Notes under the pieces: generated by a model | Database searches by the model: none | Told to the model about the DNA's origin: nothing | What the model saw: the letters and a program-made list of their open reading frames with translations, nothing else | Shown: positions 1 to 64,000 of the stretch, piece by piece | How the letters are laid out: each line of letters opens with the position of its first letter | Numbering within the stretch: the first letter of the stretch is position 1 | Program-made: the position numbers and the translations under genes | Source: a virus | Length of the DNA stretch: 64,000 nt | Direction: 5' to 3' (one strand) | Virus record (IMG/VR): IMGVR_UViG_3300017991_000003 | Location: 32,001-96,000 of that record

Positions 1-1
1 C

Positions 2-1063
2 CTGTCGTACATCGACGACATCGAGCCGGACTCCCTGGCCATGCAGGTCAACTGGCGCGGCGAGCCCAGCAAGACCTACATCGAGGGCAAGCGCTACTCG
101 ATCGACATCAGCACCGTGTCCTCGGACCGGTTCCAGAAGTCGATCCAGGAGCTTCGCTCCTACCGGATGCCCATCATCCGCGTCATCGAGCAGAACACGG
201 TCAAGGACATCCACGAGATCCAGGACCGTTCCTTCATGCGTCACGTGCGCGTTGCCCTCATGCTGGGCACCCGCCGCCGCATGAACGAGCTCGTCGACCG
301 CAGCATCGTCACCCACACCGGTGACGACGGCGCGTCGACCGACGGCAAGAACTTCTACACGAAGTACGCCTTCGCGTCCTACCTGTTCACCCGCAACATC
401 GCCGACACCGTCGGCGGCGGTGGTCTGTCGGACGTCAGCCCGGCCGTCGAGTCTCCGAGCAACCACGCTTGGGGTCTGACCTCGACCTCGGACGCTACCT
501 ACAACCCGGCCAACGGTCAGTTCTCGAACATCGTGCTCTCCGAGGAGACCGAGTTCGGCCGAGCTGTCCTGCGTGATGCCATCCGCATCCAGTCGGCGCG
601 TGAGATGAAGGCTCGCTGCTTCCTGCTGCACGAGTTCGACTGGAACGCGACCGTGGGCTGGCTCGACAGCGAGGCCGGTCTGGAGGTCACCTCGGAGATC
701 GTCCGTGACGGGTACAAGTACTCGACCGTGGGCGGCTACACCTTCGTGACCACCGTCCGCGACAACCCGGACATCCTCCAGCCGGGTCAGATCTTCACCT
801 TCCCGAGCCCCGAGTTCATGGGCCGCTTCCTCCTTCTTGACGGGACCCAGTTCTACGTCAACAAGGAAGGCCGCTTCCTGAACATGGAGGCCTGGGAAGA
901 CGCCGGCATGGGCTTCGGTAACATCAAGGGCATCGGCCTCGTGCTGCTGTCTGGTGCCGAGATCACCCTGCCGACGATCTGGCAAACCGAGGGCGGCACC
1001 GACGTCGACGTGGCCAGCACCTTCCGTCTCGTCAACGACGTCTCGGACCCGGTCCCCGCCTAG
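2..1063 (+). CDS. Virion structural protein, 5-prime truncated by window edge (candidate major capsid protein)
   Basis: Frame is open from position 2 with no upstream stop, ending TAG 1061-1063; heads a same-strand block of structural-looking genes; product inferred from position only. Confidence 0.5.
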   Translation: MSYIDDIEPDSLAMQVNWRGEPSKTYIEGKRYSIDISTVSSDRFQKSIQELRSYRMPIIRVIEQNTVKDIHEIQDRSFMRHVRVALMLGTRRRMNELVDRSIVTHTGDDGASTDGKNFYTKYAFASYLFTRNIADTVGGGGLSDVSPAVESPSNHAWGLTSTSDATYNPANGQFSNIVLSEETEFGRAVLRDAIRIQSAREMKARCFLLHEFDWNATVGWLDSEAGLEVTSEIVRDGYKYSTVGGYTFVTTVRDNPDILQPGQIFTFPSPEFMGRFLLLDGTQFYVNKEGRFLNMEAWEDAGMGFGNIKGIGLVLLSGAEITLPTIWQTEGGTDVDVASTFRLVNDVSDPVPA

Positions 1064-1158
1064 GACTGATCGCCTAGCCGGTAACCCCGGCTGATCCAAC
1101 GGGGGCTCCGGTAGAGGAAACTCTCCCGGGGCCCCTTTCACCTCCCATCCGATTCATC

Positions 1159-1830
1159 ATGGTCGTCAAGAAAGTCACCTGGTTCGGCCGCGGCACGATG
1201 CGCGCGCTGGCCCTCCCCATGGGCCGTACGAAGGCCGTTCAACAATCCCTCCTGACTGGGGCGGTCCTCCGTCGCCACGGCCATCAGATGGTCATTCAGG
1301 ATGCCCGCACCGGTCTCGTCGAGCACCAAGGCTCCGAGATCCGTGACGCGCAAGTCCAGAGAATCCCCGGCTTCCGCGGATGGGCGGCCGGCGTCGAGCA
1401 CGGCGTCGCCCCTACTCCGAAGCCGGTACCTAAGCCGCGGCCTAAGCCCGCGCGTGTCCCTGATCCCGCCCCTGCTCCTGTGGCGGAGCCTGAGCCCGCC
1501 CCCGTGGTCGAGCCCGACCTGGTCGACGAGCGCGCTGAGGCGTTGCGTGAGATGGGCTACAACGATCTCCGAGCCAAAGCCAAGCGTCACGACGTCTCGG
1601 CCGGCGGAGGCCGCGATGCCATCATCGAGCGCCTTCTGGCTCTCGAGGGTGTCGACATCTTCTCCGAGACGGAGCCTGAGCCCGTCGAGCCCGAGCCGAC
1701 TCCCGAGGCTGAGGAGGAGGAAGAGCTCGAAGGCCTCGAGGAACCCGAAGAAGAGGCTGCTGACGAGGATGAAGACGACGAGGAAGAGGAAGACCTAGAA
1801 GGCATCCTCGACCCCCTCAACGATCTGTAG
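1159..1830 (+). CDS. Hypothetical protein with Pro-rich linker and polyacidic C-terminal tail
   Basis: 223-aa ORF; PKPVPKPRPKP linker followed by long Glu/Asp run; coding-like composition. Confidence 0.6.
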   Translation: MVVKKVTWFGRGTMRALALPMGRTKAVQQSLLTGAVLRRHGHQMVIQDARTGLVEHQGSEIRDAQVQRIPGFRGWAAGVEHGVAPTPKPVPKPRPKPARVPDPAPAPVAEPEPAPVVEPDLVDERAEALREMGYNDLRAKAKRHDVSAGGGRDAIIERLLALEGVDIFSETEPEPVEPEPTPEAEEEEELEGLEEPEEEAADEDEDDEEEEDLEGILDPLNDL

Positions 1831-1840
1831 GAGGCCCTAG

Positions 1841-2413
1841 GTGCCGGAAGATCCCACAAAGCTCCCAGGGGCGCCGAAGCAGGATGTCGGAGTCAACTCG
1901 GGCCGCCGAGTACTCGTGCCGAACTCCCTGATTCGGCAGCTCCGGTCGATGCTTGCGGACTACCCGGAGACTAACGAGGTCTTTGTAGGCGAGGAGAACT
2001 CCGATGAGAAGCTGGCGCGCTACATCGTGCTGGCCTTCGACGACTGGAACTCCATGCCCCCGCTCCTGCGCTACCAGCTGTCGCCCATCGACGTGGTAGC
2101 GGTCGAGAAGTTCTGGCCCTTCCGGCCCCTGCTCCTGACAGCCTCTCTTCTACACGTCCTTCAGAGCGTGATCATCAAGCTGGCGCGTAACGATGTCCCC
2201 TATCAGGCGGGCAACGTTACGCTCCAACGCAACGCCGTCTGGCGTGGGCTCACTGAGCTCCGCAATCAGATGGAGGCCAAGTATCAGCAGCAGGCACAGG
2301 CCGCTAAGGTCGGCCTCAATGTCAGTGGCTTCTACGGGGACGGCGGCTACCGCGCTTCCCTGACTGAGATGTACGAAGGCCTGGACGTAGACGCTATCAC
2401 GGTGGTTCTCTGA
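1841..2413 (+). CDS. Hypothetical protein
   Basis: GTG start at 1841 preceded by TAGGAGG Shine-Dalgarno at 1827-1833; stop overlaps next start. Confidence 0.6.
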   Translation: MPEDPTKLPGAPKQDVGVNSGRRVLVPNSLIRQLRSMLADYPETNEVFVGEENSDEKLARYIVLAFDDWNSMPPLLRYQLSPIDVVAVEKFWPFRPLLLTASLLHVLQSVIIKLARNDVPYQAGNVTLQRNAVWRGLTELRNQMEAKYQQQAQAAKVGLNVSGFYGDGGYRASLTEMYEGLDVDAITVVL

Positions 2414-2883
2414 TGAAGCACTTCGACGCCTTCCTCGAGGGGTTCCTCAAGCAAGCAGGCATCCAGGAGATCCTTCAGGATCAGCTGGCTGCCTCCAAGG
2501 CCGTCTCGGCCGGCTCAGGCCCCAAGAGACTCTTGGCTAGTCGGGAGCACGTCGACGACCGGTTGAGTCACGGGCTGTCCGGCGCGGCTAGTGTCGGTAT
2601 CCCGGCAACGGCTGCCGGCGCCTTGATCGGCGCAGGCCTCGCCATGCTCATGGACGGTGATCCCATGGCCGGCGCTGGTCTTGGTGCTGTCCTTCTCGGC
2701 TCGAGCGGCGCAGCGGTAGGCCAGGCGGCCGGCCAGCTGAAGGCTGACGAGCAGGCTCTCGAGCGCGCGGGGCTCGAGTCCAAGGTTCCGAACCCCGCAC
2801 GCTTCGCACTCCCTTATCCTGTAGCCAGCGTCTTGGCCGATCCGGGCCATGTCGCGGTGACCAAACGACCCCTCCCGGAATAG
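2413..2883 (+). CDS. Small glycine-zipper protein (paralog family member)
   Basis: ATG at 2413 overlaps upstream stop; GC3-rich codons checked by hand; Gly/Ala-rich GxxxG-like segment. Confidence 0.6.
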   Translation: MKHFDAFLEGFLKQAGIQEILQDQLAASKAVSAGSGPKRLLASREHVDDRLSHGLSGAASVGIPATAAGALIGAGLAMLMDGDPMAGAGLGAVLLGSSGAAVGQAAGQLKADEQALERAGLESKVPNPARFALPYPVASVLADPGHVAVTKRPLPE

Positions 2884-2887
2884 CCCA

Positions 2888-3319
2888 ATGAACGACAACA
2901 TCTACGACGCCCTGTACGGGGCCATCTGTGAGAGCCTGGCCAAGCACGCCGAGGCCATGGAAGCCGCTCCCGCTCCGAAGAAGCAGAAGGACGAGCAGCG
3001 CGCCGCGGTCAAGACCCTAGCGGCTGGCGGTGCGGGTGTCGGTACGTACATGGCCAGCCGCTCTGGTAATCTCAAGCAGACCCAGACCCTGGGCTCTCGA
3101 CTCAGCCGCGGCAGCGCCAAGATTCGCCGCGGGGCTGAGACCCTGAAGGCGGGTTACGAAGGCCGTGCTCCCCAGCTCAAGACAGTGCCGCGTAAGCGGA
3201 TGAAGGCCGTTGGTCGCATGCGGGCGGGTGCTCGCGGCGTCGGCGCCGGTCTCGCCGCTGGCTACCTGGTCGGCAAAGGCTACGACGCCGTCAAGGGCGG
3301 TAAGAAGCAAGAGAGCTAG
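2888..3319 (+). CDS. Small basic glycine-zipper protein (paralog family member)
   Basis: 143-aa ORF, Lys/Arg-rich with C-terminal GAxGVGAGLAAG segment; 5-nt spacing from upstream gene. Confidence 0.55.
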   Translation: MNDNIYDALYGAICESLAKHAEAMEAAPAPKKQKDEQRAAVKTLAAGGAGVGTYMASRSGNLKQTQTLGSRLSRGSAKIRRGAETLKAGYEGRAPQLKTVPRKRMKAVGRMRAGARGVGAGLAAGYLVGKGYDAVKGGKKQES

Positions 3320-3322
3320 CGA

Positions 3323-3781
3323 ATGCGCGAGGCCCTCATCCAGGGCCTGGTCGAGAAGCTGGCCAAGCTGACACGCGAGCAAGACCGGGCACTCCGACGA
3401 GCAGAGCAGGGTGAACAGACCCTCGCTCTGCGCGCCGGTCAGGCCGTGGGCGCTGCCGGCGGTGTAAGAGCTGCTAAGCCCATGGCCCAGAAGGCTGAGG
3501 TCTTGCTGAGGGCCAAGGGGCCGAAGACGGGTCGGACAAAGCTCAAAGGGGCTTACCACGCCGCCAAGGCCCTGGGTCTTGTGGCGGGTACCACCACGGG
3601 CTCGGGCATCGCCGCTAAGCGCGCAACAAAGAAGATTCAGGAATACAAGCGGCGCAAGCTGCAAGGGGTCAAAGGCCCGACGGTCGGTGAGCGGGCGCAC
3701 GCGGTCGCGGAGCAGGCCAAGAAGGAGACGGGTGAGGTCGCCCGGATCCCCGTCGAGTACAAGAACGTTCGGGGGAGCTGA
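3323..3781 (+). CDS. Small basic glycine-zipper protein (paralog family member)
   Basis: 152-aa ORF; basic, Gly/Ala-rich central segment; tightly packed with neighbours. Confidence 0.55.
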   Translation: MREALIQGLVEKLAKLTREQDRALRRAEQGEQTLALRAGQAVGAAGGVRAAKPMAQKAEVLLRAKGPKTGRTKLKGAYHAAKALGLVAGTTTGSGIAAKRATKKIQEYKRRKLQGVKGPTVGERAHAVAEQAKKETGEVARIPVEYKNVRGS

Positions 3782-4674
3782 TGGCTGAGACGCCGGCGAG
3801 ACTCGTCGAAGTCCACGTCTTCCAGCAGACCTCCGATGCACAGGTGGTCGGCTGGACTTACGTGCCGGTAGGGGGCGCGCCTACCAGCGGAGCCACGGTC
3901 AAGGTCGAGCGCTCCTATGTGGAGCACGAGGGCTTCGAGGTCTTGGACGCGGCTGTGACGGCTTCCCAAGGGTTCTACAAGGACACCTCGGTCAACCTCC
4001 ACGACCAGTGGCGGCGGGTCTACTACAGGCTGACACTGGACGACGGTGTCAATGATCCGAAGGTCATTGGCACCTACTGGATGGAGAACGAACTACCGGG
4101 CCCGGCTCGGGGGTTCATTCGCAACACCGAAACCCTCCTCCGGCTCGGCGGTGTGCCCATCCTGATCATGCAGCGGGTCTTCGATACGAGCTCCCGCTGT
4201 ACGAGCTGCTGGGATCCGGTCATGGGGATGACGACGAGCTCGAGCTGCACCGAATGCTTCAACACCGGCTACACGGGCGGCTACCACTCGGCGATCCTGA
4301 CCCTAGGCCAGCTCCAGCCGGCTGCCAAGCAATCCGACCCCTCGGACACACTGCGCCAATCCCGGAACACGGCCATCCTGATCGCCAACTACCCGATCCT
4401 GCGGCCCCGGGACCTGATCATCGAGCTCAACAAGGGCCGGCGGTACCGTGTAGGGGGTATCTCCACGGCCGAGTATGGCCGGGCCCTGATCAACCAGACC
4501 GCGGCTCTGGTGGCCCTGAACCCCTCCGACGTAGAGCATCAGGTCGACCATCCCGACCCTTCGACGCTTGAGCCGCTCTTCCACCGGGTGGGTCCCGTGG
4601 AGCATAGGTTGATCCTGACCGACAACATCCAGAGCCCTGCGGTGGATCCGACCATCACTTCCAACGTTGTCTGA
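3781..4674 (+). CDS. Hypothetical structural protein with four-Cys cluster
   Basis: 297-aa ORF; CTSC...CTEC motif; ATG overlaps upstream stop. Confidence 0.6.
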   Translation: MAETPARLVEVHVFQQTSDAQVVGWTYVPVGGAPTSGATVKVERSYVEHEGFEVLDAAVTASQGFYKDTSVNLHDQWRRVYYRLTLDDGVNDPKVIGTYWMENELPGPARGFIRNTETLLRLGGVPILIMQRVFDTSSRCTSCWDPVMGMTTSSSCTECFNTGYTGGYHSAILTLGQLQPAAKQSDPSDTLRQSRNTAILIANYPILRPRDLIIELNKGRRYRVGGISTAEYGRALINQTAALVALNPSDVEHQVDHPDPSTLEPLFHRVGPVEHRLILTDNIQSPAVDPTITSNVV

Positions 4675-4715
4675 TGCTGGTAGCCGACGCTCCTAACCGT
4701 AAGCTATAGCTGAAC

Positions 4716-5612
4716 ATGGGTCCATCCGAACACCGGCTGCTTGAGGGCATGCGCCAGGCACTCTGCCAGGAGGGGCGGGGTCTGGTCGAGCCTATGGAGA
4801 AGGACGCGGGGACGGAGCTCTCCTTCGGCCGACGCCAGGGGTTCCTGGATGAGGAGCAACCAACACTTCGGGCGGCTACTCGAGGTGCCGCGATTGGCGG
4901 GTCCATCGGGGCCTTGGCCTCGACCGCGGCGACGCTGAGCAAGAAAAACCCGTACAAGCCTAAAACACAACAGGCTCGGGCTACGGGCGCCATGTTGGGC
5001 GCGCCTGTGGGTGCCTTGATCGGCGGGAGTATGGGCTCGGCGGCCCAGCGTCGCAAGAAGATGACGGCTAGAGATAAGCGGATCTTCGATCAAGCCACGA
5101 TAGCTGGAGCGGTGCTAGGTGCCGGGGGCATGATCAAGCGCACAGGCTCCCCGACCAAGGCCCTGCTAGGCGCGGGCCTAGGCGCCGCTGCCGGCGCGTC
5201 TCTATCAGCCACAGGCATGCACGCGGCCCGTATGGGCGGCCGAGCGGCAACGAAGCGACCTAAGGAGTCGGGCCCGTCGCTGGGCCCTGTGGGTAAGACT
5301 CTCGGCCTGGCCGCCACGGGCGCCGGCGCGGGTACTTACCTGGCTGGCCGGCTGGCAGCCCGTAAGGTCCCCGGCGCGGGTGCCACCCAGCAGGGGGCGA
5401 TCAACCAGCTGTTCTCGCGTAAGCAGATGCAGCTGGCCAAGCAGCAGATCCGAGGCGCGCGCCTCAAGGTAAAAGCACAAGCTCCCAAGCACTTTCGCTC
5501 TATGGAGCGCAAGGGCGGGGGTATCGGAGCAGCGGTTGGCGCGGGCTTGGCGTTGGGCCTGCTAGCCGCGGAATCACGGCGACGCAAGAACCGGAAACAG
5601 ACTTCCCAATGA
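4716..5612 (+). CDS. Gly/Ala-rich basic protein (glycine-zipper paralog)
   Basis: 298-aa ORF with repeated GAxxGAxxG segments and basic residues. Confidence 0.55.
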   Translation: MGPSEHRLLEGMRQALCQEGRGLVEPMEKDAGTELSFGRRQGFLDEEQPTLRAATRGAAIGGSIGALASTAATLSKKNPYKPKTQQARATGAMLGAPVGALIGGSMGSAAQRRKKMTARDKRIFDQATIAGAVLGAGGMIKRTGSPTKALLGAGLGAAAGASLSATGMHAARMGGRAATKRPKESGPSLGPVGKTLGLAATGAGAGTYLAGRLAARKVPGAGATQQGAINQLFSRKQMQLAKQQIRGARLKVKAQAPKHFRSMERKGGGIGAAVGAGLALGLLAAESRRRKNRKQTSQ

Positions 5613-6112
5613 ACACGAACGAGACGACCCAGAGCCTGGAGCTCGACCTCATGCAGAAGATCGCCACGATCATGCACGAGGACGACGCTGTGACGGTGGC
5701 TGATCATGACCCCTTCCTGTCCCTGAGCGATGGTCTCGGCGCCCACGTCGAGCCTGAGGAGGAGACCAAGGAAGCCGAGGCCCAAGAGGAGCTCGAGGAC
5801 GTGGAGGAGCCTAAGACGGCTCTGGCCAGTATGTCCATGGCTCAGGTCTTCCACGCGCCTGAGTTCCGCGAGGGCGTCCAAGAGGCCCTGGCGGCTCGCG
5901 CTGAGGAGATCAGCGAGGCTGTGACCAAGGTGGCGAAGACGAGCTGGTACTCGAAGCACGTCACCGGTCTCGGCAAGAAGTCGAAGACCATGCGGGAGCG
6001 TGCGAGCGACTGGGTCGGCAAGAACAAGGGCAAAGCCCTGGCTGGCGCTGCCGTCGGTGGCGGCATCGTCGGTGCCGGCGTCGCCAAGGGCTCGAAGGAT
6101 CCCTACGCCTGA
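5609..6112 (+). CDS. Hypothetical protein with acidic N-terminal half and C-terminal glycine zipper
   Basis: 167-aa ORF; ATGA overlap with upstream gene; C-terminal AGAAVGGGIVGAGVAKG. Confidence 0.55.
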   Translation: MNTNETTQSLELDLMQKIATIMHEDDAVTVADHDPFLSLSDGLGAHVEPEEETKEAEAQEELEDVEEPKTALASMSMAQVFHAPEFREGVQEALAARAEEISEAVTKVAKTSWYSKHVTGLGKKSKTMRERASDWVGKNKGKALAGAAVGGGIVGAGVAKGSKDPYA

Positions 6113-6125
6113 GACTAGGTGACCG

Positions 6126-6947
6126 GTGACTTCGCTAGGCGCTCCCGACTTCGGGGACCTGGATACCCAGGTCTTCAACCCGATGATCTACCCCAGGCGG
6201 GTGATCATCGAGGTACTTCGGAACGTCTTCGCGCAAGCCATCTTCACCGAGTTTCCCGGTCAGACGACCAACCCGTTCCTCTTCGTCACCGACGGAGATG
6301 GGGCGATCGACACGTCCAGCAAGCTGGTTATCGCCGACACGTTCAGCGACGAGCTCAGCCGCACGGACATGAGGCCCACGATCCTCGTGGGTCGAGGAGC
6401 CTTCCGGTTCAACGATCTAGCTGTCGACGGGCAGGGGTTTGGCGGGGCAGCGCCCAGCCTACTCCACGCCCCCGACGGCGAGACCGCGGTCAAGCACCTC
6501 GGTCTTGGTGGTTCGACCAAGAAGGTATTTCAGGACATGACCACCATGTCCATCGCCATCAACTGCTACGCACGTCGCAGCCAGGAGGCGGAGTCGTTGG
6601 CCTGGCACACAGCCGGGTTCATCCGCTTCTACGAGTACGAGCTCAAGCAAGGTTCGATGATCAGCAAGATCGAGAGCCCGCTTGTCGGCGACGTAGCCCC
6701 CGCCAACACCGACTCCCAGCACGATCTGTACCTGGTGCCCATTACACTGGAAGTGCACCAGTCCATCACCTGGGTCAAATCCAACGCAGCCACGGTTGCC
6801 CAGATCCTTGCCGGACTGAACCGCCCCTCGGGCAGTCAGTTCCCGCAGTACTACGGATCGCCAGCGACAGTGACCGCCAAGCCCGCGCCGATCTTCGACA
6901 GCCCCAGTCTGTTGGATCGCTGGTTCAACCTATCCCCGTCGCCCTGA
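6126..6947 (+). CDS. Hypothetical structural protein
   Basis: GTG start at 6126 preceded by AGGTGA at 6116-6121; 273 aa with ordinary composition; preferred over the Arg-rich overlapping frame 6119-6952. Confidence 0.6.
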   Translation: MTSLGAPDFGDLDTQVFNPMIYPRRVIIEVLRNVFAQAIFTEFPGQTTNPFLFVTDGDGAIDTSSKLVIADTFSDELSRTDMRPTILVGRGAFRFNDLAVDGQGFGGAAPSLLHAPDGETAVKHLGLGGSTKKVFQDMTTMSIAINCYARRSQEAESLAWHTAGFIRFYEYELKQGSMISKIESPLVGDVAPANTDSQHDLYLVPITLEVHQSITWVKSNAATVAQILAGLNRPSGSQFPQYYGSPATVTAKPAPIFDSPSLLDRWFNLSPSP

Positions 6948-6956
6948 TCTAAGACC

Positions 6957-9900
6957 ATGGCCCTCGAAAATCTCCGTCCCGATCTCAAGATCGAGCAGAA
7001 GTTCGTGACGGCGGCGCCGCTGGTGCCCGCGTCCTCGCTGCCCGTGGTGCTAGTCGGGCTCAACCGCGACCTTCGCTATCGGCAGCTGACCGACATTAGC
7101 GCCTGGAACGGCGGCGCCTCGGTCTCTGATGTTGACTTCCCCGGTTGGCTTGGCGGTGCCGTTGAGGACACGGACCAGACCGATACGTACCTGCGGCCTG
7201 TCGTCGAGGTCTACCACGACACCTACGGGTGGGCGGCCATCACGGACGACGTGACCTTCAAGAACATGGCGACCGCCCCGGCGATGGACATCGCCTCGGG
7301 TGTCGACGCGGTGTTCGAGGTCGCATCTGGCACGACCGGAGCCTTCGCTGTGGACACCAGCGCCCCGGCGGCTAGTGCCTTTACCGACGCCAACGCGGAC
7401 TTCATCGATGACCAGGTGGCAGCTGGGGACGTCATCAAGGTCGATGGGATCGCCACCTACGAGGTCAACTCTCTAGGCCTTGTGAGCGACACCGAGCTCG
7501 AGGTGCGCCGCATGGACAAGGGTCCCGGCACGGCGGGGGCGGCCGAAGCGGCCAAGATCTTCGTCAGCGCGGAGGACACCAACGACGTTCGCACCCTCTA
7601 CAACACCTCGACGGGGTTCACCGCTGCGGGCGGCTTCACCTCCTCGGGTGTGGCTGTGGGCGATCTGGTCCGCCTAGATCACTGGAACATCGTCAGCCAG
7701 GGCTCAGGCATCACCTTCGAGGCGGTGGGCGCGGATACCACGACTGCGAACAACGCCGGCGACACCGCGAGCGCGACCGAGCGCGTCGTGACGCTGCCGA
7801 CCGCTGACGCGCTTACGGCCTGGGACAACACCACTTACACCGGTGGTGTCTTCTTCACGGCCAACGCAGACGGCGACCTGATGCCGGCTTTCTACCTGAG
7901 CCACGCTGTGGCGGGCCCTGAGACTGTGGCCATCGCCACCGACTACGGCTCCAACCACCTGGTGGATACTGAAGACGCGGACTTCGGTGTGAAGTTCCAG
8001 TTGTTCGACTACGTCTATCGCACGGCCAGCGCCAGCACCACGGGTGCTTTCACCGCTGAGAACGCTGACGGCTATCGGACCTTCACCGACTCCTCGGTCA
8101 CGACCTTCAACGGCAGCCCGACTACTGTTCAGCTCGGCGATCACATCGCTATCAAGGACGAGGATGGGATCTACCGCCCGGTCTTCCAGGTCATCGGCTT
8201 TGGTGACGCGGGTAGCCCGGCCAGCGAGAGCCCGGATACGGACGCCACTCTGGCGGTCCAGCAGTTCGGTGACATCCTCGGCTCGGCGGTCTTTGCCTCC
8301 AACGTCGACTATGTGATCCTCGGAGCCGAGGTCGAGCAGGAGTACCTGGGCGCGACCATCTCGGCCGAGAACGCCGACGCCTACGGTGCTACGACCCGCC
8401 TGCTTGAGGCGACCGGTGAGGACTTCAACGCCGATGGCGTGACCGCTGGCGATCTGGTCTTCAGCGACTCTGGCACCCTGATGTTCATCGTGGTGCAGGT
8501 GGGTGACACCGTGAGCCCGCTGACCTACGACACCCTCGTGGTCGTGGATCACCCCAACGCCGGTACTACTCTCGGGACGACCGATACGATCGCTGAGTTC
8601 GGCTACAGCGTCCGCACCTCGGCTCGCTCTGACTTCCAAGTCAAGCGAGTGGTCGACGCGGACACGCTCGAGATCACCGCGCTCTCGACGACCCCGAACG
8701 TGATTCCGGGGACTCGCTCGATCCGCGGCGCTATCTACTTCCAGACGGCTCCCAGCATTGCGGCCAGCCCCGACGAGCTAGGTACCAACCCCGTGCTGGT
8801 GACTGCTGGCGACTCCGACAGCGCCATCAACTACACCATCGAGAAGACCCTGAGCGGGGCCTCTCTCGAGGGCGATGTCTATGTCACCTACGCGGAGATC
8901 CTGAACACGAACAGCGCTTCGCTGCTCAGCTTCAACTCCTCGACCGTCACGGACGTTCTGGGCGACGCGGTCCCGGGTAACCCGCTGGGTCTGGCTGGCG
9001 CCATCGCTGCCCAGAACACCGATGCGACCATGTACGCGATCCAGGTGACCGCGGACACCTCGGCTGCGTGGCAGACGGCTCTCGAGGTCGCCAAGACCGA
9101 CACGGTCTACAGCCTCGTGCCGCTGACCCAGAACGACACGTACCTGACGCTCTTCCAGAGCCACGTGACCACGCAGAGCCTGCCCGACAACAAGCGTGAG
9201 CGGATCCTCTGGCAGTCCAAGTGGTTCAAGACCCAAGTCGACCGCACGTCCTATGACTCCTCGGTGGACACGTCCAACGCCACGGTCAGCCGATCGGCGC
9301 TCGGTGTTCAGACCCTGACGGTCTACAAGGACGTCGTGGCCCTTGGGGTCATCATCGGTGACGAGGTCACCATGACGACCTTCAACGGCACTTCCGAGGT
9401 CTCGGTCTCCGGCCGGATCACGGACATCGACAACACGACGCCGGCCCAACCGGTCCTGACGATGGTGGCGGACGGCAACGTCCCGCTCTCGACCACGGAT
9501 CTGACGGTTCTGACCTACGACATCAAGTCGAAGAGTCTGTCTCAGACGGAGCTGGCCACGTCGGTCACGACCTACCTCACGGCCCTCAGCGAGCGCCGCG
9601 TCCGCAACATCTTCCCCAGCCGCTATCAGGTGACCTTCACCGACACGACGGGGATCTACGACTCGGGCCTCGGCGATGTCGAGGATTACGAGGTCGGTGG
9701 TGAGTACGTCGGAGCCATCATGGCAGCGCTGCGTCAGGCTCGCGGGCCGGCCCAGCCGCTGACCAAGGTTGCCGGCTCGGGTATCCAGCTCGTGATCGAC
9801 CCCTTCAGCGACTCGGTGACTCTGCAAGACCAGATCATCGATGGCGGCGGCTTCTACATCGAGCAGCCGGCTGGTGAAGGCGGTTCGGTCCAGGCGATCC

Positions 9901-10214
9901 GCGCCCTGACCACGGACGTTACGACCCTGACCTTCGCCGAAGAGTCGGTGACGAGCCAGGCTGACAACTTCGCCCGGAAGCTCCGCGGCGCTTTGAAGCC
10001 TATCCTCGGTCCCTACATCCTGGATGAGGGCTTCTACACGCTGGTCAGCACCATCGCCTCCGGCGTGGTCAACAGCGTGGTTCCCGACGAACTGAAGGAC
10101 GCCCTGCTCCTCTCGATCACCGAAGACGAGACCGCGGCCGACAGCTTCATCATGGAGTACAAGATCGACGTCTGGTTCTCCGGTGCCCGCGGCACGATCA
10201 CCATCTACATCTAG
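6957..10214 (+). CDS. Large beta-rich virion structural protein (candidate tail sheath)
   Basis: 1085-aa ORF, Thr/Ser/Asp/Gly-rich with repeated small GD-x-V beta-like segments; followed by a tube-sized gene; product by context only. Confidence 0.6.
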   Translation: MALENLRPDLKIEQKFVTAAPLVPASSLPVVLVGLNRDLRYRQLTDISAWNGGASVSDVDFPGWLGGAVEDTDQTDTYLRPVVEVYHDTYGWAAITDDVTFKNMATAPAMDIASGVDAVFEVASGTTGAFAVDTSAPAASAFTDANADFIDDQVAAGDVIKVDGIATYEVNSLGLVSDTELEVRRMDKGPGTAGAAEAAKIFVSAEDTNDVRTLYNTSTGFTAAGGFTSSGVAVGDLVRLDHWNIVSQGSGITFEAVGADTTTANNAGDTASATERVVTLPTADALTAWDNTTYTGGVFFTANADGDLMPAFYLSHAVAGPETVAIATDYGSNHLVDTEDADFGVKFQLFDYVYRTASASTTGAFTAENADGYRTFTDSSVTTFNGSPTTVQLGDHIAIKDEDGIYRPVFQVIGFGDAGSPASESPDTDATLAVQQFGDILGSAVFASNVDYVILGAEVEQEYLGATISAENADAYGATTRLLEATGEDFNADGVTAGDLVFSDSGTLMFIVVQVGDTVSPLTYDTLVVVDHPNAGTTLGTTDTIAEFGYSVRTSARSDFQVKRVVDADTLEITALSTTPNVIPGTRSIRGAIYFQTAPSIAASPDELGTNPVLVTAGDSDSAINYTIEKTLSGASLEGDVYVTYAEILNTNSASLLSFNSSTVTDVLGDAVPGNPLGLAGAIAAQNTDATMYAIQVTADTSAAWQTALEVAKTDTVYSLVPLTQNDTYLTLFQSHVTTQSLPDNKRERILWQSKWFKTQVDRTSYDSSVDTSNATVSRSALGVQTLTVYKDVVALGVIIGDEVTMTTFNGTSEVSVSGRITDIDNTTPAQPVLTMVADGNVPLSTTDLTVLTYDIKSKSLSQTELATSVTTYLTALSERRVRNIFPSRYQVTFTDTTGIYDSGLGDVEDYEVGGEYVGAIMAALRQARGPAQPLTKVAGSGIQLVIDPFSDSVTLQDQIIDGGGFYIEQPAGEGGSVQAIRALTTDVTTLTFAEESVTSQADNFARKLRGALKPILGPYILDEGFYTLVSTIASGVVNSVVPDELKDALLLSITEDETAADSFIMEYKIDVWFSGARGTITIYI

Positions 10215-10232
10215 TCCCGACGGACCTGAAAC

Positions 10233-10985
10233 ATGAGTAGCTACGTCAACTGGAGCTGGGCCTCCGAGCACGTTCAAACCGAGATCACTAACGGCGAGTA
10301 CGTCAGCTCGGAGAGCACCCTCGTGCTCGCCGGCCCGTCCCGGCTGTCGATGCTCTCGGGTGATGCTTCCGGCAACCTCTCCACCACGAACTCGGTCATC
10401 CCCTTGGGTCTGATCCAGAACATCGGCATCACGCAGCAGCGCCAGCTGAGCCGCCTGTTCGAGATCGGCTCCAAGCGCGCGTACTTCGTGCCCGGCCGCC
10501 TGTTCTCGAACTTCACCATCGGCCGGATCCTGTTCTACGGTCCCAGCCTCCTGCGCTTGCTCTACGCGCTGGCGCCGCTGAACGACTCGCAGCTGGGTAC
10601 GGTGGGTACGGACCTGAACGTCGACCCGGACAGTCAGGGCGATCCGATCTCGATCCCCACGGACTACGCGGATCTCTTCCAGAGCGGGCAGCTTCAACTG
10701 AAGCCGGGCTACGGTGGTACGATCGGCGAGGCCCAGAACCGGGACTTCTTCATCAACCTAGCCAGTGAGCTCTTCAACGTGCCCTTCGGCATGATCCTGG
10801 TGTTCAAGGACACCCGGAACCGCCCGTATGGCGCGGCCTTCCTCGAGGACTGCTACATCGAGACCCACCAGATGGGTGTCGACGCCAACGCCGTGGTGAT
10901 CGGTGAGTCGGCGACGGGTCAGTTCGACAGTGTGGCCCCGATCCAGCTGGCTACCCAGAGCTCGATCTACGGGCCGACCCCGTGA
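10233..10985 (+). CDS. Hypothetical structural protein (candidate tail tube)
   Basis: 250-aa ORF immediately downstream of the large structural gene; product by context only. Confidence 0.5.
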   Translation: MSSYVNWSWASEHVQTEITNGEYVSSESTLVLAGPSRLSMLSGDASGNLSTTNSVIPLGLIQNIGITQQRQLSRLFEIGSKRAYFVPGRLFSNFTIGRILFYGPSLLRLLYALAPLNDSQLGTVGTDLNVDPDSQGDPISIPTDYADLFQSGQLQLKPGYGGTIGEAQNRDFFINLASELFNVPFGMILVFKDTRNRPYGAAFLEDCYIETHQMGVDANAVVIGESATGQFDSVAPIQLATQSSIYGPTP

Positions 10986-10991
10986 GCTGAG

Positions 10992-11108
10992 ATGAACCTA
11001 ACAGCGGCGCTGATGCTCGGTGCCCTAGTGCTGGGGGTGGCTATCGTTCTCTTGGACGATCGCCGCTCCCAGCGGCGTAAACGGGCCAAAAGGAATAGGC
11101 GGAGCTAA
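10992..11108 (+). CDS. Small single-TM protein with basic C-terminal tail (38 aa, below ORF-track cutoff)
   Basis: ATG 10992 to TAA 11106-11108 translates MNLTAALMLGALVLGVAIVLLDDRRSQRRKRAKRNRRS; weak ribosome-binding site. Confidence 0.25.
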   Translation: MNLTAALMLGALVLGVAIVLLDDRRSQRRKRAKRNRRS

Positions 11109-11142
11109 AAAGAAGGAGAAGGGGGCTGCCGCTCCCTTCTCC
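11106..11142 (-). terminator. Putative intrinsic terminator for the minus-strand block
   Basis: 9-bp GC-rich stem 11115-11123/11134-11142 (GGAGAAGGG/CCCTTCTCC); on the minus strand it is followed by UUCUUUUU. Confidence 0.4.
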
Positions 11143-11174
11143 GTGCTCACCGAGGGCTTCTCGATAAGGGGCCG

Positions 11175-11516
11175 CTAGTCCCGGAGCAGTGCGACGCTCG
11201 CGAGGGCGTCGCGATGCCTGACCAGCTCACCGGTCGTAGGGAACCGCGTGATGCCGAGGAGTTTCAGGGCTTCCGTTGCGCTGTCCGCAATGGCCCAGAA
11301 CTGCTTACCATACGGGTCCGTGTACTGGTACAGGTTCACCACGGTCTCAGCGCGCTCGAACTCGTCCCAGGCATCTACACTCCCGATCCACTTGAGCGTG
11401 GACCAGTCGAGCTCGAAGGCAACATCCCGGTTCAGGAATTGATAGGGCCCTTGGGCCGCATCGGCCAGATTGAGGGCCACAACCAGATGCTGGTCTAGTT
11501 GATAGATCTGCATCAT
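11175..11516 (-). CDS. Hypothetical protein
   Basis: 113-aa ORF, last gene of minus-strand block. Confidence 0.55.
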   Translation of the reverse strand: MMQIYQLDQHLVVALNLADAAQGPYQFLNRDVAFELDWSTLKWIGSVDAWDEFERAETVVNLYQYTDPYGKQFWAIADSATEALKLLGITRFPTTGELVRHRDALASVALLRD

Positions 11517-11908
11517 AGGTGGATCCTCCGCTTCGGCTCCTCAGCCTGCTTACCCCGCGCCTCTCGGCAGGAGGTGCACAGGGCGACCTCGCCGGCCCAG
11601 GAGCCGGCGTCGTCGATCCACTGATCGATGATCTGACAGCCGCAGATCAGCGTCAGTGGCTCCGGCTTAGACTCGAAGAGCGGCTCCTCCTCGTCCTCCT
11701 TCGGAGGTGCGAAGAAGTTGCGGGGCCTGAAGGTGCCGCACACCTGCCCAGAGAGCAGGATGTGGTGCAGCAGCTCGTAGGAGCCGAGCCCTCGCCGGGA
11801 TCCACACGCGTCGCAGAAGTGAGCACGGGCCGGGTAGTGGTCCGGATCCATCTTCAACATCTGCTTGAGATACGCGAGATCGTCGGCCCTGCTGTCAGTC
11901 CGCGTCAT
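11513..11908 (-). CDS. Hypothetical Cys-rich protein
   Basis: 131-aa ORF with CDACGS...CGCQ...CTSC clusters. Confidence 0.55.
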   Translation of the reverse strand: MTRTDSRADDLAYLKQMLKMDPDHYPARAHFCDACGSRRGLGSYELLHHILLSGQVCGTFRPRNFFAPPKEDEEEPLFESKPEPLTLICGCQIIDQWIDDAGSWAGEVALCTSCREARGKQAEEPKRRIHL

Positions 11909-12132
11909 TGCGCCCTCCTGGGCCAGTGCTGGCGGCAGAGCCGCTCAGCGTAGGCCTCAAGGGCCGCGGCCCGGTTGGCCTCGGCCGTGGCGATGCCCTC
12001 GGCCAGCTCCTCGCTGAGACCCTTGGCGGTCTCGACGTCGAGCTGGTCCTGCCGGGCCAGGAACGCCGTCACCGAGGTGACGTGTTCCTGAACGGAGGGG
12101 TGCTGGACCACACCGAGGCGTGGCACCCTCAC
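11905..12132 (-). CDS. Hypothetical small protein (start uncertain)
   Basis: Only the C-terminal ~75 codons look protein-like; candidate GTG at 12130-12132 preceded by GAGGTGA; the track ORF extends further into the upstream gene. Confidence 0.35.
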   Translation of the reverse strand: MRVPRLGVVQHPSVQEHVTSVTAFLARQDQLDVETAKGLSEELAEGIATAEANRAAALEAYAERLCRQHWPRRAQ

Positions 12133-12554
12133 CGGGTCACCTCGTCGATGTAGTCCTTGATGGGCTTGTCCATCTCGATGGCGGCCTTCATGGCCGCCCA
12201 GATTTTGTCCGCATCCGCAAGCCGAAGGACCACACAGGTCCCGTAGATCGCGATGACGCTGAGCATCAGCGCGGCGGAGCCGACCACGGCGCTCGTAGTC
12301 CACCACATCCACGTGGGAAGCGGCAGGATCGTCAGGTCGTACACGCCGGCGACGACCACGATCGTGTAGACCGCGACCAGGGTCGCCACGATGGCGTACG
12401 CGGAGCGGTTGAGGTCCTTGAGGACCCCGGCGTGCATCAGCACGATGCTGATCACGCAGGTCGCCGACACGACCAGACCCGTGTTGGGGCCCAGTCCGAA
12501 GAAGGCGACGACGGCCCAGAACAGGCCGTACAGGGTGTTGAAGGTGCGCGACAT
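12129..12554 (-). CDS. Integral membrane protein (about 4 TM helices)
   Basis: Hydrophobic helices throughout; start taken at internal Met (MSRTFNTLYGLFW) rather than the track start at 12620. Confidence 0.55.
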   Translation of the reverse strand: MSRTFNTLYGLFWAVVAFFGLGPNTGLVVSATCVISIVLMHAGVLKDLNRSAYAIVATLVAVYTIVVVAGVYDLTILPLPTWMWWTTSAVVGSAALMLSVIAIYGTCVVLRLADADKIWAAMKAAIEMDKPIKDYIDEVTR

Positions 12555-12716
12555 GGTCGGCCTCCAGTGTTGGGGTGATGATGGTGCCGGGGTAGACATT
12601 CCCCGGATCACTAAACTCATGCCCGAACCCTCGCTTGTTCTGGCGCTTTTGGGTACCTACACTTCTTGTCGATGATGAGTCGGCGCCTCTGCGGGGCGGC
12701 TTCTTTCATGGGCAGG

Positions 12717-12750
12717 GCCTCGACGCAGCGGCAGCGTCGGGGCCCTATTT
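12717..12750 (+). terminator. Terminator-like stem-loop oriented on the plus strand
   Basis: Stem 12717-12725/12733-12741 followed by CCCTATTTTGT; T-run weak and displaced. Confidence 0.25.
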
Positions 12751-12770
12751 TGTGGCACTGGCTCCCAGTG

Positions 12771-13619
12771 TCAGAGATTGGGATCGATGTCCTCGAGCAG
12801 CACCCACAGCTCTCGAAGCCCCTCGTTCTCGATCTGCCTCACACGCTCCCGAGTCCGCCGGTAGAAGCGTGCGAGCTCCCCATAGGGGGTCGGGTTCTCG
12901 TGCCCGAACCCGTAGTGCCGGCGGATGATGTCCTCAGCCTCCGGCTTCAGCTGCGCCAGGGCCCAGTTCAAGAGGTCCCGGTTCTCCTGATTGATGACCC
13001 GATCGAGCATCGCCGGGGCCGGTCCTAGCTGAACCCCCTGCGCTGTGTCCTGGGTGAGCCGGCCGCACGCCTCGGTGATCTCGGTGTCCAGGGTCACCAA
13101 CCGACTATCCCGAGCGTGCCTGTACTTCCGGATCTTGTCCGGGTCCCAGCCGAGCTCCTCGAAGATCTCCTCCTCGTCCGGGTAGTAGCCGTTGGTCTTC
13201 AACATCCGGTACGCCTTGGTCTGGTAGTCGGTGACCAGGGACCGGTGGCGAATAGGCTTGGCTGAGAGGTTGCGGTACTCCCGACGGACCTCGGCGTCGA
13301 TCCACCAGACGGCGTAGGTACTGAACTTGACGTGGCTCTTCGTGCCCTTGACGACCCGGTCAAGGTCGAAATCCCTGAGCGCCTTCATAAGCCCCACGAA
13401 CCCCGCGGAGATCATGTCGTGATAGCGCGCGTCCTTGGCCTCGACGAAGCGCTGCACTCGTCGGATTACCAGGCGGACATTGTGTTCGACCAGCCGCTGA
13501 GCTGCGGCATCATCCCCCTCGCGTAGCGCTTTGACGAGCAGCTCGCGTTCTTCCTCCTTCGACAGGACTGGGTGATCAGCTGCCTTGTGTAGGGCGATCT
13601 CGTCGAAGGACCAGTCCAC
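12771..13619 (-). CDS. RNA polymerase sigma factor, sigma-70 family
   Basis: Region 2-like segment (YHDMISAGFVGLMKALRDFD), region 3 and region 4 HTH (RTRERVRQIENEGLRELW). Confidence 0.8.
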   Translation of the reverse strand: MDWSFDEIALHKAADHPVLSKEEERELLVKALREGDDAAAQRLVEHNVRLVIRRVQRFVEAKDARYHDMISAGFVGLMKALRDFDLDRVVKGTKSHVKFSTYAVWWIDAEVRREYRNLSAKPIRHRSLVTDYQTKAYRMLKTNGYYPDEEEIFEELGWDPDKIRKYRHARDSRLVTLDTEITEACGRLTQDTAQGVQLGPAPAMLDRVINQENRDLLNWALAQLKPEAEDIIRRHYGFGHENPTPYGELARFYRRTRERVRQIENEGLRELWVLLEDIDPNL

Positions 13620-13620
13620 G

Positions 13621-14067
13621 TCAACAGCCGAACGTGTCGAGGAGAGCCTTTGCGATGCGGCGCAAAGTCTCCTTCTCGCGTAGGCGTGGTACCCCGAGAA
13701 GGACGAAGTCGTACTGGTTACGGAAGAGGGGACTCACGCCAGCCTCGGCTTGGGTCCCCTGGATATTCAGCTTGCGAGCCACGAGATCATAGAGGTATGC
13801 ACTGAGCTCCTCTAGATCCGCAGACACGATCTGCTTGAAGTGGATGAACACCTTGGATTGATCGCCCAAGGCCTGTGTTCCAATGTGAGCCTGGTAGCGC
13901 CGGCCGCCGCTGCTCTGAAGCTCCAGAACATCGGGGACGACTGCCACGCCTTTAGCCCCCTCGTAGAGGCTGGCGTCTTCAAGAGCCTTGGCGTCTTCAA
14001 GAGCGTTTTTCCACTCCTTAGATCCGGGCTTGATGACGGAGAAGGACGGGTCAGGTGTCGAGGACAT
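13621..14067 (-). CDS. Hypothetical protein
   Basis: 148-aa ORF. Confidence 0.55.
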   Translation of the reverse strand: MSSTPDPSFSVIKPGSKEWKNALEDAKALEDASLYEGAKGVAVVPDVLELQSSGGRRYQAHIGTQALGDQSKVFIHFKQIVSADLEELSAYLYDLVARKLNIQGTQAEAGVSPLFRNQYDFVLLGVPRLREKETLRRIAKALLDTFGC

Positions 14068-14359
14068 CGTTGTGCCTCAGGATGCGGGCGATGATGTCTT
14101 CGCCCTGGTAGAAGAGCTCAACCCAGTAATCGTCGGGTTTTCGAGCCAACTGGCGCTCAATCCCTAGACCGAGGAGATGAGATGCACTATTGCAGTAGAC
14201 CTCAAGCTCCCAGGCTTTGTCAACAAACTGTTGCAACCACCTAGGGGGAGCGTAGAAGGTAACCACCGGGCCTTTCTTTCGGCTAGCCCCAGGGACGCGT
14301 GCTTGTGGGAGGAGGCTGTCGAGCGTACCGTCTAGGTAAGCCTCCTCAGCGAGCCACAT
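14051..14359 (-). CDS. Hypothetical protein (start uncertain)
   Basis: Track ORF reaches 14599 but its 5-prime part overlaps the zinc-ribbon gene; internal ATG at 14357-14359 chosen. Confidence 0.4.
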   Translation of the reverse strand: MWLAEEAYLDGTLDSLLPQARVPGASRKKGPVVTFYAPPRWLQQFVDKAWELEVYCNSASHLLGLGIERQLARKPDDYWVELFYQGEDIIARILRHNDVLDT

Positions 14360-14465
14360 GATAGGCCCGCTCGCGGCCCGGTCCGCCTTCTTCAGGATGC
14401 GTAGAAGGCGTTTCTTGGTCGGGGCGGTCAAAAACGCCCGACAGTCTTGACCAGTGCTTCGGTAG

Positions 14466-14678
14466 CTAGTGCCGAATGGCCTGGAAACCGTGCCCGCAGG
14501 AGGCGCAGCAGTAGGACTCTCGGACATGGGTCCCGAGCCTAGCTGCCTCAGCCATCTTCTGTAGGTCTCGATCTCCCTGTTCCTCGAGCTGTCCGACATC
14601 CGTAGCCTCGCGGCTGGGGGCAGGCGTGCAGTCTGCGCTGTTGCATTCAGGGCAGGAAACGACTCCGTACTTCTCCAT
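14466..14678 (-). CDS. Small zinc-ribbon protein
   Basis: 70 aa with CPEC...CASC; GC3 about 70 percent by hand count; 2-nt gap to the resolvase gene. Confidence 0.5.
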   Translation of the reverse strand: MEKYGVVSCPECNSADCTPAPSREATDVGQLEEQGDRDLQKMAEAARLGTHVRESYCCASCGHGFQAIRH

Positions 14679-14680
14679 GT

Positions 14681-15208
14681 TCAGTCTTCGCTAGCAGCTT
14701 GTTGTCGACGGACCTCCGCAGATGCAGCGTAGCAGAGCACCATCGCATCCGAGATGTCCTCGTGGGCTTTGGGCACACCATCAGGATAGCCCAAATCGGC
14801 CAAGTCATCGGAAAACCGTTCATTCATTCGAGCCCGCGCCCCGTCCTTATCCTTGGCCTTGACGCGACTGCGGGCCGTCTTAGCTGTGATCAGGACCGGC
14901 TCGTAACCCGCTCGGGCGACCTCCGACATCACGGCCCCGATAGCCATGGCGACCTTGCCCATGGATGATAGGTTCCTGGCGTGCTTGTTGAACTTCAAGT
15001 CCTCGATGATCACGTGATCCGGGTTCCACTTGGCGAGCACCTCCCGCACCCGCTTCCCTAGCTGCCCGATCCGAGCAGCGAAGGTGTCCTTGGCGCGCAA
15101 CCGAAGGAGCTCGACATGCAGCATCTCCCACTCATCGCTCTCATCCATCCGCATCAAGGCCACCCCTGTTTTGAGGCTGCCGCAGTCGAATCCCATTACA
15201 ACGGTCAT
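14681..15208 (-). CDS. RuvC-like Holliday junction resolvase
   Basis: GFDCGSLKTG, HVIIEDL and DAMVL segments align with the RuvC catalytic motifs. Confidence 0.8.
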   Translation of the reverse strand: MTVVMGFDCGSLKTGVALMRMDESDEWEMLHVELLRLRAKDTFAARIGQLGKRVREVLAKWNPDHVIIEDLKFNKHARNLSSMGKVAMAIGAVMSEVARAGYEPVLITAKTARSRVKAKDKDGARARMNERFSDDLADLGYPDGVPKAHEDISDAMVLCYAASAEVRRQQAASED

Positions 15209-15609
15209 TCACGCCCCCCGGCTCCTCGGCCGCGGTTACGGATGGCCCGCTGAATGGCCTCTCGCCGGCTCGGCGGGATCTTGTGCAGGGGGAGCTCGAC
15301 CGGAGCTTCGGGGACCTTCTGGAAGGGCAGGTCACCGAAGATCTTGATCAGGGATCCAAGAACGTCTTGAGCATTCATCGTGTCGAGACGCCCATCGACC
15401 ATGGAGATCGGCAGCTCGAAGGTCATCGGCTGATCGAACGGGGTCAAGTAGTGCATTCGGAGCCCCATGTGCTCCTCATCACCTTCGGGGGCGATGTTCG
15501 TCACGTGACACCAGATGAACCAGCCGGTCACGTGGATACCGGAGGCGCCGAATCGAATGTCCTTGGAGCTGAAGGTCCAGAAAGGCTTAGGAGCGTTGGG
15601 GTTATCCAT
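15205..15609 (-). CDS. Hypothetical protein
   Basis: 134-aa ORF. Confidence 0.55.
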   Translation of the reverse strand: MDNPNAPKPFWTFSSKDIRFGASGIHVTGWFIWCHVTNIAPEGDEEHMGLRMHYLTPFDQPMTFELPISMVDGRLDTMNAQDVLGSLIKIFGDLPFQKVPEAPVELPLHKIPPSRREAIQRAIRNRGRGAGGRE

Positions 15610-15668
15610 AGCTAAAAGAGAGGAAGGGGCGAGGCCGGCACCCCGAAGGGCGCCGACCTCTGGGGGAC

Positions 15669-17387
15669 TCAGATGATCGCGTTCCAGTCGACGATGACAC
15701 CGGCCTCGTCGAGCAAGTCGTAGAACCAGGTCACGACGTGGACGTAAGCACCTAGCGGGTCCTTGGGGTGGCGCTTCTGGGCCTCCTCGCGCTTGGCACC
15801 GAACTCGTCGGTCTTGGCCAGCTTGTGCTTCTTGCAGGTCTGGCCGAGCAGGCTGAGCAGGGCACGCTGCTGAGTGGAGTTGAGCTTCGAGTAGTCAGGG
15901 CGCACGTTCTCGTCGAACGGCTCCTCTTCTTCCTCTTCTTCCTCTTCCTCCTCCTCGCCAGGCTCCTCCTCGTCCTCCTCCTCAAGATCGTCGAGCTCCT
16001 CATCGCTGGGCTCTTCTTCGTCGAGGTCCTCCTCGTCGAGCTCCTCGTCTTCTTCCTCGTCAGGCTCCTCCTCGTCGAGGTCCTCGTCTTCTTCCTCCTC
16101 CTCGTCGAGGTCCTCCTCGTCGTCTAGCTCCTCCTCGAGCTCTTCTTCTTCGAGCTCCTCGAGCTCCTCGAGCTCCTCCTCTTCTTCCTCCACATCAGGG
16201 GCGGAGGCAGCAACCGGAGCCTCCCGCTTGCCGATCATGTCGTCAGGCGGGATAGGGGTGTGAAGAGGGCCGGAGACAGCGATAGGGAACGCGCGGATCG
16301 TGTCCTCGGGAACGCCGAGCGTATCCGCGGCCTCCGCGAGGCTGGTGGCCAGCACGTAGCGCAGCGTGTCGGAGCCGTCCTCGTCTTGGCTGTAGGCCTG
16401 GTACACGGCATGGACCGACGGGAGCCCGATATGCTCTTGCATGTAGTTGGGGTCACCATCGGGCGCGACGAAGACAGCGCTGACGCCCGGGCAGCAACGC
16501 TCAGCCGCTTCTTTGAGGCGCATCAGGCCCACGGCCCGCCACGCATCGTCAGCGCCTTCGGTCAGGTGCGAGGACGCGGCCACGAGGGCCTCGATCATCA
16601 CATCACCGTCGGTCGGCCAGCGGTCAGAGTCGTCAGTACCGGACGCGGCCCGCTTGAGCAGCTCCTGGTAGGAGTAGTAGAGGTCCAGCTGCGGCTGGGT
16701 GAGTCGGAGCTTGAGCTCGCGGTACTTGGCCTCGCCGGGCTCGAGCCCCTCGTCCTCCTCGTCGTTCATGTCCTGGATCGCCTGCTGCACCCGGCGCTTG
16801 AGGTCTGCGGAGCGCAGCGCGTGCGGGTGACCCAGGGGCTCGCAGAAGGGCAGCCACTCGGAGATGTTGTCCTCGTGGATAGCGCCGGCGCGGACGCCCG
16901 GGCTCAGCTCGACAAGCCGGTCCCAGACCACGTGGCGCAGGACGGCGGGGTTCAGGCTCAGCGACAGCAGCATGGCCCACTGGCCTGCTAGCTGGTTGGC
17001 CTTGGCCGGGTTCATGTTGAGCCGCATGTCCGCGACCTGCTCGAAGCTCTCGGCGGCCGGCAGATCACCGACAGGAGCCGCGACCTCGATCCACGCACCT
17101 TCTCGCAGGTTGAACAGGTGGCAGGCCAGCTCAGCAGTCTGAGCGCCTCGGGCCTGCTGGAGCTCGACACACCGGTCCAGACGCTTGATCGCCGGGAGCT
17201 TGCCGGTGCCGGCGAAGGGGGCTCGCTGCCCCTGTAGGAGGTTCTGGGTTGCGTACTCGGCGCGCTCTTGAGCCTCTTCGAGGGCCACCAGTGCGGCGTT
17301 CTCGGAGCCCGGCTGCGGTTGGGTAGTCGGCGCAGCAGCCGCTTTCTTCTTCGTGGCCTTCTTGGCGGCCTTCTTTTTCTTAGCCAT
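15669..17387 (-). CDS. Hypothetical protein with Lys-rich N-terminal tail and long polyacidic tract
   Basis: Start taken at MAKKKKAAKKATKKK (ATG 17385-17387); about 110 residues of nearly pure Glu/Asp/Leu. Confidence 0.65.
   Translation of the reverse strand: MAKKKKAAKKATKKKAAAAPTTQPQPGSENAALVALEEAQERAEYATQNLLQGQRAPFAGTGKLPAIKRLDRCVELQQARGAQTAELACHLFNLREGAWIEVAAPVGDLPAAESFEQVADMRLNMNPAKANQLAGQWAMLLSLSLNPAVLRHVVWDRLVELSPGVRAGAIHEDNISEWLPFCEPLGHPHALRSADLKRRVQQAIQDMNDEEDEGLEPGEAKYRELKLRLTQPQLDLYYSYQELLKRAASGTDDSDRWPTDGDVMIEALVAASSHLTEGADDAWRAVGLMRLKEAAERCCPGVSAVFVAPDGDPNYMQEHIGLPSVHAVYQAYSQDEDGSDTLRYVLATSLAEAADTLGVPEDTIRAFPIAVSGPLHTPIPPDDMIGKREAPVAASAPDVEEEEEELEELEELEEEELEEELDDEEDLDEEEEEDEDLDEEEPDEEEDEELDEEDLDEEEPSDEELDDLEEEDEEEPGEEEEEEEEEEEEPFDENVRPDYSKLNSTQQRALLSLLGQTCKKHKLAKTDEFGAKREEAQKRHPKDPLGAYVHVVTWFYDLLDEAGVIVDWNAII
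15921..16192. repeat. Low-complexity GAG/GAA/GAC codon tract encoding the polyacidic region
   Basis: Plus strand is CTC/TTC/GTC-rich with internal direct repeats. Confidence 0.8.
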
Positions 17388-18429
17388 GGGCGGGGGTCTT
17401 CTTCTTCTTGGTTCTTTTGTAGGGGAAGCAGTCAAGGCGGTTGCGGCATCGCTTGGCCTTGGCGGTGTTGCGGCTAGAGCAGGCCTTCGGGCCAGCTAGG
17501 GGCTGTCCAAGCTCTACGAGGCGATGGACAGAGTCGATGTAGGGGTCGACGACCATGGGCAGGAAGTCGGGGTCATAGGCGATCTCGTAGGCCCGGTCGG
17601 CAAGTCGGTCCCTGTCAAGATATAGCAACGAAGTGCCCTCACAGAGGTCAGGATCTAGCGGAAAGATTCCTTGACGCCCCTGCTCGACCAAGATGGCCGG
17701 GTAGAGCTTGCCTTGGTAGGTGTCCTTCTCCAGAGGGAGCGGGCCCTGCCGGGGCTTGAGCACGAAGGTTCCGGGCTCTTTGCCCCGGACGCGCGACATA
17801 CTGTCGAACTGGTCCCGCTCCTTGCTCTTCATCTCCAGCACTCGCCAGTGCCCGGTGGGCTTGATCCAGATACCGTCAGCACGGCCGCGGATCATCCACG
17901 CGTCACCGCGATTCTTGGGGTCGGGCCGACGAATGCGGATCTCCTCGTAGCGCCATCTGACACGCTCCCGGGCTAGGACCCGATCGCAGTTGTTCTCGTG
18001 GACTACCCCATCCGCATCACGGTAGGCGACGGTGTTGGTGCACACCTCCTCGGGCCTGAACCCTTCGACGACCTGGTGACAGCTCATACACCTCCACAGG
18101 CCCCAGAGGCGCCCGACGTCGCCTGTGATCTCAGGTAGGATCACGGACTGGAAGTGGTCATGAACAGCGTGCCCAGCTGCGAACAAGCGTAGCGCCTGGG
18201 GACTAAAGCCCTGAGCGTCGCCCCACATATCGTGGAGGCGCTTGAAAGCGTCTTGGACCATACACCCGTTGCAGAGGCTGCTTGGGTTGAAGGCTCTGGA
18301 GACATACCCCTCACGCTCTTCTCGACGGAGAAGCGCCTGGTCGATGGCCGGCGTCCAAGACTGATCGGCCTCGACCCTCGTCGTCATCTTGCAGATGAAG
18401 TCGACGATGTCTTGTGTGAAGGTGTTCAC
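17380..18429 (-). CDS. Putative PD-(D/E)xK-type nuclease-like protein with Cys clusters
   Basis: 349 aa; CNGC and CMSC pairs plus D...E-x-K-like RADGIWIK...VLEMKSK; weak assignment. Confidence 0.5.
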   Translation of the reverse strand: MNTFTQDIVDFICKMTTRVEADQSWTPAIDQALLRREEREGYVSRAFNPSSLCNGCMVQDAFKRLHDMWGDAQGFSPQALRLFAAGHAVHDHFQSVILPEITGDVGRLWGLWRCMSCHQVVEGFRPEEVCTNTVAYRDADGVVHENNCDRVLARERVRWRYEEIRIRRPDPKNRGDAWMIRGRADGIWIKPTGHWRVLEMKSKERDQFDSMSRVRGKEPGTFVLKPRQGPLPLEKDTYQGKLYPAILVEQGRQGIFPLDPDLCEGTSLLYLDRDRLADRAYEIAYDPDFLPMVVDPYIDSVHRLVELGQPLAGPKACSSRNTAKAKRCRNRLDCFPYKRTKKKKTPAHG

Positions 18430-18430
18430 G

Positions 18431-18667
18431 CTACTCCTCGTTGAGTCCCTCAGGTGCCCAACTGAACGCGCCTCGGATCTCCCGAGGGGTTGCAGCTTCT
18501 TTCAAGTTGCCGATCTCGGCTACACCCACACGGTCCTCCTCAGGCTGCTCCTTGCCCGGGTCGGCGAGGAGGACTACGTTACCTGAGGGCGATACGAAGA
18601 TGTGGTACGGCTGCTCCGGTTGATCGGCGTAGGCGGCCGCGACCTTGGCGATTAGCTCTTGTTCCAT
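18431..18667 (-). CDS. Hypothetical acidic small protein
   Basis: 78-aa ORF between nuclease-like gene and kinase gene. Confidence 0.45.
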   Translation of the reverse strand: MEQELIAKVAAAYADQPEQPYHIFVSPSGNVVLLADPGKEQPEEDRVGVAEIGNLKEAATPREIRGAFSWAPEGLNEE

Positions 18668-19395
18668 GCGTAGTGTCTCTGTAGGTGGATGAAGGCGAGG
18701 GCTGCGGCTTCGGCAGCGTCGTACTCTTTGTCGATGTACAACCAGTTCTTGAAGCGGTTGTTGAAGGCTTGTCGATCCGGGTTTGACATGGCCCGCGCCA
18801 TCTCGGCCTCAAGCCTCGGGTCCCGAGCGGTCGGATCTAGGTTGTCGCGGCCAGGGCCTAGTAGCCCCTCCAAAGCTATGTAGAGGTGCCTCACGTGCCG
18901 GTGCTGCCCTAGGTCTGTGAAGTGGTCCTCAGGGCCTTGGTGCCCGTGAGATCCGGTCATCACGATCACCTGATCGAAGGACTCGTCTACCAAGGATCTG
19001 TAGGCCGTCCAGATGGCGCGAACCATGGTAGGGCCTCCTTTCATGAACCCTTGATAGATCAACGTGGTCAAGATTGATCGGTCGCGCAGAGCAACAGGGA
19101 TCTCACCTCCAGCTGATACAAACCCGGCCCACTCCTGCACCTGCACCGCTGTCTGTGCCATCCCTGCGATGAACAGAGCGGCGCTGGCCTGAGTACAAGG
19201 GATCTGCGACTCACCCGTACCCCCCGTCGCCTGGCCGTGGAGCACTAGCTCCCGGAGGCCTTGGATGCTATCCCCCGGTTCCCGGAAGACTCGAGCCTTC
19301 CACCCCCCGACGTTGTTGTTGATGTCGTCGCAGAGGGATTGAGCTAGGGTGCTCTTCCCGCTGCCGTCAGGGCCTTCGAGGATGATCTGGTGCAT
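18652..19395 (-). CDS. Thymidylate (dTMP) kinase-like protein
   Basis: P-loop IILEGPDGSGKST and downstream DRS...IYQG characteristic of thymidylate kinases. Confidence 0.65.
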   Translation of the reverse strand: MHQIILEGPDGSGKSTLAQSLCDDINNNVGGWKARVFREPGDSIQGLRELVLHGQATGGTGESQIPCTQASAALFIAGMAQTAVQVQEWAGFVSAGGEIPVALRDRSILTTLIYQGFMKGGPTMVRAIWTAYRSLVDESFDQVIVMTGSHGHQGPEDHFTDLGQHRHVRHLYIALEGLLGPGRDNLDPTARDPRLEAEMARAMSNPDRQAFNNRFKNWLYIDKEYDAAEAAALAFIHLQRHYAWNKS

Positions 19396-19895
19396 CAGGT
19401 GGTCTGGGCGATTACGCGTTGGAGAAGGGAGCCATGAGTCACGACCAGCTCGTGCTTGGCGGTCAGGGGATCCAGCTTGGCCTTGAAGGTCAAGCCAAGG
19501 GACCCGAGCATCCCAGTGCGCTGTCGCTCCAAGTCCTCTTGGATGACCTCTACGGGGATGCGGGTCTCCTTGGTGGTGATGTCGAAGTACCGAAACGGCC
19601 CGTCAACGAACTGCTCGAGCTCCTCAGTCATGGGCATGATCAGGAGATCAGCGGGGAAACCCTCAAACACGCGATACGTGTTGTGGTCCGTGAAGTGGTA
19701 GGCGAGGGCGATGTTCGGGCGCGCTAGCTTGCGCGCGTCTTGCACCGCCTTCTCCCACCACCGAGGCTGGAACCGGAAGTCGGTCCCTGTTCTCGACTTG
19801 GCCTCGACAAACCACCCGTAAGGGGTGCCGAGGTCTCCTCGGAAGAACGAGCCGCAGCCAGATCCGGGGACCCGCTGCAAGCCGGTCTCTCGCAT
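19395..19895 (-). CDS. Hypothetical protein, possible PD-(D/E)xK nuclease fold (start uncertain)
   Basis: GDLGTPYGWFVEAKS resembles a D...E-x-K core; start set at internal Met to avoid overlap with the recombinase gene. Confidence 0.45.
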   Translation of the reverse strand: MRETGLQRVPGSGCGSFFRGDLGTPYGWFVEAKSRTGTDFRFQPRWWEKAVQDARKLARPNIALAYHFTDHNTYRVFEGFPADLLIMPMTEELEQFVDGPFRYFDITTKETRIPVEVIQEDLERQRTGMLGSLGLTFKAKLDPLTAKHELVVTHGSLLQRVIAQTT

Positions 19896-19914
19896 CAGGC
19901 GAAGCTCGTGCGCG

Positions 19915-21525
19915 TCACCCGTCCTCTTGTTCGAGGCCGGCCTCGAGCGCATCGAGGGGGTCACCTCCCTCTGCTTCTTCTGAATCTTCGGCAGCCCCAG
20001 CGGCTGGCTGATGTCCTTTGAGTCGGTCATGGGCTTCGTGAATGAGATCCTGGAGAGGGTCGTCGAAAGGCCCATAGAGATGGGCCTCTGCGTCGAGGTG
20101 GCCTCGGAAGGTCCGCGGCATGATTGCGGCAGCCAGCGGATAGCGCAGGCGATAACCGATGTCGGGCCGGCTCAGGAAGGCCTTGATGTCCGCGATCTTG
20201 GTGAAGGTGCGGCCGAGGATCTCATACCCCCGCGAGGTCTTCTTGAACCACCTGTCATCAGGCGGCAGCTCCCAAGCGCCCTCAGATAGGGCTTTCAGGA
20301 GCTCAAACACGCGCGCACCCTCGTCGGTCTCGCCGGCTTCGTAGTGGACACGGTCAAACAGACGATCCTTGAGGAACAGCCGAGCCTGGGCGCTAGCGTT
20401 GGTGCCGCCCCCGGACGCCTTGTCCTTCTTCATCGTCATCGTCATCTCCGCCATGGCGGCGGGCTCACGGTAGCCGCCGTCCCACGGGTTGTAGCGGGTG
20501 CGGATCTCCATGTTCTGCATGAGCGCGTACTTGAGGGCGTTACCGCCCGACGCGATCTTGGAGGGACCGCCGTAGCCCCCGGGGCCCGACTGGATGTTGG
20601 CGCGCCACTGGTTGGTCTGGATGAACGTGGGCATCACGCCCGACTGGTTCCAGGCCTCGTTTTGCGCGCTGATCAGCTTCGGGTACAGGCGGGACAGCTC
20701 ACGAGCCCGGGACGCGGTCTGCTTACGACCCGCCAGGTCCTCGTCAATCGCAGCCATGGCCACACTGTCGAGGATGATCAGATCGGCAGCGCCGTTCTTG
20801 ATCAGGTGGGAAGAGAGGATCTCGACCTGGTTCAAGGACGTGATGCGGGCCACAGCTACTGTCGAATCCGGGCTGATGAGTAGGCCCTCTTCGACCTCCT
20901 CGTACTCAGCCATCGGATCGCTCATGTCCACACGATCCGCGATCTTGAACCCCCAGGACTGTGCCCATAGCGGGTCGAAGTCACCCTCGACATCGATGAA
21001 GAGGACGGTCGACACATCGTTGGCACCGCAGCCGCAGCGGATCACGTTATCCCGCTCACCCAGGTCATCATGGAAGGTGAGGATCGGAGTCATGCAGCGC
21101 CGGCAAGTGCGCTGGAAGGAGCCGGCCAGTAGGTAGCACATGAGCGACTTGCCCACATGCTCCGGGCCAATGATCTGCGTCCGGGTGCCGATGGCCATGC
21201 GGATGTTCATGTCCATCTCGACCAGTCCCGTGAACAGGAGCCGGCGGCGGAACTCAGCTGCGGCCTGCGTCGCTCGCCAAGAACCCGTGGGCTGCTTGTT
21301 GAGCTCGACTGTCGCAGACTTCATCCCGTCGCTGAACCGAGCGCTGGTGCGTGTGTCGCGCGGGCTCTTCACTCCGGCCGTCAGCGCCCGCTTCGGAGCG
21401 TCGTCCTTGGCTGCGGCCTTCTTGGTCCGCTTCTTGGCCTTCTTCTTGGTCGCCTTCTTCTTGGTGGCCTTCTTGGTCACCTTCTTTGTGGCTTTTTTGG
21501 CGACCTTCTTCTTCTTGGCCGCCAT
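19915..21525 (-). CDS. RecA-like recombinase with Lys-rich N-terminal tail
   Basis: Walker A IIGPEHVGKS, Walker B LIILDSVAMA, GGNALKYA matching RecA GGNALKFYA; N-terminal AKKKKVAKKATKK tail. Confidence 0.6.
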   Translation of the reverse strand: MAAKKKKVAKKATKKVTKKATKKKATKKKAKKRTKKAAAKDDAPKRALTAGVKSPRDTRTSARFSDGMKSATVELNKQPTGSWRATQAAAEFRRRLLFTGLVEMDMNIRMAIGTRTQIIGPEHVGKSLMCYLLAGSFQRTCRRCMTPILTFHDDLGERDNVIRCGCGANDVSTVLFIDVEGDFDPLWAQSWGFKIADRVDMSDPMAEYEEVEEGLLISPDSTVAVARITSLNQVEILSSHLIKNGAADLIILDSVAMAAIDEDLAGRKQTASRARELSRLYPKLISAQNEAWNQSGVMPTFIQTNQWRANIQSGPGGYGGPSKIASGGNALKYALMQNMEIRTRYNPWDGGYREPAAMAEMTMTMKKDKASGGGTNASAQARLFLKDRLFDRVHYEAGETDEGARVFELLKALSEGAWELPPDDRWFKKTSRGYEILGRTFTKIADIKAFLSRPDIGYRLRYPLAAAIMPRTFRGHLDAEAHLYGPFDDPLQDLIHEAHDRLKGHQPAAGAAEDSEEAEGGDPLDALEAGLEQEDG

Positions 21526-21953
21526 CAGGCTCCTTCGTCAGCCCCCTCAGTGAGCTGCTCGGTGTGGAACAGCGGGTCCTTGCCGACCGACTGTAGGACG
21601 CGGTTGAAGATGTCGCGGTTGGCCACGACGCAGCGGTGCTGGAACTCCTCGACGATGCCCTCCATGTTCTCGGCAATCTCTTCCCGGGAAGCAGGCACGT
21701 TCACGGTGACGTGAACCTCATGGCTCGAGTAGGCGCCGTAGACCTCGGAGATGCGGGCGTGGTGGCCGACCGAGATCGATCCGACATTAGCGGGGTTGGT
21801 CATGATGTGGCGGGTGTCGATGATGTGGGTGTTGCTATAGCGGAGGACGTACTTGGTGCGTCCTCGCGGGATGGCTCGAATCGTCACCTCGAGGGTGACC
21901 GGGCGGGCTGTGATCTCACAGCCCTGGATAGTCGATGACATGGCAGCGGGCAT
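21525..21953 (-). CDS. Hypothetical protein (start uncertain)
   Basis: GC3-rich codons checked by hand; the first 38 nt overlap the helicase gene. Confidence 0.5.
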   Translation of the reverse strand: MPAAMSSTIQGCEITARPVTLEVTIRAIPRGRTKYVLRYSNTHIIDTRHIMTNPANVGSISVGHHARISEVYGAYSSHEVHVTVNVPASREEIAENMEGIVEEFQHRCVVANRDIFNRVLQSVGKDPLFHTEQLTEGADEGA

Positions 21954-23379
21954 CCTTGTAGGAGGCTAGCCGGCGGCGCCCGAGCGCGGCCAGAACGGGG
22001 GAGTTGGTGTGGACCGGGTCCACCACGATCGGGACCGGCTTCCCGTCGACCTCTCGCTCGATACGCCCTCGGGTCTGGCGAACATCACGACGGGGAGAGG
22101 CGAGTACAGCGGCATCCTTCCATGGTACATCAAGGGCCTTGTCAGCAATGCCGTAAGTGCAGAAGGTGACCGGCTTGTCGAGGGAGGCGTCCCGGCCGAC
22201 GCGCCCAACCTTGGCATGCTTACCGAAGAACAACCCGCTCGAGCCCGGATGCCGGGCTTCCCATAGCTCGTGCAGGTGGATGAGCTGCTTCTGGAACTGG
22301 CCGAATACCATGACCTGACGCCCCTTTTGGAACAGGTGGCCGACGATGTTAACCAACCAGGCTGAGTACGCAGGGTCAGCGATGACCGTCTGAATGTAGG
22401 CCGTGTAGTTGTGCTTGTCCTTCCAGGCGACGTCCGGGGGAGTCACCATCGGGTTGAGCGGGGGCCGGCCCGGGCAGCTAGTGGGAAAGCCGGCGAAGTC
22501 CGGGCACTCACGGCATCCTGCGAGTGTTGTCATCCCGACCTTCGCCTTGCACCACGCCATCCGGTAGTCGTCGTACTCGACGAGGGTCGTAACTGGGTAG
22601 CGGTAGATCGTGGCAGGGACCAGCTTGGCCGCGGCTTCGACCACGTGGTTACCCAGCGCCGCCTTGAACACCCACTCGAGCCCATCCCGGCGATCCGGGG
22701 TGGCGGTCAGGGCGATGCTCCAGGTGAAGGCTAGGTTCGTGAGGCTGCCGAAAAAGCAAGGTGCTGAGAACACATGCGCCTCGTCGACGAGGAGCATGTC
22801 GAGTTCCATCGGGTCTTCGGCCCACTCTTGTCGCCAGAGGCTCTGACCGACCATGATCGTGAACCGAGCTCGCGTGTCTCGACGCATCTGCCCGTGGCCT
22901 CCGCCGAGGATCTCGACGGTGGCCTCGGGCAGGAAGCGCTCGATCGCACCTTTCCACTGCTCGGCGATGTCGACCTGATCGACCAGCACGCCGACCCGCG
23001 CCGCTTGCAACGCGTCAGCGCAGTAGAGGCCCATGACTGTCTTGCCAGTGCCGCAATCAGCCCGCAGAAGCAGCCCCTCCTTGCGAGGCAGCTCATGTAG
23101 GATCTCACTGACCGGCGTCTTCTGGTTGTCTCTCAGCTCGCCCTTGAACTGCCGCTGTGGGTGCTCTTGGATCGGAGCCCGAGCCGGCAGCGCTCGGGTG
23201 AAGTTCTCTAGCCAGAAGCGAGGTACAAGCAGGGAGCCGTCACTGAACTCATGCCACAACGGGAAGGGCTCTCGATCTCCTTCAGGGCGCGCGATAAGGT
23301 CTTGGTCCCGATCAAAGGGCCACAAGGCAGGATCGCCGAGGATCTCGGCAGGGACGTGGACGAGGCCGCGTAGTTTCAT
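21916..23379 (-). CDS. Superfamily 2 DNA helicase (DEAH-type)
   Basis: Motif I CGTGKT, motif II LLVDEAH, motif III ALTATP. Confidence 0.7.
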   Translation of the reverse strand: MKLRGLVHVPAEILGDPALWPFDRDQDLIARPEGDREPFPLWHEFSDGSLLVPRFWLENFTRALPARAPIQEHPQRQFKGELRDNQKTPVSEILHELPRKEGLLLRADCGTGKTVMGLYCADALQAARVGVLVDQVDIAEQWKGAIERFLPEATVEILGGGHGQMRRDTRARFTIMVGQSLWRQEWAEDPMELDMLLVDEAHVFSAPCFFGSLTNLAFTWSIALTATPDRRDGLEWVFKAALGNHVVEAAAKLVPATIYRYPVTTLVEYDDYRMAWCKAKVGMTTLAGCRECPDFAGFPTSCPGRPPLNPMVTPPDVAWKDKHNYTAYIQTVIADPAYSAWLVNIVGHLFQKGRQVMVFGQFQKQLIHLHELWEARHPGSSGLFFGKHAKVGRVGRDASLDKPVTFCTYGIADKALDVPWKDAAVLASPRRDVRQTRGRIEREVDGKPVPIVVDPVHTNSPVLAALGRRRLASYKDARCHVIDYPGL

Positions 23380-23396
23380 GGCATTGGTAGGGGGTG

Positions 23397-23804
23397 TCAG
23401 TAAACAGTGGTCAGGATCGGGGTAGCCATCGACAAGTCAAAGACCCAGGTCATCTCCAGGTACCGGTGCTTGGCCATAGGTCTTCCGTGATGGTTGTGCT
23501 GCGCAGGCTTGGTCTGTTCAACAGCCTCCAGAGCCGTTCGGCAAAGCCAGGTATGGAGCCCCTCATTCGTCTCTTCGTCGCGGTGCTTGAGGAACACGTC
23601 AAGGCAGCGGATCGATGCTCGATCCACCGCGTGGGCGGTGACTTCAAGGCTTGTGGCCTGCATCAACATGCCGCGCCGCTTCAGTTCTTCAGCAGCGTCT
23701 TTCGCTTGATCGTGCTCTACACGCACCATCCAGCGCAGGTACCCAGGCGGTACACGTGTGATCGGCTCACCTGTATGTTTTCCGCGTTGCATCACAACCG
23801 CCAT
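23397..23804 (-). CDS. Hypothetical protein
   Basis: 135-aa ORF. Confidence 0.5.
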   Translation of the reverse strand: MAVVMQRGKHTGEPITRVPPGYLRWMVRVEHDQAKDAAEELKRRGMLMQATSLEVTAHAVDRASIRCLDVFLKHRDEETNEGLHTWLCRTALEAVEQTKPAQHNHHGRPMAKHRYLEMTWVFDLSMATPILTTVY

Positions 23805-24046
23805 GGCTCACAGCCCTCCTCGTCGGCCAGGAGACGCGCTAGCGCCTCGTCCTTGGTGTAATCCTTTGGCCACTCTCTGACTTCCACTGTAGGGTTGCGG
23901 AGACCGGCGCTAAGGCTTTGAAGATCCTTCCCCAGCCGGCGGAGGACCCCATCGAAGAGGTCCTCCTCTGGCTCGAGGAAGATGCGGGGAAGTTCGATGT
24001 AGGAGTCGAACCCCTCTGCACAGACTCGGACGTCAATACCCCTCAC
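23792..24046 (-). CDS. Hypothetical small protein
   Basis: 84-aa ORF. Confidence 0.4.
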   Translation of the reverse strand: MRGIDVRVCAEGFDSYIELPRIFLEPEEDLFDGVLRRLGKDLQSLSAGLRNPTVEVREWPKDYTKDEALARLLADEEGCEPWRL

Positions 24047-24929
24047 AGCCCTACTGGGAGGACAGTAAGCGGGTGATCGACGCGGAATCTAGCCGGTATC
24101 CCCCTAGTGGTGTCCTCCGTAGGGGTAGTCCGGGTCGGGGTGCGCCAGCGTCTGGTAGCGTATCTACTCACCATATGATGGTGTTCCAGTAGGCAGATCC
24201 CCGAGCTACCTCGGGTATTGGCAAGTTGGGCCATCCGCGTACTGATGCTCCGGGCCCACTGTCTGGCGTAGTACGCATTGGTAGTGTGGCCTAGAGGAGC
24301 ATACGCACTCGGCCACTCCCACCCGATCCAGGAAGCTGCATGGTTGGGCAGCTTGATGCTCACTCGAGGAATATTGCGGGCCTCCTCAGACCAGCGGCGT
24401 CGGTGATAGGAGAGGTCCGTAACACCAATACTCCCATCAGGTACCAACGCGTTCATGAGCTCTCTTGGAGAGTACCACGCAGCGTTGGTTGCATACGCCC
24501 AGGCCGCGTACGGGTGGGCGGCGTAACGAAAGTACCTCCGCAACGCCATCCGCACCCCCTGCTTCGACGCCAGATCACCTGCCCGCACATTTGGTACTCG
24601 AATAGCTGGGATCAACCCGCGAACTTGATCGAGCGGAAATAGCGTGTCAGGCCGGAACAGTACCGGGATTGCCACGCACCACACGCTCAAAGACTTGCAT
24701 GACACTGAGCTGCGCTTGGAGTAGAAGGCATAGATGACGCGCCACTGGAAGTTGGGAAATGTCATCTCCCACGACAGCTTCCCATAGCGCCCGGGAGGGG
24801 ATGTGGGGTCGATGTGAGGCCGCTGCGTGCGGCCTCGGCAGCGGTAGCGTGCGTACATGAGCGACCGATCGTTTGGGCCTGACCACAGCATCTGCATCGC
24901 CGCAGCACGCCGCGCCTCCCACGTCATGC
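24043..24929 (-). CDS. Hypothetical Trp/Arg/Tyr-rich protein (start uncertain)
   Basis: Only long ORF in this interval; wobble GC only about 65 percent; start set at internal Met downstream of the UvrD-like gene stop. Confidence 0.35.
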
Positions 24930-25024
24930 CGGCTGGGTTGTTGTTCAAGAAGCGCGACGCGGCTTCGGTCAGTCGATGATCTGCGACGTCGAAAGGAAAG
25001 CGGTCGGTGAGTGGGTCGAAGTCC

Positions 25025-26971
25025 CTAGCCGTGGCCGACTTCGTCGCCTGGAACCCGTAGACCGCCGCCCTTAGTCGCCAGGTCTCCGGGGGTCCGATCC
25101 TTGTCTTGAGTGATTTCGGCATCCTCGTTCTCCATATTGATGGCTTGAGGTTCAACACCCATCTCCTTGAGGAAAGGGCTGTCGATGTCGTATGTGGTGG
25201 TGTAGAGGTGGTTGATGGCGCGGGTAATCGCCACATAGGCGAGTCTCCGCTCCTCATCCTCACGGCCGTTCTTGTGTGGAATGAGCCCATCACAGAACCC
25301 GGCGATGAAGACAGTGGGGAACTCGAGTCCCTTGGCCCGGTGAATCGTGAGCAGCTGCACACGGGACCGGCCATCTTGGCGAGACTTGCTCTCCTGCTCG
25401 ACGAGATTGACGTGGGTCAGGAACTCCTTGATCGTGCGGAAGCGCGGCAAGGTCTGCATTAGTACCCGAGACACGGCATCCATCATCTCGTCAGGATCCT
25501 TGCGCTGGTTGCGGGCAGCCAGTTCACGAATGAACCCAGCAAAGCCGAGGCTCTGCCAGATGTGGTGGCCGATGTTGGCCGGCGTGTGACCCTCCTTGAC
25601 CAACATGTCCAGGTCCTGGAGGAGCGTACACAGAGATCCCGCGGCCTGCTGTTGCCGGAACCCTCCCCGCGTAGCTGCCATGACTTGCATGACAGATGCG
25701 GCAGAGCCGTCCGACTTGCCCATGCACTCAGCCACCCAGTCCCGACGCAGAAACCGGTTGGGCTTGTTGAGCACCCACCGCAGCGACGTGATGTCGTTCG
25801 GGCGGGCTGCTAGCCGAAGGTAGCTGACCAGGGTGCGGATCTCGGTACGACCGTAGAACCCGCCTTGATCATCGATGACCTCATAGGGGATCTTCCGCAT
25901 GCTGAGCTCATCCTCGAATGCGCCTGACTGGGCGTTCGTTCGATAGAGCACCGCGATGTCAGAGGCCATACCTCCGGCATCAAGGATCTCCTCGATCCGA
26001 TCGGCCGTGTACTGCGCCTCCTCGACAGGATGCTTCACACGGACCGAGGTGATAGCGCCCTCGCCTGTGAGCGTCGGTCGGAGGACCTTGTCCACTCGCA
26101 GGTCGTTGCACTTGATCAGCTGGTTAGCCGCGTCAAGGATCGGCGCCTGAGACCGGAAGTTCTCTTCCATCGAGATGGCAACCCCTCCGTAGATCTCAGG
26201 GAACTCGATGATGAAACGCGGGGAGCATCCCCGGAACCCATACACCGACTGATCATCGTCACCGACGACCACGAGGTTGCCTTTCTCGAGCTTCTTCAGG
26301 ATCTCGGCCTGCGCCGGGTCAGTGTCCTGGAACTCATCGACCAGGATGTGATCCAGTCGATTCTTGAGCACGTCGACCAGTTCCGGGTCATCTCGGAAGA
26401 GCTGCAAGCAGTCGATGATCATGTCATCGAACAGGTACTTCCCGTTCTTCACGATCGACTGATGGAGCGCATGCAGGAGCTCGACATACCCCGGGCCTAG
26501 GTTCATATGCGCGTGAATGCGGTCAGTCATCGCAAGCCACGCGTCGGGGTGAAACCCGTTGAGCTTGAGCAGGCTGATGTCCCGCAGCATGTCGGCAGGG
26601 ACGCCAACGGCGTTCGGGGTTTCTCTGAGCAGCTCCTCGGCCCACTTGATGAGCAACCACTCCTCCCGACCCTCCACGACTTCGCGGTTTTGGTACTGGT
26701 TCGGGCAGCGGCGATTGAGAACCTTGAAGCAGAAGCTGTGGAAGGTGCCAATGAAGCTGCTGGGGGTGAGGGGCACCCCCACACGCTTGTTGAGACTCTC
26801 TGCCGCCTTCTTACTGAAGGTCAGCACCAACTGGCTCTCGCCAGCCTCGGCATGCTTACGAATGCGCTCGACCAGGACGGTCGTCTTGCCGCTGCCGGCC
26901 ACGGCGAAGATAACGAGGTTCGAGCCCTCGTGATCAATCGCCTTCTTCTGCGCCGCTGTGAAGGAGGTCAA
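25025..26971 (-). CDS. UvrD/Rep-family (SF1) DNA helicase
   Basis: N-terminal AAQKKAI...FAVAGSGKTT Walker A in UvrD-like context; 648 aa. Confidence 0.85.
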   Translation of the reverse strand: MTSFTAAQKKAIDHEGSNLVIFAVAGSGKTTVLVERIRKHAEAGESQLVLTFSKKAAESLNKRVGVPLTPSSFIGTFHSFCFKVLNRRCPNQYQNREVVEGREEWLLIKWAEELLRETPNAVGVPADMLRDISLLKLNGFHPDAWLAMTDRIHAHMNLGPGYVELLHALHQSIVKNGKYLFDDMIIDCLQLFRDDPELVDVLKNRLDHILVDEFQDTDPAQAEILKKLEKGNLVVVGDDDQSVYGFRGCSPRFIIEFPEIYGGVAISMEENFRSQAPILDAANQLIKCNDLRVDKVLRPTLTGEGAITSVRVKHPVEEAQYTADRIEEILDAGGMASDIAVLYRTNAQSGAFEDELSMRKIPYEVIDDQGGFYGRTEIRTLVSYLRLAARPNDITSLRWVLNKPNRFLRRDWVAECMGKSDGSAASVMQVMAATRGGFRQQQAAGSLCTLLQDLDMLVKEGHTPANIGHHIWQSLGFAGFIRELAARNQRKDPDEMMDAVSRVLMQTLPRFRTIKEFLTHVNLVEQESKSRQDGRSRVQLLTIHRAKGLEFPTVFIAGFCDGLIPHKNGREDEERRLAYVAITRAINHLYTTTYDIDSPFLKEMGVEPQAINMENEDAEITQDKDRTPGDLATKGGGLRVPGDEVGHG

Positions 26972-27485
26972 AGTCGGACTCCGCGCTCGGGGGGTGAATG
27001 AAGGACTCGAAGTCCACGTTCTCCGGCTCGATGAGCGCTCGGAAGGCGTGGATCTGGCGGATGCGACGCCACGAGACTCCGCCCATCTCGGGGTCGATCG
27101 AGAGGATGAACTCGTCGGGGTCGAACGTCGTCTCGGCCACGAGGCCGTCGACGAAGAGATTGACTGCGTCCTCGATCCGGTTGGGATCGATCTCGATCAC
27201 GTCGGCAGGCTCGGTCGGGCGGGCGATCTGGATGCAGTCGTTGAAGTGGTACATCTCGATCTTGCCTCGATAGACCACACGACCTCCGCTCTGCATGCAG
27301 TTGCGGATGCAGAGCTTGAGCAGGGCCATCGAGACCTCGTGCGCCTGCGTGATACAGGCTCTGGGCTTCTGGGCGAAGTAGGGATTGCGCTTCATGGAAG
27401 GAAACCGAAAGGGGTAGAAGCCGAGGAAATCATCAATGTCCCTAGACACCTCTGCCCAGGCTCGAGTGATTGGATCAACGTCCAT
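26934..27485 (-). CDS. Hypothetical protein
   Basis: Start taken at internal Met (MDVDPITRAW), 5 nt after the upstream gene stop. Confidence 0.5.
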   Translation of the reverse strand: MDVDPITRAWAEVSRDIDDFLGFYPFRFPSMKRNPYFAQKPRACITQAHEVSMALLKLCIRNCMQSGGRVVYRGKIEMYHFNDCIQIARPTEPADVIEIDPNRIEDAVNLFVDGLVAETTFDPDEFILSIDPEMGGVSWRRIRQIHAFRALIEPENVDFESFIHPPSAESDFDLLHSGAEEGD

Positions 27486-28197
27486 AGTCAGGACGTACAC
27501 GCACGATGGTGTTGGCCCCGGTATCGCTGTAGTACAGCATTCCATCCAGACCGTCGCGGTCTGTGAACGGCGGGCCTAGGGACTCGCGCAGCTTGTTGAA
27601 ACAGTCGAGTACCTGCTGATCGACGGGTACGTCGGGCTGCTCATTGACACAGCAGATGACGCGGATGCAGAAGTCCAGCTCGCGACGACGTGGCATGGGC
27701 CCGGCTGCATCTAGGAGCTCTTGGAAGACTGACTGGACCTGCTCGGTAGATACTTGAACGTGTTCTTCACCAGACTTATGACGCATTGAGCTCTCAGGAC
27801 GGGGGTCGGTCCAAGAGTGCGCGCCCTCGATCTGGGCCTTGGTAGGGAAGTCCTGTGGCCCTTCGAAGCGCCAGGCCCGGTCATCGATGTAGAGACGGGC
27901 GATGGGCTTGTGCTTGGGGAAGGTGATGCACTTGAGGCCGCGCGTATGTTCGAGCCCGTACCACATCGGGGGGTTGGCGTGCTTCTTGAGCCAGCGGCGC
28001 ATGGCTCGACGAGCCCGCCAACTCCGGCTGCGCGCCGAGACGATGGCGATGTCGTAGTCTTGGATCATCTTCCAGAGCCACGCGAGAGCGTGATTGATCG
28101 GCTCCCCCTGGACGTCGTGAGCCTTACCCGCAGTGGGGATGTAGCGGTGGATGACGCCGTCGAAGTCGACGCAGAGGTGTTGACGGAACTTCTTCAT
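27475..28197 (-). CDS. HAD-superfamily phosphatase / nucleotidase-like protein
   Basis: Motif I CVDFDGVI (DxDGV) near the N-terminus; later IAIVSARS and LYIDD segments. Confidence 0.5.
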   Translation of the reverse strand: MKKFRQHLCVDFDGVIHRYIPTAGKAHDVQGEPINHALAWLWKMIQDYDIAIVSARSRSWRARRAMRRWLKKHANPPMWYGLEHTRGLKCITFPKHKPIARLYIDDRAWRFEGPQDFPTKAQIEGAHSWTDPRPESSMRHKSGEEHVQVSTEQVQSVFQELLDAAGPMPRRRELDFCIRVICCVNEQPDVPVDQQVLDCFNKLRESLGPPFTDRDGLDGMLYYSDTGANTIVRVRPDYGR

Positions 28198-28427
28198 CGG
28201 CGATGTCTGGTATCCCGCTTGATCTCGCGGAAGTTGGTAGTGACGGCCTTGCCCTGACGGCGGTCAAAGATGTAGGCCAGCGTGCGGTTATCGGTGAAGA
28301 CAGCGAGCGCCCGAGCGGCGCTCACCTGTCTTTTGAAGCTCTCGTGGTACTGGTACCGGTCGTGGGTGCCGTAGAACCAGACCTCGAAGCGGGGGACGCC
28401 CTTTTCAGGGTTCGGGATCCTCGTCAT
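28194..28427 (-). CDS. Hypothetical small protein (start uncertain)
   Basis: Track ORF trimmed to internal Met to limit overlap with the upstream gene. Confidence 0.35.
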   Translation of the reverse strand: MTRIPNPEKGVPRFEVWFYGTHDRYQYHESFKRQVSAARALAVFTDNRTLAYIFDRRQGKAVTTNFREIKRDTRHRR

Positions 28428-28953
28428 GATCAGGGGGATGGCAACAGCCGTCACAGCCGTGGATGCCGAAGATGTCAGAGACGTGACCCTGCGCAGCGAA
28501 GAACGCGAGAGCATCGGGATCGGGGTGACCGACGCCGTGCTCGCAGTGCCTCTCGGTCATGCCCGAGGCACGAATGCTCTTGGGCCAGTCCTTCATGTGG
28601 TGATCCGACGGGTTGTGGAAGGGGCAGTGGTGCCCCGCACAAGCGTCCGGCGGGTGTGCCGGGATCGGCTCGGGGTTGTTGGCTAGCCCCAAGGCGGCCA
28701 GATCATCAGCCACGGCGGCGCTGATTACAGCCTCGTGGGCAATCGCGGACCAGTGGCCGATCACGGCTCCGGTGCGGATGTTCGCCCACATTTTCGAGGT
28801 GTATGGCGGGTCAAGATCCTCGATACGTATCCACGTACCCGCTAGACGGCCGGTTGGGATCGTGACCTTATAGCCGGGCTCTGCGTGTTCGATCCGCTTG
28901 ACGATCGGGAGGCCTTCGATCTTCTTCCAGCTGTGCTCTTCTTGATCAGCCAT
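28405..28953 (-). CDS. Hypothetical His/Cys-rich protein
   Basis: 182 aa; C-terminal HHCPFH...HCEHGVGH...GCDGCCH metal-binding-like cluster. Confidence 0.5.
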   Translation of the reverse strand: MADQEEHSWKKIEGLPIVKRIEHAEPGYKVTIPTGRLAGTWIRIEDLDPPYTSKMWANIRTGAVIGHWSAIAHEAVISAAVADDLAALGLANNPEPIPAHPPDACAGHHCPFHNPSDHHMKDWPKSIRASGMTERHCEHGVGHPDPDALAFFAAQGHVSDIFGIHGCDGCCHPPDHDEDPEP

Positions 28954-29179
28954 CGGCTACATCTCCTTCGACCGTGGGGGTTGTCCAGGCAGCCGCTAGG
29001 TGGTCGCCGGGGATCTCGAGTGTGATGAGCTTCATGTGGCTGCTAGATAGCTCCGCCTCCTCAAGGGCTTGCGCCCAGCCTGTGGGGTTCTCGTCAATCG
29101 TGTACTCATCCCACGCGTCTTTGAGCCAGGCTTCGGACCAGTTGCCGCTGTCCGACAGCCAGATGGTGTGGATCTTCAC
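28946..29179 (-). CDS. Hypothetical small protein
   Basis: 77-aa ORF. Confidence 0.45.
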   Translation of the reverse strand: MKIHTIWLSDSGNWSEAWLKDAWDEYTIDENPTGWAQALEEAELSSSHMKLITLEIPGDHLAAAWTTPTVEGDVADG

Positions 29180-29445
29180 TTGTCGATCTTCTCCAGTAGC
29201 CAGGTAAGCAGCCGACCCAGATCAGGCCTGACTAGGTCGTTGCCGGGGTTCGCCGCGCGCCAGCGCTTGACCGCCTCGGTCATGCGCGTTTCCTGGAGCT
29301 CGAACAACCCCTCGTACTCGCGGACCTCGTTTTTGAGCTTCTTGTTCTCCTCCTCGAGCGCAGCGATCCGCTTGCGAAGCTCGAGAGTATCTCTCCAGGG
29401 TGCTTTCATAATCGGTGTGGGGCAAAAAGCGGCGCGGGTCACCAA
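29176..29445 (-). CDS. Hypothetical coiled-coil protein
   Basis: 89 aa; heptad-like RIAALEEENKKLKNEVREYEGL. Confidence 0.5.
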   Translation of the reverse strand: MVTRAAFCPTPIMKAPWRDTLELRKRIAALEEENKKLKNEVREYEGLFELQETRMTEAVKRWRAANPGNDLVRPDLGRLLTWLLEKIDK

Positions 29446-29487
29446 GTCTACAAACTGATGACACCGCGCCGCTAGGCTTCTCAGGGA

Positions 29488-29682
29488 CTACCTCGGGCCT
29501 CTACGCAAAGCTCTTGTCTTTGAAGGACTTAGACTCGTGGTCGAGTGCGCTTGGATAGCATCAGCGAGTAGATCTGCTAGATGATCCGCACGCTCCTCAG
29601 GGGTAGGTGCTTTACGGGCGCGTAGCTCGCGCTTACGTATCCATCTTTGGCGGCGCCTGTGTCGGCGCTTGCTACTGGTCAT
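29488..29682 (-). CDS. Hypothetical small basic protein
   Basis: 64 aa, Arg-rich; may be spurious. Confidence 0.3.
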   Translation of the reverse strand: MTSSKRRHRRRQRWIRKRELRARKAPTPEERADHLADLLADAIQAHSTTSLSPSKTRALRRGPR

Positions 29683-30083
29683 AGGTATGCGATCTGGAAG
29701 AGGCCTTGAGTACCGCCGTCGATCGGGTTCACGGCTTGCACGCCGATCTCGTCGTCATCCGCTAGATCACGCGTACCCATGAACACACCCGTTGGGGGAT
29801 CAATACTATTCACGGAGAGGCCGACGACCTCGCCCGCCGCTAGGTCCCGATGAGCCTCCAGCTGGTACAGAACGCCCCATCGTTTCGCTCGCCAGATCGG
29901 CCCGGTACGTCGAACGACGGGTTCTGGCTCCTCTTCTTGAAGGTGCTCCTGAAAGTGCTCCCGGATGCGATTCTCGATCTTGCGTACCTGCTTCGAGGTC
30001 CCGAGCTCGCTAGCAGCTGAAAGAGCCTCGAGAAGATCATCCAGACGCTGCATCGGCGTGGGCTCGTCGAGGGGTCTACGCAT
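29679..30083 (-). CDS. Hypothetical protein
   Basis: 134-aa ORF. Confidence 0.5.
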   Translation of the reverse strand: MRRPLDEPTPMQRLDDLLEALSAASELGTSKQVRKIENRIREHFQEHLQEEEPEPVVRRTGPIWRAKRWGVLYQLEAHRDLAAGEVVGLSVNSIDPPTGVFMGTRDLADDDEIGVQAVNPIDGGTQGLFQIAYL

Positions 30084-30441
30084 GACTGGCTAGGAGCTCT
30101 CGCAAGACCTCGTAGTCCTCCCTCCTCATCTGGAGCGATACGTAGCCGCGAGGCCACGGACCACCGCTGGGGCGGGCCAGGGAGTCCAGGAGTTCCCGGA
30201 TTTGCTGGCACTCCTTCGCAGTGTCACGGTGACGAAGCGTGACCGGGACGATCTTGTAGCCCCGCCGAGACGCAGACTGGCGAGACTCTCCCCACTTCTT
30301 CCAGAAGCGGTCCGCCCACTCGCTGCCTAGGTGGTAGGCCACATGCTCGAAGGACTCGCCCCAGGCAGCGTCTTGGCTGTCGGAGACAGTGTCTGGCTCG
30401 ATGGTGCCGTCGGGTAGTTGTAGTGCGTACAGCATGATCAA
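30076..30441 (-). CDS. Hypothetical protein
   Basis: 121-aa ORF. Confidence 0.5.
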   Translation of the reverse strand: MIMLYALQLPDGTIEPDTVSDSQDAAWGESFEHVAYHLGSEWADRFWKKWGESRQSASRRGYKIVPVTLRHRDTAKECQQIRELLDSLARPSGGPWPRGYVSLQMRREDYEVLRELLASHA

Positions 30442-30537
30442 TCCTCGCAGTTGCCCGCGGGTCTGGGGTAGTTGCAGTAGGGGCAGGGGTCGTCATGGCA
30501 GGTCTCCGCCGGCCGATCCAACTCGGCCCCGCACATG

Positions 30538-31044
30538 TCACAGGTCGGTTTCAAGTGACTGATCCAGCTCCGCGAGCTGATCAAGGACCTCGGCGCGGTC
30601 TCGCCACTCATCAGGATGAGGCAGGATGCTCTGGTACGTTTCTAGTAGGCGCTCACCGCGACAGAGCCAGCACCAGTCCTTCTCGCTTTGATGACGCTCA
30701 GGACAGGGGCATGGGAGCTCATCCGGGTCGGCGTAGGCGTTCACACGCTCTTTGATGAACTCGATAAGAGGGGCCACCTCCTCAACACGCACAAGATTGT
30801 GCATCTGCTGATTATCGATCACCGTATGCCAGACCCCGCTCATTCGGGCTCGCTCAGCTTTGAGTCGAACAGCGGCATGAAACTCTTCCCAGGCCGCCGG
30901 ATCCCACCACCACGCAGCATAGACCGGACAGCTGGAGCTGTCGCATCGGACCTTGTGCGGGGTTGATGGGGTTAGCGGCACCTCAGTCGGCGGCTGCTCA
31001 CACAGGGAACAGGAGCACAGCTCTTTAGTCATCATCATCACCAT
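30538..31044 (-). CDS. Hypothetical Cys-rich protein
   Basis: 168 aa; CSCSLCEQ and CPCPERH...CWLC clusters. Confidence 0.5.
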   Translation of the reverse strand: MVMMMTKELCSCSLCEQPPTEVPLTPSTPHKVRCDSSSCPVYAAWWWDPAAWEEFHAAVRLKAERARMSGVWHTVIDNQQMHNLVRVEEVAPLIEFIKERVNAYADPDELPCPCPERHQSEKDWCWLCRGERLLETYQSILPHPDEWRDRAEVLDQLAELDQSLETDL

Positions 31045-31375
31045 CTAGATCGAGGCCGCACTTCCAGCAGATACGAGCGAGCGGATCTTCGGGCGTACCG
31101 ATCGGATCATGGCGTCCAGCAGCGCAGCCGCGGGCTCCGCACTCGGTGCAGATCCACTCACCAAAATCGTCGTCGAACCTCATCGACTCATGAGGGCAGT
31201 TCTCATCCCCACCGCGGGCCTCGTCGATGGCATCAACGATAGCCTCTTGGAGGTCCTCAATAGCAGACACAGTGTGCGCAACCAGGAGTAGATCCGACTT
31301 TACGACGTTGATCAGGTGCTCGATCTTCTTGGTAATCAAGTCCGGGCACTTACGCGCTTTAGAGGTATCACTCAT
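31025..31375 (-). CDS. Hypothetical zinc-ribbon protein
   Basis: 116 aa; CTECGARGC...CWKCG. Confidence 0.5.
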   Translation of the reverse strand: MSDTSKARKCPDLITKKIEHLINVVKSDLLLVAHTVSAIEDLQEAIVDAIDEARGGDENCPHESMRFDDDFGEWICTECGARGCAAGRHDPIGTPEDPLARICWKCGLDLDGDDDD

Positions 31376-31841
31376 CGCAGTGGTAGGGATTGAGGCGGGC
31401 TAGGGACTCAGCATCGTGCCCGCGTGGGCAGAACTCGAGAGCCCCCGCCAACCAGACATCCGAGAGGTACCCCCGGACCGCGTGCTGGGCCTGCACCAGA
31501 TCGAACTCGATTGTGGTCTCGGGGCACAGCAGGCATGCCGGATCGCCGCATACGCCGGGGTCGGTGAGTAGGCCCGTGCAGATGACACAGCGCTTATCAA
31601 CCGCCGAATCGGCCTCGATGAGCGGAGGGATCTGACCAAGCAGCTCTTCAAGCTCGACGAACCGATCGCCGTCGGAGACATAGGCCTCCCAGTTTTCGGC
31701 ATCATCGCAGAGCCCGGCCTCGGCCTTGGCCTCTTCAACCATGTAGTCGTAGGTGAGCTGCAACTGCTCACGCACGGTTGCAAGATCTAGCTCGTGATGA
31801 TTCTTAGTACTCATGCGAACGCCTCCTGGCAGTTGACGCAT
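31368..31841 (-). CDS. Hypothetical Cys-rich protein
   Basis: 157-aa ORF with multiple Cys pairs. Confidence 0.5.
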   Translation of the reverse strand: MRQLPGGVRMSTKNHHELDLATVREQLQLTYDYMVEEAKAEAGLCDDAENWEAYVSDGDRFVELEELLGQIPPLIEADSAVDKRCVICTGLLTDPGVCGDPACLLCPETTIEFDLVQAQHAVRGYLSDVWLAGALEFCPRGHDAESLARLNPYHCDE

Positions 31842-32302
31842 CTGTTGGTGTTCGGGGGGTTGATGTTGTCACACTGCTCACAGGTCCAGGTGGCGCCGGC
31901 AGGTACTTCCCCCTCAGCCTTGCGGATCTCTTCGATCTCCTTGCGGAAGGCCTCCTCGTCAGCGGCCCACCACTGGCCGGGCGCCTGCCCGTCGAGCTGG
32001 AGGTATCCCATGATCTGGACGCCCTCGCTCAGGTAGCGCTTGATCACCGCCCGCCGGGCCTTGGATTGCATCTCACCCGGGACCAGGATTCCGAAGGTCA
32101 GAAGCGCCCGGTAAGCCTCGTTGAGATGATCGTAGAGCGCTGCCCTGATATTGCTGTGCTCGGTTCGAGCGGCATCACCTAGCCGCTGATTGCGGCTGAC
32201 ATGGGCGAGGGCGTAGTCCAGCGCTACGATGCGAGACTCGCAGTCCTTGATGCGCTCGAGGCAGGTGCTGAAAGCCTGCTCGATGATTGGTGTGTCGGTC
32301 AT
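31811..32302 (-). CDS. Hypothetical zinc-ribbon protein
   Basis: Start set at internal Met giving ATGA overlap with the upstream gene stop; C-terminal CEQCDNINPPNTNRCVNCQ. Confidence 0.5.
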   Translation of the reverse strand: MTDTPIIEQAFSTCLERIKDCESRIVALDYALAHVSRNQRLGDAARTEHSNIRAALYDHLNEAYRALLTFGILVPGEMQSKARRAVIKRYLSEGVQIMGYLQLDGQAPGQWWAADEEAFRKEIEEIRKAEGEVPAGATWTCEQCDNINPPNTNRCVNCQEAFA

Positions 32303-32628
32303 GGCTTGTCGGGGGTTATCGCCAGGAGACGGCCTCGGGGGCAGTCGGTTTCGTGACCACCGTCGGGGAGGTGGGCGTGACAGGTCGGGCACGCATGGCC
32401 CTGGCTTTTGCGGTAATCGTCCTCCTGACGAATGATGTCGATGGCTTCGTAGAGCGCCTCGATGATCTCGGGGATGTCACGCACCATGGCGACTGCCTCA
32501 ACACCCGAAAGCGGGACTCGGCCAACGTTCAGGTAGTGGCCGATACGGGCCAGGTTCTCCGGGACATCCCAGGTCTGGGCGATCTCGGAATACATGTCGA
32601 GCGGTAGATAGTGCCAGCGGTCGGTCAT
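32299..32628 (-). CDS. Hypothetical zinc-binding protein
   Basis: 109 aa; CPTCHAHLPDGGHETDCPRG. Confidence 0.5.
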   Translation of the reverse strand: MTDRWHYLPLDMYSEIAQTWDVPENLARIGHYLNVGRVPLSGVEAVAMVRDIPEIIEALYEAIDIIRQEDDYRKSQGHACPTCHAHLPDGGHETDCPRGRLLAITPDKP

Positions 32629-33149
32629 GCTTTGTCTCGTAGGAATGGAGCTAGCGCTTTGATCAAGGAGTCACGCTGCTCAGGTGTGAGGTCTTCTAGT
32701 ACGGCCTTGGCGTTATCCACCAGGTCCTCGACAGCCGTCGGTTGAATCACATGGCCGTGGAGGACCATCGAGCCTTGCAGGCGGAACGCGCTCGTCTTGC
32801 TCGGCATCATGGCAGCCATCCTGAACACACCACGACATCCGCTTCCAGCGTCGCAAAGATGTCCGAGCTTGTAGCTAGAGCCGAAGCCGCAGCCGGTGCA
32901 GTAGCAGAGCCACGGGACATCGCCGTCAGGGTCGCTTCCCTCACGCCATTGATTCGCGCGCCGAAGCTCCTTGATCCGCTTTACCGTATGCAGCGGCGTC
33001 TCCGGATCACGGTAGCCGTTCAGCATCCGATTGACCCAGTCGCGCACGGACTCGCCGTGATCACGCTGCCATCCGGCGGCGCCGTGGGTGATCGAAGAGC
33101 CCTCAAGGGAGATGCGGAGCTCGGTCCACCAGTCGTGGTCGTCAGTCAT
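32625..33149 (-). CDS. Hypothetical protein
   Basis: 174-aa ORF with CYCTGCGFGSSYKLGHLCDAGSGC cluster. Confidence 0.5.
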   Translation of the reverse strand: MTDDHDWWTELRISLEGSSITHGAAGWQRDHGESVRDWVNRMLNGYRDPETPLHTVKRIKELRRANQWREGSDPDGDVPWLCYCTGCGFGSSYKLGHLCDAGSGCRGVFRMAAMMPSKTSAFRLQGSMVLHGHVIQPTAVEDLVDNAKAVLEDLTPEQRDSLIKALAPFLRDKA

Positions 33150-33657
33150 TTTGATAGAAGGTGTCAGAGCCTAGACCAGCGCGGTGAAGCTCGAAGACGA
33201 GCTCCTCGTGTAGAGGCTCGAGAGCCCGCCACGCTACAGCGTGAACGAGGTCGTTCAGGGCTTGGTGTTGATGCTGGGGGGTGGATCCAGCTGGGACAGA
33301 ACTCATCACCCTGAGAGGGTCAAGACGTGCCTCGAGCGTGCGCGTTTCAGTGTTGACCTGGATCAGCACCTCGACATACGCCGGCTCTAGGCGATCCCTG
33401 CACCCCGGGACTCGAGTGACCTGTAGGACGCGGATCAGGTTGCTCTGGATCTGGGAGAAGGCGTACTCTCGAGCAACCCGCTGAGCGATGTTTTCACGGG
33501 CCTCGACCTGCTTGATCAGGTCAAGCCGATGCTTGGAGACGAGGCGCTTCAGCTCTCGGCGATCTGGCTCAGTCATCATAGCGCTCCTCTTGCCACTTCT
33601 TGTGGAGCCACTCAGCCAGCTCCTCCATGTCGCGCTCAGCCGCAGCTCTGCGGACAT
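33142..33657 (-). CDS. Hypothetical protein
   Basis: 171-aa ORF; start uncertain. Confidence 0.5.
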   Translation of the reverse strand: MSAELRLSATWRSWLSGSTRSGKRSAMMTEPDRRELKRLVSKHRLDLIKQVEARENIAQRVAREYAFSQIQSNLIRVLQVTRVPGCRDRLEPAYVEVLIQVNTETRTLEARLDPLRVMSSVPAGSTPQHQHQALNDLVHAVAWRALEPLHEELVFELHRAGLGSDTFYQND

Positions 33658-33734
33658 CGGAGTCGATGTAGGGATCTACGTGGTCGTCGTCGCACAGCTG
33701 GAGCAGGCGCTCCAAGAAGGCCGTCATGCGGGGG

Positions 33735-34040
33735 TTAGTCATCGGTCTTGTTCTCCATCATCCAGTGCCAGACGGAGTAGGCCCACTTGGAGCCGTAATC
33801 CACGTGGCCGGCAGCGGACTGCTCGGCCTCTTTGATGAGCTCGAGGGGCGGCCGGGGGAGGCCGTGAGCCTCCGCCTGGTCTCGAGCTTCTCGCCAGACG
33901 GCCATGACCTCAGCGTTGTGCCACTCCCGGAACCCGCGTTCTTCTCGATGAGCCGCCTCCTTCTGGAAGGCGTCGTAGAGAGCGCGCGGGATCTCGTGGG
34001 TCGGGCGGAACCAGTCCCTGCCGCCGCTCATGTCTGGCAC
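33735..34040 (-). CDS. Hypothetical protein
   Basis: 101-aa ORF. Confidence 0.5.
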   Translation of the reverse strand: MPDMSGGRDWFRPTHEIPRALYDAFQKEAAHREERGFREWHNAEVMAVWREARDQAEAHGLPRPPLELIKEAEQSAAGHVDYGSKWAYSVWHWMMENKTDD

Positions 34041-34525
34041 TCCTCGGGAGTGTCAGCGAGTTGGTCGGGCTTGATGACCGTGGTCTTCACATCAGCCGTG
34101 CCAGTCAGCGCAGCCATTTCGAGCGCATGTCGAATAGCACTGTTGACCTGGTTCCAGCGCGCGCGGAGTACACCGGCCGTAGAGCCGAAGACGCAGTGGG
34201 GGTTGTGGTGCTTGACTAGCTCTTCACCGAACAGGGTCGTGATGGTAATGGAGCCATCACAAAGGGCGCAGGACTCGGTCGGGGCGCTTATGTCTTCCCC
34301 CTCGAGGCTCTCTGCGCAGTTGTTGCAGAGGCACATCCAGAGCCCGTCCGCGTACTTGAGCTGCGAGCACTTCTTGCAGGAGAACTCCCCGCAGGAGTCG
34401 CAGGTATCCGTGATCTGGCCTTCGGGATCACCAGGGGCCCAGCCCCCGCTACCACCCCACCCAGGTGGGGCAAGGCAGTCGTAGTCGGCTACGCGGCAGT
34501 AGCCCTTAGTGGCATCGTTTGTCAT
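34028..34525 (-). CDS. Hypothetical Cys-rich protein
   Basis: 165 aa with many CxxC pairs. Confidence 0.5.
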   Translation of the reverse strand: MTNDATKGYCRVADYDCLAPPGWGGSGGWAPGDPEGQITDTCDSCGEFSCKKCSQLKYADGLWMCLCNNCAESLEGEDISAPTESCALCDGSITITTLFGEELVKHHNPHCVFGSTAGVLRARWNQVNSAIRHALEMAALTGTADVKTTVIKPDQLADTPEECQT

Positions 34526-34763
34526 GGGCGCATGTTTGGCAGTAGCGATCGTCGGGAGTCTCTATCGGTTTGAAGCTGTCGCAGACGTCGGGGACGTCGG
34601 TGATGTTGCCCCAATCGCGAGGATCACACTTACACGTCAGAGGGATGAGTACCGGTTTGAAGTGGTGATGATCGTCCTCGGGTTGGAGGCAGTACTGGCA
34701 CATGTCGATGCGGCGTCTAGCCTTCGTCATTGATCGTCTCCATATAGATGCGGGTGGTGTCAC
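34506..34763 (-). CDS. Hypothetical small Cys-rich protein
   Basis: 85-aa ORF. Confidence 0.45.
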   Translation of the reverse strand: MTPPASIWRRSMTKARRRIDMCQYCLQPEDDHHHFKPVLIPLTCKCDPRDWGNITDVPDVCDSFKPIETPDDRYCQTCAHDKRCH

Positions 34764-34889
34764 CCTGCCGGTCGATTACAAGAGCTCGCCGCCCATCCAC
34801 CCAGTACAGGACGAATATGGCGGCGATGATGATGAGGATGGATGCGAGGTCTCCGCCGCAACCGCGGGGGGCCTGGACCTTGATCTCAC

Positions 34890-35306
34890 TCACCCGCGTC
34901 TCCGGTTACCGCGGGACTCACCCCGCTCCCAGAGGGTCTCGCACGCGTCGCATCGGCACTTGGTCCAAGGCCCGTCACGTAGCTTGCCGACGGCTCCGCA
35001 GAACTCACACTCCTGGCTACTACGCTCCTCTGCACGCTCAATGATGGGCGTGAAGACGTCCATGACTCCACTGGTATAGATGCGGAGCGTGCCGAACTTC
35101 TCCTTGATCTGGACAACTCGGCAGTCGTCTTGGATCACAGCCCGCCGACGCGGACTCATGTGCAGGGATAGCCGGGCAGCTTCCTCCATATCCTCGAGGG
35201 CCTCGAACAGGATGTTGAACCAACCGTCGTGGCAGGAGATGACGTCGGGGTCTGGGAGGGTTAGCGGGGCATGCGCCCCGAGGCATGTCCTAAGTGCTTT
35301 TAGCAT
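34890..35306 (-). CDS. Hypothetical Cys-rich protein
   Basis: 138 aa; CEFCGAVGKLRDGPWTKCRCDAC. Confidence 0.5.
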   Translation of the reverse strand: MLKALRTCLGAHAPLTLPDPDVISCHDGWFNILFEALEDMEEAARLSLHMSPRRRAVIQDDCRVVQIKEKFGTLRIYTSGVMDVFTPIIERAEERSSQECEFCGAVGKLRDGPWTKCRCDACETLWERGESRGNRRRG

Positions 35307-35595
35307 GCTTCAAGGCGCGGCTGCGCTGGAGGTAGGTGAGCCGGATACTAGAGGCGCGGGCCCTCGAGGATGCCATCTCCGCTTTCCACAACTCGTGGTC
35401 ATGGATGGCTTTGAGGCAGTTCAAACAGGTTGTGCCCTCGATGTCCGGGTGCGCGTCCTGGCTGTAAGCCGGTTTGACAGTGTTGGGTACTTTTCGGCCG
35501 CACCATGTGCGCCAAGTCCCGTCATGTCGGTAGCTACCGCCGACGTAGTGACGCCAGGCGTGGTTAGCGCGTGCCACGAGCCTCGGCGACCTCAT
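35290..35595 (-). CDS. Hypothetical protein (start uncertain)
   Basis: Track ORF trimmed to internal Met; contains CLNC pair. Confidence 0.4.
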   Translation of the reverse strand: MRSPRLVARANHAWRHYVGGSYRHDGTWRTWCGRKVPNTVKPAYSQDAHPDIEGTTCLNCLKAIHDHELWKAEMASSRARASSIRLTYLQRSRALKHAKST

Positions 35596-35797
35596 TCCAC
35601 CAACCCGGGCCAACCTGCCGACCCGTGCAGCCGGCGGTGCTGCAATCTTCGTTGAGCCGTTCCTCGGTACCCAGTACCCCACACGCGGTGCAGTAGATAC
35701 GAGTGTAGGGCGGGTCCTTACGCTTGGAGCAGATCCGGCGGTTCTCGCGTCGGACGGAGATAATGAGACGGCACGCCTCAGGAGTGAGCTCTTCCAT
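35564..35797 (-). CDS. Hypothetical small zinc-finger-like protein
   Basis: 77 aa; CTACG...CSTAGC. Confidence 0.4.
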   Translation of the reverse strand: MEELTPEACRLIISVRRENRRICSKRKDPPYTRIYCTACGVLGTEERLNEDCSTAGCTGRQVGPGWWNEVAEARGTR

Positions 35798-35799
35798 GA

Positions 35800-36249
35800 T
35801 CAGGGGATGAGGAGGTTGTGGCAGGGGACGCAGAGACTGGCGGACTCGCCGGCGTTACCCGAGTCGAACTCGACGGGCATCTCGCCGATCGACACGAGCT
35901 CGTGCTCCATGTGGATCGTCTCGCCGCAGTGGTCGCAGAAGACGGGCTCCTTGAGCTCCTCGTCGATGAAGACGATCTCAGCACGGGTCACGCGGCCCTC
36001 GTCGTTGGTGGTGACGATCACACGGTAGGCGCCGTCGCCGTATCCGCTGGGGATGGCCAAGCCGATGCCGGATCCGAGAGGTTCCTGCACACCCGAGCCG
36101 TCAGCCTTTTCGCTTCGGTCCAGGTCTTTGCAGAAGTCGGCCCAGGTCAAGGGCCCGTGGGAGGAGTCCGCGCCGATGATGTAGCAGGGGTCGCCTAGCC
36201 AGATCATGCCGGCGTCGACGCCGATGGTGTGGTAAGTGCGTTTAGGCAT
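35800..36249 (-). CDS. Hypothetical protein
   Basis: Start taken at internal Met (MPKRTYHTIGVDAG); C-terminal CDHCG...CVPCH. Confidence 0.5.
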   Translation of the reverse strand: MPKRTYHTIGVDAGMIWLGDPCYIIGADSSHGPLTWADFCKDLDRSEKADGSGVQEPLGSGIGLAIPSGYGDGAYRVIVTTNDEGRVTRAEIVFIDEELKEPVFCDHCGETIHMEHELVSIGEMPVEFDSGNAGESASLCVPCHNLLIP

Positions 36250-36427
36250 CAGGGGTCTCCTCGATGTGGGCAGCGGGATCGGGGCACGTGTTCGCAGCAA
36301 GCCTCGCCCGGTAGTCGACCGAGGTGAAGTAGACGACAGCGACAAGGAAGGCGCCTAGAGCGAGGCTGAGGGAGATGACAACAGCAGCGCTCGGCCAGTC
36401 GAGGCTTGTGGGTTTTTGGCTATTCAT
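36242..36427 (-). CDS. Small single-TM membrane protein
   Basis: 61 aa with one hydrophobic helix. Confidence 0.4.
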   Translation of the reverse strand: MNSQKPTSLDWPSAAVVISLSLALGAFLVAVVYFTSVDYRARLAANTCPDPAAHIEETPDA

Positions 36428-36443
36428 GAATCAGATAGGAGCA

Positions 36444-36481
36444 GGGCCTGGTGTACATGAGACTCATGCCACACCAGGCCC
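36444..36481 (-). other. Perfect 11-bp stem-loop downstream of the DNA polymerase gene
   Basis: GGGCCTGGTGT at 36444-36454 pairs with ACACCAGGCCC at 36471-36481; loop holds a nested CATGAG/CTCATG palindrome; no U-run. Confidence 0.35.
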
Positions 36482-36486
36482 TCGCG

Positions 36487-39027
36487 TCAGTTGCGCATAG
36501 CTAGCTCTTCTTCCCGCGTCATGACTCGGGAGGTGCTGGGCTGGGTGATCAGCGGACCACGATCGGGGATCAAGGTCTTGCACCACTCCTGCTCCTCCGG
36601 GAGCAGACGCGCACAGCTGGAGGCCAGCTCAACATCGCCGTTCTCGTCGGCTTCGACGAAGTCGGCCCAGTTCTCTGCGGTGAACAACCGATCCTCGCCC
36701 TTGATCCGAGCGAAGAAGGTGCCGACGGGCGGGACGTTGTCATCGCCCTCTTCAGCCCAGTTGTTGTAGCAGATAGAGGTGTCGGCCAGGATCGGGACAG
36801 ACAGCCCGAACCAGTCGTACTCCATGACGTACTTGATGAGCATGGCCGCCTCTTTGGCGAAGCGGATCGGGCACGCATAGATCAGCTCGTCGTGGACCTG
36901 CCCGATCACCCGTAGGCCTGGGTATCGAGGCAGCACGTACTTGCGGATGATGAACATGTTGGCCTTGATCATGTCCGCCGAGGAGCCTTGCACCTTGGCG
37001 TTCAGGATCTTGCCGGGCATGACGTCGTTGTCGTTGAAGTGACGGTGACGTCCGCTGATCATCAGGAAGCTGCGTTGACCTTTCTGCCACTTACCCTGTA
37101 GCGCCTGCATGTAAGCAGGGATGCCGCTGTAGGTCTGGAAGAAGCCATCACGCCAGAGCGCTGCCTTTTCGATGTCGTACTCGCCCTTAGGCGTGAGTAG
37201 CGGCACCATACGGGCGAACTTCTCCGGCCCCATCCCGTAGTTGAAGCCGAAGTTGACGTTCTTGGCCGGCTTCCGCGGGATCCCGAGGCTCTGCGAGGTC
37301 TTGGCGTGAACATCGCCCGTGTGAAACACGAGCCCGTGGCTCGTGATCGTCTCGTGGTAGACGTTGCGTAGGTTGAAGTCGCCAGTGAAGTGAGAGATCA
37401 CTCGAAGCTCGACCTGGCTCTGGTCGCTGACGATCAGGCAGTAGCCCTCAGGTGCCCACTCATCAGGGGGCGGGCACACGAAGACTTCACGTAGCGCCGG
37501 GCCCAGGCCCTGGATCCTCTCGTCGAAGTGCGCGGGCTTTTTGCGGGAAGGGATGTTCTGGAGGTTGGGTCCAGAACTGCTGAACCGGCCAGTATCCGTA
37601 CCGAAGGAGTTGAAGCGACCGTGCACTTGACCATCCCCGGAGTCTTCAACCTTCTCGCCCATGCTTTCGACATAGGTGCTGAGGAGCTTCGAGACAGTTC
37701 GGAAGTTCAGGATGGCCTGCCCGATCGGATGATCGAGCATGCTCAGCGTGGTGGTGTCCGTGCTGATGTACTGCTCCCGGATCTCGTCCGGGATACGGTC
37801 CGGGTTGCGTAGGTCGACTACGCAGTCTTCCCAGAAGATCCGACCGTTGGCAGGGTTGCGCTTCATGTACCCCTGCTCGAGGCACCACTTGACGCCGTCC
37901 TTGGTCAGCTTCGGTAGCGGGATACGCTCCCCGTTGATCCAAGCCCACCGGAACGTGGGAGGCGTCAGGTACAGCGTCTGGAACAGGAGGGTGCAGAGCT
38001 GCTTCGGGCTGTTGGGGTTGAACTCCTGCTTGGCCAGCTCGTAGCAGTGGGAGCGGAACTCCTCGACTAGCGGACGCATGATATTGCCGCGCTTCTTGAG
38101 CTCCTCGAGATCGATCGTCATACCGGCGATCTCCATGCCGATGGTCTGCCACCGGACATCCATCTCGATCTCCATCCACGTACCTGCGCCATCCTTGCGG
38201 ACCTCGGCGAGGAGCTTACGCAGGAGGGGGAACAGGTAGCGGGCGTCGTCGCGGGCGTAGTCTTTGAGGAGCTTCAGAGCCTGCGCGCGCAGGTTGGCGA
38301 TCTTGGTCTCCGCTCGGGCTGTGTGGGCTCGGACGTAGTCCTCGTACTTCCACCGCTCGAGCTCATCAAAGAGTTCATCCCGCCAGGCCAAGAGAGCGCC
38401 ATTCTCCTCTTTCGACAGGTCCTTGCCGGTGATGCCGCGCTCGTCCAACACTTTCTTGCGGATGGCGTTCCAGGACATGGCAGGGTCGTCGAAGGACGGG
38501 TACGGCCGCCACCAGGTCCCAGGCTGGGACCACTTCTCCAGGTTGTCCTTGTGCATGGCCAGTCGCGCGTTAGTCAGATCGATCTCACGCAGGAGCGGAT
38601 TGTCGAGCGCCGCCTCCTCGTAGGTTGTCATCTGCTTACGCAGCCATTTCTGGACCAGCAGCTTGAGGCCCTTGGGACGCTCCTCGTCAACTGCCCAGGC
38701 GTAGCCGAGCGTGTCGAGGCAGCGGGCCTGCCACTCCTCGTACAGCACCATGCCGGCTCGATGGCCGACGATCACGTCGTAGGGGGCGTTGTGCGCCATC
38801 CCGAACAGCTTCGGGTTCGTAGCTAGGCGCTTGAATGTCTCGCACAGCTCAGGCGTGATCTCGAAAGCCCCGGCGCGGTTAGGTGTCGCCAAAGCTAGGA
38901 CGGTGGGTCGCGCCGTCCACGCGTTCTTCGCGTCCTCAGAGCGTCCGGTCTCCGACTCCGTCTCGAAGTCGAACGCAAAGTAGCCCGTCTCGAGGGCGTC
39001 GGCTTCAATCAGATGTAGAGGATCCAT
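36487..39027 (-). CDS. Family A DNA polymerase with 3-prime to 5-prime exonuclease domain
   Basis: Exo I FAFDFETE; motif A SDQSQVELRV; motif B RKPAKNVNFGFNYG; motif C QVHDELI. Confidence 0.92.
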   Translation of the reverse strand: MDPLHLIEADALETGYFAFDFETESETGRSEDAKNAWTARPTVLALATPNRAGAFEITPELCETFKRLATNPKLFGMAHNAPYDVIVGHRAGMVLYEEWQARCLDTLGYAWAVDEERPKGLKLLVQKWLRKQMTTYEEAALDNPLLREIDLTNARLAMHKDNLEKWSQPGTWWRPYPSFDDPAMSWNAIRKKVLDERGITGKDLSKEENGALLAWRDELFDELERWKYEDYVRAHTARAETKIANLRAQALKLLKDYARDDARYLFPLLRKLLAEVRKDGAGTWMEIEMDVRWQTIGMEIAGMTIDLEELKKRGNIMRPLVEEFRSHCYELAKQEFNPNSPKQLCTLLFQTLYLTPPTFRWAWINGERIPLPKLTKDGVKWCLEQGYMKRNPANGRIFWEDCVVDLRNPDRIPDEIREQYISTDTTTLSMLDHPIGQAILNFRTVSKLLSTYVESMGEKVEDSGDGQVHGRFNSFGTDTGRFSSSGPNLQNIPSRKKPAHFDERIQGLGPALREVFVCPPPDEWAPEGYCLIVSDQSQVELRVISHFTGDFNLRNVYHETITSHGLVFHTGDVHAKTSQSLGIPRKPAKNVNFGFNYGMGPEKFARMVPLLTPKGEYDIEKAALWRDGFFQTYSGIPAYMQALQGKWQKGQRSFLMISGRHRHFNDNDVMPGKILNAKVQGSSADMIKANMFIIRKYVLPRYPGLRVIGQVHDELIYACPIRFAKEAAMLIKYVMEYDWFGLSVPILADTSICYNNWAEEGDDNVPPVGTFFARIKGEDRLFTAENWADFVEADENGDVELASSCARLLPEEQEWCKTLIPDRGPLITQPSTSRVMTREEELAMRN

Positions 39028-39177
39028 TCAACTCCGGTGGTTAGTTGTAAGCGGGGCTCGGCCACCCGCACCCTCCAGCCCGTGCTAGAGCCAGGACCGA
39101 CACGTCCAAAGCACGTGGAGATTCGCCGAGGCGCAAAGAAGCCCGGACCCCGCGCGGGGATCCGAGCTCCTCAGTCA

Positions 39178-40539
39178 TCAGCCCGAGAAGGGGTCGCCGG
39201 CCAAGGGGTCCTGCCCCTCAGCCGGCTCCTTACCGTCACCGGCCTGCTGAGCCCCCGCATCCGGGAGATCCTGGAGCGCGCCCAGGGCCGATCCCGACGT
39301 CTGAACCGGCTGAGTCGCCGGAGCTTGCGTCACTTCGGGCTGGGCCGGCGGGGCAAGGGGCCCTCCAAGAGGAGGAGCGGCGGGGGCAGCGGGCGCGGGG
39401 GCTGCGGCAGGTGCGGAGCCGGGAAAGGGCAGGCCGCCACCCTGCGGGGCCGGCTGCGGCGCCGGGGCCTGCTGCGGGAAGAGGCCGCTACCCTGCGCCG
39501 GCTGCTGGAACAGCGGGGTCGGAGCAGGCTGAGGCTGAGCACCGGATTGCTGCATCGGCTGCTGCATCGGCTGCTGCATCGGCTGCTGCATCGGCTGAGG
39601 CGCCGCCCCGGCCGGCGGCATTTGACCATAACCCGCGCCGCCGGGGACCGTGCCGGTTGCTTGGGAGCCAGGACAGATCTGATCCATGACCCCCGCGTTG
39701 TAGGAGAGGCCTCGAACACCCGGGTGCTCGTCGCAGATCTGCCGGTGCAGACGCAGGATTTCACGAGCCTCCGCCTCGGAGTAGGCCGGGTAGATCTTGT
39801 TGAAGTCCACCGAGCCGGCCAGAGCCGCGAAGTCGCCCTCAGGGTTGGGGGCCATGTAGGCCGCTAGGGCTGTGACTAGCTCCTCGGTCGTGCCGAACGT
39901 CTGTCCCTGGTTCTCGCCCAAGTAGTACATCGGCATCCAGTTACCCAGCTTCGGGGCCTGCTTCTCGTGGGTGCGGTTCACGTTCCACACCGAGCCAAGG
40001 ATCGAGCGGTTCTTCATCTGACTGAAGGCCAGGAACTGATCGAGCATGGACTGGTTAGAGAACATGACCCAGCGGATGCTCCACGGGATCGTCTGCTGCT
40101 GCTTGTTGACCCAAGGGGTCATGTTGAGGACGGCCGCGGCCATTCCCAGCATCGGTTTCGGCTTACCGAGAGCGGGTCCGAACAGGTCCGGCTGACCGTT
40201 CTCGACCGGGTTACCCGCGTTATCGACGCCGGTGATGTGGGCAGCACGAACGATCTCCCACGTGGGGAAGCTAGCGTTCGGCGTGTTTTTCCACCCAGTA
40301 GCCACCCGGTAGTGCGGGATGAGGGTGACGTCGGAAAGGAAGGCGACCTGGATCTGCTGGCCGCGGGGCGCGAAGAACTCGCGATGAGGCTTGCGCTCGT
40401 CCCAGGTCTTGGACCACGGTCCGCTGCCGGCACCGATGGAGACGTTCTCGTTCTGGGCGATGGCCTGGTACTGCTGAAGGCCGCCCTGGGCTTGACCGCC
40501 TTGAGCGAAGGGGGTCGCGGGGTTCGTGGGGTCTGTCAT
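39178..40539 (-). CDS. Hypothetical protein with Pro/Gln/Ala-rich low-complexity C-terminal half and acidic tip (candidate SSB)
   Basis: 453 aa between primase and polymerase genes; disordered linker and acidic ...DPLAGDPFSG terminus reminiscent of SSB tails; assignment weak. Confidence 0.55.
   Translation of the reverse strand: MTDPTNPATPFAQGGQAQGGLQQYQAIAQNENVSIGAGSGPWSKTWDERKPHREFFAPRGQQIQVAFLSDVTLIPHYRVATGWKNTPNASFPTWEIVRAAHITGVDNAGNPVENGQPDLFGPALGKPKPMLGMAAAVLNMTPWVNKQQQTIPWSIRWVMFSNQSMLDQFLAFSQMKNRSILGSVWNVNRTHEKQAPKLGNWMPMYYLGENQGQTFGTTEELVTALAAYMAPNPEGDFAALAGSVDFNKIYPAYSEAEAREILRLHRQICDEHPGVRGLSYNAGVMDQICPGSQATGTVPGGAGYGQMPPAGAAPQPMQQPMQQPMQQPMQQSGAQPQPAPTPLFQQPAQGSGLFPQQAPAPQPAPQGGGLPFPGSAPAAAPAPAAPAAPPLGGPLAPPAQPEVTQAPATQPVQTSGSALGALQDLPDAGAQQAGDGKEPAEGQDPLAGDPFSG
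39547..39594. repeat. Four tandem copies of a 12-bp unit
   Basis: Plus strand TGCTGCATCGGC x4 read directly; encodes the QQPM repeats on the minus strand. Confidence 0.9.
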
Positions 40540-40554
40540 GATTCGTTGCGTCTG

Positions 40555-41574
40555 CTAGAGGAGGGAGGAGTATCGATCTGAGAGGTCTTGTTGCGTCAGG
40601 TACTTCGGGTCCTGATCGAGGTGGTACAGCATGCTAGGCACGCCGTGCTTCGTCAATACTTTGTTGACATTTTTGGCGGCATTCTGACCCTCGACATCGG
40701 GGTCCAGGAGGATGCCCACCAGGGACGGTTCGGAGGCTCGAATCAGCTTGGCCTTCTCCGCTGAGAAGGCGAGCCCGTTGATACCCGCGGCACGAGCCCC
40801 AAGCTGGACCAGGTGCATCGCATCAAAGGGGCCTTCAACCAAGGACAGGGGCTTACCGGCCCCATAGGGCAGTAGATGCTCGCCGAACAGGTGACGGCCG
40901 CTCACGAAAGGCCAGATCGTCCAGTACTTGAGGCCGTTTCCTGCTAGGGGCCGAACCTGTGCTCCGACGCAGCGAACGATGCCGACGTCTGGAGACACCA
41001 GGATGGGGAATACGAGGCAGGGCGCCTTGGTCGTTTTCGGGTTGTCGTATCGGTCGGTCCCCATGCCGTCGTCGGTGTAACCGGCGGGGACGGTGGTGCA
41101 GTAGAACTGCTCGATGGCAAAATCGGGATCGACCCCCTTAGCGGCCAGCACATCCCGTCCGAGGGGGAGCATCGGCACACGTAGCAGGTCAGCTAGGAAC
41201 ACGGTGTAGTCCGTGTCCGGGGTCGTACGGGTCTGTCGAGTGACGCCGGCAGCGGAGAAGTCCAGGCTTTCTAGCGCCAACTCCCGCTCTCGGGCCTTCA
41301 TCTGGAGGGCCAATCCCGCATACTGACCACCACTGAGGCGGTTCAGCTCGAGGAGCGTATCCCCCAGTGATGACAGGTGTTTACACGCGTGGCACTTCAG
41401 GAGGGTCACTCCAGGACCCACCGTCGCGGTCATCGACGGCCTTCGATCAGATCCTTTCCCATGAGTCCACGGAGCCAGCAGGCAGGAAAACTTCACATGG
41501 CGGTCCCCCGCGGGTCGAAGCTCCCCCGCTTGGGGCAGCTGGGCGAGGACGGTTCGGAGCTCTACCTCTTGCAT
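40555..41574 (-). CDS. DnaG-like DNA primase (zinc-binding plus TOPRIM-like)
   Basis: CHC2-like CLLAPWTH...CHACKH; LVEGPFDAMHL and LLDPDVEG TOPRIM-like acidic motifs; start set at internal Met to avoid overlapping the divergent fibre gene. Confidence 0.65.
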   Translation of the reverse strand: MQEVELRTVLAQLPQAGELRPAGDRHVKFSCLLAPWTHGKGSDRRPSMTATVGPGVTLLKCHACKHLSSLGDTLLELNRLSGGQYAGLALQMKARERELALESLDFSAAGVTRQTRTTPDTDYTVFLADLLRVPMLPLGRDVLAAKGVDPDFAIEQFYCTTVPAGYTDDGMGTDRYDNPKTTKAPCLVFPILVSPDVGIVRCVGAQVRPLAGNGLKYWTIWPFVSGRHLFGEHLLPYGAGKPLSLVEGPFDAMHLVQLGARAAGINGLAFSAEKAKLIRASEPSLVGILLDPDVEGQNAAKNVNKVLTKHGVPSMLYHLDQDPKYLTQQDLSDRYSSLL

Positions 41575-41632
41575 CTTTTCGGGTTCTCGGGGTTGGACTT
41601 CATAAGCTAAGACAGGGGAGGACCCCACACAC

Positions 41633-44600
41633 ATGGCCGATAACGTCCAGCTCTACGACGCGCATCTAAACCTCTGGACCCTCAGGACATCCGAGGACAC
41701 AGAAATCCACACGCCGCACCACGTGTCGCGGCTGGCGGACGGGGAGGGGCGCTTCTACAGGCCCGGACGGCCGGTACCTGTGTCGATCTACGGGACGGAC
41801 GGGGTCGAGATCAACATCGAGGCCGGCTCGATCGCTGTCAGCACAGACCACAACGAGGACTCAGTAGCGGTCTTCGGGTCGTCGACCCCTGAGGGGCTGG
41901 AAAACTTCAGGTCGCTGGTGGTGGACCCCCAGGGGCACCTCCAGACCACAGTGGTCTCAGCGCCTGGGGTGGAGCCCGTCGGGGACTCGCCCGACGCGGG
42001 GCAGCTAGGTACGGTCATCCTAGGGGTCCAGGTAGGGGCAACGCCAGCTAGTCAGGTCACGGGGGACGGTCGGACAGCCCCTCTGATCATGGACGATCGG
42101 GGCCGGCTCTTCGTCTCTTTCGGCAACTCCGTCGCGGTTCTGCCCTTCACGCAAAAGGGTGACCTACTTACTTATGACGGATCTGACGAAGTTGTCCTGG
42201 GCCCGACGGTCGACGACGCGCTTCTGACACTGGACTCCAGTACCAGTACCGGCCTCAGGTGGGTGAGCCCGGTGACGAGCTCCCCCAGCCCCGTGCTCTT
42301 CCTACGCGAGGATCTAACATGGGCTCTGCCCTCAGCAGGGGCACCGGGCGGGGCTGCGGGCGGAGACTTGGGCGGGACCTATCCGAACCCGTCTGTGGTC
42401 GCTATCCAAGGGATTTCCACTTCTGCGGCTGCGCCAACGCCTGGGCAGACCTGGGTGTACACCGGCAGCGCTTGGAGTCCGGGAAGCCCGGCTACCGGAG
42501 CTGCTACGGACCACGGGACGCTCACAGGGCTCCTCGACGATGATCACACCCAGTACATCCTGGCTGATGGCTCTCGAGACTTCTCAGGCTCAATCGGCAT
42601 GGGTGGGAATGAGATCACGGATGTGGCCTCTCCTATCCTCGTATCCTGGGCAGCTAACAAGGGTTACGTTGATGATCAGATCACCGCGTCCGTCATCACG
42701 GACCACGGCGGGCTAGGCGGGCTCGGGGATGACGACCATACCCAGTACGTGTTGGTGGCTGGCACTCGTGCGTTCACGGGCGATCAGAGCCTAGGCGGTA
42801 ACAAGATCACGAGTCTGGGGTCCCCGACCACCGCAAGCGATGGAGCCAACAAAGGTTACGTCGACGCTAACGTGGTCACGGACCACGGCGCTTTGATCGG
42901 GCTGGGGGATGATGACCACACCCAGTACATCCTGACTGCGGGGACTCGAGCCTTCAGTGGTAACCAGAGCCTAGGCGGCAACCTGATCACAAGCCTAGGC
43001 TCGCCTACTACCGCAAGTGGTGGTGCTAACAAGGGTTACGTTGACGCGGCTATCACGTCGGCAGTGATCACGGATCACGGAGGGCTTGGCGGCCTGACGG
43101 ACGACGACCATACGCAGTACGTCCTGGTCGCAGGTACTCGAGCGTTCACAGGCAGCCAGAGCCTGGGCGGTAACCTGATCACGTCGCTAGGGTCTCCTAC
43201 TGTTGTAAGTGACGCAGCTAACAAAGGTTACGTTGATGCGCAGATCCCGACGAGCCTACCCCCTAGCGGGGCTGCTAGTGGTGATCTAGGCGGCACGTAC
43301 CCCGGGCCTACTGTGGTGGCCATTCAAGGCACCGGAGTCAGTGCAAACGCTCCAAGTACTGGTGATGGCCTGGTTTACACCGGAGCGGCTTGGAGTCCGA
43401 CCGCGGTCTATCGACCTGGCGGGACGGATGTGGCTGTGGCAGACGGGGGCACCGGGGCGTCGGACGCGTCCACGGCGCGTAGCAATCTAGGCCTGACCAT
43501 CGGGCTCGACGTCCAAGCCCACTCCGCAGTTCTTGACGCTACAACGGCCAGTTACACAACCGCGGCCGAGGGTAAGCTCTCGGGCATCGAGACCAACGCT
43601 GATGTCACGGACACAGCCAACGTGACGGCCGCTGGCGCTGTCATGATCGGCACAACGGCCGCGGCCGGGGACCTGAGCGGTACCTACCCGAGCCCGACGG
43701 TCGTGGCCATTCAGGGGACTGGCGTCTCGAGCACTGCGCCGAGCTCTGGGCAGGCCCTGATCTACTCCGGCACTGTCTGGAGCCCCAGCACGCTCCCCAG
43801 CGGGGTGACGGACCACGGGGCCCTGACCGGACTCGGAGACGACGACCATACCCAGTACATCCTGGTTGGTGGCACTCGCGCCTTCACGGGCAACCAGTCG
43901 ATGGGCGGCAACCTGCTCACGTCGTTGGGGAGCCCGGTGGCGGTAACAGACGCAGCTAACAAGGGTTACGTCAATGCCTCGATCACCGCGGCCGTCGTCA
44001 CGGACCACGGGGCCCTTGACGGGCTGGCCGATGACGACCACACCCAGTACCACAACGACGCTCGGGCGCTGACGTGGTTGGGGACGCGCGACACAGATGA
44101 CCTGGACCCGAGCGCCACCCGTCTCTACATGAGCCCGGGTGAGCGCACCAAGCTCGCCGGGATCGAAGCGCTTGCCGATGTGACCGATGCGGCCAACGTG
44201 GCCGCGGCCGGCGCTGTCATGGTCGGTGACGCTGCGGGCGGTGATCTTAGCGGTACCTACGCAAACCCGTCCGTGGTCGCGATCCAGGGTACGGGTTGCT
44301 CTTCAGCAACGCCGACCGCCGGCCAGACCTGGGTCTACTCCGGGTCCCAGTGGAGTCCTGGCTCACCCGCTGTTGGTGGCGCGTCAGATCACGGAACCCT
44401 GACCGGGCTGGGCGACGACGACCACACTCAGTACATTCTTGTTGACGGTACACGGGCCTTCACAGGCGCAGTTAGTCTCGGTGGGAGCCAGATCAACAGC
44501 CTGGCTTCGCCCACGCTCCCAGCAGATGCAGCCAACAAGGGCTACGTCGACGACCAGATCCCGACGAGTCTACCCCCTAGCGGGGCAGCGTCTGGCGACC

Positions 44601-45409
44601 TTGGTGGGACCTACCCGGGCCCAGACGTGGTGGCTATCCAGGGGACCGCGGTCAACTCGGCGACGCCGACGACGGGTGAGGCCCTGCTCTACTCGGGAAC
44701 GCAGTGGAGCCCTGGGCCGATCAACTTCCTCGAGCTCAACGACGTCGATCCCACAGGCCTGACCAACCTCGACCTGTTCTACTACAGCTCGGCGTCGGGG
44801 ACTATCGTCCGGTCTAGCGGCCTCACGACCTACGCGTTCTACACGCACAGCGGATCGCACATCCACGGACAGTACGACGCAATCGACGGGGATCAGCTAT
44901 CGATCACCCAGCCGGGCGTCAACTACTCCCCGACGACCGACGCGACATACGGCACCAACACGGCGCACCTCGCTGCCCATCTGCGGGGTATCGGTCTGGT
45001 CCTGGAGGATGTCAGTCCCGCGGTCACCAAGCTCGCCGGGATCGAGGCGGGCGCTGAAGCCAACGACGTTCAGACCAAGAGCATCACGATCGAGGCGCCG
45101 ACCACGACGGAAGACATCTCGTTCTTCTACGCTCCGGTAGCGATGACGATCTCAGAGATGGTCACGGTCCTGGTGGGCTCTCCTACGCCGTCCCTAGCGT
45201 GGACGCTCCGGCACAGCACCGACAGGAGCGCTGTGGGCAACGAGGTCATCACCGGGGGATCCACGGCGAATAGTACGACGACCGGTAACGTGCTGACCTC
45301 CTTCAACGACGCAACGGTCCCAGCCAACTCCTTCCTGTGGGTTGAAACGGCGAGCCCCAGCACGAACGTGACGAGCTTCCAGCTCAGCGTTGAGTACACC
45401 GACGACTGA
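41633..45409 (+). CDS. Tail fibre / receptor-binding protein with internal repeats
   Basis: 1258 aa; seven copies of a unit containing TDHGxLxGLxDDDHTQY...GANKGYVD and five copies of a second unit DLxGTYPxPxVVAIQGT; AGGGGAGGA ribosome-binding site before ATG. Confidence 0.7.
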   Translation: MADNVQLYDAHLNLWTLRTSEDTEIHTPHHVSRLADGEGRFYRPGRPVPVSIYGTDGVEINIEAGSIAVSTDHNEDSVAVFGSSTPEGLENFRSLVVDPQGHLQTTVVSAPGVEPVGDSPDAGQLGTVILGVQVGATPASQVTGDGRTAPLIMDDRGRLFVSFGNSVAVLPFTQKGDLLTYDGSDEVVLGPTVDDALLTLDSSTSTGLRWVSPVTSSPSPVLFLREDLTWALPSAGAPGGAAGGDLGGTYPNPSVVAIQGISTSAAAPTPGQTWVYTGSAWSPGSPATGAATDHGTLTGLLDDDHTQYILADGSRDFSGSIGMGGNEITDVASPILVSWAANKGYVDDQITASVITDHGGLGGLGDDDHTQYVLVAGTRAFTGDQSLGGNKITSLGSPTTASDGANKGYVDANVVTDHGALIGLGDDDHTQYILTAGTRAFSGNQSLGGNLITSLGSPTTASGGANKGYVDAAITSAVITDHGGLGGLTDDDHTQYVLVAGTRAFTGSQSLGGNLITSLGSPTVVSDAANKGYVDAQIPTSLPPSGAASGDLGGTYPGPTVVAIQGTGVSANAPSTGDGLVYTGAAWSPTAVYRPGGTDVAVADGGTGASDASTARSNLGLTIGLDVQAHSAVLDATTASYTTAAEGKLSGIETNADVTDTANVTAAGAVMIGTTAAAGDLSGTYPSPTVVAIQGTGVSSTAPSSGQALIYSGTVWSPSTLPSGVTDHGALTGLGDDDHTQYILVGGTRAFTGNQSMGGNLLTSLGSPVAVTDAANKGYVNASITAAVVTDHGALDGLADDDHTQYHNDARALTWLGTRDTDDLDPSATRLYMSPGERTKLAGIEALADVTDAANVAAAGAVMVGDAAGGDLSGTYANPSVVAIQGTGCSSATPTAGQTWVYSGSQWSPGSPAVGGASDHGTLTGLGDDDHTQYILVDGTRAFTGAVSLGGSQINSLASPTLPADAANKGYVDDQIPTSLPPSGAASGDLGGTYPGPDVVAIQGTAVNSATPTTGEALLYSGTQWSPGPINFLELNDVDPTGLTNLDLFYYSSASGTIVRSSGLTTYAFYTHSGSHIHGQYDAIDGDQLSITQPGVNYSPTTDATYGTNTAHLAAHLRGIGLVLEDVSPAVTKLAGIEAGAEANDVQTKSITIEAPTTTEDISFFYAPVAMTISEMVTVLVGSPTPSLAWTLRHSTDRSAVGNEVITGGSTANSTTTGNVLTSFNDATVPANSFLWVETASPSTNVTSFQLSVEYTDD
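42507..43250 (+). repeat. Four tandem in-frame copies of a ~186-bp (62-aa) repeat in the fibre gene
   Basis: DDDHTQY codon strings recur at about 42537, 42731, 42911 and 43101. Confidence 0.85.
43801..44560 (+). repeat. Three further copies of the same 62-aa repeat interleaved with AIQGT-motif units
   Basis: DDDHTQY codon strings at about 43845, 44033 and 44413. Confidence 0.8.
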
Positions 45410-46545
45410 TGAGTGACTTCCTAGTCCAGCGCGATCAGACCGACGTGCCCACCGCCGGCACGACTGCGTCGATCACCGCCGTCTCGAGCCTGAACTCTGC
45501 ATTCGAGATGATGAGCAGCAACCGCCGGATGTCTGGCGGCCCCTCTGCGGTTACGACCAACCAGGAGGCTGATGACCTCTCCGCGGCCGGCGTGCTCACA
45601 GACACGAGCACGATCACCTACTCGCGAGTCTCCGGGTCGAGCTCGAACACGATGCGCTGCGCCATGGAGGTGGTGGAGTACACGGGCCCAGCGGGCGGCC
45701 CCAACGAGTTCATCGTGCGGGGGCGGTACACAGGTCTACTGACCGGCGGCACCAACTCAGTAAGTGTCACCGTGTCCGGTGTCTCTGACAAGGACAGGTG
45801 TATCCCGATCATCACCGGCATCTTGTGCGAGGACACAACGGACGGGGGTGCCCGGGCTACCGGTCTGGTCCTGCTCACAAACGCGACTACCGCAGTGGTC
45901 TATGCAGGCGGGTCCGCCTCTCGTGTGACTGTGCACTTCACGCTAGTTGAGTTCACTGGATCGGCGTGGACTGTCGGGCACGCTGCGGCTGGTCCTGTCT
46001 CGGCTGACTCGGGGTCCGCTACGATCGTCACGGGATCAAACGGCTCGAGCGGAACGACCGTGGATGTCGGGGACTGGGGTACCGCTTGCATCTTCGCGCA
46101 TCATGCGGGCGATCTGGGCTCGGACGCCAATCAGGCCATCGCAGATAACTGGCCCAACATCACACCCACCTCCGGGAGCACGACCTCAGTCGACTACACC
46201 TTCAACTCCCAGCACGACGGGGTCAACAACCTACACCTGGCTCACGTTCTCCAGCACGACGATATGGTCGTGCAGCGGATCACAGACACTGGCAGCCATA
46301 CCGGGGCACGGAACGTGTCGATCCCGTCCACGCTCTCGTCTATTAGCGAGGCTTTCGTGCGAGTGTGCCGAACCTCGAGCGGTGCGGGTACGGCCTACGG
46401 CCGTGGTTGGGTCAACGCCCGGCTGACTACGACCAGCAACGTAGAGCTCTGGGTCCACCGAAACGGCAACTCGATCGATACCCGCATCGAGGTTGTTGAC
46501 CTCTCTAGCATCTCCTCGGCTACCAGGAGGATCTTCGTCGTCTGA
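45409..46545 (+). CDS. Beta-rich tail fibre-associated protein
   Basis: ATG overlaps fibre stop (TGATG); Ser/Thr/Gly-rich 378-aa ORF. Confidence 0.6.
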   Translation: MSDFLVQRDQTDVPTAGTTASITAVSSLNSAFEMMSSNRRMSGGPSAVTTNQEADDLSAAGVLTDTSTITYSRVSGSSSNTMRCAMEVVEYTGPAGGPNEFIVRGRYTGLLTGGTNSVSVTVSGVSDKDRCIPIITGILCEDTTDGGARATGLVLLTNATTAVVYAGGSASRVTVHFTLVEFTGSAWTVGHAAAGPVSADSGSATIVTGSNGSSGTTVDVGDWGTACIFAHHAGDLGSDANQAIADNWPNITPTSGSTTSVDYTFNSQHDGVNNLHLAHVLQHDDMVVQRITDTGSHTGARNVSIPSTLSSISEAFVRVCRTSSGAGTAYGRGWVNARLTTTSNVELWVHRNGNSIDTRIEVVDLSSISSATRRIFVV

Positions 46546-47354
46546 TGACTGACAACATCCGAATCCAGACGGTCGACGGAGAGCGGTGGATCCGCACCTC
46601 CGAGATCGGCGGGGTCCACCACCCACACCACATCGCGCGCCTGTCCGACGGCTTGGGCGTGGTGTACAGTCCGGGCTATCCCGTCCCGGTCTCGATCTTT
46701 TCCGCAGATGGGTCGGCAACCATTACGCTTAGCGGCGGCGACCTAGCTGTTGGTCTGGACCATACCGAGGACTCGATCACGATCTGGGCGCACACCAACG
46801 CGGCGGGCTCCGGCAGCCCTGTCGCTGTCGTGGTCGACACCGATGGCCACCTCCAGGTCGACGTGCTCTCGAGCGATTGGCCGCAGCAACCTTTCGACGA
46901 ACCGGTACCAGCTGAGTACTCCGGCATGGTTATGCTCGGGGTCCAGACGGGTAGCCCTGAAGCACAAGCCACGGATGGCGCCTTCGCGCCCTTCCAGTTT
47001 GACAAGCAGGGTCGCCTGATCGTATCGATCGACCAGTCCTACCAAGGCGGGGCCTTGAAGCTGGTATCGGCCACCAAGACGAGCCCGTTCGTCGTGTGGG
47101 AGGATGATGTGCCCGCCTCTCTCCACTATGTCGACGTCTATCGTTGTTCTGGAACGTACACAATTGGCCTCCCTTCTCCCGCTGATCCCGCGGCAGCGGA
47201 TGGCCGAGTAGTCTGGATCAAGAACATAGGCACAGGCATGCTTACACTGAGTCCTGAAGGCGGGACCCTTGAGCTCAAAGCGGGGCTACTGCTAGCTAGC
47301 CGATCCTCTATCACCTTGCGCTCCAACACTGTAGACGACTGGGAGATTCTCTAA
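46545..47354 (+). CDS. Second fibre-like protein sharing the N-terminal domain of the 41633 fibre
   Basis: Residues 1-130 align by eye with the fibre N-terminus (shared HHxxRLxDG, YxPGxPVPVSI, DPxGHLQ blocks); ATG overlaps upstream stop. Confidence 0.6.
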   Translation: MTDNIRIQTVDGERWIRTSEIGGVHHPHHIARLSDGLGVVYSPGYPVPVSIFSADGSATITLSGGDLAVGLDHTEDSITIWAHTNAAGSGSPVAVVVDTDGHLQVDVLSSDWPQQPFDEPVPAEYSGMVMLGVQTGSPEAQATDGAFAPFQFDKQGRLIVSIDQSYQGGALKLVSATKTSPFVVWEDDVPASLHYVDVYRCSGTYTIGLPSPADPAAADGRVVWIKNIGTGMLTLSPEGGTLELKAGLLLASRSSITLRSNTVDDWEIL

Positions 47355-48127
47355 TGACGTTCCTACCGCTCGACACAGACTATTACGCCGCCGTCGAGGC
47401 AGGCGAGGTTCCAGGTGCGACCCTGCTCAACAAGTTTGGCAGGGCGGAGATCGGGACATCGTTGACGCCTATCAGTCGGGAGCTGGTCTACCAGACCCCT
47501 ACAACGGCCACAGTGCTGGAGTTTGTATCGGATGATGCCAACGATACGAGCGCAGGGACTGGGGCTCGGGAGATCTCGATCATTGGCCTGAACTCCTCGT
47601 GGGAGGAGGTGATGCAGACCGTCACAACAAACGGGACAACAGCGGTAGCCCTCTCGACCCCGCTAATCAGGATGTATCGGTGGTACGTGACGAAGTCCGG
47701 AACCTACGCCACGTCATCAACGGGATCACATGCCGGGACGCTGACTATCCAAGAATCTGGTGGCGGCACGGTGTGGTCGTCAATCGGCGTAACACCCTTC
47801 CCCACCGGGCAGTCCCAAATCGGGATCACGACCATCCCCATCGGTAAAAGAGGCGTCCTGCTGTCTACTCACGTGTTCGTTGACACGTCTAAGAGTGTTG
47901 ATCTGTACCTGTTTCAGCGGCCTAACGCGGACGTCGTTACAGCGCCCTACACAGGAGCGATGCGCGTTGTTCGAGAGTTCCAGGGTGTCACAGGCCCGAT
48001 TACCTACGTTCCCCGCGGAGGGGCCGGCGCATTCGTCGGGCCTTGTGATATCGGGTTTATGGGCCAGGTAACAGTTGGCACGGCCGCTGTGTCCTGCGAC
48101 TTCGAGCTGCTTCTGCTAGATCTTTAG
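47354..48127 (+). CDS. Beta-rich tail fibre-associated protein
   Basis: 257-aa ORF; ATG overlaps upstream stop (TAATG). Confidence 0.6.
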   Translation: MTFLPLDTDYYAAVEAGEVPGATLLNKFGRAEIGTSLTPISRELVYQTPTTATVLEFVSDDANDTSAGTGAREISIIGLNSSWEEVMQTVTTNGTTAVALSTPLIRMYRWYVTKSGTYATSSTGSHAGTLTIQESGGGTVWSSIGVTPFPTGQSQIGITTIPIGKRGVLLSTHVFVDTSKSVDLYLFQRPNADVVTAPYTGAMRVVREFQGVTGPITYVPRGGAGAFVGPCDIGFMGQVTVGTAAVSCDFELLLLDL

Positions 48128-48129
48128 GT

Positions 48130-48164
48130 AAAAAAGAGGAGAGTAGCGAGCCGCTGCCCTCCTC
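48130..48164 (-). terminator. Putative intrinsic terminator for the minus-strand block
   Basis: Stem GAGGAG 48136-48141 / CTCCTC 48159-48164 with nested stem; on the minus strand it is followed by CUUUUUU. Confidence 0.4.
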
Positions 48165-48208
48165 CACACCGTGGGTCATCACCCCCTAGGATCCTCCCCG
48201 CAGTGTCG

Positions 48209-49174
48209 CTAGATCTGGTACGCGTCCAGCGGCGTGCCGCGGGTCATCCCCAGCCTGAAGCCAGCCGCCTTCGCGTGACCGCCACCGGAGATGGCGATGC
48301 CGCGGTCGAACAAGTCGCGCGCGACGGCCGAGACGTCGATGTCGTTGTCTGCGTGAGTGCGGAGACTGACGATAAGCTGATTGGTATCTCGATCAATGCG
48401 CCAGTTGCCCACAATCGCATCGCCCATCTTGTTGTAGAGAAGCTCAGCAGCCTCAGAGATGTAACGATCCTCAGGAGCCAACCACATCTGGTACCCGCCG
48501 ATCTCGTACAGCGAGACGTTGTAGTTGCTCTCGGCTGCTTGCTTGTAGATGTGCCGGCGGATGCCTCGACCCTCGGCCACAAGCCGGTCCCGGCCATCCG
48601 GGCAATCAAGACTTTGGTTGAGCATGTCCCAGTTCTCCCAGTGCCGGGGATAGCTCTGGATAGCAGCGGCAATCTCCTCAGTGTCCGGAAGCTCCTTCAG
48701 CCATAGATCACGATCACGGATGTACTCGATGAGCGGGGTCGAGTGCTCGAAGAGCAGACGATTTGTCAAAGACGCTCCGCACTCCTCCATGTCGAACACG
48801 GCGAAGTCCCGGCATCCGCTGAGCGCATCCTTGGCGGTCTTGTGGTGATCGATGACCACCAGGTTCTTCATGCGCTCGAGCCAAGCGAGCAGGACATCAC
48901 GGCCCCAAGAGAAGTCCACGATGATGATCTGCCAACCATCCGGGACCTCTGGCACGGTGCCGTCGTAGTTGACTCCGCTGAAAGTCAGCTGGGTCTTACC
49001 GTCCCACAACGTATCGAACCCCTTGCAGAGATCCGTGAAGCCGTGGGCCATGAACCACTTGCGAACAAGCCACGCAGCCGTGAAGCCATCGGAGCAGGGG
49101 TCGTGATAGAACACGACTGTCGGGACGTCCAGGAGGATGCGGACGCCAGGCTCACTTCGGGGCTTGATAGACAT
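48209..49174 (-). CDS. DHH-family phosphoesterase (NrnA/RecJ-like)
   Basis: Motif I YHDPCSDG, DHH motif VVIDHHK, DHHA1 GGGHAKAAGF. Confidence 0.65.
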   Translation of the reverse strand: MSIKPRSEPGVRILLDVPTVVFYHDPCSDGFTAAWLVRKWFMAHGFTDLCKGFDTLWDGKTQLTFSGVNYDGTVPEVPDGWQIIIVDFSWGRDVLLAWLERMKNLVVIDHHKTAKDALSGCRDFAVFDMEECGASLTNRLLFEHSTPLIEYIRDRDLWLKELPDTEEIAAAIQSYPRHWENWDMLNQSLDCPDGRDRLVAEGRGIRRHIYKQAAESNYNVSLYEIGGYQMWLAPEDRYISEAAELLYNKMGDAIVGNWRIDRDTNQLIVSLRTHADNDIDVSAVARDLFDRGIAISGGGHAKAAGFRLGMTRGTPLDAYQI

Positions 49175-49562
49175 GAGGAAGTTTCTCGAGGATGAGGTAG
49201 ATGTCGCCAGCGTCCCAGGCAGCGGGATCGGTGAGGGCCTTGAGTACCTGAGTAGACGCCTTCAAATCATCCGGCGCGTAGGGGTCGCCGGTCTTGGCGT
49301 TCGACCACATTTTGGGCGTCAGTCGAAGCGGGCCGGCCCCAACCGGGGAGGACGCAATGTCGCCGCGGTACAGGAGCACGCTGATGACGTAAGCGATCTC
49401 TTGATCATCGAGGTGCTGATCCTCGACAACCTCGGAGGGCATCGACTTCGTCAGCTTGGGACTCACGTAGGTACTGAACAGGTCCCAGGACACGAAGCCG
49501 AGGAACCCGACAAGCAGGAGCGCTACTACGGTAGCGGTAACCCTAGCGATGAAGGTTTTCAT
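49152..49562 (-). CDS. Secreted or membrane-anchored protein (N-terminal signal/TM)
   Basis: Start at MKTFIARVTATVVALLLVGFLGFV; adjacent to the lysozyme-like gene. Confidence 0.5.
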   Translation of the reverse strand: MKTFIARVTATVVALLLVGFLGFVSWDLFSTYVSPKLTKSMPSEVVEDQHLDDQEIAYVISVLLYRGDIASSPVGAGPLRLTPKMWSNAKTGDPYAPDDLKASTQVLKALTDPAAWDAGDIYLILEKLPHVYQAPK

Positions 49563-50106
49563 GGTAAGCGCGGACACGGGTCCAGAAGGGGATGGTGGAG
49601 ACCCGGGTCATGCCCATGGGTCCTCCGTTATGAATTCGAGCGATGGTCTCCAAGTCTCGAGCTGCCCAAGCCTCGGGGACCCAGCGAAGCATGTAGGCTT
49701 TGACGACCTGAGCTCCCATGGGGTAGATGCGGCAGAGCTCGTAGTCATCCGGGATACTTGGATCCTGCTCGCGAGCATCCTGCCAGTAGGCGCGGCTGAT
49801 CTGAAAGGGGCCGATTGATGTTCCGCCGCCCCCATCCGGCGGGTCGTACTGGCCGTCGGTCTCGGCAAGCCAGATCAGCTCGAGGACCTGCTCTTCGGTG
49901 AGTACAGGCTCTGCCGGAGCCGGGACACGGTCGGCCGCTTCAACGCCTGCGGCAGCACCATCCTTGAAGCCTTGGTCGTAGGCCAGGCCGCTGTCCTTGC
50001 GGTAGTTGTACGCGGTGATTGACGCACTCAGCACCACCAGGATGGCGGTGACGAGAAACCACGCGACCCAATCGCGGGTGTGGTTGGTGAATGGTTGAGT
50101 AGTCAT
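49543..50106 (-). CDS. Lysozyme-like protein (destabilase-like signature) with N-terminal TM anchor
   Basis: Start set at internal Met; TM helix WVAWFLVTAILVVLSASITAY; SIGPFQISRAYWQDA resembles the GxFQI...YW.D lysozyme core. Confidence 0.45.
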   Translation of the reverse strand: MTTQPFTNHTRDWVAWFLVTAILVVLSASITAYNYRKDSGLAYDQGFKDGAAAGVEAADRVPAPAEPVLTEEQVLELIWLAETDGQYDPPDGGGGTSIGPFQISRAYWQDAREQDPSIPDDYELCRIYPMGAQVVKAYMLRWVPEAWAARDLETIARIHNGGPMGMTRVSTIPFWTRVRAYHENLHR

Positions 50107-50198
50107 GCTGGTTCTCTGGGTGGTTGTTACAAGACGTTTGTAGCCAAGGGACTTATGACCGATAGGAGACCCGAGCTGAGCACCCGGATCCCCTGTGG

Positions 50199-51593
50199 CT
50201 AGTAGGCAGCCTGACCACCGCTGCTCGCCATGTCCTGGACAGGGCCGAGCTGCGCGAACCGCATGTCGTAGAGATCCCATTGAACACGATAGGGTTGGTC
50301 GACCGCACCGTCTCGGACCTTGCCGAGCTTCATGTCGATGACGCGGGCGTTGTTACCGGCATCCTTCGGCGGTACCAGGAAGACGAGGTTGTTGGAGTCG
50401 TGCGAGATGCTCTGGCTGAAAGCCACAGCATCAGCGTTCGACCGGGCCAGCGTGCCTTCATTTCGGCGCAGCTGCGTGGCCAGCATGTAGTGACGGTTGG
50501 ACATCAGCGTATGCAGACGCATCTGCCGCATGTTGCCCTCCACCTTCTGCCAGCGCTCCTTACCAGGGCCCTCCATGTAGTAGAAGCCGTCGATCAAGAC
50601 CAGGTCCGCGCCAAACTCCTCAGCCTGTGCGGCAACCTGATCAGGAGTCGTAGCCTGGTTAGGGCCCACGATGCGCAGGTTCTCACCAACGCGAGCGTGC
50701 GGCCCGTCTGCTTTCAGGCTACGCAATGCCTCGAAGTAGGCCGCCTTCTCCACGTCACTTAGCTTCTGCTTCATGAGGCGGTTGAAGCTAGTGCTCGAGA
50801 GCACCGCGGCTTGGCGTCGAGCCACATCGATGGGTGCCATCTCCAGACTGACGATCAAGACCCGAGCGCGGGCGGCGTCCTTCTGCTCCTGCGTCCACGC
50901 CGGGATGTCGGGTGGGCGGTGGAAGATGTAGGGATCTCCCAGGAGGCCGGCGGCACTGTTGAGCACGATGAACCAAGTCTTGCCGAGGCCGGTAGGAGCC
51001 ACACAGCTGGTGATCTGCGCAGGGTGCCAGCCCCCAAGCTGTTCCTGAATGAACAGGAACGGACAAGGGATGCCGAGCTTCACGCCGGCCAGCCGATCGT
51101 TGTAGTCCTGCTCGAGATCCTCAGCGTACTCTCGGAAGTCCTTGATCTCCGTCTTGTGTGCCGAGTACCTAGCTTGCAACGTATGAGCGTACAAGGACAT
51201 CGCGTCCTTGATGTCGAACGGGTCGGTGCGCTCGGTCAGCTGCTTGTGAAGATCCTGAAGGCTCTCTAGCACATCTACACGCACCGCCTCCTTAGCGACT
51301 TCGTCGTAGAGAACCGAGATGCTCGCTTCCGGGATCTCAGTACCAGCCAAGATCGTGGGAAGCTCAGGCCAGGCGCGCTGCGCCGTGTCAGGCGTAGGAA
51401 GCTCGTTGTACTGTGCTCGGTACCCGACGACCCACTCGATGATCTCCGTCATCGGCTCTTGAAAGAACCCGGGGTTGAGTCCGTTCTTGGCGACGTGGTG
51501 GTCGAAGGCGGCTAGGTTCCGGTCACTCAGGATCTTGGTCAGGAAGAGAGCCTCGACCCTGTCTCGAGAGTTGACGTTGGTGAACCCGGTCAC
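50199..51593 (-). CDS. DnaB-like replicative DNA helicase
   Basis: Walker A APTGLGKT, SLEM motif VLIVSLEM, LVLIDGFYYM and LATQLRRNEG segments. Confidence 0.75.
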   Translation of the reverse strand: MTGFTNVNSRDRVEALFLTKILSDRNLAAFDHHVAKNGLNPGFFQEPMTEIIEWVVGYRAQYNELPTPDTAQRAWPELPTILAGTEIPEASISVLYDEVAKEAVRVDVLESLQDLHKQLTERTDPFDIKDAMSLYAHTLQARYSAHKTEIKDFREYAEDLEQDYNDRLAGVKLGIPCPFLFIQEQLGGWHPAQITSCVAPTGLGKTWFIVLNSAAGLLGDPYIFHRPPDIPAWTQEQKDAARARVLIVSLEMAPIDVARRQAAVLSSTSFNRLMKQKLSDVEKAAYFEALRSLKADGPHARVGENLRIVGPNQATTPDQVAAQAEEFGADLVLIDGFYYMEGPGKERWQKVEGNMRQMRLHTLMSNRHYMLATQLRRNEGTLARSNADAVAFSQSISHDSNNLVFLVPPKDAGNNARVIDMKLGKVRDGAVDQPYRVQWDLYDMRFAQLGPVQDMASSGGQAAY

Positions 51594-52159
51594 TGGTATA
51601 GCCCCAGCTCAATAGCTGTTCGGTACTCGCGATGCACCGGATAGGTCTCGATCACCTCTCTCGGGCAGATCACTAGCGTGACCTTGTTTGCAACTGATAG
51701 GCGCGGTGTGAGGATGCCTGACACACTTCGACAGAACCTATCAGAGACGTCGTACGGCGGGAGACCTGTCAGGACGGCGAAAGGACAAGCACGGAGCTCT
51801 TCCCACATGGTCAGCTCAGCGTTTTCGATGCGCGGCTGGTCACGGATAATGGCTCGCTCGGCTGCCGCAATGTCACACCAGAGCAGCCAGTCAGCCCGCC
51901 ACCGGTAGAGCGCGTACAGGGTCTTGAGATCGGCTAGAAACTCGGCATCAAGCTCGACGGCGTGGACGTATCCAGGCTGTTTTGCTAGCCGCGGTTCCCA
52001 ACGTTCTTGCTCAGCCGGGGTAGGTTCGGGCAGATCTTGGAGGGCCTGGATGACGGGAGCAGGGAACCCGTAGTCCGCCAACCAATCAGAGCCAGTCCCT
52101 CTGATCCTCTTCAAGTTGTCGCAGACCCCGTGGTCCGCGGGCCAGATTCGATAGCTCAT
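51590..52159 (-). CDS. Hypothetical protein
   Basis: 189-aa ORF; GTGA overlap with the helicase start. Confidence 0.5.
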   Translation of the reverse strand: MSYRIWPADHGVCDNLKRIRGTGSDWLADYGFPAPVIQALQDLPEPTPAEQERWEPRLAKQPGYVHAVELDAEFLADLKTLYALYRWRADWLLWCDIAAAERAIIRDQPRIENAELTMWEELRACPFAVLTGLPPYDVSDRFCRSVSGILTPRLSVANKVTLVICPREVIETYPVHREYRTAIELGLYQ

Positions 52160-52394
52160 ACTGATCGTCGGTGTAGGAGTCGTATAGCTGCTTGATCACC
52201 GGCTCGGTAGCGATGATCCGGTCGAGCCGCTCACATTGAAAATCGGACAGCGCTTTCAAGGCGACGAGGAGCTCGAGCACCTCGAGGCGACTCTGGAGCA
52301 GCACGAACTTGTGCGTGGGGTCCTGAGTACGCAGCGCCTCGTGTTCGAGATGCTCGAGCTCCGTCAAGAGCTCAAAGGGATCGAGCTGGGTCAT
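52086..52394 (-). CDS. Hypothetical small acidic protein
   Basis: 102-aa ORF; overlaps downstream gene by 74 nt, so one start is wrong. Confidence 0.4.
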   Translation of the reverse strand: MTQLDPFELLTELEHLEHEALRTQDPTHKFVLLQSRLEVLELLVALKALSDFQCERLDRIIATEPVIKQLYDSYTDDQYELSNLARGPRGLRQLEEDQRDWL

Positions 52395-52711
52395 GTCGTG
52401 ACTTGTCGGGTCTTCACGGGAGGGCCGGCTCGCATGCCTTTGTAGCGGCGCTTCGGAGTCACCTTATTGCGCCGTCTACGTTCCCGCTCTCGAGCCTCCC
52501 GAGTACGGGCAGCGCGCTGAGCCTGAATCCGACGCAACGCATCATCGGCAAGACAGGCTGCACACCAGCCCTCTTTACCGTGATCGCTCAGGTCCGAACA
52601 GATGCTTCCGCCTTGGGACCACATCTCAGAGCAACCAAGGCTCCGGATGCGGACTAGCGCATCGCGCCAGACCCGCTCATCCGCATCCGGGCTTGAGAGC
52701 TGTCTAGGCAT
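52391..52711 (-). CDS. Hypothetical small protein with basic C-terminus
   Basis: Start set at internal Met 2 nt after the upstream gene stop; contains CSEM...CSD...CAAC. Confidence 0.45.
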   Translation of the reverse strand: MPRQLSSPDADERVWRDALVRIRSLGCSEMWSQGGSICSDLSDHGKEGWCAACLADDALRRIQAQRAARTREARERERRRRNKVTPKRRYKGMRAGPPVKTRQVTT

Positions 52712-53924
52712 CGGACTCAGCCGGTGCCACCTCTTCAGGGGCCTCGGCCTCCGTGGGCTCCTCGGTCGGCTCTTCCTGGCACTGGGGGCCAGTGTCAGAG
52801 ATGGCCTCGCGATCGAGCTCGAGCCGGCCTTCGAAGAGCTTGTAGAGCGCCACATCGCTCTCCGCGCCAGCCAGGCCGGGCGCGTCCTCGAACACACCGT
52901 AGGTGTTCAGCGACACCGGCCCCTTCGGGTCCGGCTGCTGGATCGTCCAGCTCTTGCCGCCCATGATCAGGCCCTGGCCGGTGCGGATGGCCACACTGAC
53001 CGTGATACCCTGAGGCTGCTGGGCAGCTTCCTGCATGTCGATCACGCTTCCCGAGCGCTCCAGCGGACCCAACTGGGTCAGGAACAGGGCGTAAGCGTCG
53101 ATGCGGTCGATCTCACGGCGCAGAACATCGAGGCGATAGGCGTCGCTGTTGACGTTGCACTCGGTCAGGTTCATCAGGACCGTGACCTCCGGGCCGGCGA
53201 TCACGGCGATCATCGGCAGGGGAGCGGTGCGGTTCTGGATCATGGCCAGGCGGTTGGGCTGCTCCAGGATCCGGCCGATACCGAGGGTCACGGGCCTGTC
53301 GAGGTCCTTGTGCTCGTGGTCAGCCCACTGGAAGCGCGTCAGACCCTTAGCGTAGTTCGGGTCCAAACCCAGGCGGACGGTCGGCAGCTCCAGGAAGGGG
53401 CAGCCGTAGTCCACCCAGCGCGCCGGCTGGCAGTTGGCGATGGCGACGATCTCGGGGCGGGCCGAAGTGCCTAGGAAGGCGGGGAGCATGGCCTCGATGT
53501 CCCCCATGGCGCGGCTGTACAGGGAGCCTTGGGTGATGACGTCGCGGCTCATCACCACGGACTCGCCGGGGGTCGGCCGGCGCACGGTCACGGTGAAGGG
53601 CTCCTGCGCCGTGTTGAGCTGCAAGGGCAGCACACCCCCCAGCCGGCGGCAGACGCTGCGCAGGAGGGACGTGGATTGGGTGCTGTGACGGAAGCGCAGG
53701 TCTTCGAACTCGAAGTAGGACTCGGCTAGATCGGTGTCGACATCACCGGTCATCCGGGAGCAGCCGTTGAAGACCTCGATACGGAGCTCGTTGATGTCGT
53801 CAGCCATCTTGGCGATCTCCGAGAGCGACTGCTTCTCGGGATCGGTGAGGTCGATGACTTGGTCGACCTCGAAGGTGCGGCCGTTGATCAGAAACGTGTT
53901 GGGGGTTAGCTGTGCGGTGAGCAT
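52704..53924 (-). CDS. Hypothetical protein with acidic C-terminal tail
   Basis: 406-aa ORF; C-terminal EEPTEEPTEAEAPEE. Confidence 0.55.
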   Translation of the reverse strand: MLTAQLTPNTFLINGRTFEVDQVIDLTDPEKQSLSEIAKMADDINELRIEVFNGCSRMTGDVDTDLAESYFEFEDLRFRHSTQSTSLLRSVCRRLGGVLPLQLNTAQEPFTVTVRRPTPGESVVMSRDVITQGSLYSRAMGDIEAMLPAFLGTSARPEIVAIANCQPARWVDYGCPFLELPTVRLGLDPNYAKGLTRFQWADHEHKDLDRPVTLGIGRILEQPNRLAMIQNRTAPLPMIAVIAGPEVTVLMNLTECNVNSDAYRLDVLRREIDRIDAYALFLTQLGPLERSGSVIDMQEAAQQPQGITVSVAIRTGQGLIMGGKSWTIQQPDPKGPVSLNTYGVFEDAPGLAGAESDVALYKLFEGRLELDREAISDTGPQCQEEPTEEPTEAEAPEEVAPAESDA

Positions 53925-53980
53925 GGGCGTTCAGGGGGTTGCGGGTGTGTCGCTGATTGTTGACAGACGGCAGGCTGCTG

Positions 53981-55402
53981 TCAAGGGTTGGGGATGCCTC
54001 GGCGAGCGGCTGTGTACAGCGTGTCGAAGGCCTCGCCCCGGAGCTTGTAGGACGCCATGATGACGTCGCCTTTCCCGGTCGGAGGTGTCTTGTAGGACCT
54101 GAGAGCCTTGACGGCCAGCTCGAGGACCTCGGGCTCGTCGACCCACTCAGGGTAGATGTCCAGGACGCCGTTACGGATCATCGCGTCATGATCCTCGGTC
54201 GAGACAGGAGCGGCGTTGATGTACTCCATGTCGGACATCACGTGGTTGCGCAGCCAGGGGAAGATGTTGTTCCAGGCGGCGGTCCAGTAGGCAGGGATGA
54301 AACCGACGTCTTGGCACCTCTGAGGGCGCATGAAGTCCTTCCAGTCCCGGATCCAGACCTTCAGGAAGACGGCCTGCTGCTGGTTGGTCCTGATCCCCGA
54401 GCTGGCTAGGAGCTCGCGGAACTGGTTCATGATCTGGGTCGTACGGGCGATGGAGTGGGCTAGGCGACCGTTGGGGAGGGTCTCGTTGAACAGGCACTTG
54501 ATCCCTGAGGCCTTACAGGCTGCTCGGATCATGCGGACGAAGTCCATGGACTTCCAGCGATCGACGTGGGAGAGGTCGAGGGGATCGACTCGCTCAGCCG
54601 GCTTGGGGTGGGCTGGGTCCTCCTGAGGGGCCCTGTACTTGGACAGGGTCTGCTTGGACTTCTTCTTGACCCGGTCATCCTGACGGGCCTTCTCCTCGCT
54701 GTAGGCGGACCCACTGGTCACGTCTTGGATGCGCTTCTTCGGGGCCCTATCCCTTCGGGTCATATCCCCCTCCTGAGGGCTTGGCGGGTCCTCCCGCCTC
54801 GACGAGGAATGCGAAGCATTCCGAGGAGAGTCAGAGTCCTTGTAGGACTCTTCCTCGTAAGGGCGGAAGCCGGCTTCACCCTGCTGGCGGCCCCTAGAAG
54901 CGGGGTCACCCCCCGCCGCGGCCACGGTACCGGCCTTGGCCGCCTCCGGGCAGTGCTCCTGTACCCAGGGGTCGTCTCGGTACCTGGCCCACAGTGCTCG
55001 CCAGCACCTGTGGGTGATCGTTCGGGGCCGGAGCTTGACCACTAGGTCCAGCGTGATCGGGACCGGCACGAGCAGGCTCGAGGCCCGGACGCGGTGGGTC
55101 CGATGAAGCAGGCCCACCTCCACAAGCCGGTTCAGGATCGTACGGATCTGCCGGCTCGACAGGTCGCAGACGTCTCCGAGCACACGCGCGGACGCCGAGC
55201 AGATCCCGTTACTGGACGCCTCCGCGAAGGAGACCACCTCCTGATAGACAAAAACCTCGGTCTTGGTGAGGACCGAGGAGCGTCTGACAGCCTTGGACAT
55301 CCGGTCGTAGCCGGAGACCTCCGGGGAGGGGGGCAAAATAATCGCATTTCCCTTAGCAGAAGGGACTTGCGTTCTACCAGTCTCGTGTCCTAGACTACTC
55401 AT
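53981..55402 (-). CDS. Helix-turn-helix domain protein (candidate replication initiator or regulator)
   Basis: N-terminal winged-helix-like segment (SSRQIRTILNRLVEVGLLHR); 473 aa. Confidence 0.55.
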   Translation of the reverse strand: MSSLGHETGRTQVPSAKGNAIILPPSPEVSGYDRMSKAVRRSSVLTKTEVFVYQEVVSFAEASSNGICSASARVLGDVCDLSSRQIRTILNRLVEVGLLHRTHRVRASSLLVPVPITLDLVVKLRPRTITHRCWRALWARYRDDPWVQEHCPEAAKAGTVAAAGGDPASRGRQQGEAGFRPYEEESYKDSDSPRNASHSSSRREDPPSPQEGDMTRRDRAPKKRIQDVTSGSAYSEEKARQDDRVKKKSKQTLSKYRAPQEDPAHPKPAERVDPLDLSHVDRWKSMDFVRMIRAACKASGIKCLFNETLPNGRLAHSIARTTQIMNQFRELLASSGIRTNQQQAVFLKVWIRDWKDFMRPQRCQDVGFIPAYWTAAWNNIFPWLRNHVMSDMEYINAAPVSTEDHDAMIRNGVLDIYPEWVDEPEVLELAVKALRSYKTPPTGKGDVIMASYKLRGEAFDTLYTAARRGIPNP

Positions 55403-55461
55403 GTCGAATGACTACTCGGCGTTGTGACCCAGGGCGCATACACCTTCAGGGTCATGAATAT

Positions 55462-55499
55462 GCGGGTGCCCGCCTTGTGCGGGCCCCGCTTCTTTTTTT
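55462..55499 (+). terminator. Intrinsic-terminator-like hairpin plus T-run oriented on the plus strand
   Basis: GCGGG-T-GCCCGC-CTTGT-GCGGGC-CCCGC followed by TTCTTTTTTT at 55490-55499. Confidence 0.35.
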
Positions 55500-55563
55500 G
55501 GGTACCCCGCACCCTACGCGGTCCTGGGGACCGTTTCAAGGTGCGGGGCTCCACAAATCGCAT

Positions 55564-56193
55564 CTAGCCGTCCGTCGTTACCCAGGTGGTCGTCCAGTTA
55601 CCAGCTCCGGCGTCCGGCCCTGTGTAGGTCACCTGCATCACCTGGTCCGTCGTGAGGTCGACCCTCTGCACGTTTGGTTGCGGCTGGGGCCGGGGCTCCT
55701 CGTAGGTGAAGCGGCTCCAGAACTGATCCTCGTCGATAGCCTTCAGCTCGTTTGAGCGCCGGCGGATATCGACCGTACCTGGAGCTAGCTTGAATAGTGA
55801 GACGTGGAAAGTGCCTAGGAGCTCTGTCGCATTGGCCTCTTGGAGTTGCTCGTGACCGTCCAGGTGCCGGAACGGGTACCACCTGTCCGTGACGCCCTGC
55901 ATCCTGCCTCCGATGTCCGAGAAGTGCGGGTAGTCTCGCATGCACGCATTGAAGATACGCTTCCACCATCGGGAGGAGTAGAGCGGATTGGTGCGAGCTC
56001 CGATATCTCGGCCCCTGAGGTGCTCTTCAATGTGTTGGAGGACCCTGAAGACGACAGCGCGGTGATCGCGATCCGTCGGGCCTCGAGAGCGCAGGGTGCG
56101 GAGCGGGAACGTGGCTACGTGAATGCTCTGCTCCTGGAGGTGGCGGGTGTTCGTGATGTGGAGGACCTGGATAGGGCGGGGCCGGCGACTCAT
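55564..56193 (-). CDS. Hypothetical protein
   Basis: Start at internal Met giving ATGA overlap (56190-56193) with upstream gene. Confidence 0.5.
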   Translation of the reverse strand: MSRRPRPIQVLHITNTRHLQEQSIHVATFPLRTLRSRGPTDRDHRAVVFRVLQHIEEHLRGRDIGARTNPLYSSRWWKRIFNACMRDYPHFSDIGGRMQGVTDRWYPFRHLDGHEQLQEANATELLGTFHVSLFKLAPGTVDIRRRSNELKAIDEDQFWSRFTYEEPRPQPQPNVQRVDLTTDQVMQVTYTGPDAGAGNWTTTWVTTDG

Positions 56194-56900
56194 GGCTTGG
56201 TCAGGGTCAGGATGGTGATCATGTAAGGCGTGCGCAGGAGTAGGTACTTGTCCTGGACTGCCCATAGCACGGGGCTCTTGCCTAGGAGGATCAGGCACTG
56301 GCGGAGCTTGGTGACGTTGACGGCCGGGTAACGGCGCTCACCCGAGATGGGGTACTCAGTCGGCTCGGCTCGAAGACCCTGCTGTGGGCAGATCTCCATG
56401 AACTGGTAGTTCAGGGCTGACTGATGTGCTCGCGATTGCGGGATGACACCCAGCGGGTCTCCGGTCACGCGCTTGAAGGCTGCGGAACGAGCAGCCAGTT
56501 GCTGCATCAGATCTGCGTGCGGGTAGTCAGGGCCGGCCTTCACTGGCGCAGCCCTCGGGGTGTCGAGCTGCGTGCTGCTGTAGATCGTGGTGACGGTCAT
56601 GTTGCAGACCATTCGATCTAGCGGCCAGTCCTCGACCCAGGTCAGCTCTTTGGTGATCGAGGGGTGCAGTTGGTAGAGCAGGCGGCCTCGACCGCGTGCT
56701 AGGTAAGGGCGCTTCCACGCAGCCAACCGGTGCGAGCCTTCGACCCGTTGAGGTGTTTGGTACTCCGCAAAGGGGCCGGCCGGTTCTGTCGGTTCTGCGG
56801 CTTTTCGAGGCTGCTCCAGGTGGGTCAGCAGGGTAAGGACTCGCGCCTGATCACCCGCGCTCAGGGCCTCGATACGCTCAGCGATGGTCTTGTCGGTCAC
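56190..56900 (-). CDS. Hypothetical protein
   Basis: GTG start at 56898-56900 preceded by AAGGAG 7 nt upstream; track ORF extends further into non-coding sequence. Confidence 0.5.
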   Translation of the reverse strand: MTDKTIAERIEALSAGDQARVLTLLTHLEQPRKAAEPTEPAGPFAEYQTPQRVEGSHRLAAWKRPYLARGRGRLLYQLHPSITKELTWVEDWPLDRMVCNMTVTTIYSSTQLDTPRAAPVKAGPDYPHADLMQQLAARSAAFKRVTGDPLGVIPQSRAHQSALNYQFMEICPQQGLRAEPTEYPISGERRYPAVNVTKLRQCLILLGKSPVLWAVQDKYLLLRTPYMITILTLTKP

Positions 56901-57127
56901 TAAAAAGCTCCTTGGTGAATCAACCGGAGCAGAGCTCCGGAGGTGAAAGGTGCCCCACCCGCCGAGAGGCGAGTGGGGCGGTTGCCAGGATGCACACGAA
57001 CTACTGGAGTGGTGGACCTGAGCTGAGCCGGAGTATGGCACCGGATCGAGCCGGATTCAGTGACTGCGTATAGCTCGTTGGGTTTGTCTACCTCGTGGAT
57101 GAGCTCGGAGTCACGACTCGAGCGGAG

Positions 57128-57289
57128 TCGCCTGCCTCGAGCTCATTGTTGCCATCATCTCGTCTGGTTGATGAGATGGCGGCGGCTCCTCCTCTCCTGT
57201 TATCCTGCGCTTACAGTATTCTCGGTGCCCGAGCTCGACCCATCTCGTCAACCTGACGCGATGATGGCAACAATGAGCTCGAGGCAGGC
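57128..57289. repeat. 31-bp perfect inverted repeat pair separated by 100 nt
   Basis: 57128-57158 is the exact reverse complement of 57259-57289, verified base by base. Confidence 0.9.
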
Positions 57290-57438
57290 GCCGCAGCGAG
57301 AGGCGCCGTGGCTCAGCCTCGTGGTGGGCAAACCCACGAGTTATTCGCAGACACTGAAGCCGGCCCGGTTGACATGCTCTGGCTCAGCTCAGGGTCTACC
57401 CGTAGGTGCAAGTGTGGCCGAGGTTGCTGTTGCGCTAT

Positions 57439-57457
57439 CTGCGGCGATGCGCCGCAG
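57439..57457 (+). repeat. Hairpin motif copy 1 (CTGCGGCG-ATG-CGCCGCAG)
   Basis: 8-bp stem, 3-nt loop; shares core GGCGATGCGCCGC with two other copies. Confidence 0.8.
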
Positions 57458-57785
57458 GACCCTCAAGTCAAGAGGGAATAGCTCTTCGTGTGCGGGGATT
57501 CCAAGGCAAGAGCCTGGATGGGCGCGCAGAGCATGATCCCGGTCGTGGAGGCGTGCCCGAGCTTTGTACGCGACCCGGTTCGGGTCGAGGATAAAGCGAA
57601 GGACCAGCACGCTGTAACGATCCGTGGATTATGCTCCGCGCTGTCCCAGCCAGCGCTTCGTTGGTAGTGGGAGGCGCCTCCGCTAGGAGGCGACGTCCTC
57701 GAGTTGCGCTACTGAAGCGACCACACATGCTGGCATGTGTAGCTTCAGGTGCGCAGTGCTCGAGGCCCACGACCAGTCGTACAGT

Positions 57786-57802
57786 GGCGGCGATGCGCCG
57801 CC
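57786..57802 (+). repeat. Hairpin motif copy 2 (GGCGGCG-ATG-CGCCGCC)
   Basis: 7-bp stem, 3-nt loop; same core. Confidence 0.8.
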
Positions 57803-58040
57803 TGAAGACGTTGTGGATTAGGCCTCCGGTAGGCCCGTTCCAGTCTTTCTACTCCCTTGGAAAGGTAGTCACCTCTTGCGAGGCTGGCTGGCTACCTTGG
57901 TATCGGCGCTCGTAGAGACTACCCGGTCACACGCCCGCCGGAGGCGGGCTTGTGGACGCGTGGTCTCAACGTAATGTGTCACAGGAGACAGCTCGAGGCG
58001 CAGCTCGAGCGGGCCTCCGGCCACAGTTTCTATCACTTGA

Positions 58041-58053
58041 CGGCGATGCGCCG
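58041..58053 (+). repeat. Hairpin motif copy 3 (CGGCG-ATG-CGCCG)
   Basis: 5-bp stem, 3-nt loop; same core. Confidence 0.75.
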
Positions 58054-58265
58054 CCGCGGAAGTCAGATGGGCTAGCTAGACCACTTCTTTCCTTGCTCCG
58101 CCGAAGATGTACCTGTTGGCAGCCCTGGTACTGGGCTTTTGGCTATGAAGAACGGATCATCGGGGCCAACTACCCTCCTGCTCTTCGTGCCTGTTGGTAC
58201 CGGCCTTTGGCCGGCAGCCGAGCCTGCTCCGGATTATGTGGAGCAGACTCGGTTCACTTGGTGCG

Positions 58266-58733
58266 CTAGCCGCGCTCCTTGACGGGGACCTTCATGATGA
58301 GGACGTCGCCCTCCTTGAGGGTCATCCCGTCGGTCACCTCCTGGCCGCCGATGTGCGGCTTCGACCCCTCGGGGGTGCCGAAGCGGCGAGCGTACTCGGT
58401 CCGCGCGTCGGCGACCGAGGTGCCGGCGGCGACGTTGAGGCGGCCGGGCTCGCCCAGACCGTCGGTGGCCGCGGCGGTGACCGTGGCGACCGGACCCGCC
58501 TGCGGGGTCTCCTGGGTCGTCGGCGCCGTCGTGGCGGTGGGAGCGGTGCGCGTCACGGCGACGGCCACCTCGGTGTCCGTGGGCAGACCCGTGGTCTGGT
58601 CCCACTTGGTCGGATCCGAGTGGTCGACCTCGTAGAGCACGGGGTTGCCGGCCGCGTCGTTCGCGGGGGAGTCGGCGTAGCGGATGCGACGGTTGAGGGT
58701 GTCGAACGCGGGGCGCTTGATGTTTCCGGTCAT
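58266..58733 (-). CDS. Beta-grasp (ThiS/MoaD/ubiquitin-like) domain protein with N-terminal extension
   Basis: C-terminal ~60 aa (GRLNVAAGTSVADARTEYARRFG...TLKEGDVLIMKVPVKERG) matches the ThiS/MoaD pattern by eye; ends in a single Gly; no clear ribosome-binding site. Confidence 0.5.
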   Translation of the reverse strand: MTGNIKRPAFDTLNRRIRYADSPANDAAGNPVLYEVDHSDPTKWDQTTGLPTDTEVAVAVTRTAPTATTAPTTQETPQAGPVATVTAAATDGLGEPGRLNVAAGTSVADARTEYARRFGTPEGSKPHIGGQEVTDGMTLKEGDVLIMKVPVKERG

Positions 58734-58756
58734 GGTGCAGAGGGTGTGTAGAGGGT

Positions 58757-59491
58757 TCAGGTGAGTTGGAGGGAGTGCTGCGTCTGCGGCGCGGCTTTCC
58801 CACCGAGCACGTCGACCACGATGGTGTTGAAGCTGGGCTTCATCGGGTCGTCGATCGTCAGGACCTGGGCGAACCAGGTCTGCAACATGGCCTGGGCGAC
58901 CGCTTGGTTCGCCAGAGCCAGTTGCGGCTGCGTCTCGTACTCCTGGGTGCAGTCCAGCTGATCGGGAAACTCGTTCCCAGGAGTCTCATGACGCATCTCG
59001 GGGTTCCGTTCGGTGAGCGACGCGCAGACGTCCTCGCTGTTGATGCGGCGCCAGAGCATGGCCTGGCCGCTGTCGAGGTCGTTGCCGCCGTCCACCCACG
59101 TGAACTCGTCGAGCTTGTCGAGCTGCTCCTCGAGGAAGCAGCGGGTCTTGTTGTTGTCCACGCAGCCGAACAGCGTGACGCCCTCGACCAACCACTCACG
59201 GTGGTGGTTCAGGAGCCGATCGCTCAGGTACATGGAGATCACCCGGACGTCCAGGCCCGGGAAGGTGTCTCGCAGGGTTCGGGCCATGATCTCGGCTTTG
59301 TTCTGGCCGATGGCCGCGGCGCCGTGCTGGCGCGCGAGGTTGTGGTCCTCGACCTCGTCGCCGTCGATGATGAAGAGGGTCGGATTCTGGATCCGATCCC
59401 CCACCATCTCAGGCGGGTGGGCGAGAAGACGAGCGAGCGGCTCGGCTAGGTGGTAGCCGATGCCGCCCGCTCCGAGGATGGCGTAGATCAT
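58757..59491 (-). CDS. E1-like adenylyltransferase (ThiF/MoeB family)
   Basis: Start at MIYAILGAGGIG (Rossmann GxGxxG); IIDGDEVEDHNLARQ matches the E1 Arg-finger; GCVDNNKTR matches the conserved DN..R segment. Confidence 0.7.
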   Translation of the reverse strand: MIYAILGAGGIGYHLAEPLARLLAHPPEMVGDRIQNPTLFIIDGDEVEDHNLARQHGAAAIGQNKAEIMARTLRDTFPGLDVRVISMYLSDRLLNHHREWLVEGVTLFGCVDNNKTRCFLEEQLDKLDEFTWVDGGNDLDSGQAMLWRRINSEDVCASLTERNPEMRHETPGNEFPDQLDCTQEYETQPQLALANQAVAQAMLQTWFAQVLTIDDPMKPSFNTIVVDVLGGKAAPQTQHSLQLT

Positions 59492-59495
59492 GAGG

Positions 59496-61394
59496 TCAGG
59501 GGTAGATGGGGAGGGTGGCTTCTGTTTCGGACTTGTTGCAGAAGGCGATCTCCTCGAGGAGGACATCGTCTTCCATGTCGTCGGGGTCCTCGAGGACTCC
59601 GTCCATCTCGAGCACCAGTCGATCCATCTGATCGAGGATCTCTTGGTAGTCCTTGCGGTAGGGAATGCCGGCGTTCTGGGCCGCCTTGCGGACGACAAAG
59701 TAGGTCAGCCGGAACCACTCGAGCAGGACGCCGTCGGAGTCCTCTCGCGAGAATGCCTCGACGTAGCTCAGGTTGGTCTCGATCACGGTCTCGATCACGG
59801 TGTCGATCGACGTCTCGGGGAACACAGTTTTCACCGTCGGGTCGGCGTAGACGTATTTCGAGAGCTTGTCGATCCGGGCATCCAGTGCGATCGACTTGAA
59901 TAGCCGGTCGAGAAGGTCGTCGATGCGATTCATCACCTCGTCGATGACGTCTCGAACCAGCATGCTGTAGAGGGTCTGACGACTCTCGGATGCGCTGTTC
60001 TGCGCTTCTTCGACGATCTCTTCGATCGTGGGGGCGTTATCGAACCACTCACTGGTCGAGGCGTGGTTCATGAGCAGATGCAGGGCTAGGGCCGTAGCGT
60101 TGCTCGACGTCAGACTGTCCTTGAACGAGGTGCAGTACGCCCACACGGCTCGTGGGAAGGTCGTTTGCTGACCCTCCGCCTTCTTGATCAGCTGAAGGGG
60201 GTAGTGCGCTTGCGGTGAGATCACCATGCCGTAGAAGCCGGTGTGCATCCGCTGGATGCGGAACTTCTTATCAGCGACCAGCGAAGGGCCAGAGGCTGTC
60301 TTGCTGACAGGTACCAGTGAGGTAGTCGTCTTCTTCGTCGTCTGGCCAAGGCCACCCTGCGCCCCCGTACCCCCAGTCTTGCCGCCAGGAGTCGAAGGCG
60401 TACCCGCTTTGCCGCCGGTCCACTTTTTCGAGCCATAGCCGCCATACCTGCTGGTCTTGGCTTTCTTCTCCGCCTCCTTGATGGCCTCGCTGGCCAACTT
60501 GAACGTGGTAAGACAACGGGCGGCCTCGCCCATCCTGTCCTTCCAACGCCCCAGGCTTTCCATCGACCCACAGAAGGTCATCACAGTGCTCGTGTCGACG
60601 TCCTCGAGCTTGTCGACGCTGAGACCGACGGCGAGCTCGTCGGGATCGACCCCGGCCTTCAGCATGGCTTCGCACAGTCCGGGGTGGGCGACCCGGTTCA
60701 GCCACAGCTGAATCAGATCCAGGCCGCCCTCCACGAAAGGGATGTCGAACAACTCCTCGAGACCGGTCGCGTGGCGGATGCCCTGCGCCTTCTCGTTGCG
60801 GTAGCCGGGGAGGGCGGTGACGAACGACGGGCACACCGAGAAGGGCGGCTTGTCCACGTTCCCGAAGGTGATGTGGAAGCCCGTCTGGTTGAGCTCGTTG
60901 GCGTCGTCGGTCGAGCTGTGGTAGGCTCCACCAGCGCCGTGACTGTGCGCGGTGCCGACGCAGATGAACTCGACAAGCTCTCCATCCTCGCAGATGGGGC
61001 AAGCGTTGCCGGCTTCGAGCTCGATCGAGCCGATGCGACAGGTCGTGCAGAAGCTCTTGACGTTGGGATCGTACTTCACGTGCCCCGCGGAGGCGGTGTA
61101 CCACGGCGGACTGACGAGGGTGTAGGCGTCGTCGACCGGCCCTCGGTGGAAGAGCACGAAGGCCTCGGTCTTCCACAGGCGGTAGACCTCGGCGAAGTAG
61201 CGGTAGACGAACATCGTCTCCGCCATGGAGATCTTGGGCCAGTTGGTGAGGTCCAGGTCACGCTGGATCTGGTCGGTTTCACCGAGGTCCTCGGCCCGGG
61301 CGGGAACGAAGGCCTGAGCCCAGGCGGCCCCGCCTGGGCCGATGGTCTTCAGCACGTGGGCTTGGTTGCCCTTGTAGTAGATGTCGGTGGTCAT
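59496..61394 (-). CDS. JAB/JAMM metallopeptidase-domain protein with zinc ribbon and large C-terminal domain
   Basis: Exact JAMM signature HSHGAGGAYHSSTDD preceded by CTTC...CPIC; GC3-rich codons checked across the gene; start at internal Met giving ATGA overlap with upstream gene. Confidence 0.7.
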   Translation of the reverse strand: MTTDIYYKGNQAHVLKTIGPGGAAWAQAFVPARAEDLGETDQIQRDLDLTNWPKISMAETMFVYRYFAEVYRLWKTEAFVLFHRGPVDDAYTLVSPPWYTASAGHVKYDPNVKSFCTTCRIGSIELEAGNACPICEDGELVEFICVGTAHSHGAGGAYHSSTDDANELNQTGFHITFGNVDKPPFSVCPSFVTALPGYRNEKAQGIRHATGLEELFDIPFVEGGLDLIQLWLNRVAHPGLCEAMLKAGVDPDELAVGLSVDKLEDVDTSTVMTFCGSMESLGRWKDRMGEAARCLTTFKLASEAIKEAEKKAKTSRYGGYGSKKWTGGKAGTPSTPGGKTGGTGAQGGLGQTTKKTTTSLVPVSKTASGPSLVADKKFRIQRMHTGFYGMVISPQAHYPLQLIKKAEGQQTTFPRAVWAYCTSFKDSLTSSNATALALHLLMNHASTSEWFDNAPTIEEIVEEAQNSASESRQTLYSMLVRDVIDEVMNRIDDLLDRLFKSIALDARIDKLSKYVYADPTVKTVFPETSIDTVIETVIETNLSYVEAFSREDSDGVLLEWFRLTYFVVRKAAQNAGIPYRKDYQEILDQMDRLVLEMDGVLEDPDDMEDDVLLEEIAFCNKSETEATLPIYP

Positions 61395-61816
61395 GTGGTG
61401 ATCAGGGGTGGGTGGAATCGACGTAGGACGGTCAAGACCGCCTGGGTGTCTTCGTTGATGTCTTGCTCGGCTAGTAGGTGATCGAGCCGGCGCATCCAAT
61501 CACGTAGGGTCGTGAGCTGCTCGGGGCCCATGCTCGCCGGAGGGTCGACGACAGGACGTCGGTCGCTCTCGTCTCGGATCAAGTTGAAGCGGATGTTGTT
61601 GATCCTTCCACCGTCTAGCGCAACTGGATAGGTGCGTTGGAAGATCTGACCAAGAGCCTCGATCATCTCTCGAGTAAGACCCGTCCCCTCAAGATCGAGA
61701 AGGTGCGGTCGGTTCTCGAGGATCCGAGATAGAAGCTCCTCGCGTCTCCGGATAATGGCCTGGTGATCATTGTGTCGATCACGCGCGCCTTGCACGGTGT
61801 CCAGAATGGTGGTCAT
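61391..61816 (-). CDS. Hypothetical protein (operon member)
   Basis: 141 aa; ATGA overlaps at both ends (61813-61816 and 61391-61394). Confidence 0.55.
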   Translation of the reverse strand: MTTILDTVQGARDRHNDHQAIIRRREELLSRILENRPHLLDLEGTGLTREMIEALGQIFQRTYPVALDGGRINNIRFNLIRDESDRRPVVDPPASMGPEQLTTLRDWMRRLDHLLAEQDINEDTQAVLTVLRRFHPPLITT

Positions 61817-62655
61817 CGGACCACCTCTCGCCACTTCTCGGCCGCCGTACCGAGCTCCCGGCCCAGTACGATCTCATCGACGTCCGTCTGCCAGGTCATG
61901 ATGCGATCCTCGGTCCAGCGCTGCCATCGACAGAACTGCCAGAGCATGACAGTGTTCATGTTCAGGCCCAGATCACGCCGCCTGTCGTAGTCGGTGTAGT
62001 CACCTTCGGGGAGTTGCTCGAAGTACGGGACCTCTCGAAGCGCTTCGGGAACCTCAAACCCCTCAGGGAGCGGCCCGCTGAAAGGTGGCATGGTCAGGGA
62101 GTGCTCGTAGTGCGCGTTGTAGCCGGACTCGTTGATGAGCTTGAGGACCATCTCCGGGATCGACTGGAGCCCGTTGTACCGGTACTGGCGGAACACAGCA
62201 CCCGTGCACATGCCTCCCGTATCTTGCTGGTTCGGTAGGAATGATTTGTACAGAACCGGGGTGTACCCCGCCTCCAGATGCGGCTGCTGCTTGGTGAAGA
62301 AGCAGCGGGCATCGGAGAGGCGCCCGTCGTAGATCGAGATGATGAAGACGCGCGCAGGCATGGCGACCAGGAATCGAAGACCCTCCGGCCAGCCGCGGTT
62401 CTCGCGGACGTCGATGGAGATCCTCTCAGCCCGCGGAGGCACGACTGCCATGAAGTGCTCGTTGTGGGCATCCTTGGTGTGTGCCAGGATGTTTACGTAG
62501 GGGTGGTACGGAAAGAGGGCGCCAGCGCGCCGGCCTCGTTCCTCGAGGGCGGTCACGACGTCTTCTTCCCGCGTGATGCGGTTGACGTGAACCGTTTGAT
62601 GGATCACGTGACCATCGACGATGACGAGTCGATCGTGGGTTTCGAAGTTGGTCAT
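61813..62655 (-). CDS. Hypothetical protein (operon member, candidate effector)
   Basis: 280 aa; ATGA overlap with the RT stop at 62652-62655. Confidence 0.6.
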   Translation of the reverse strand: MTNFETHDRLVIVDGHVIHQTVHVNRITREEDVVTALEERGRRAGALFPYHPYVNILAHTKDAHNEHFMAVVPPRAERISIDVRENRGWPEGLRFLVAMPARVFIISIYDGRLSDARCFFTKQQPHLEAGYTPVLYKSFLPNQQDTGGMCTGAVFRQYRYNGLQSIPEMVLKLINESGYNAHYEHSLTMPPFSGPLPEGFEVPEALREVPYFEQLPEGDYTDYDRRRDLGLNMNTVMLWQFCRWQRWTEDRIMTWQTDVDEIVLGRELGTAAEKWREVVR

Positions 62656-63755
62656 GGGAGGTACGCGCGTGTCTCGGCGCTGTAGTTGGTGGGGGTGTTG
62701 TGGTGCACGTCTTGCGCGACACGCAGTTGTAGTTGGAGCGAGGCTCCTTGATCAGGGTTGATGAAGTTGACGTGGTTGACGAGGCCGGCGAGGTGGTCAA
62801 AGTTCACCGGCACAGGGCCTCGGTGCGTCAGCTCTCCCCCACGGGGACAGCGGCCGAAGTGCGCGTCGCAGATGATCTTGTGCAGCCGGGCGCGAAGCGC
62901 GCGCCGTCGAGGCCTGGGAGCGCTTAGCTTCTCGTTGACGACGACGCCGCAGACCGTCATGCGACTGCCGATGGAGCGGAATCGGATCTTTTCGGGGGCG
63001 ACCTTGTAGCCCAGCTTTTTCAGGAACCCGATGACGGGGTACTGGAACTGGTACAGCTTTCTGTAATCCGCCGTGAAGGTCATGTCGTCGCTATAGCGGG
63101 TGTACGCGATCGGCAGGAGTCTGATCTGAGTCTGCGTCTTTCGCCGGCGCTCTCCGTGGTTGTCGACCCACCGCATCGTGGGGTTGGTCCGCCAGGACTC
63201 GATCAGCTTCAGGATGCCGAAGTCCACCTGAGCCCCTGCCAGGTTGGAGAGGAAGGGGGACGTGGGGGCTCCTTGTGGTAGGCCACCATCCAAGAAGCAG
63301 GCGCGTTTGACTCTGTCAAGGAAGAGCCTGTCGGCACGTGACATCGGTTGCATGTACCCCCTGGTCAGGAAGTACTCCAGCTGCTCGAGGACGACGTGGG
63401 GAGACACGGACGGGAAGAAGTCCCGCAGATCGATGTCCAGCTTGTACCGGTGACCTACATGCGGGGCGGCGTTGGTGTGGATACCACGCTTGCGGACGTA
63501 GGCATGAGCTGCTGGGGAGGCCCCGATCCCGAGCGCTTTGAGCTCGCTGAGGATGAGCTTTTGAGCAGCCATTAGCTCCGGGCAAGGGATCTGGAGCTTT
63601 CGCATCTTCTGACGTGTCCGACCGTTCGAAAGCGTCTCGAGTACCGGGACTTCTCGACCATCCCGGGTACGCCTGGTCTTGGGGATTCGTGCGAATCGGT
63701 AGTGCTCAGCTTGAGCGGTGTCCGTCAGGACATTGAATGATGGGTAGCCAGCCAT
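62652..63755 (-). CDS. Reverse transcriptase, retron-type
   Basis: TNAAPH (NAxxH), YKLDIDLRDFFPSV, GLPQGAPTSPFLSNL (QGxxxSP), YTRYSDDMTF (YxDD), RMTVCGVVVN (VTG-like); GAGGG ribosome-binding site 6 nt before ATG. Confidence 0.8.
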   Translation of the reverse strand: MAGYPSFNVLTDTAQAEHYRFARIPKTRRTRDGREVPVLETLSNGRTRQKMRKLQIPCPELMAAQKLILSELKALGIGASPAAHAYVRKRGIHTNAAPHVGHRYKLDIDLRDFFPSVSPHVVLEQLEYFLTRGYMQPMSRADRLFLDRVKRACFLDGGLPQGAPTSPFLSNLAGAQVDFGILKLIESWRTNPTMRWVDNHGERRRKTQTQIRLLPIAYTRYSDDMTFTADYRKLYQFQYPVIGFLKKLGYKVAPEKIRFRSIGSRMTVCGVVVNEKLSAPRPRRRALRARLHKIICDAHFGRCPRGGELTHRGPVPVNFDHLAGLVNHVNFINPDQGASLQLQLRVAQDVHHNTPTNYSAETRAYLP

Positions 63756-63814
63756 GATCTACCCTCAGATGACGGCGCAGATTGCGCTCAAGGCAAGAAG
63801 TAGCATGTGCTTCA

Positions 63815-64000
63815 CTCCGTGGTTTGAGGAAGTAGCGGGAGGTCCGCCTGGTGAAAGGCCTGGAAGATCGCCGAGGCGACGGTCTTCAGACGGCTTTCGA
63901 AGATCAGGTGGTCCGGGTGAGACATCTCCCCAGCGGGCGGGAGCTCTTTGAACAGCCGGTCGATGATGGCTACGAGCAGGTCGTTAGCGTCGGCCTGGCT
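63815..64000 (-). CDS. Hypothetical protein, 5-prime part outside window
   Basis: Reverse-complement frame open from the window edge to TGA at 63815-63817 (...LPQTTE*); GC3-rich codons. Confidence 0.5.

Follow-up and report, generated by a model that had tools for sequence, protein, structure and literature searches.

Five glycine-zipper proteins encoded among the neck genes of a large uncultured myovirus share an N-terminal tag with head-core proteins and may be prohead-targeted internal proteins

The internal proteins IPI, IPII and IPIII of bacteriophage T4 carry a capsid targeting sequence that is cut by the prohead protease gp21; this sequence was reportedly described by Mullaney and Black in 1996. 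In podoviruses, the ejection proteins (gp7, gp20 and gp16 of P22; gp14, gp15 and gp16 of T7) form a trans-envelope channel. In SPN3US, N-terminal propeptides of head and ejection proteins are cut by the prohead protease (PMC10052503), and in phiKZ-like giant phages such as SPN3US the ejection (E) proteins and inner-body proteins are processed by gp245 at AXE (PMC10052503, PMC5694885). Here we analysed a 64,000-nucleotide stretch of DNA (the window) from an uncultured, contractile-tailed phage of ~190 kb and 64% GC, in which five genes encode glycine-zipper proteins whose N-termini carry a motif also found in the head proteins.

The five open reading frames lie exactly at 2413-2883, 2888-3319, 3323-3781, 4716-5612 and 5609-6112, on the plus strand like the other window genes given with coordinates below, and are named here by their first position. 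All five are real, tightly packed coding genes. Their GC3 of 0.73-0.84 is usual for coding sequence at the GC content of this genome, and their orthologs are syntenic in relatives with a backbone identity of 40-74%. No internal promoter or terminator was found within the five-gene stretch, and the five genes are tightly coupled in one operon; they are interspersed with neck genes upstream of the sheath and tube. Immediately before them, g1841 (1841..2413, 190 aa) encodes a conserved neck-module protein in the adaptor position, a homolog of gp233 of Salmonella phage Arash (hhalign probability 97.8%, E 6.5e-13). The five are separated into 3 + 2 by g3781 (3781..4674, 297 aa, four conserved Cys), which has an N-terminal beta-sandwich and a stopper/T4 gp14-like domain; the best PDB matches of its AF2 model (pLDDT 72) are the phage 812 stopper and the T4 gp14 neck protein, with E about 1e-3. 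The conserved g6126 (6126..6947, 273 aa) occupies the tail-terminator position directly 5' of the sheath, with no significant similarity to Arash gp235. It is followed by a sheath-position protein (6957-10214, 1085 aa), matched by tblastn to Vibrio phage D181 and to Arash gp236, and by the tube-position protein g10233 (10233-10985, 250 aa; E 3e-26 against Arash gp237). Arash gp236 has a weak Phage_sheath_1 match, and a PAAR spike gene lies downstream in both Arash and D181. Since neck and tail genes flank the five and lie between them, position by itself would point to neck proteins, and it is a weak argument for the virion-internal role that the initial annotation had drawn from it.

The same annotation had described the five as Lys/Arg-rich glycine-zipper proteins and diverged paralogs. 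The glycine zippers were borne out in all five. [GAS]xxxGxxx[GAS] occurs 5, 5, 6, 18 and 5 times, respectively, as compared with 0-2 times in neighbours of 190-340 aa, and the Gly-Gly spacings of the pooled proteins peak at i+4 (34 observed vs 15.8 in shuffles). Taken singly, g3323 (P = 0.005), g4716 and g5609 exceed composition-matched shuffles in zipper count (P <= 0.005), and g2413 and g2888 do not differ significantly from them (P about 0.12-0.13). The zippers are kept in relatives of 44-58% GC and are therefore not a GC-codon artefact. The literal pattern GAxxGAxxG, claimed for each protein, is present in g4716 alone. A Lys/Arg-rich composition holds for g2888, g3323 and g4716 (pI 10.3, 10.8 and 11.7), but not for g2413 (pI 6.1, 8% K+R) or g5609 (pI 4.8). 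Full-length paralogy was not detectable by BLASTP or by profile-profile comparison. All-against-all BLASTP of the five proteins yielded no significant alignment (lowest E 0.04, across 15 residues), and profile-profile comparison of the ortholog families aligned only 9-42 N-terminal columns, or once a 37-column zipper stretch, with E 5e-4 to 0.07 and probability <35%. Hydrophobicity of the zipper segments is marginal, with Kyte-Doolittle values of 1.0-1.8 and a positive summed Hessa free energy, and no signal peptide or lipobox was found in the five proteins. The genes are fast-evolving: identity to the relative L002 is 36-64% vs 71-79% for backbone genes. Their number also varies, relatives having 0 to 4 of them ahead of the stopper gene and 1 to 3 behind it.

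The first protein, g2413 (156 aa, family A), starts with the tag MKHFDAFLEGFLKQAG (nt 2413-2460; FLKQA at nt 2443-2457) and contains, at aa 61-103 (nt 2593-2721), a helical hairpin with a glycine zipper, in which a DGDP turn lies between two moderately hydrophobic arms (Kyte-Doolittle 1.76 and 1.41). Its C-terminal region is conserved as GQL..D..L...GL....P.P in eight orthologs, and the family is confined to this clade. The AF2 model (pLDDT 79.7) has helices at 2-14, 17-31, 44-79 and 84-118, with hairpin arms of about 35 residues that exceed one bilayer crossing; a fold search with this model gave no significant match, and no neck protein was matched. The tag of g2888 (143 aa, family B) is MNDNIYDALYGAICESLAKHAE (nt 2888-2953; LAKHA at nt 2936-2950), and its two zippers span aa 44-58 (nt 3017-3061) and aa 113-129 (nt 3224-3274). 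Family B has just six invariant columns, K19 and A21 among them, at identities of 17-42%, and a search for further relatives returned clade members only. In g3323 (152 aa), the tag MREALIQGLVEKLAK (nt 3323-3367; VEKLA at nt 3350-3364) precedes two zippers, one at aa 35-51 (nt 3425-3475) and the other at aa 81-97 (nt 3563-3613). The largest protein, g4716 (298 aa, family D), has a tag region at aa 1-32 (nt 4716-4811; MEKDA at nt 4794-4808) and five zipper segments (nt 4872-4922, 4974-5039, 5094-5207, 5307-5351 and 5514-5570), the last being the most hydrophobic (Kyte-Doolittle 1.68) and followed by RRRKNRK. A unit composed of VEPLDKVATETGSGRQHS and a zipper is tandemly duplicated in its L002 ortholog. 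Relatives of g4716 amount to only 5 cluster representatives among 1.84 billion, and its sub-threshold matches are to YiaD_Gzip_OmpA (E 0.0028) and Gly-zipper_YMGG. In g5609 (167 aa, family E), the tag at aa 1-19 (MQKIA at nt 5651-5665) is followed by a conserved acidic core at aa 70-104 (nt 5816-5920), a second motif VTKVA (nt 5921-5935) and a basic tail with a glycine zipper (tail aa 110-167, nt 5936-6109; zipper nt 6029-6085). The protein is basic only over these last 58 residues (pI 10.3), and its orthologs in L004, L006, L007 and L008 are without the tail. It is a member of a conserved acidic family that is mostly zipper-less, and its zipper is a lineage-specific C-terminal addition.

What the five have in common is an amphipathic helix at the N-terminus that ends in [LIVMF]-x-K-x-A. 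This motif, recognised post hoc from these same sequences, occurs in the first 30 residues of all five cluster genes vs 2/66 other window genes (Fisher P = 1.6e-6), namely a sigma-factor-like protein and a Lys-rich repeat. Except in g5609, it is N-terminal only in the cluster proteins. The tag is retained in orthologs of every family and is portable, heading also zipper-less K/P-rich proteins of 76-78 aa (L006, L008) and the acidic family E. A weight matrix of 17 residues, built only from sites in the scaffold, capsid and protease proteins, placed none of the five N-termini except that of g3323 above the 95% null; an internal g5609 site was also above it. Because the matrix mostly fails on the five N-termini, the common core of the tag is short, about 5 residues. 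The profile-profile E values of 5e-4 to 0.07 give a weak indication that the tags may be homologous across families.

The motif is concentrated in the head core. The major capsid protein (PHROG major head protein, E 5e-5) starts upstream of the window, which holds the C-terminal 340 of its 420 aa at 1..1063; the whole gene lies at 4021-5283 of contig L001. Its N-terminus, ...EFNALFGEALSRGGEAMDKVAAATG, has the motif at about residues 23-28, and all capsid orthologs have it at residue 23-25, with A changed to G in two. Acidic scaffold-like proteins encoded upstream carry 3-4 copies each, and up to 9 in relatives. A protein of 469 aa encoded upstream has matches to PHROG 18299 (head maturation protease, E 1.6e-6) and to proteins annotated as prohead proteases in Rhodococcus phage E3 and in Gordonia and Xanthomonas phages. 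The motif is found at residue 25-31 in 4/4 protease orthologs, and the window phage's protease has a second at about 250, where its homology to other proteases (residues 28-254) ends; the catalytic domain is bracketed by one motif at each end. Protease and scaffold-like proteins together hold 17 motifs in 898 aa (18.9 per 1000 aa), whereas non-structural genes, over 14,270 aa, have 1.6 per 1000 aa (Poisson P = 4e-13).

The motif is likewise head-enriched in the cultured distant relatives Arash and D181. Its density in the Arash head-core region is 5.7 per 1000 aa vs 0.20 per 1000 aa across 1-50 kb, and one scaffold-like protein of D181 has 9 copies. Both phages encode motif-bearing glycine-zipper proteins within the head-core cluster (gp221 and gp224 of Arash; a 102-aa protein of D181). 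At the neck position, D181 additionally encodes a basic zipper protein of 151 aa, and the Arash neck module has no such zipper genes. In the more distant Bacillus phage G and Rhodococcus phage E3, which have the same protease family, the motif is absent from scaffold and capsid proteins. The virion proteome of Arash gives a coverage of 100% for gp221, gp223 and gp224, which, read literally, counts against removal of the N-terminus; the table is unreliable because it lists 116 'virion' proteins, some at 100% coverage from two peptides.

Because the tag is common to scaffold, capsid and head-protease proteins, the five would most likely be packaged in the head, like the internal proteins of T4. 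We tentatively favour the explanation that they are targeted to the prohead, are probably processed by the protease and serve as internal or ejection proteins whose cargo binds DNA and acts on membranes. The initial annotation had suggested virion-internal, ejection or membrane-interacting proteins rather than classical neck proteins; such a role now seems favoured through the head-core tag, which had gone unnoticed. Each protein is predicted to open with a 10-30-residue amphipathic helix, Phi-x-x-Phi-Phi-x-x-Phi-x-K-x-A, that would act as a prohead-targeting and/or prohead-protease recognition signal. The cargo would be either a strongly basic Ala/Gly-rich chain with 1-5 glycine-zipper helices (g2888, g3323, g4716 and the g5609 tail) or a near-neutral long helical hairpin with a two-arm glycine zipper at its tip (g2413). 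The tag would direct the proteins to the prohead core during its assembly, the protease would probably cut at or adjacent to the bond between K-x-A and [S/A/G], and the basic parts would rest on packaged DNA. At infection the proteins would leave via the tail, like T4 internal and SPN3US ejection proteins, after which the zipper helices may associate with one another and enter or disturb the host membrane. Several observations count against such packaged cargo: in this clade the five genes sit among neck, not head-core, genes, the zipper segments are only marginally hydrophobic, the core of the tag is short and was recognised post hoc, profile-profile evidence for homology of the tags is weak, and scaffold and capsid proteins of phages G and E3 lack the motif.

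The five could instead be assembly-only factors, scaffold-like or chaperones, in which the motif serves core entry or degradation by the protease; they would be expelled before or during packaging, be absent from virions and never reach the host. The motif is most frequent in acidic scaffold-like proteins, such scaffolds are degraded and lost in other phages, the acidic core of family E resembles scaffolds, and multiple motifs per protein (the L002 ortholog of g4716, and g5609) suit breakdown to peptides. We nevertheless consider this unlikely. Strong basicity and a Gly/Ala-rich composition set three of the five apart from acidic helical scaffolds; the otherwise solely N-terminal position means that cleavage would leave a large intact product; and a virion preparation of Arash, though a crude one, was found to contain the analogues gp221 and gp224.

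The gene order between g1841, g3781 and g6126, the coupling in one operon and the single basic zipper protein at the same neck slot of D181 would also suit minor proteins of the neck, the portal channel or the tail lumen, such as plugs, proteins binding the DNA end or decorations of the neck, that are expressed together with the adaptor, stopper and terminator genes. It is quite improbable, however, that the five act there: the copy variation around the stopper gene is hard to square with a fixed neck stoichiometry, the g2413 model lacks any neck-protein match, Arash has its zipper proteins in the head-core cluster instead of the neck module, and the tag common to capsid, scaffold and protease is left unexplained. 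That tag is equally unexplained if the five are late host-membrane proteins that simply happen to be encoded in the structural operon, such as holins, antiholins, superinfection-exclusion factors or other membrane effectors of the moron type, which we regard as very unlikely. Most zippers are insufficiently hydrophobic for Sec/YidC insertion, signal peptide and lipobox are absent, no endolysin lies nearby at 1-11 kb of the window, and the arms of the g2413 model are longer than one bilayer crossing. What makes a membrane function conceivable is the class II holin-like arrangement of two adjacent hydrophobic segments and a tight turn in g2413, the hydrophobic zipper followed by a highly charged tail at the g4716 C-terminus, weak matches consistently to membrane glycine-zipper families and membrane hairpins, and the rapid evolution and variable copy number. 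Finally, although g2413 and g2888 have zipper counts within shuffles, pairwise similarity is not significant and the motif core of about 5 residues was found post hoc, it is highly improbable that these are unrelated low-complexity Gly/Ala-rich ORFans of a GC-rich genome with zipper and tag by chance, as the Gly i+4 periodicity is twice expectation, the tag is position-specific in 5/5 genes and enriched in head-core proteins of independent genomes, and conservation of both features in orthologs across genomes of 44-58% GC largely refutes it.

Among known systems, the bacterial glycine-zipper membrane domains (Gly-zipper_Omp PF13488, Gly-zipper_YMGG PF13441 and NCBIfam YiaD_Gzip_OmpA) share the GxxxGxxxG periodicity, the two-arm helical hairpin with a tight turn of g2413 and consistent sub-threshold matches. 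Every score is far under the curated cut-offs, and the proteins here differ in having no lipoprotein signal or OmpA domain, in their phage structural operon and in their strongly basic flanks. Podovirus ejection proteins would be similar in being virion-internal, encoded next to head-completion genes and membrane-active upon ejection, but they are larger, and to our knowledge no tag or protease processing is known for them; the need for a channel is also less obvious here, given the contractile tail and the PAAR-type spike in relatives. SPN3US is, like the window phage, a large myovirus, and would share with it N-terminal propeptides on many head-internal proteins, multiple motifs in propeptides and scaffold-like proteins, and protease autocleavage. 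The motif is different, the proteins here are far smaller and zipper-rich, and the protease belongs to another family, with relatives in Bacillus phage G, cluster C mycobacteriophages and Rhodococcus phage E3. The five proteins matched nothing in Pfam or PHROG and have no sequence similarity to the T4 internal proteins. Nonetheless, as in T4, also a myovirus, several small, mostly basic and seemingly unrelated proteins have a common short N-terminal amphipathic tag, a prohead protease is encoded in the same genome, the motif recurs in scaffold, capsid-protein propeptide and protease, and the cargo is fast-evolving and dispensable-looking. Unlike in T4, the motif is [LIVMF]xKxA[SAG] rather than (L/I)xE, the cargo has glycine-zipper helices, the genes are interspersed with neck genes, and targeting and cleavage are inferred. 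If the packaged-cargo explanation is true, the five proteins would represent a so far undescribed variation on the theme of T4 internal proteins and SPN3US ejection proteins.

The phage DNA has a GC content of about 64%, and the same protein set is also carried on contigs of up to 193 kb. With genes for a family A DNA polymerase, a primase and a tail fiber in the window, the phage is a large tailed one; a search for near-identical DNA returned no match to cultured phages. The C-terminal part of the major capsid protein (PHROG major head protein; 420 aa in full, with its start upstream of the window) is encoded by the ORF at 41-1063, and tblastn with this protein against phages gave no match. 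Upstream of the capsid gene, three genes encode acidic scaffold-like proteins, and two others encode products of 165 aa and 469 aa. In its N-terminal half, the 469-aa protein matches PHROG 18299, head maturation protease (E 1.6e-6); further matches are to proteins annotated as prohead proteases in Rhodococcus phage E3 and in Gordonia and Xanthomonas phages, as well as to gp19 of Bacillus phage G. Profiles built from the backbone genes and from the protease had no match when searched against Protein Data Bank sequences. On the other side of the capsid gene, the adaptor-position gene g1841 (genes are named by their start in the window) is homologous to gp233 of Salmonella phage Arash (probability 97.8%), which together with Vibrio phage D181 is a cultured distant relative. 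The AF2 model of the stopper-like g3781 product (pLDDT 72) is best matched by the stopper of phage 812 and by gp14 of T4 (E about 1e-3); a scan of IMG/VR with g3781 yielded no contig beyond the phage's own, IMGVR_UViG_3300018080_003942 (91.6 kb), in which the window begins at about 15.3 kb. The 1085-aa protein in the sheath position aligns with D181 and with Arash gp236, itself a weak match to Phage_sheath_1, and the tube-position protein g10233 matches Arash gp237 with an E-value of 3e-26. In Arash and D181 alike, a gene for a PAAR spike comes next. The neck-gene matches, with sheath and tube downstream, therefore place the five genes considered here in between the neck genes and upstream of sheath and tube.

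The stopper-like protein (3781-4674, + strand) has four invariant cysteines (CxxCWD...C..C), which suggests a zinc site, and an N-terminal fibronectin/Ig-like beta-sandwich, an elaboration unusual for a neck stopper. In the protein encoded after the capsid gene (1159-1830, + strand), a Pro/Glu-rich linker joins a conserved N-terminal domain to a C-terminal SAP-like helix-turn-helix (..YNDLRAKAKRHDVSAGGGRDAIIERLLALEG), a DNA-binding motif unusual for a head/neck module; the protein's ortholog in the related contig L007 has a weak Pfam SAP match. A crude GC3-based gene caller chose the overlapping frame 1301-1798 for this gene, and orthologs support 1159-1830. The head/neck modules of relatives have been invaded by mobile elements: the protease-position gene of L004 (1-1682) contains an intein-like insertion with Hint and LAGLIDADG, an HNH endonuclease follows the capsid gene of L006 (4027-4524) and a GIY-YIG/NUMOD3 endonuclease follows the adaptor-position gene of L008 (4699-5361). 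Elsewhere in the window, two large proteins (15669-17435 and 19915-21525, both - strand) have extremely Lys-rich, histone-tail-like N-termini (MAAKKKKVAKKATKKVTKKATKKKATKKKAKKR...), and a 667-aa protein (59496-61499, - strand) has a weak Prok-JAB (JAMM deubiquitinase-like) match, just under the Pfam cut-off (E 2.9e-5). A 282-aa protein (12771-13619, - strand) resembles a sigma factor (..FVGLMKALRDFD..); in one relative a Sigma70_r2/r4 gene lies downstream of the tube gene, and Arash encodes a sigma factor.

The five ORFs g2413, g2888, g3323, g4716 and g5609 (143-298 aa, + strand) were found exactly where the initial annotation had placed them. All have coding-type GC3 (0.73-0.84), and they are tightly packed, with overlaps or gaps of 4-42 nt. 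A promoter and terminator scan found no promoter-like or terminator-like sites inside the cluster, and a search for direct DNA repeats gave nothing meaningful. The glycine-zipper segments ascribed to all five are indeed present: [GAS]xxxGxxx[GAS] matches 5, 5, 6, 18 and 5 times, respectively, as compared with 0-2 times in neighbors of 190-340 aa. When the five were pooled, Gly-Gly spacing showed a sharp peak at i+4 (34 observed versus 15.8 in shuffles). Against composition-matched shuffles, the zipper counts of g3323, g4716 and g5609 were significant (P <= 0.005), whereas those of g2413 and g2888, taken singly, were not; the zippers of these two are kept in orthologs from genomes of 48-58% GC. 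An origin of the zippers as a GC-codon artefact was rejected because they are conserved in orthologs from lower-GC genomes, persisting in relatives at 44-58% GC. The remaining details of the original observation stood in part, so that as a whole it is partly confirmed. The literal GAxxGAxxG pattern occurs in g4716 and in none of the other four. Of the five proteins said to be basic, g2888, g3323 and g4716 are so (pI 10.3, 10.8 and 11.7), whereas g2413 (pI 6.1) and g5609 (pI 4.8) are not, the last 58 residues of g5609 being basic nonetheless. We also considered g4716 as a tape-measure protein and rejected it as too short and upstream of the sheath.

Scans of the five against Pfam, PHROG and NCBIfam gave no match above threshold, and none in Pfam at E <= 0.1. 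For the curated glycine-zipper families (PF13488, PF13441, PF05433 and NF053611), judged by the curated gathering threshold, the matches were consistent but far too low, with 17.4 bits for g4716 against YiaD_Gzip_OmpA (cut-off 175) and 9.8-14.1 bits for Gly-zipper_YMGG (cut-off 28.9). The five have in common with these families the small-xxx-Gly-xxx-small periodicity on a helix. The known families, however, typically carry a lipoprotein signal peptide or lipobox, and often an OmpA-like domain, whereas the five have neither; their N-termini form charged amphipathic helices that lack a hydrophobic core and a Cys lipobox. Families A, B and D (g2413, g2888 and g4716) are confined to the clade, with 8-9 relatives in 5.8 billion clusters and 5 representatives in 1.84 billion. 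A literature search for glycine zippers in bacteriophage virions found nothing relevant.

The initial annotation regarded the five as diverged paralogs. All-against-all BLASTP gave nothing significant. We built ortholog families from five related contigs, whose g3781 orthologs are 74% (L002), 48% (L004), 45% (L006), 44% (L008) and 40% (L007) identical to that of this phage. Between family profiles, hhalign alignments were confined to 9-42 columns at the N-terminus or, in one case, to a zipper stretch of 37 columns, with E-values of 5e-4 to 0.07 and probabilities below 35%. A link between families B and B2 (E 1.6e-5) was due to two misassigned L006/L008 sequences that truly belong to family B, and it was gone after regrouping. 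The g5609 protein is a member of a conserved acidic family (family E) whose L004, L006, L007 and L008 members have no zipper at all. Paralogy is therefore unsupported as stated, because neither BLASTP nor full-length profile comparison gave a significant match and g5609 comes from an acidic family mostly without zipper. The number of small genes varies among relatives, from 0 to 4 before the stopper gene and from 1 to 3 after it, and the five evolve faster than the backbone genes (identity to L002 of 36-64% versus 71-79%). In the L002 ortholog of g4716 the unit of N-terminal helix plus zipper is tandemly duplicated. L002, the closest relative, also has two tandem g5609 copies (9141-9923 and 10021-10647) with the same first ~100 residues but different long Ala/His/Gln/Lys-rich repeat tails (AAHQAAAHQAAAQQ...), and a zipper stands at the end of one copy only.

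What the five do have in common is the N-terminus. Each opens with an amphipathic helix ending in [LIVMF]-x-K-x-A, hereafter the tag: MKHFDAFLEGFLKQAG in g2413, ..YDALYGAICESLAKHAE in g2888, MREALIQGLVEKLAK in g3323, ..GLVEPMEKDAG in g4716 and ..LELDLMQKIAT in g5609. The motif, which was noticed after the fact, lies within the first 30 residues of 5/5 as compared with 2/66 other window genes (Fisher P = 1.6e-6), the two exceptions being a sigma-factor-like protein and a Lys-rich repeat. The tag is conserved in orthologs; in family B the K and A of the motif are among six invariant columns at 17-42% identity. It also heads cargo without a zipper, namely K/P-rich proteins of 76-78 aa in L006 and L008. 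The shared core must be short, since a 17-residue matrix trained solely on scaffold, capsid and protease sites discriminates weakly and fails to rank most of the five N-termini above null.

The same motif pervades the head core. It is repeated 3-4 times in each scaffold-like protein upstream, stands at residue 23-25 in every capsid protein ortholog and at residue 25-31 in 4/4 protease orthologs, and recurs in the C-terminal halves of the latter. In the protease of this phage, the sites at 31 and 250 bracket residues 28-254, the region homologous to other proteases. Per 1000 aa, there are 18.9 motifs in the head core of the window and 1.6 in its non-structural genes (P = 4e-13), and 5.7 in the head-core region of Arash as compared with 0.20 in Arash 1-50 kb. 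Across the window's clade, D181 and Arash, [LIVMF]xKxA[SAG] occurs in 3-9 copies per acidic scaffold-like protein, with nine in one D181 protein, as well as on either side of the head protease's catalytic domain. The scaffold-like and protease genes concerned lie at 493-1902 and 1863-3408 of the phage's own contig L001, upstream of the window, at 3385-6615 of L010 and at 2214-7171 of L011. In this protease lineage, [LIVMF]xKxA[SAG] is a candidate motif for cleavage or docking. It is not universal in the protease family because, among more distant phages with the same family, Bacillus phage G has it in the protease alone and in Rhodococcus phage E3 it is essentially absent. Far from the head cluster, Arash gp242 (L009 19272-20141, record 174466-175335), a 'structural protein' of 289 aa, has five copies and may be another head-internal or scaffold-like protein.

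Arash and D181 also encode motif-bearing zipper proteins within the head-core cluster. These are Arash gp221 (183 aa), whose N-terminus GLLKAAGVTEL resembles the family A tag, Arash gp224 (206 aa, pI 10.7) and a 102-aa D181 protein (pI 11.3). A further zipper protein of D181 (151 aa, pI 10.6) is encoded in the neck slot. The most economical reading, which we favor tentatively, is that the five are prohead-interior proteins. The tag would mark proteins bound for the prohead interior and probably contains or adjoins a protease site; the mature products would be basic chains associated with DNA, with zipper helices that may self-associate and be membrane-active. The initial annotation, which had suggested virion-internal, ejection or membrane-interacting proteins rather than classical neck proteins, is partly supported.

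That the five are assembly-only factors, sharing their motif with the scaffold-like proteins, is unlikely; the Arash virion proteome includes the analogues gp221, gp224 and gp231, in a non-specific table of 116 proteins with implausible coverage values. A role as neck or lumen proteins, as their position among the neck genes might suggest, appears less probable still. Whereas g3781 resembles known neck components, the AF2 model of the g2413 family (pLDDT 79.7), with its N-terminal helix, long helical hairpin (44-79, 84-118) and small beta element, resembles no neck protein. The zipper forms the tip of this hairpin. Fold searches, which covered g2413 of the five, returned no significant match for this model in the Protein Data Bank or BFVD, and at E <= 1 no neck protein appeared among its PDB matches. 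A reading as late membrane proteins, for example holins, is slightly more doubtful again. Class II holins are small, with two strongly hydrophobic transmembrane segments, a charged C-terminus and linkage to an endolysin. The hydrophobicity of the zipper segments is marginal, with Kyte-Doolittle values of 1.76 and 1.41 for the two segments of g2413, 1.68 for the C-terminal zipper of g4716 and mostly below 1.3 for the others. No endolysin was found at positions 1-11 kb of the window. Compositional coincidence as the source of the likeness in zipper and tag is very improbable given the Gly i+4 periodicity and the conservation in orthologs.

Extending the prohead-interior reading to the ~180-190-kb myovirus clade of this phage, Arash, D181 and relatives gives a bolder proposal, to which we lend limited credence. 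A portable tag not described before, Phi-x-x-Phi-Phi-x-x-Phi-x-K-x-A↓[S/A/G], would serve both for loading into the head and as a protease site, and would bring in a mixed and quickly diversifying set of glycine-zipper proteins. Once ejected, these would oligomerize to form a conduit or depolarizing pore in the inner membrane of the host, with their basic parts escorting the DNA. The predicted cut, of Ala↓Ser type, would be reminiscent of herpesvirus assemblin sites. If true, contractile-tailed phages would have ejection proteins of a new, membrane-active class. The head-specific motif is itself undescribed, and the five would vary the known theme of internal proteins. Should the tag be a true capsid-targeting and processing signal, it would offer a simple sequence rule for finding head-internal and ejected proteins in poorly annotated large myoviruses (about 80% of Arash genes were hypothetical) and a possible means of packaging foreign proteins into these capsids, a use to which the T4 capsid targeting sequence has been put. 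The glycine-zipper cargo would then be a new kind of ejected effector, bearing on the passage of DNA through the inner membrane by contractile-tailed phages. Otherwise, what remains is a clean account of ORFan families restricted to the clade and of a head-specific motif.

In T4, internal proteins carry a capsid targeting sequence, which offers a parallel to the tag: a short N-terminal sequence is common to otherwise unrelated small head proteins. In T4 this sequence is removed by proteolysis, and the mature proteins are present in DNA-filled heads. The tag of the five is analogous to it, not homologous, and no Pfam, PHROG or NCBIfam family match points to homology with T4 IPI, IPII or IPIII. 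As in T4, a prohead protease is encoded here, and a motif is common to scaffold, capsid N-terminus and protease, as it is in Arash; we infer this motif to be the cleavage site of the protease. In SPN3US, head and ejection proteins have N-terminal propeptides that are cut at AXE (PMC10052503). Whereas the propeptides of phiKZ/SPN3US ejection proteins end in AXE, the recurring motif here is [LIVMF]xKxA[SAG].

Follow-up and report, generated by a model that had tools for sequence, protein, structure and literature searches.

The DNA analysed here is a 64-kb stretch (the window), which forms part of the replication/recombination module of a large phage known only from uncultured material. Lysine-rich tails begin the proteins encoded by two of the genes, both on the minus strand. 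The gene for protein A (572 aa) lies at 15669..17387 (read 17387->15669), and the gene for protein B (536 aa), a divergent RecA/UvsX-like ATPase, lies at 19915..21525 (read 21525->19915). Directly upstream of protein A is the gene for a Cas4/RecB-like exonuclease (17380..18429, minus strand; phrog_2506, phrog_1706 and phrog_1990), which has a short basic C-terminus of its own, KRTKKKKTPAHG (the C-termini were compared in loci L001 and L005). Directly downstream, at 14681..15609 on the same strand, are a 134-aa ORF and a RuvC resolvase, and wherever a locus continues beyond protein A, RuvC comes next with one or two small ORFs in between. The other neighbours in the module are a second resolvase-like gene and helicases.

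Searches of 50,697 deposited phages, at the DNA level and by tblastn, with proteins A and B and with the protein A family members P0011, P0037 and P0015, returned no match; there is no cultured relative or annotation to draw on. Scans of IMG/VR returned the window's own contig or nothing. No relative of the RecA-like protein was found in 185,579 genomes, a result which leaves no clue to the host, and a search of the window for tRNAs was negative. Initial searches with the full proteins were dominated by low-complexity words (only 8000 candidates scored), and the cores were trimmed for a second round, in which only two further, distant RecA-like relatives were recovered. Of the protein B subfamily, only 6 clusters turned up among 5.8 billion proteins.

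Protein B and its lysine-rich tail

Protein B is matched by the Pfam RecA profile at 32.2 bits (cut-off 27) and also by Rad51, by the UvsX-like phrog_97 at 2.4e-18, and by a profile search of the PDB in which the best matches were all RecA, at about 1e-9. The NCBIfam RecA equivalog, however, gave 29.6 bits against a cut-off of 325. Judged by these matches, protein B is a member of the RecA superfamily and not an orthodox RecA. It shares with RecA and T4 UvsX the RecA core motifs and an L2-like loop. Its Walker A and Walker B sequences, GPEHVGKS and LIILDS, align with GPESSGKT and VIVVDS of RecA, the strand carrying the catalytic Glu, FIDVEGDFDP, aligns with FIDAEHALDP, and the L2-like loop followed by the GGxALKF region, NQWRANIQSGPGGYGGPSKIASGGNALKY, aligns with 25 residues of RecA. 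It differs from both proteins in having a 41-residue lysine tail, a Cys4 insertion within the core, and a distinct C-terminal region of ~100 residues. The Cys4 segment, CRRC...CGC (21028..21105, minus strand), is an insertion relative to E. coli RecA and is located between Walker A and the IDxEG strand; Cys141, 144, 164 and 166 are invariant, and P0070, P0071 and the L013 homolog have the segment as well. We regard it as a putative zinc ribbon. At its other end protein B has an acidic C-terminal tail (19918..20010, minus strand; net charge -11), which can be likened to the acidic C-terminal tail of E. coli RecA.

The lysine-rich tail comprises residues 1-41 (21403..21525, minus strand) and contains 21 Lys, 10 Ala and 5 Thr but no Pro, giving it a net charge of +21. 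The N-terminus reads MAAKKKKVAKKATKKVTKKATKKKATKKKAKKRTKKAAAKD, with a KKxx period of about 4. A concern about any such tail is that it might lie upstream of the true start codon, as the earlier note had recognised. A Shine-Dalgarno-like GAAGGAG (21530..21536, minus strand) is located 4 nt upstream of the ATG, which overlaps the stop codon of the upstream gene (TGATG), and a stop lies 5 codons upstream of the ATG with no other start between. The only other in-frame Met of protein B is Met68, which is a Leu in P0002, and upstream of Met68 the segment leading from the lysine tail to the RecA core (21301..21402, minus strand), defined from the alignment and the L001 ORF, carries a conserved (S/T)PRD...F..G motif. 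All 4 lineages at 60-64% identity carry the tail, among them P0002, P0003, and P0004 as re-read in L001, and the genomes of these tailed lineages are 57-62% GC. P0004 had been called from Met68 and without the tail; the L001 ORF reaches further, to MATPKKKAAKKAAKK, where stop and start overlap in the same way, and the tail-less start was a gene-calling choice. More distant relatives at 42% and 37% identity have no long Lys tail, and it is absent in P0070 and P0071, in keeping with the earlier suggestion that it is an add-on to a RecA-like protein.

Protein A, its tail and its polyacidic linker

Protein A consists, in order, of a lysine tail, an N-domain, a polyacidic linker and a three-helix C-domain. 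From its homologs (P0005-P0008 and 64 family representatives) it is a member of an uncharacterised phage family of 64 clusters. Protein A itself has no match in Pfam, NCBIfam or the PDB sequences, and profile searches with the family against the same three collections gave only noise. The sole PHROG matched by the family is phrog_17202, of unknown function, which was hit by 20 of 47 members (best 2.9e-12) and not by the protein A of the window. An AF2 model was built from a 47-sequence alignment, and Foldseek comparison with the PDB and BFVD gave nothing significant. The N-domain (residues 20-395; 16203..17330, minus strand) is conserved and mostly helical, with a net charge of about -24, and its fold has a weak ParB/KorB-like HTH similarity. 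Compared with the HTH domains of ParB and KorB it is larger and acidic, and there is no match at the sequence level. We found no Pfam ParBc match in 47 family members that would indicate the ParB CTPase (ParB/Srx) domain, and the GxxRxxA box was not seen in the sequence. The C-terminal three-helix domain (residues 498-572; 15672..15896, minus strand) is conserved in homologs, and residues 491-560 are modelled with a pLDDT of 87-97 that drops toward the C-terminus. The net charge of protein A as a whole is -91. Such strong acidity is unusual for a DNA-binding protein and counts against the tether reading discussed below.

The tail of protein A, MAKKKKAAKKATKKKAAAA (17331..17387, minus strand), has 9 Lys and 8 Ala in 19 residues and no Pro; the N-terminus reads MAKKKKAAKKATKKK, and residues 1-20 are modelled with a low pLDDT of 53-75. 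The ATG overlaps the stop codon of the upstream exonuclease gene, ATGGCTAA in the window and likewise in L005, and the same ATG was chosen by gene callers in two public assemblies. A conserved PTTxPQPGS motif is located after the tail and before any other ATG. The stop/start overlaps, the ribosome-binding site of protein B and the conserved motifs preceding the next possible start in each gene show that both tails are translated. Lysine tails are found in 20 of the 47 family representatives, including one entire 8-member clade, with at least 8 gains or losses over the family. This recurrence had been overlooked in the earlier note. No association of the tails with a proxy for genome GC was detected in the protein A family.

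The linker of protein A contains a polyacidic tract (residues 400-489; 15921..16190, minus strand) that is about 80% D/E and ends in a run of 12 Glu; together with the flanking PFDE, 76 of 98 residues are D/E. It had been placed at 15921-16192, which agrees almost exactly with our coordinates, and described as ~110 residues long, whereas we count about 90-98. Its DNA is made up of degenerate 9-54-nt repeats. Residues 428-488 have a pLDDT below 50 and are modelled as disordered, and residues 399-425 are modelled as an E/L-rich helix, which over the first 25 residues of the tract is confident and amphipathic. The possibility that the tract is a sequencing artefact is countered by its recovery in L003, an IMG/VR contig identical to the window, and in L002, an independent ENA assembly in which a 9-nt indel inside the Glu run is the sole difference from the window over 21,620 bases. 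Across the family the linkers are hypervariable and predominantly acidic, ranging from 9 to 205 aa in length and from +8 to -78 in net charge, with that of the window being the most acidic. We also considered whether the charge of the tail is balanced by the acidity of the linker; the two do not co-vary across the protein A family (Spearman -0.18, p 0.23), which suggests that a compensating or autoinhibitory pairing is not required.

Compositional statistics support the reality of these stretches. Lysine makes up 2.7% of the residues of the window's long ORFs, and the binomial tail probabilities are 2e-22 for the tail of protein B, 6e-10 for that of protein A and 2e-49 for the acidic tract. 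In six frames of the 64 kb, the two tails alone reach 9 or more Lys in 25 residues, and one acidic stretch besides the tract, at 1693-1827, reaches threshold. A stringent scan for Lys-rich segments in the loci of the window's own clade (L001-L003, L005 and L006) and in L010/L011 returned only the RecA-like proteins and protein A, while a slightly looser scan of the distant L013 found Lys-rich stretches on the RecA-like protein, protein A, RuvC and several other ORFs. By lineage, K-rich segments are present on both protein A and the RecA-like protein in 5 lineages and on neither in 2. The tails described from the window are real, form part of the reading frames and persist in homologs. Both conditions that the earlier note gave for its own refutation, a true start beyond the tails and a sequencing artefact, were checked and are rejected. 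The tails are evolutionarily labile add-ons, kept across lineages diverged to ~60% identity and absent in more distant relatives.

Proposed functions of the charged segments

The account that we favour, and consider reasonably likely, is that the tails, disordered and polycationic, tether recombination proteins to DNA and that the acidic tract is a linker expanded by slippage which may be autoinhibitory. Two DNA-transaction proteins, A and B, would have acquired disordered N-terminal tails rich in Lys, Ala and Thr, and these tails probably fasten them to DNA. Acting as electrostatic tethers independent of DNA sequence, they would make the proteins bind DNA more tightly and stay on it longer, and in this way promote filament nucleation or the stability of the complex. 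Lysine repeats act in this manner in actinobacterial topoisomerase I (TopA), where they give the enzyme processivity and a more stable complex with DNA (PMC5714199), and DNA-binding proteins are enriched in Lys-rich low-complexity regions (PMC6821194). The polyacidic tract would be an extreme, slippage-expanded form of the family's variable and usually acidic disordered linker, which joins the N-domain to a small three-helix domain that may bind a partner. It would most likely serve as a flexible, DNA-repelling spacer, and it may also form an autoinhibitory flap by folding onto the basic tail or the HTH region of protein A itself, in the way that HMGB1, T4 gp32 and T7 gp2.5 use their acidic tails.

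Another explanation, which we consider unlikely while granting it a real chance of being right, is that slippage has been near-neutral and that the acidic tract, and less markedly the lysine tails, have no specific function in a region that need only stay disordered. Both regions contain degenerate tandem repeats, the Glu run has an indel polymorphism, the linkers vary hugely in length and charge, and tails were gained or lost repeatedly, as this explanation would predict. It is harder to reconcile with the maintenance of the lysine tails in frame in all four protein B lineages and in the 8-member protein A clade despite high GC and the rarity of Lys, with their occurrence on the DNA-transaction proteins of the module instead of at random, and with the mostly acidic, non-random composition of the linkers. 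The tract and the tails could instead be partners: the tract of protein A would bind the polylysine tail at the start of the RecA-like protein, as well as protein A's own tail, as a chaperone, regulator or scaffold that either prevents the recombinase from binding DNA or gathers it in a condensate, in the manner in which prothymosin-alpha and nucleoplasmin handle H1 and histones. The location of both charge blocks in one conserved gene module, the matching scale of the charges (+21 for the tail of B versus about -76 for the tract), the co-occurrence of K segments by lineage and the amphipathic helix modelled at the start of the tract are all consistent with such pairing. We nevertheless judge it distinctly unlikely, as K-tailed recombinases occur together with neutral or basic protein A linkers in L001 (-3), in L006/L008 (+4; the two taken as one genome solely from their shared sample) and in L013 (0), and the charges of tail and linker are uncorrelated family-wide. 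A bolder version, in our estimate a long shot, would make the lysine tails (on the RecA-like protein, protein A and, in a relative, RuvC) and the poly-Glu/Asp tract a single electrostatic assembly. Protein A would then act like a histone chaperone or prothymosin, holding the recombinase in a disordered high-affinity complex or coacervate on phage DNA, a membrane-less recombination/replication factory whose strength would be tuned by rapid slippage in tract length.

The suggestion that the acidic tract is a DNA mimic, an anti-restriction factor or a chaperone found no support here. The tract is no stand-alone DNA-mimic module but the extreme form of a linker whose counterparts in homologs are short, neutral or even basic, and none of these roles is therefore a property of the family. 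A role in anti-restriction or anti-defence in the manner of Ocr or ArdA would fit the high negative charge density of the tract and its phage origin. Ocr and ArdA, however, are folded proteins with a conserved acidic surface that mimics B-DNA. Within a conserved module protein, the tract forms a disordered internal linker and no folded mimic, homologs lack it or have a short or basic one, and no similarity to known anti-restriction families was found in Pfam or PHROGs; we consider such a role very improbable. It is also doubtful, in our view highly so, that the lysine tails, instead of helping catalysis, are signals for localisation to the nucleoid, the phage DNA or a phage-made compartment. 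That they are carried by recombination proteins of one module and co-occur by lineage does point to a shared driver. Genes for building such a compartment were not identified in the window, though, and targeting to the nucleoid is inseparable from non-specific DNA binding with the present data. That the tails or the tract come from mis-annotated starts or faulty assembly is barely credible. One public gene call, P0004, does begin at Met68, but the ribosome-binding site, the stop/start overlaps, the conserved residues upstream of Met68 and the Leu at that position in P0002 speak against a late start, and three assemblies carry the same sequence.

Comparison with known systems

Among actinobacterial DNA proteins, lysine-rich tails are carried by HupB/HupS and Ku; HupB and Ku are cited as examples of such tails in the literature (PMC6821194). 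A further parallel is TopA of Streptomyces and Mycobacterium, a DNA enzyme that shares with proteins A and B a low-complexity, K/A-rich disordered appendage of a length that varies among relatives. In the lysine-repeat C-terminal domain of TopA, acidic residues follow the K-rich appendage. In contrast to the actinobacterial tails, those of proteins A and B are N-terminal, Pro-free and phage-encoded, and they are located on a RecA-family ATPase and an uncharacterised protein.

The reported resemblance of the tails to H1 and Hlp holds for composition, which is K/A/T-rich without Pro, and does not extend to relatedness, since no linker-histone or HU domain was found in Pfam. The tails share with H1, with Hc1 and Hc2 of Chlamydia and with AlgP of Pseudomonas a K/A-rich composition and the repeat-like periodicity of the H1 C-terminal tail, and in Hc2 the number of repeats varies (PMC2848022). 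Proteins A and B differ from H1 and the H1-like proteins in having no winged-helix globular domain or homology, the Pfam scan giving only RecA/Rad51 for B and nothing for A. The H1 tail is also ~100 residues long, whereas those of A and B have 19-41 residues and are attached to enzymes instead of making up chromatin proteins of their own.

Acidic tails that are autoinhibitory or bind partners are also found in T4 gp32, which has an acidic A-domain and a basic N-terminal B-domain, and in T7 gp2.5, SSB and HMGB1. Protein A resembles these proteins in combining a basic DNA-contacting element with a disordered acidic segment. It differs in that the segment is internal, far longer (~90 residues) and unconserved in homologs, and in having neither an OB fold nor an HMG box. 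An assignment of protein A as a single-strand binding protein of the gp32, gp2.5 or SSB type found no support, with no SSB family match in Pfam or PHROGs, a model that is mainly helical and an acidic tract that is internal.

The charged tails are real, inherited and fast-changing, and they are neither kin of histones nor a proven DNA mimic. In eukaryotes and Actinobacteria, charged disordered tails are a familiar means of tuning enzymes that act on DNA; to our knowledge they are barely documented in phage recombination systems, and our search of the literature found no report of a Lys-tailed RecA or UvsX. The analysis defines a RecA-like subfamily marked by a polylysine tail and a Cys4 insertion inside the core, and a syntenically conserved, uncharacterised phage family with a rapid turnover of K tails and strongly charged linkers. 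No major concept is changed unless the tract and the tails prove to be polyelectrolyte partners. The natural series of variants, with and without tails and with linkers from +8 to -78, could be used to test the effects of tails on recombinase nucleation and complex assembly.

Lysine-rich tails inside the two proteins

Lysine-rich tails had been claimed in the earlier note for protein A (15669-17387, minus strand) and for the RecA-like protein B (19915-21525, minus strand), and both are present. Protein A begins with MAKKKKAAKKATKKKAAAA, and the first 41 residues of protein B contain 21 lysines in a KKxx pattern that repeats roughly every four residues, against a background of 2.7% lysine in the long ORFs of the window. 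The binomial tail probabilities are 2e-22 for the B tail, 6e-10 for the A tail and 2e-49 for the acidic tract of protein A, and in all frames of the 64 kb the two tails are the only strongly lysine-rich stretches. The window has a GC content of 60-65%, and AAG supplies 26 of the 30 lysine codons in the tails, matching the rest of the genes. The likeness to histone H1 is apt as a description of composition but does not extend beyond it.

A concern about such tails is that they could lie upstream of the true start codons. The ATG of protein B overlaps the stop codon of the upstream gene, with GAAGGAG 4 nt before it and an in-frame stop five codons upstream. The only other in-frame methionine is Met68; a conserved (S/T)PRD...F..G segment separates it from the tail, and the relative P0002 has leucine at this position. 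The public gene call for another relative, P0004, starts at the equivalent of Met68, and its ORF in locus L001 runs further upstream to MATPKKKAAKKAAKKSTKR, with an identical type of stop/start overlap, so that the tail is found in all four of the four B lineages at 60-64% identity. The ATG of protein A overlaps the exonuclease stop (ATGGCTAA) both in the window and in the related locus L005, and a conserved motif, PTTxPQPGS, directly follows the tail. The ribosome-binding site, the overlaps and the conserved segments before the next methionine thus remove the concern, and show that the tails lie inside both proteins, translated and conserved.

When the loci L001-L011 were scanned at a threshold of 8 lysines in 20 residues, every lysine-rich stretch found was in a RecA-like protein or in protein A, and four of the loci had no match. 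In seven lineages, counting L006 and L008 as one genome as inferred from their shared sample, lysine-rich segments occur on both proteins in five and on neither in two. The distant lineage L013, scanned at 7 lysines in 20, has a lysine-rich tail on protein A, a short basic N-terminal tail and a basic C-terminal patch on its RecA-like protein (6561-7976), and a Lys/Arg-rich C-terminal tail on RuvC (RRKKAKKKSKKPKSRRKNEQRKKTEKK, 12605-12715); several further ORFs also pass this threshold. A short basic C-terminus of the exonuclease is common to three lineages: KRTKKKKTPAHG in the window (17383-17418, minus strand), where it precedes and partly overlaps the protein A start, KRTKKTSNG in L005 and KRPPKKNK in L001.

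Two protein families in a phage recombination block

Three public contigs from metagenomes (91.6, 175 and 193 kb) also contain the sequence of the window, which thus belongs to a large uncultured phage; a search of 50,697 deposited phages gave no match at the DNA or protein level. The window carries phage replication genes, including those for DNA polymerase A (36487-39027), a DnaB-like helicase (50199-51593), a UvrD-like helicase (25025-26971) and a Toprim protein, as well as a tail-fibre-like gene. Precomputed Pfam Intein_splicing matches place inteins in the DNA polymerase A (L004, 885-3848) and the UvrD-like helicase (L006, 1093-3861) of related phages. Proteins A and B both lie in a minus-strand recombination block in the order ResIII helicase (21916-23379), a 142-aa ORF, protein B, a Holliday-junction-resolvase-like ORF (19395-20075; phrog_2002, phrog_244), a thymidylate-kinase-like gene, a Cas4/RecB-like exonuclease (17380-18429), protein A, a 134-aa ORF and RuvC (14681-15208). 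The module thus has two resolvase-type genes, the first of which overlaps the 3′ end of the protein B gene. RuvC follows protein A after one or two small ORFs in every locus extending past A. A sigma-70 family factor with regions 2, 3 and 4 (12771-13619, minus strand) is encoded a few genes downstream, a position shared by every related locus reaching that region.

Protein B belongs to the RecA superfamily and is highly divergent, judging from its Pfam RecA score of 32.2 bits (cut-off 27), a match to the UvsX-like phrog_97 at 2.4e-18, a PDB profile search in which all matches were RecA (about 1e-9), and a score of 29.6 bits against the NCBIfam RecA equivalog (cut-off 325). Its Walker A and Walker B motifs, catalytic Glu strand and L2-like loop all align to RecA. 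An invariant Cys4 insertion of about 28 residues (CRRC...CGC; 21028-21105, minus strand) lies after Walker A and before the catalytic Glu strand; it is retained in relatives down to 37% identity and is a putative zinc ribbon within the RecA core. The C-terminus is acidic (net charge -11). Of this subfamily, which has not been described before, only six clusters were found among 5.8 billion proteins. Its two distant members, at 42% and 37% identity in the syntenic loci L004 and L007, lack the long lysine tail, the N-terminus being acidic in one and short and mixed in the other, so the B tail is a clade-specific addition.

Nothing in Pfam, NCBIfam or the PDB sequences matched protein A. Searching 1.84 billion representatives with a profile gave 64 relatives, of which 50 scored below 1e-10, and 20 of 47 family members match phrog_17202, which has no annotated function. 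The AF2 model, built on a 47-sequence alignment, is confident (pLDDT 84.8) and consists of a low-confidence N-terminal tail, a mostly helical N-domain with a small sheet (residues 20-380), an E/L-rich helix (399-425), a disordered stretch (428-488) and a three-helix C-domain (498-565). With moderate confidence, the modelled N-domain is read as containing a putative ParB-like HTH. The net charge is -91 for the whole protein and -24 for the N-domain.

The acidic tract as part of a variable linker

The polyacidic tract of protein A is also present, although its length is about 90-98 residues and not the 110 first proposed; Asp and Glu make up about 80% of residues 400-489 (15921-16190), which close with twelve consecutive Glu. 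It is not a sequencing artefact, since the independent ENA assembly L002 shows zero mismatches to the window across 21,620 bases and a single 9-nt gap, inside the Glu run. TRF detects degenerate repeats of 9-54 nt in the tract and of 12-51 nt in the B tail. The tract repeats and the gap are a signature of replication slippage, and the tract is unstable. At the start of the tract, about 25 residues (EEEEEELEELEELEEEELEEEL; 16110-16190, minus strand) have Leu every 3-5 residues, and AF2 models them with confidence as helical (pLDDT about 85), so that this part may be an amphipathic acidic helix and not purely disordered. Apart from the tract, the window has one strongly acidic stretch, the 45-residue C-terminal tail (1693-1827), ending in ILDPLNDL, of a 223-aa ORF (1159-1830, plus strand) with a Pro-rich middle and a SAP-like motif (YNDLRAKAKRHDVSAGGGRDAIIERLLAL), for which Pfam gave nothing.

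Across the family, the length of the linker joining the N- and C-domains varies from 9 to 205 residues and its net charge from +8 to -78, with the window at the extreme; the closest relatives have -29 (P0006), -3 (P0007) and +4 with AKK repeats (P0008). Seven longer members (P0015, P0028, P0036, P0038, P0042, P0021 and P0039) carry an extra small linker domain (...VxxVNxE...VK...GRxRPKxVxFxDV) flanked by acidic stretches, which looks SH3- or Tudor-like; the window protein lacks it. N-terminal tails with at least 5 lysines occur in 20 of the 47 representatives, among them all members of one 8-member clade, and this distribution needs at least eight gains or losses on a neighbour-joining tree. 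No link was seen between tail presence and GC content as estimated by an amino-acid proxy.

Possible roles of the tails and the tract

The tails and the tract are genuine, being neither chance nor artefact. The suggestion that the tract acts as a DNA mimic or as a chaperone is unsupported as a family property, given the spread in linker charge, and the best reading of the tract is a normally acidic, disordered spacer that slippage has expanded. A specific polyE-polyK partnership between the tract and the tails has a low probability; tail charge and linker charge are uncorrelated in the A family (Spearman -0.18, p 0.23). An autoinhibitory fold-back of the acidic tract, as occurs in gp32, gp2.5 and HMGB1, is possible, yet the comparative data do not require it.

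For the tails, the most economical reading, which we infer, is that they are disordered and would tether DNA-transaction proteins to DNA independently of its sequence. Their direct analogue is found in the lysine repeats of Streptomyces TopA, which make the complex between enzyme and DNA more stable and provide processivity (PMC5714199), and a tethering role is consistent with the finding that Lys-rich low-complexity regions are in general over-represented among DNA-binding proteins (PMC6821194). The principle of charged disordered tails on DNA enzymes is already known; what is new here is that such tails are carried by a RecA-like subfamily not described before and by an uncharacterised family of phage proteins.

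Follow-up and report, generated by a model that had tools for sequence, protein, structure and literature searches.

The window analysed here, a stretch of 64,000 nucleotides, comes from an uncultured large phage and carries on its minus strand a gene for a RecA-type recombinase with a cysteine-bearing insert in its ATPase core. The gene is part of a recombination module in the order SF2 helicase, coupled small open reading frame (ORF), RecA, resolvase-like gene, P-loop kinase-like gene, Cas4-like exonuclease and RuvC, and this module is syntenic in phages whose RecAs share just 37–40% identity. The relevant genes of the window are:

17380-18429: Cas4-like exonuclease, matching Cas4-type PHROG families
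19395..20075, minus strand: Holliday-junction-resolvase-like ORF, directly downstream of the RecA gene (PHROG 2002, 4.6e-10)
19915..21525, minus strand: RecA-type recombinase gene with Cys4 insert, 536 aa (ORF, Pfam, PHROG, model)
21525..21953, minus strand: 142-aa ORF upstream of RecA, its stop overlapping the RecA start (TGATG)
21916..23379, minus strand: SF2 (ResIII-type) helicase (Pfam ResIII 2.2e-16, PHROG 16), syntenic in six related loci
50199-51593: separate DnaB-like helicase of the phage

The 142-aa ORF contains an AAGGAG Shine-Dalgarno sequence and has homologs at the same position in four related loci (L007, L008, L010 and L011). It has no Pfam or PHROG match and is a candidate for a conserved partner of the recombinase, possibly a mediator. 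The longest reading frame of the resolvase-like ORF overlaps the 3′ end of the RecA gene, and this ORF is syntenic in L007, L008, L011 and L013. Among the neighbours, no match to the UvsY family was found in Pfam or PHROGs.

A divergent viral RecA

The first-pass annotation had described the ORF as a RecA-like recombinase with a Walker A motif (GPEHVGKS), a Walker B motif (LIILDSV) and a cysteine string between them, all of which are present in the translation. The assignment to RecA holds as well. The 536-aa protein matches Pfam RecA (PF00154) at 9.6e-8, its 32.2 bits lying above the gathering score of 27, and its sequence matches in the PDB are RecA only. Taken alone, the protein shows weak similarity to RecA (E~1e-5 to 1e-7), whereas a family profile built from 137 sequences matches E. 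coli RecA end to end with E~1e-100. The same profile matches T4-type UvsX and Rad51 at just ~1e-17 to 1e-21. The best PHROG match is PHROG 97 (2.4e-18), a family labelled “UvsX-like”. The NCBIfam RecA equivalog model TIGR02012 scores 29.6 bits against a cut-off of 325.3, and because this lies so far under the cut-off, functional equivalence with cellular RecA is an assumption. By sequence, the protein is thus a divergent viral relative of cellular RecA and not an equivalog. Outside the insert, the following elements were located in the gene:

21391..21525, minus strand: Lys-rich N-terminal tail, residues 1-45, with AKKK-type repeats (23 of 45 residues are K or R)
21145..21168, minus strand: Walker A / P-loop GPEHVGKS, residues 120-127 (G120 and K126 invariant in 137/137 relatives)
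20986..21009, minus strand: strand beta2 TVLFIDVE with catalytic Glu E180, aligned with IDAEHALD of RecA
20761..20781, minus strand: Walker B LIILDSV, residues 249-255, aligned with VVDSVAAL of RecA
20527..20616, minus strand: NQ sensor, L2 DNA-binding loop and GG, TNQWR...SGGNALKY, residues 304-333 (RecA alignment)
20419..20433, minus strand: MKKDK, residues 365-369, where the family consensus veKnK aligns with VVKNK of RecA
19918..20037, minus strand: acidic C-terminal tail, with 13 D/E in the last 40 residues (pLDDT 55-67)

E180 is the equivalent of E96 of E. coli RecA and is kept in 135/137 relatives, as is D253 of Walker B, with S254 in 124/137. The L1 loop ASRAR (residues 271-275) aligns with GLAAR of RecA, and TNQWR...SGGNALKY pairs with NQIR...TTGGNALKF. 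N305, G327, G328 and K367, the last within MKKDK, are each at least 90% conserved among the relatives, and we take MKKDK to be the counterpart of the trans-acting K248/K250 of E. coli RecA. With the Walker A Lys, catalytic Glu, Walker B Asp-Ser, NQ sensor, L2 GG and KxK equivalents all conserved, the protein is predicted to be catalytically competent. Its two tails differ in character. The Lys-rich N-terminal tail, which recurs as a basic tail in P0002, P0003 and the IMG/VR relatives L008, L009 and L011, is by its composition probably an unstructured, putative DNA-binding tail. The acidic C-terminal tail is probably disordered, judging from the model, and may be analogous to the acidic tail through which E. 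coli RecA regulates itself.

An AlphaFold model was built on the 137-sequence alignment and reached pLDDT 92 and pTM 0.89; a model from a 4-sequence alignment gave pLDDT 35 and was discarded. Apart from the insert, the model is a complete bacterial-type RecA fold comprising N-terminal element, core and C-terminal domain, with a short and less confident N-terminal polymerisation helix (pLDDT 76-80). The top 50 Foldseek matches are all bacterial RecA, with TM scores of 0.73-0.76 normalised to the target over about 400 aligned columns and about 17% identity in the structural alignment.

With bacterial RecA (PF00154; E. coli 2REB, 3CMW, 7JY6) the phage protein thus has in common the overall fold, Walker A and B, the catalytic Glu, the NQ sensor, L1/L2, KxK and the acidic C-terminal tail and, presumably, by analogy, the ATP-dependent filament on single-stranded DNA and strand exchange. 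It differs in being viral rather than cellular, in its Lys-rich N-terminal tail, in further insertions and in its length of 536 aa (E. coli RecA has about 352 aa). Like the UvsX-like proteins of PHROG 97 (T4 UvsX, 3IO5), it is a phage recombinase in a replication/recombination module, and the SF2 helicase adjoins it much as UvsW accompanies UvsX. However, the family profile is closer to RecA (~1e-100) than to T4 UvsX (3io5, 9.5e-17) or phage UvsX (9gbg, 3.5e-21). A T4-type UvsX identity was rejected on this ground and for want of a UvsY, the PHROG 97 label being its sole support. A Sak4/RadB-like core-only recombinase was excluded by the length of 536 aa and the RecA-type N- and C-terminal regions.

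The Cys4 insert and its conservation

Between the two Walker motifs, the string CYLLAGSFQRTCRRC...RCGCG noted in the first-pass annotation is confirmed in the protein, and the insert that contains it is delimited as follows:

21010..21108, minus strand: insert TCRRCMTPILTFHDDLGERDNVIRCGCGANDVS, about 30 residues (140-172), between the Walker-A helix and strand beta2 (profile alignment, model)
21028..21105, minus strand: putative metal ligands C141-x2-C144 ... C164-x-C166 (conservation in relatives)

Where bacterial RecA has a REGKT turn, the phage protein has this module of about 30 residues. The profile alignment leaves a clean 29-column gap in E. coli RecA between AAAQREGKTC and AFIDAEHALD, and the segment is therefore a genuine insertion without counterpart in canonical RecA, as had been proposed from the sequence. 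The whole protein has five cysteines (130, 141, 144, 164, 166), all inside 37 residues, a span as tight as which has P~1e-4 under random placement. Cysteine makes up 11% of the insert and 0.65% of the remainder, a 17-fold enrichment. C130, initially counted as part of the cluster, lies in the Walker-A helix and is A, C, L, S or T in relatives, which places it outside the conserved set of C141, C144, C164 and C166. Conservation and synteny rule out chance or a gene-calling artefact as the source of the insert. A remnant of an intein or homing endonuclease was likewise rejected, the insert having 30 aa and no splicing or nuclease motifs, as judged from general knowledge of such elements.

Conservation of the cysteines in homologs had been named as one test of the proposed zinc-binding insertion. 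The four cysteines are invariant in three close homologs (60-64% identity), and 125 of 137 distant relatives (~91%; ~20-25% identity) have a Cys4-type motif, a level of conservation close to that of the catalytic residues. By position, cysteine is found at C141 in 125, at C144 in 126, at C164 in 122 and at C166 in 125 of the 137. Loss of the ligands is all-or-none: P0106 and P0125 keep the insert with all four cysteines gone together, their nearest neighbours being of the zinc type, and some relatives have the canonical short loop instead. The ligand pairs also occur as CxxC, CC or CxxxxC, and His can replace the third ligand, a pattern typical of zinc sites. The insert is therefore conserved and, on the pattern of its cysteines, probably metal-binding.

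In the model, the insert is placed with high confidence (pLDDT 96-98) as knuckle, hairpin, knuckle, with the hairpin strands (residues 149-151 and 161-163) between CxxC and CxC. This hairpin has a conserved signature of its own, TPI...(D/E)xTGE, and an Arg follows the first Cys directly in 89 of the 137 relatives. The two Cys pairs are separated by anything from about 5 to 93 residues, with nested extra segments in some relatives. The variable spacer and the few relatives without ligands indicate that the module is not essential to the core strand-exchange chemistry.

The likeness to the zinc finger of RadA/Sms, which had been suggested, proved superficial. RadA/Sms is also a RecA-fold ATPase with a Cys4 zinc-binding element that acts in recombination. 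It has a separate N-terminal CxxC...CxxC finger, KNRFG and a Lon-like C-terminal domain, and it forms hexameric helicase rings (see also PMC5512693). In the phage protein, by contrast, the Cys4 element lies inside the core (141-166), downstream of Walker A, and there is no N-terminal finger, no KNRFG motif and no Lon/ChlI Pfam match, the C-terminal part matching the RecA C-terminal domain. A parallel in layout is offered by the zinc ribbons or Cys4 knuckles of P-loop enzymes such as the adenylate kinase lid, in which two Cys knuckles likewise flank a beta-hairpin, the module is likewise nested in a P-loop NTPase loop, and the ligands are replaced or lost together in some lineages. There is, however, no detectable sequence homology to solved zinc modules, and the second half-site of the phage proteins is mostly CxC, not CxxC. 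A profile of the insert alone found no significant homolog in the PDB, including solved zinc modules, Fe-S and Hsp33 domains; matches to PRDM9 were discounted as due to the repeated TGEKP linker.

Distribution and prior description

First seen as a feature of a single protein, the insert turned out to mark a large clade: clustered at 50% identity, the 150 best matches include at least 125 clusters with insert-bearing members. The profile matches number 598 in total. All known members of the clade come from metagenomes, where their phage contigs reach ~195 kb. Searches of 50,697 phage records by tblastn with the window protein and with the consensus of the insert-bearing family gave no match, while the relatives P0034 and P0020 found many RecA-like genes in the same records. 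None of five inspected RecA-like proteins of cultured phages (Moorella MTATph1, Rhizobium RHph_TM16, Vibrio LV6, Aeromonas HJ05 and Rhodobacter RcTiptonus) has the insert. A scan of 185,579 species genomes with the subfamily motif yielded seven matches, none in RecA and all attributable to chance, and therefore gave no clue to a host or prophage. The insert is also in none of the solved RecA, Rad51 and UvsX structures compared by PDB profile alignment and Foldseek.

To our knowledge, a zinc module at the helix C to beta2 turn of a RecA is unreported. We found no description of a zinc or Cys4 insert in phage RecA in open-access papers: a comparative genomics study of jumbo phages (PMC7824862) and a study of divergent oceanic viral RecAs (PMC12153180) both mention RecA diversity, not a Cys4 insert. 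The insert is apparently an undescribed hallmark of a large viral RecA group.

Proposed role and competing readings

We consider it probable that the protein is a functional phage strand-exchange ATPase with a structural zinc ribbon anchored beside the polymerisation interface. What is observed is that the protein is homologous to RecA and has its fold, that its catalytic and DNA-binding motifs are in place, that the four cysteines have a defined, conserved position and that the gene lies among recombination genes; the identity of the metal, the location in the filament and the role of the Cys4 module are what we infer. As the phage's own RecA-type strand-exchange ATPase, the protein would most likely form ATP-dependent filaments on single-stranded DNA that serve recombination-dependent replication and repair together with the adjacent helicase, resolvases and exonuclease. 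In the module, about 30 residues inserted in the turn that joins the Walker-A helix to strand beta2, the CxxC and CxC knuckles flanking the beta-hairpin would most likely bind one structural Zn(II) in the manner of a zinc ribbon, and the module would project from the end of the core sheet opposite the ATP site. We take Met158 and Ile160 of RAD51 to lie on the strand directly after the loop that corresponds to the insert site. These residues, among others, define the FxxA pocket of human RAD51 (PMC4855620). The strand after the insert would thus line the polymerisation pocket (FxxA / N-terminal-strand) of Rad51/RecA filaments, so that the zinc module may be expected beside the contact between neighbouring protomers. 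In that place, it might serve as a rigid platform, either to stabilise or specialise contacts within the filament or to dock a partner protein of the phage.

The most serious competitor, which we still regard as rather unlikely, is that the Cys4 module is a mere structural staple, a metal clamp closing the base of an insertion-tolerant loop, with no part of its own in assembling filaments, binding DNA or recruiting partners. The wide range of spacer lengths and the nested segments fit this, as do the relatives that keep the insert without Cys or have the short loop. Slightly longer loops are also tolerated at the insert site in Rad51/RadA, and the adenylate kinase lid is Cys4-Zn in Gram-positives and hydrogen-bonded in E. 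coli. A simple clamp accounts less well for the persistence of the module across a very deep clade (~20% identity) and for the conserved hairpin signature and Arg, which suggest selection on the module surface, beyond its clamp.

A more ambitious version of the favoured zinc-ribbon reading, which we put forward only tentatively and hold to be unlikely, is that the ribbon functions in specificity or regulation at the interface through which the filament polymerises, and does so throughout this large clade of uncultured phages. It might keep phage RecA filaments apart from those of the host, so that no mixed filaments form and host regulators such as RecX, DinI and LexA do not capture them. Alternatively, it might dock a dedicated mediator, for which the coupled 142-aa ORF would be at hand, or the neighbouring SF2 helicase. 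The ribbon might also switch filament assembly in response to redox state or zinc.

That the four cysteines bind iron, as in rubredoxin or in an Fe-S cluster, or form an Hsp33-like redox-sensitive zinc centre, is improbable. With such a centre, recombinase activity would depend on metal status or oxidative stress. In DNA-repair enzymes, Cys4 sites frequently carry Fe-S, the neighbouring exonuclease matches Cas4-type families, and the redox switch of Hsp33 has the same two pair types in the opposite order (CxC...CxxC), Hsp33 being the only PDB profile match that resembles a zinc centre, at a non-significant E=0.21. But the knuckle-hairpin-knuckle with its CxxC and a spacer down to ~5 residues in some relatives would correspond to classic mononuclear zinc-ribbon geometry, His in place of a ligand in some members is more typical of zinc, and homology to any Fe-S or Hsp33 domain is not significant. 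Least of all do we expect the protein to be a RecA-fold ATPase of different function, be it a branch-migration helicase like RadA/Sms, an annealase like Sak4 or a ring like KaiC/DnaB. The weak single-protein similarity to RecA, the superficially RadA/Sms-like zinc motif and the “UvsX-like” PHROG label speak for this reading. Against it, the model has the full three-part RecA architecture (TM 0.73-0.76), L1, L2 and KxK are conserved, KNRFG and a Lon-like domain are absent, the length and terminal regions are unlike those of core-only Sak4, and the phage already has a separate DnaB-like helicase.

RecA is among the most intensively studied proteins in biology, and a metal-binding module in its ATPase core would be new with respect to all solved RecA, Rad51 and UvsX structures. 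The insert defines a deep and diverse clade of viral RecAs. Should the module be merely a structural staple, it would still mark the clade cleanly and so be of use in annotating the diversity of viral RecAs. If it tunes filaments or recruits partners, it would give a new handle on host-independent, recombination-dependent replication of viruses and might be a source of altered recombinases for isothermal amplification (RPA) or genome engineering.

The RecA-type recombinase

The minus-strand reading frame at 19915-21525 encodes a RecA-like protein of 536 aa, as the first-pass annotation had proposed, and the motifs named there, GPEHVGKS and LIILDSV, were found at residues 120-127 and 249-255, with the stretch ...SLMCYLLAGSFQRTCRRCMTPILTFHDDLGERDNVIRCGCGANDVSTVLFIDVE... 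lying between Walker A and Walker B. The protein matches RecA in Pfam (32.2 bits; gathering score 27) and family 97, “UvsX-like recombinase”, in PHROGs (2.4e-18), falls far short of the cut-off that NCBIfam sets for cellular RecA equivalogs, and retrieved bacterial RecA only in a PDB sequence search (E~5e-5, Walker B to L2 region). A word-indexed protein search returned three relatives only (60-64% identity); when 1.84 billion cluster representatives were searched exhaustively with a profile, 598 clusters scored E<=1e-3, 89 of which reached E<=1e-10. From these matches, 137 sequences with about 20-25% identity to the query were aligned (A3). The A3 profile aligns with the full length of E. coli RecA at E~1e-100, compared with only 1e-17 to 1e-23 for Rad51, RadA and UvsX.

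Using A3, AlphaFold produced a confident RecA model (pLDDT 92, pTM 0.89), the model from a four-sequence alignment being useless (pLDDT 35). All of the best 50 PDB matches in Foldseek were bacterial RecA (top TM, normalised to the target, 0.73-0.76), and the nearest viral predicted structures are named “RecA/RadA recombinase [uncultured Caudovirales phage]”. None of the 137 relatives has lost the Gly or Lys of Walker A, and 135 keep the catalytic glutamate (E180); conservation extends to D253 and S254 of Walker B, the NQ sensor, the GG that closes L2 and the equivalent of KxK. Family matches, model and conserved residues together argue for a complete and presumably active RecA-type recombinase.

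Judged by profile comparison, the phage protein is closer to bacterial RecA than to T4 UvsX, and a T4-type UvsX identity was rejected on these E-values. Sak4 is excluded because the protein consists of more than the core. Nor is it RadA/Sms, whose N-terminal finger, KNRFG motif and Lon-like domain it lacks; the RadA/Sms likeness initially suggested is superficial. The position of the cysteine cluster inside the ATPase core, also noted initially, was confirmed. Sequence and model place the protein as a divergent RecA family member predicted to work like RecA.

Both tails are charged. The N-terminal one (21391-21525, minus strand) carries histone-H1-like AKKK-type repeats with 23 K/R in 45 residues, and basic N-tails recur in two relatives (P0002, P0003) and at three related IMG/VR loci (L008, L009, L011); the C-terminal one (19918-20037, minus strand) is acidic and modelled with low confidence. 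The tails may form a charge-based autoregulatory or DNA-tethering arrangement.

The four-cysteine insert

E. coli RecA, when aligned to the A3 profile, shows a clean gap of 29 columns that separates AAAQREGKTC from AFIDAEHALD, at the turn joining the Walker-A helix to strand beta2. The protein contains only five cysteines (130, 141, 144, 164 and 166), which span 37 residues (P~1e-4 under random placement), and cysteine frequency is 11% within the insert versus 0.65% elsewhere. Conservation of the cluster was borne out for C141, C144, C164 and C166, invariant in three close homologs, but not for C130, which varies there and is mostly Ala in A3. Cys occupies these four positions in 125, 126, 122 and 125 of the 137 relatives, a conservation roughly equal to that of the catalytic residues. 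Almost all sequences have CxxC as the first pair, most often in the form Q-[RK]-x-C-R-x-C, and the second is CxC (99 sequences), CxxC (11), CC (7) or, more rarely, CxxxxC or a form with His as third ligand. One Cys is replaced by His in P0118 and P0137. The spacer between the pairs comprises about 5-93 residues (median 18) and frequently bears a TPI...xTGE hairpin signature.

In the model the insert (pLDDT 96-98) runs from a knuckle (C141-C144) through strand 149-151, a turn and strand 161-163 to a second knuckle (C164-C166), a predicted fold that is zinc-ribbon-like. A search of solved structures with the insert alone gave no significant sequence homolog. The loop is an insertion hot-spot, with segments of 90-140 residues nested between the Cys pairs in some relatives (P0045, P0068, P0086, P0130 and P0136); P0136 has eight loop cysteines, possibly two Zn sites.

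The motif is absent from 12 of the 137 sequences. Six have the canonical short RecA loop and cluster together. P0101 and P0103 also have a short loop and a Zn-type nearest neighbour, other close neighbours of P0103 being mixed. P0088, P0106 and P0125, with Zn-type nearest neighbours, keep the insert without the Cys4 site (zero Cys in P0106 and P0125; two in P0088, both in the Walker-A helix), and P0144 has an insert without the motif and mixed neighbours. The pattern in these twelve sequences argues that the four ligands behave as a unit.

The recombination module

The recombinase is encoded among the following genes:

25025-26971, minus strand: UvrD-type helicase
21916-23379, minus strand: SF2/ResIII helicase
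21525-21953, minus strand: 142-aa ORF of no family
19915-21525, minus strand: RecA-type recombinase, 536 aa
19395-20075, minus strand: Holliday-junction-resolvase-like ORF, PHROG 2002-like
18652-19395, minus strand: thymidylate-kinase-like P-loop protein
17380-18429, minus strand: Cas4-like exonuclease
14681-15208, minus strand: RuvC-like resolvase

DNA polymerase, primase and DnaB-like helicase genes lie further along. The block (helicase, small ORF, RecA, resolvase, kinase-like protein, exonuclease, RuvC) is largely syntenic on related contigs with RecAs of only 37-64% identity. In the module (14681-26971, minus strand), two distinct Holliday-junction-resolvase-like genes, a Cas4-like exonuclease and two helicases surround RecA, a set of recombination functions that is unusually complete and is conserved in related uncultured phages.

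The 142-aa ORF is translationally coupled to RecA: its stop codon overlaps the start of RecA (TGATG), and it contains an AAGGAG Shine-Dalgarno sequence upstream of RecA. It has no Pfam or PHROG match and has homologs at the same position in L007, L008, L010 and L011; its product may serve as a recombination mediator or an SSB-like partner. At the other end, the longest frame of the resolvase-like gene overlaps the RecA 3' end by ~160 nt, as it does by ~90-180 nt in four related phages (L007, L008, L011, L013); its PHROG match begins at about residue 41, so most of the overlap may disappear if translation starts internally, at M43 (19949) or M61 (19895). The SF2/ResIII helicase has its own cysteine-rich stretch, ...WCKAKVGMTTLAGCRECPDFAGFPTSCPG..., which might be another metal-binding insertion. 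Elsewhere in the window, where GC is ~62% throughout, a 1258-aa ORF (41633-45409, plus strand) shows numerous weak, repeat-like similarities to PHROG tail-fibre and head-decoration families, individually non-significant except for one short head-decoration stretch; the pattern points to a structural protein of low complexity, perhaps collagen-like.

Possible function and distribution

The protein is a RecA-type ATPase that has its catalytic and DNA-binding motifs complete, is encoded in a phage recombination module and carries a conserved Cys4 module at the helix C-beta2 turn. We infer that this module holds a single structural Zn. P-loop topology would put the turn at the sheet end opposite the ATP site. 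The strand after the insert would line the polymerisation pocket. In human RAD51 the FxxA pocket is defined by Met158 and Ile160, among others (PMC4855620). These two residues lie on the AMYIDTE strand, and we take L175 and I177 to be their equivalents. The Zn ribbon would accordingly be placed next to the interface between protomers, where it could stabilise or specialise filament contacts, or dock a partner such as the product of the coupled 142-aa ORF or the SF2 helicase. The module might instead be a purely structural staple, or an iron or redox centre. That the protein is a RecA-fold ATPase other than a recombinase is unlikely because its full RecA architecture speaks against it.

The clusters of ten relatives derive from metagenomes only, “RecA/RadA recombinase” being the sole source name. 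The window is part of the 91.6-kb IMG/VR contig IMGVR_UViG_3300018080_003942, where its RecA locus (17.4 kb) lies with RecA 100% identical, and the same protein is found on a 193-kb contig from another source. The subfamily motif QRTCRxCxTPI occurs on six IMG/VR contigs (43-195 kb), one being the window's own and the other five carrying confirmed insert-bearing RecAs; its seven matches in 185,579 species-representative genomes include no RecA. The deposited phage collection contained no match to the window RecA or the insert-bearing consensus, and the insert is missing from all five RecA-like proteins of cultured phages that come nearest to two family members. The Cys4 share of 91% refers to the best 150 profile matches; since the query profile itself includes the insert, this figure is inflated and does not give the proportion among phage RecAs as a whole. 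In open-access text we found no published account of a RecA core that bears a Cys4 or Zn insert. The Cys4 insert is a real and widespread addition to the structure of a very well-known enzyme, and one that is apparently undescribed.
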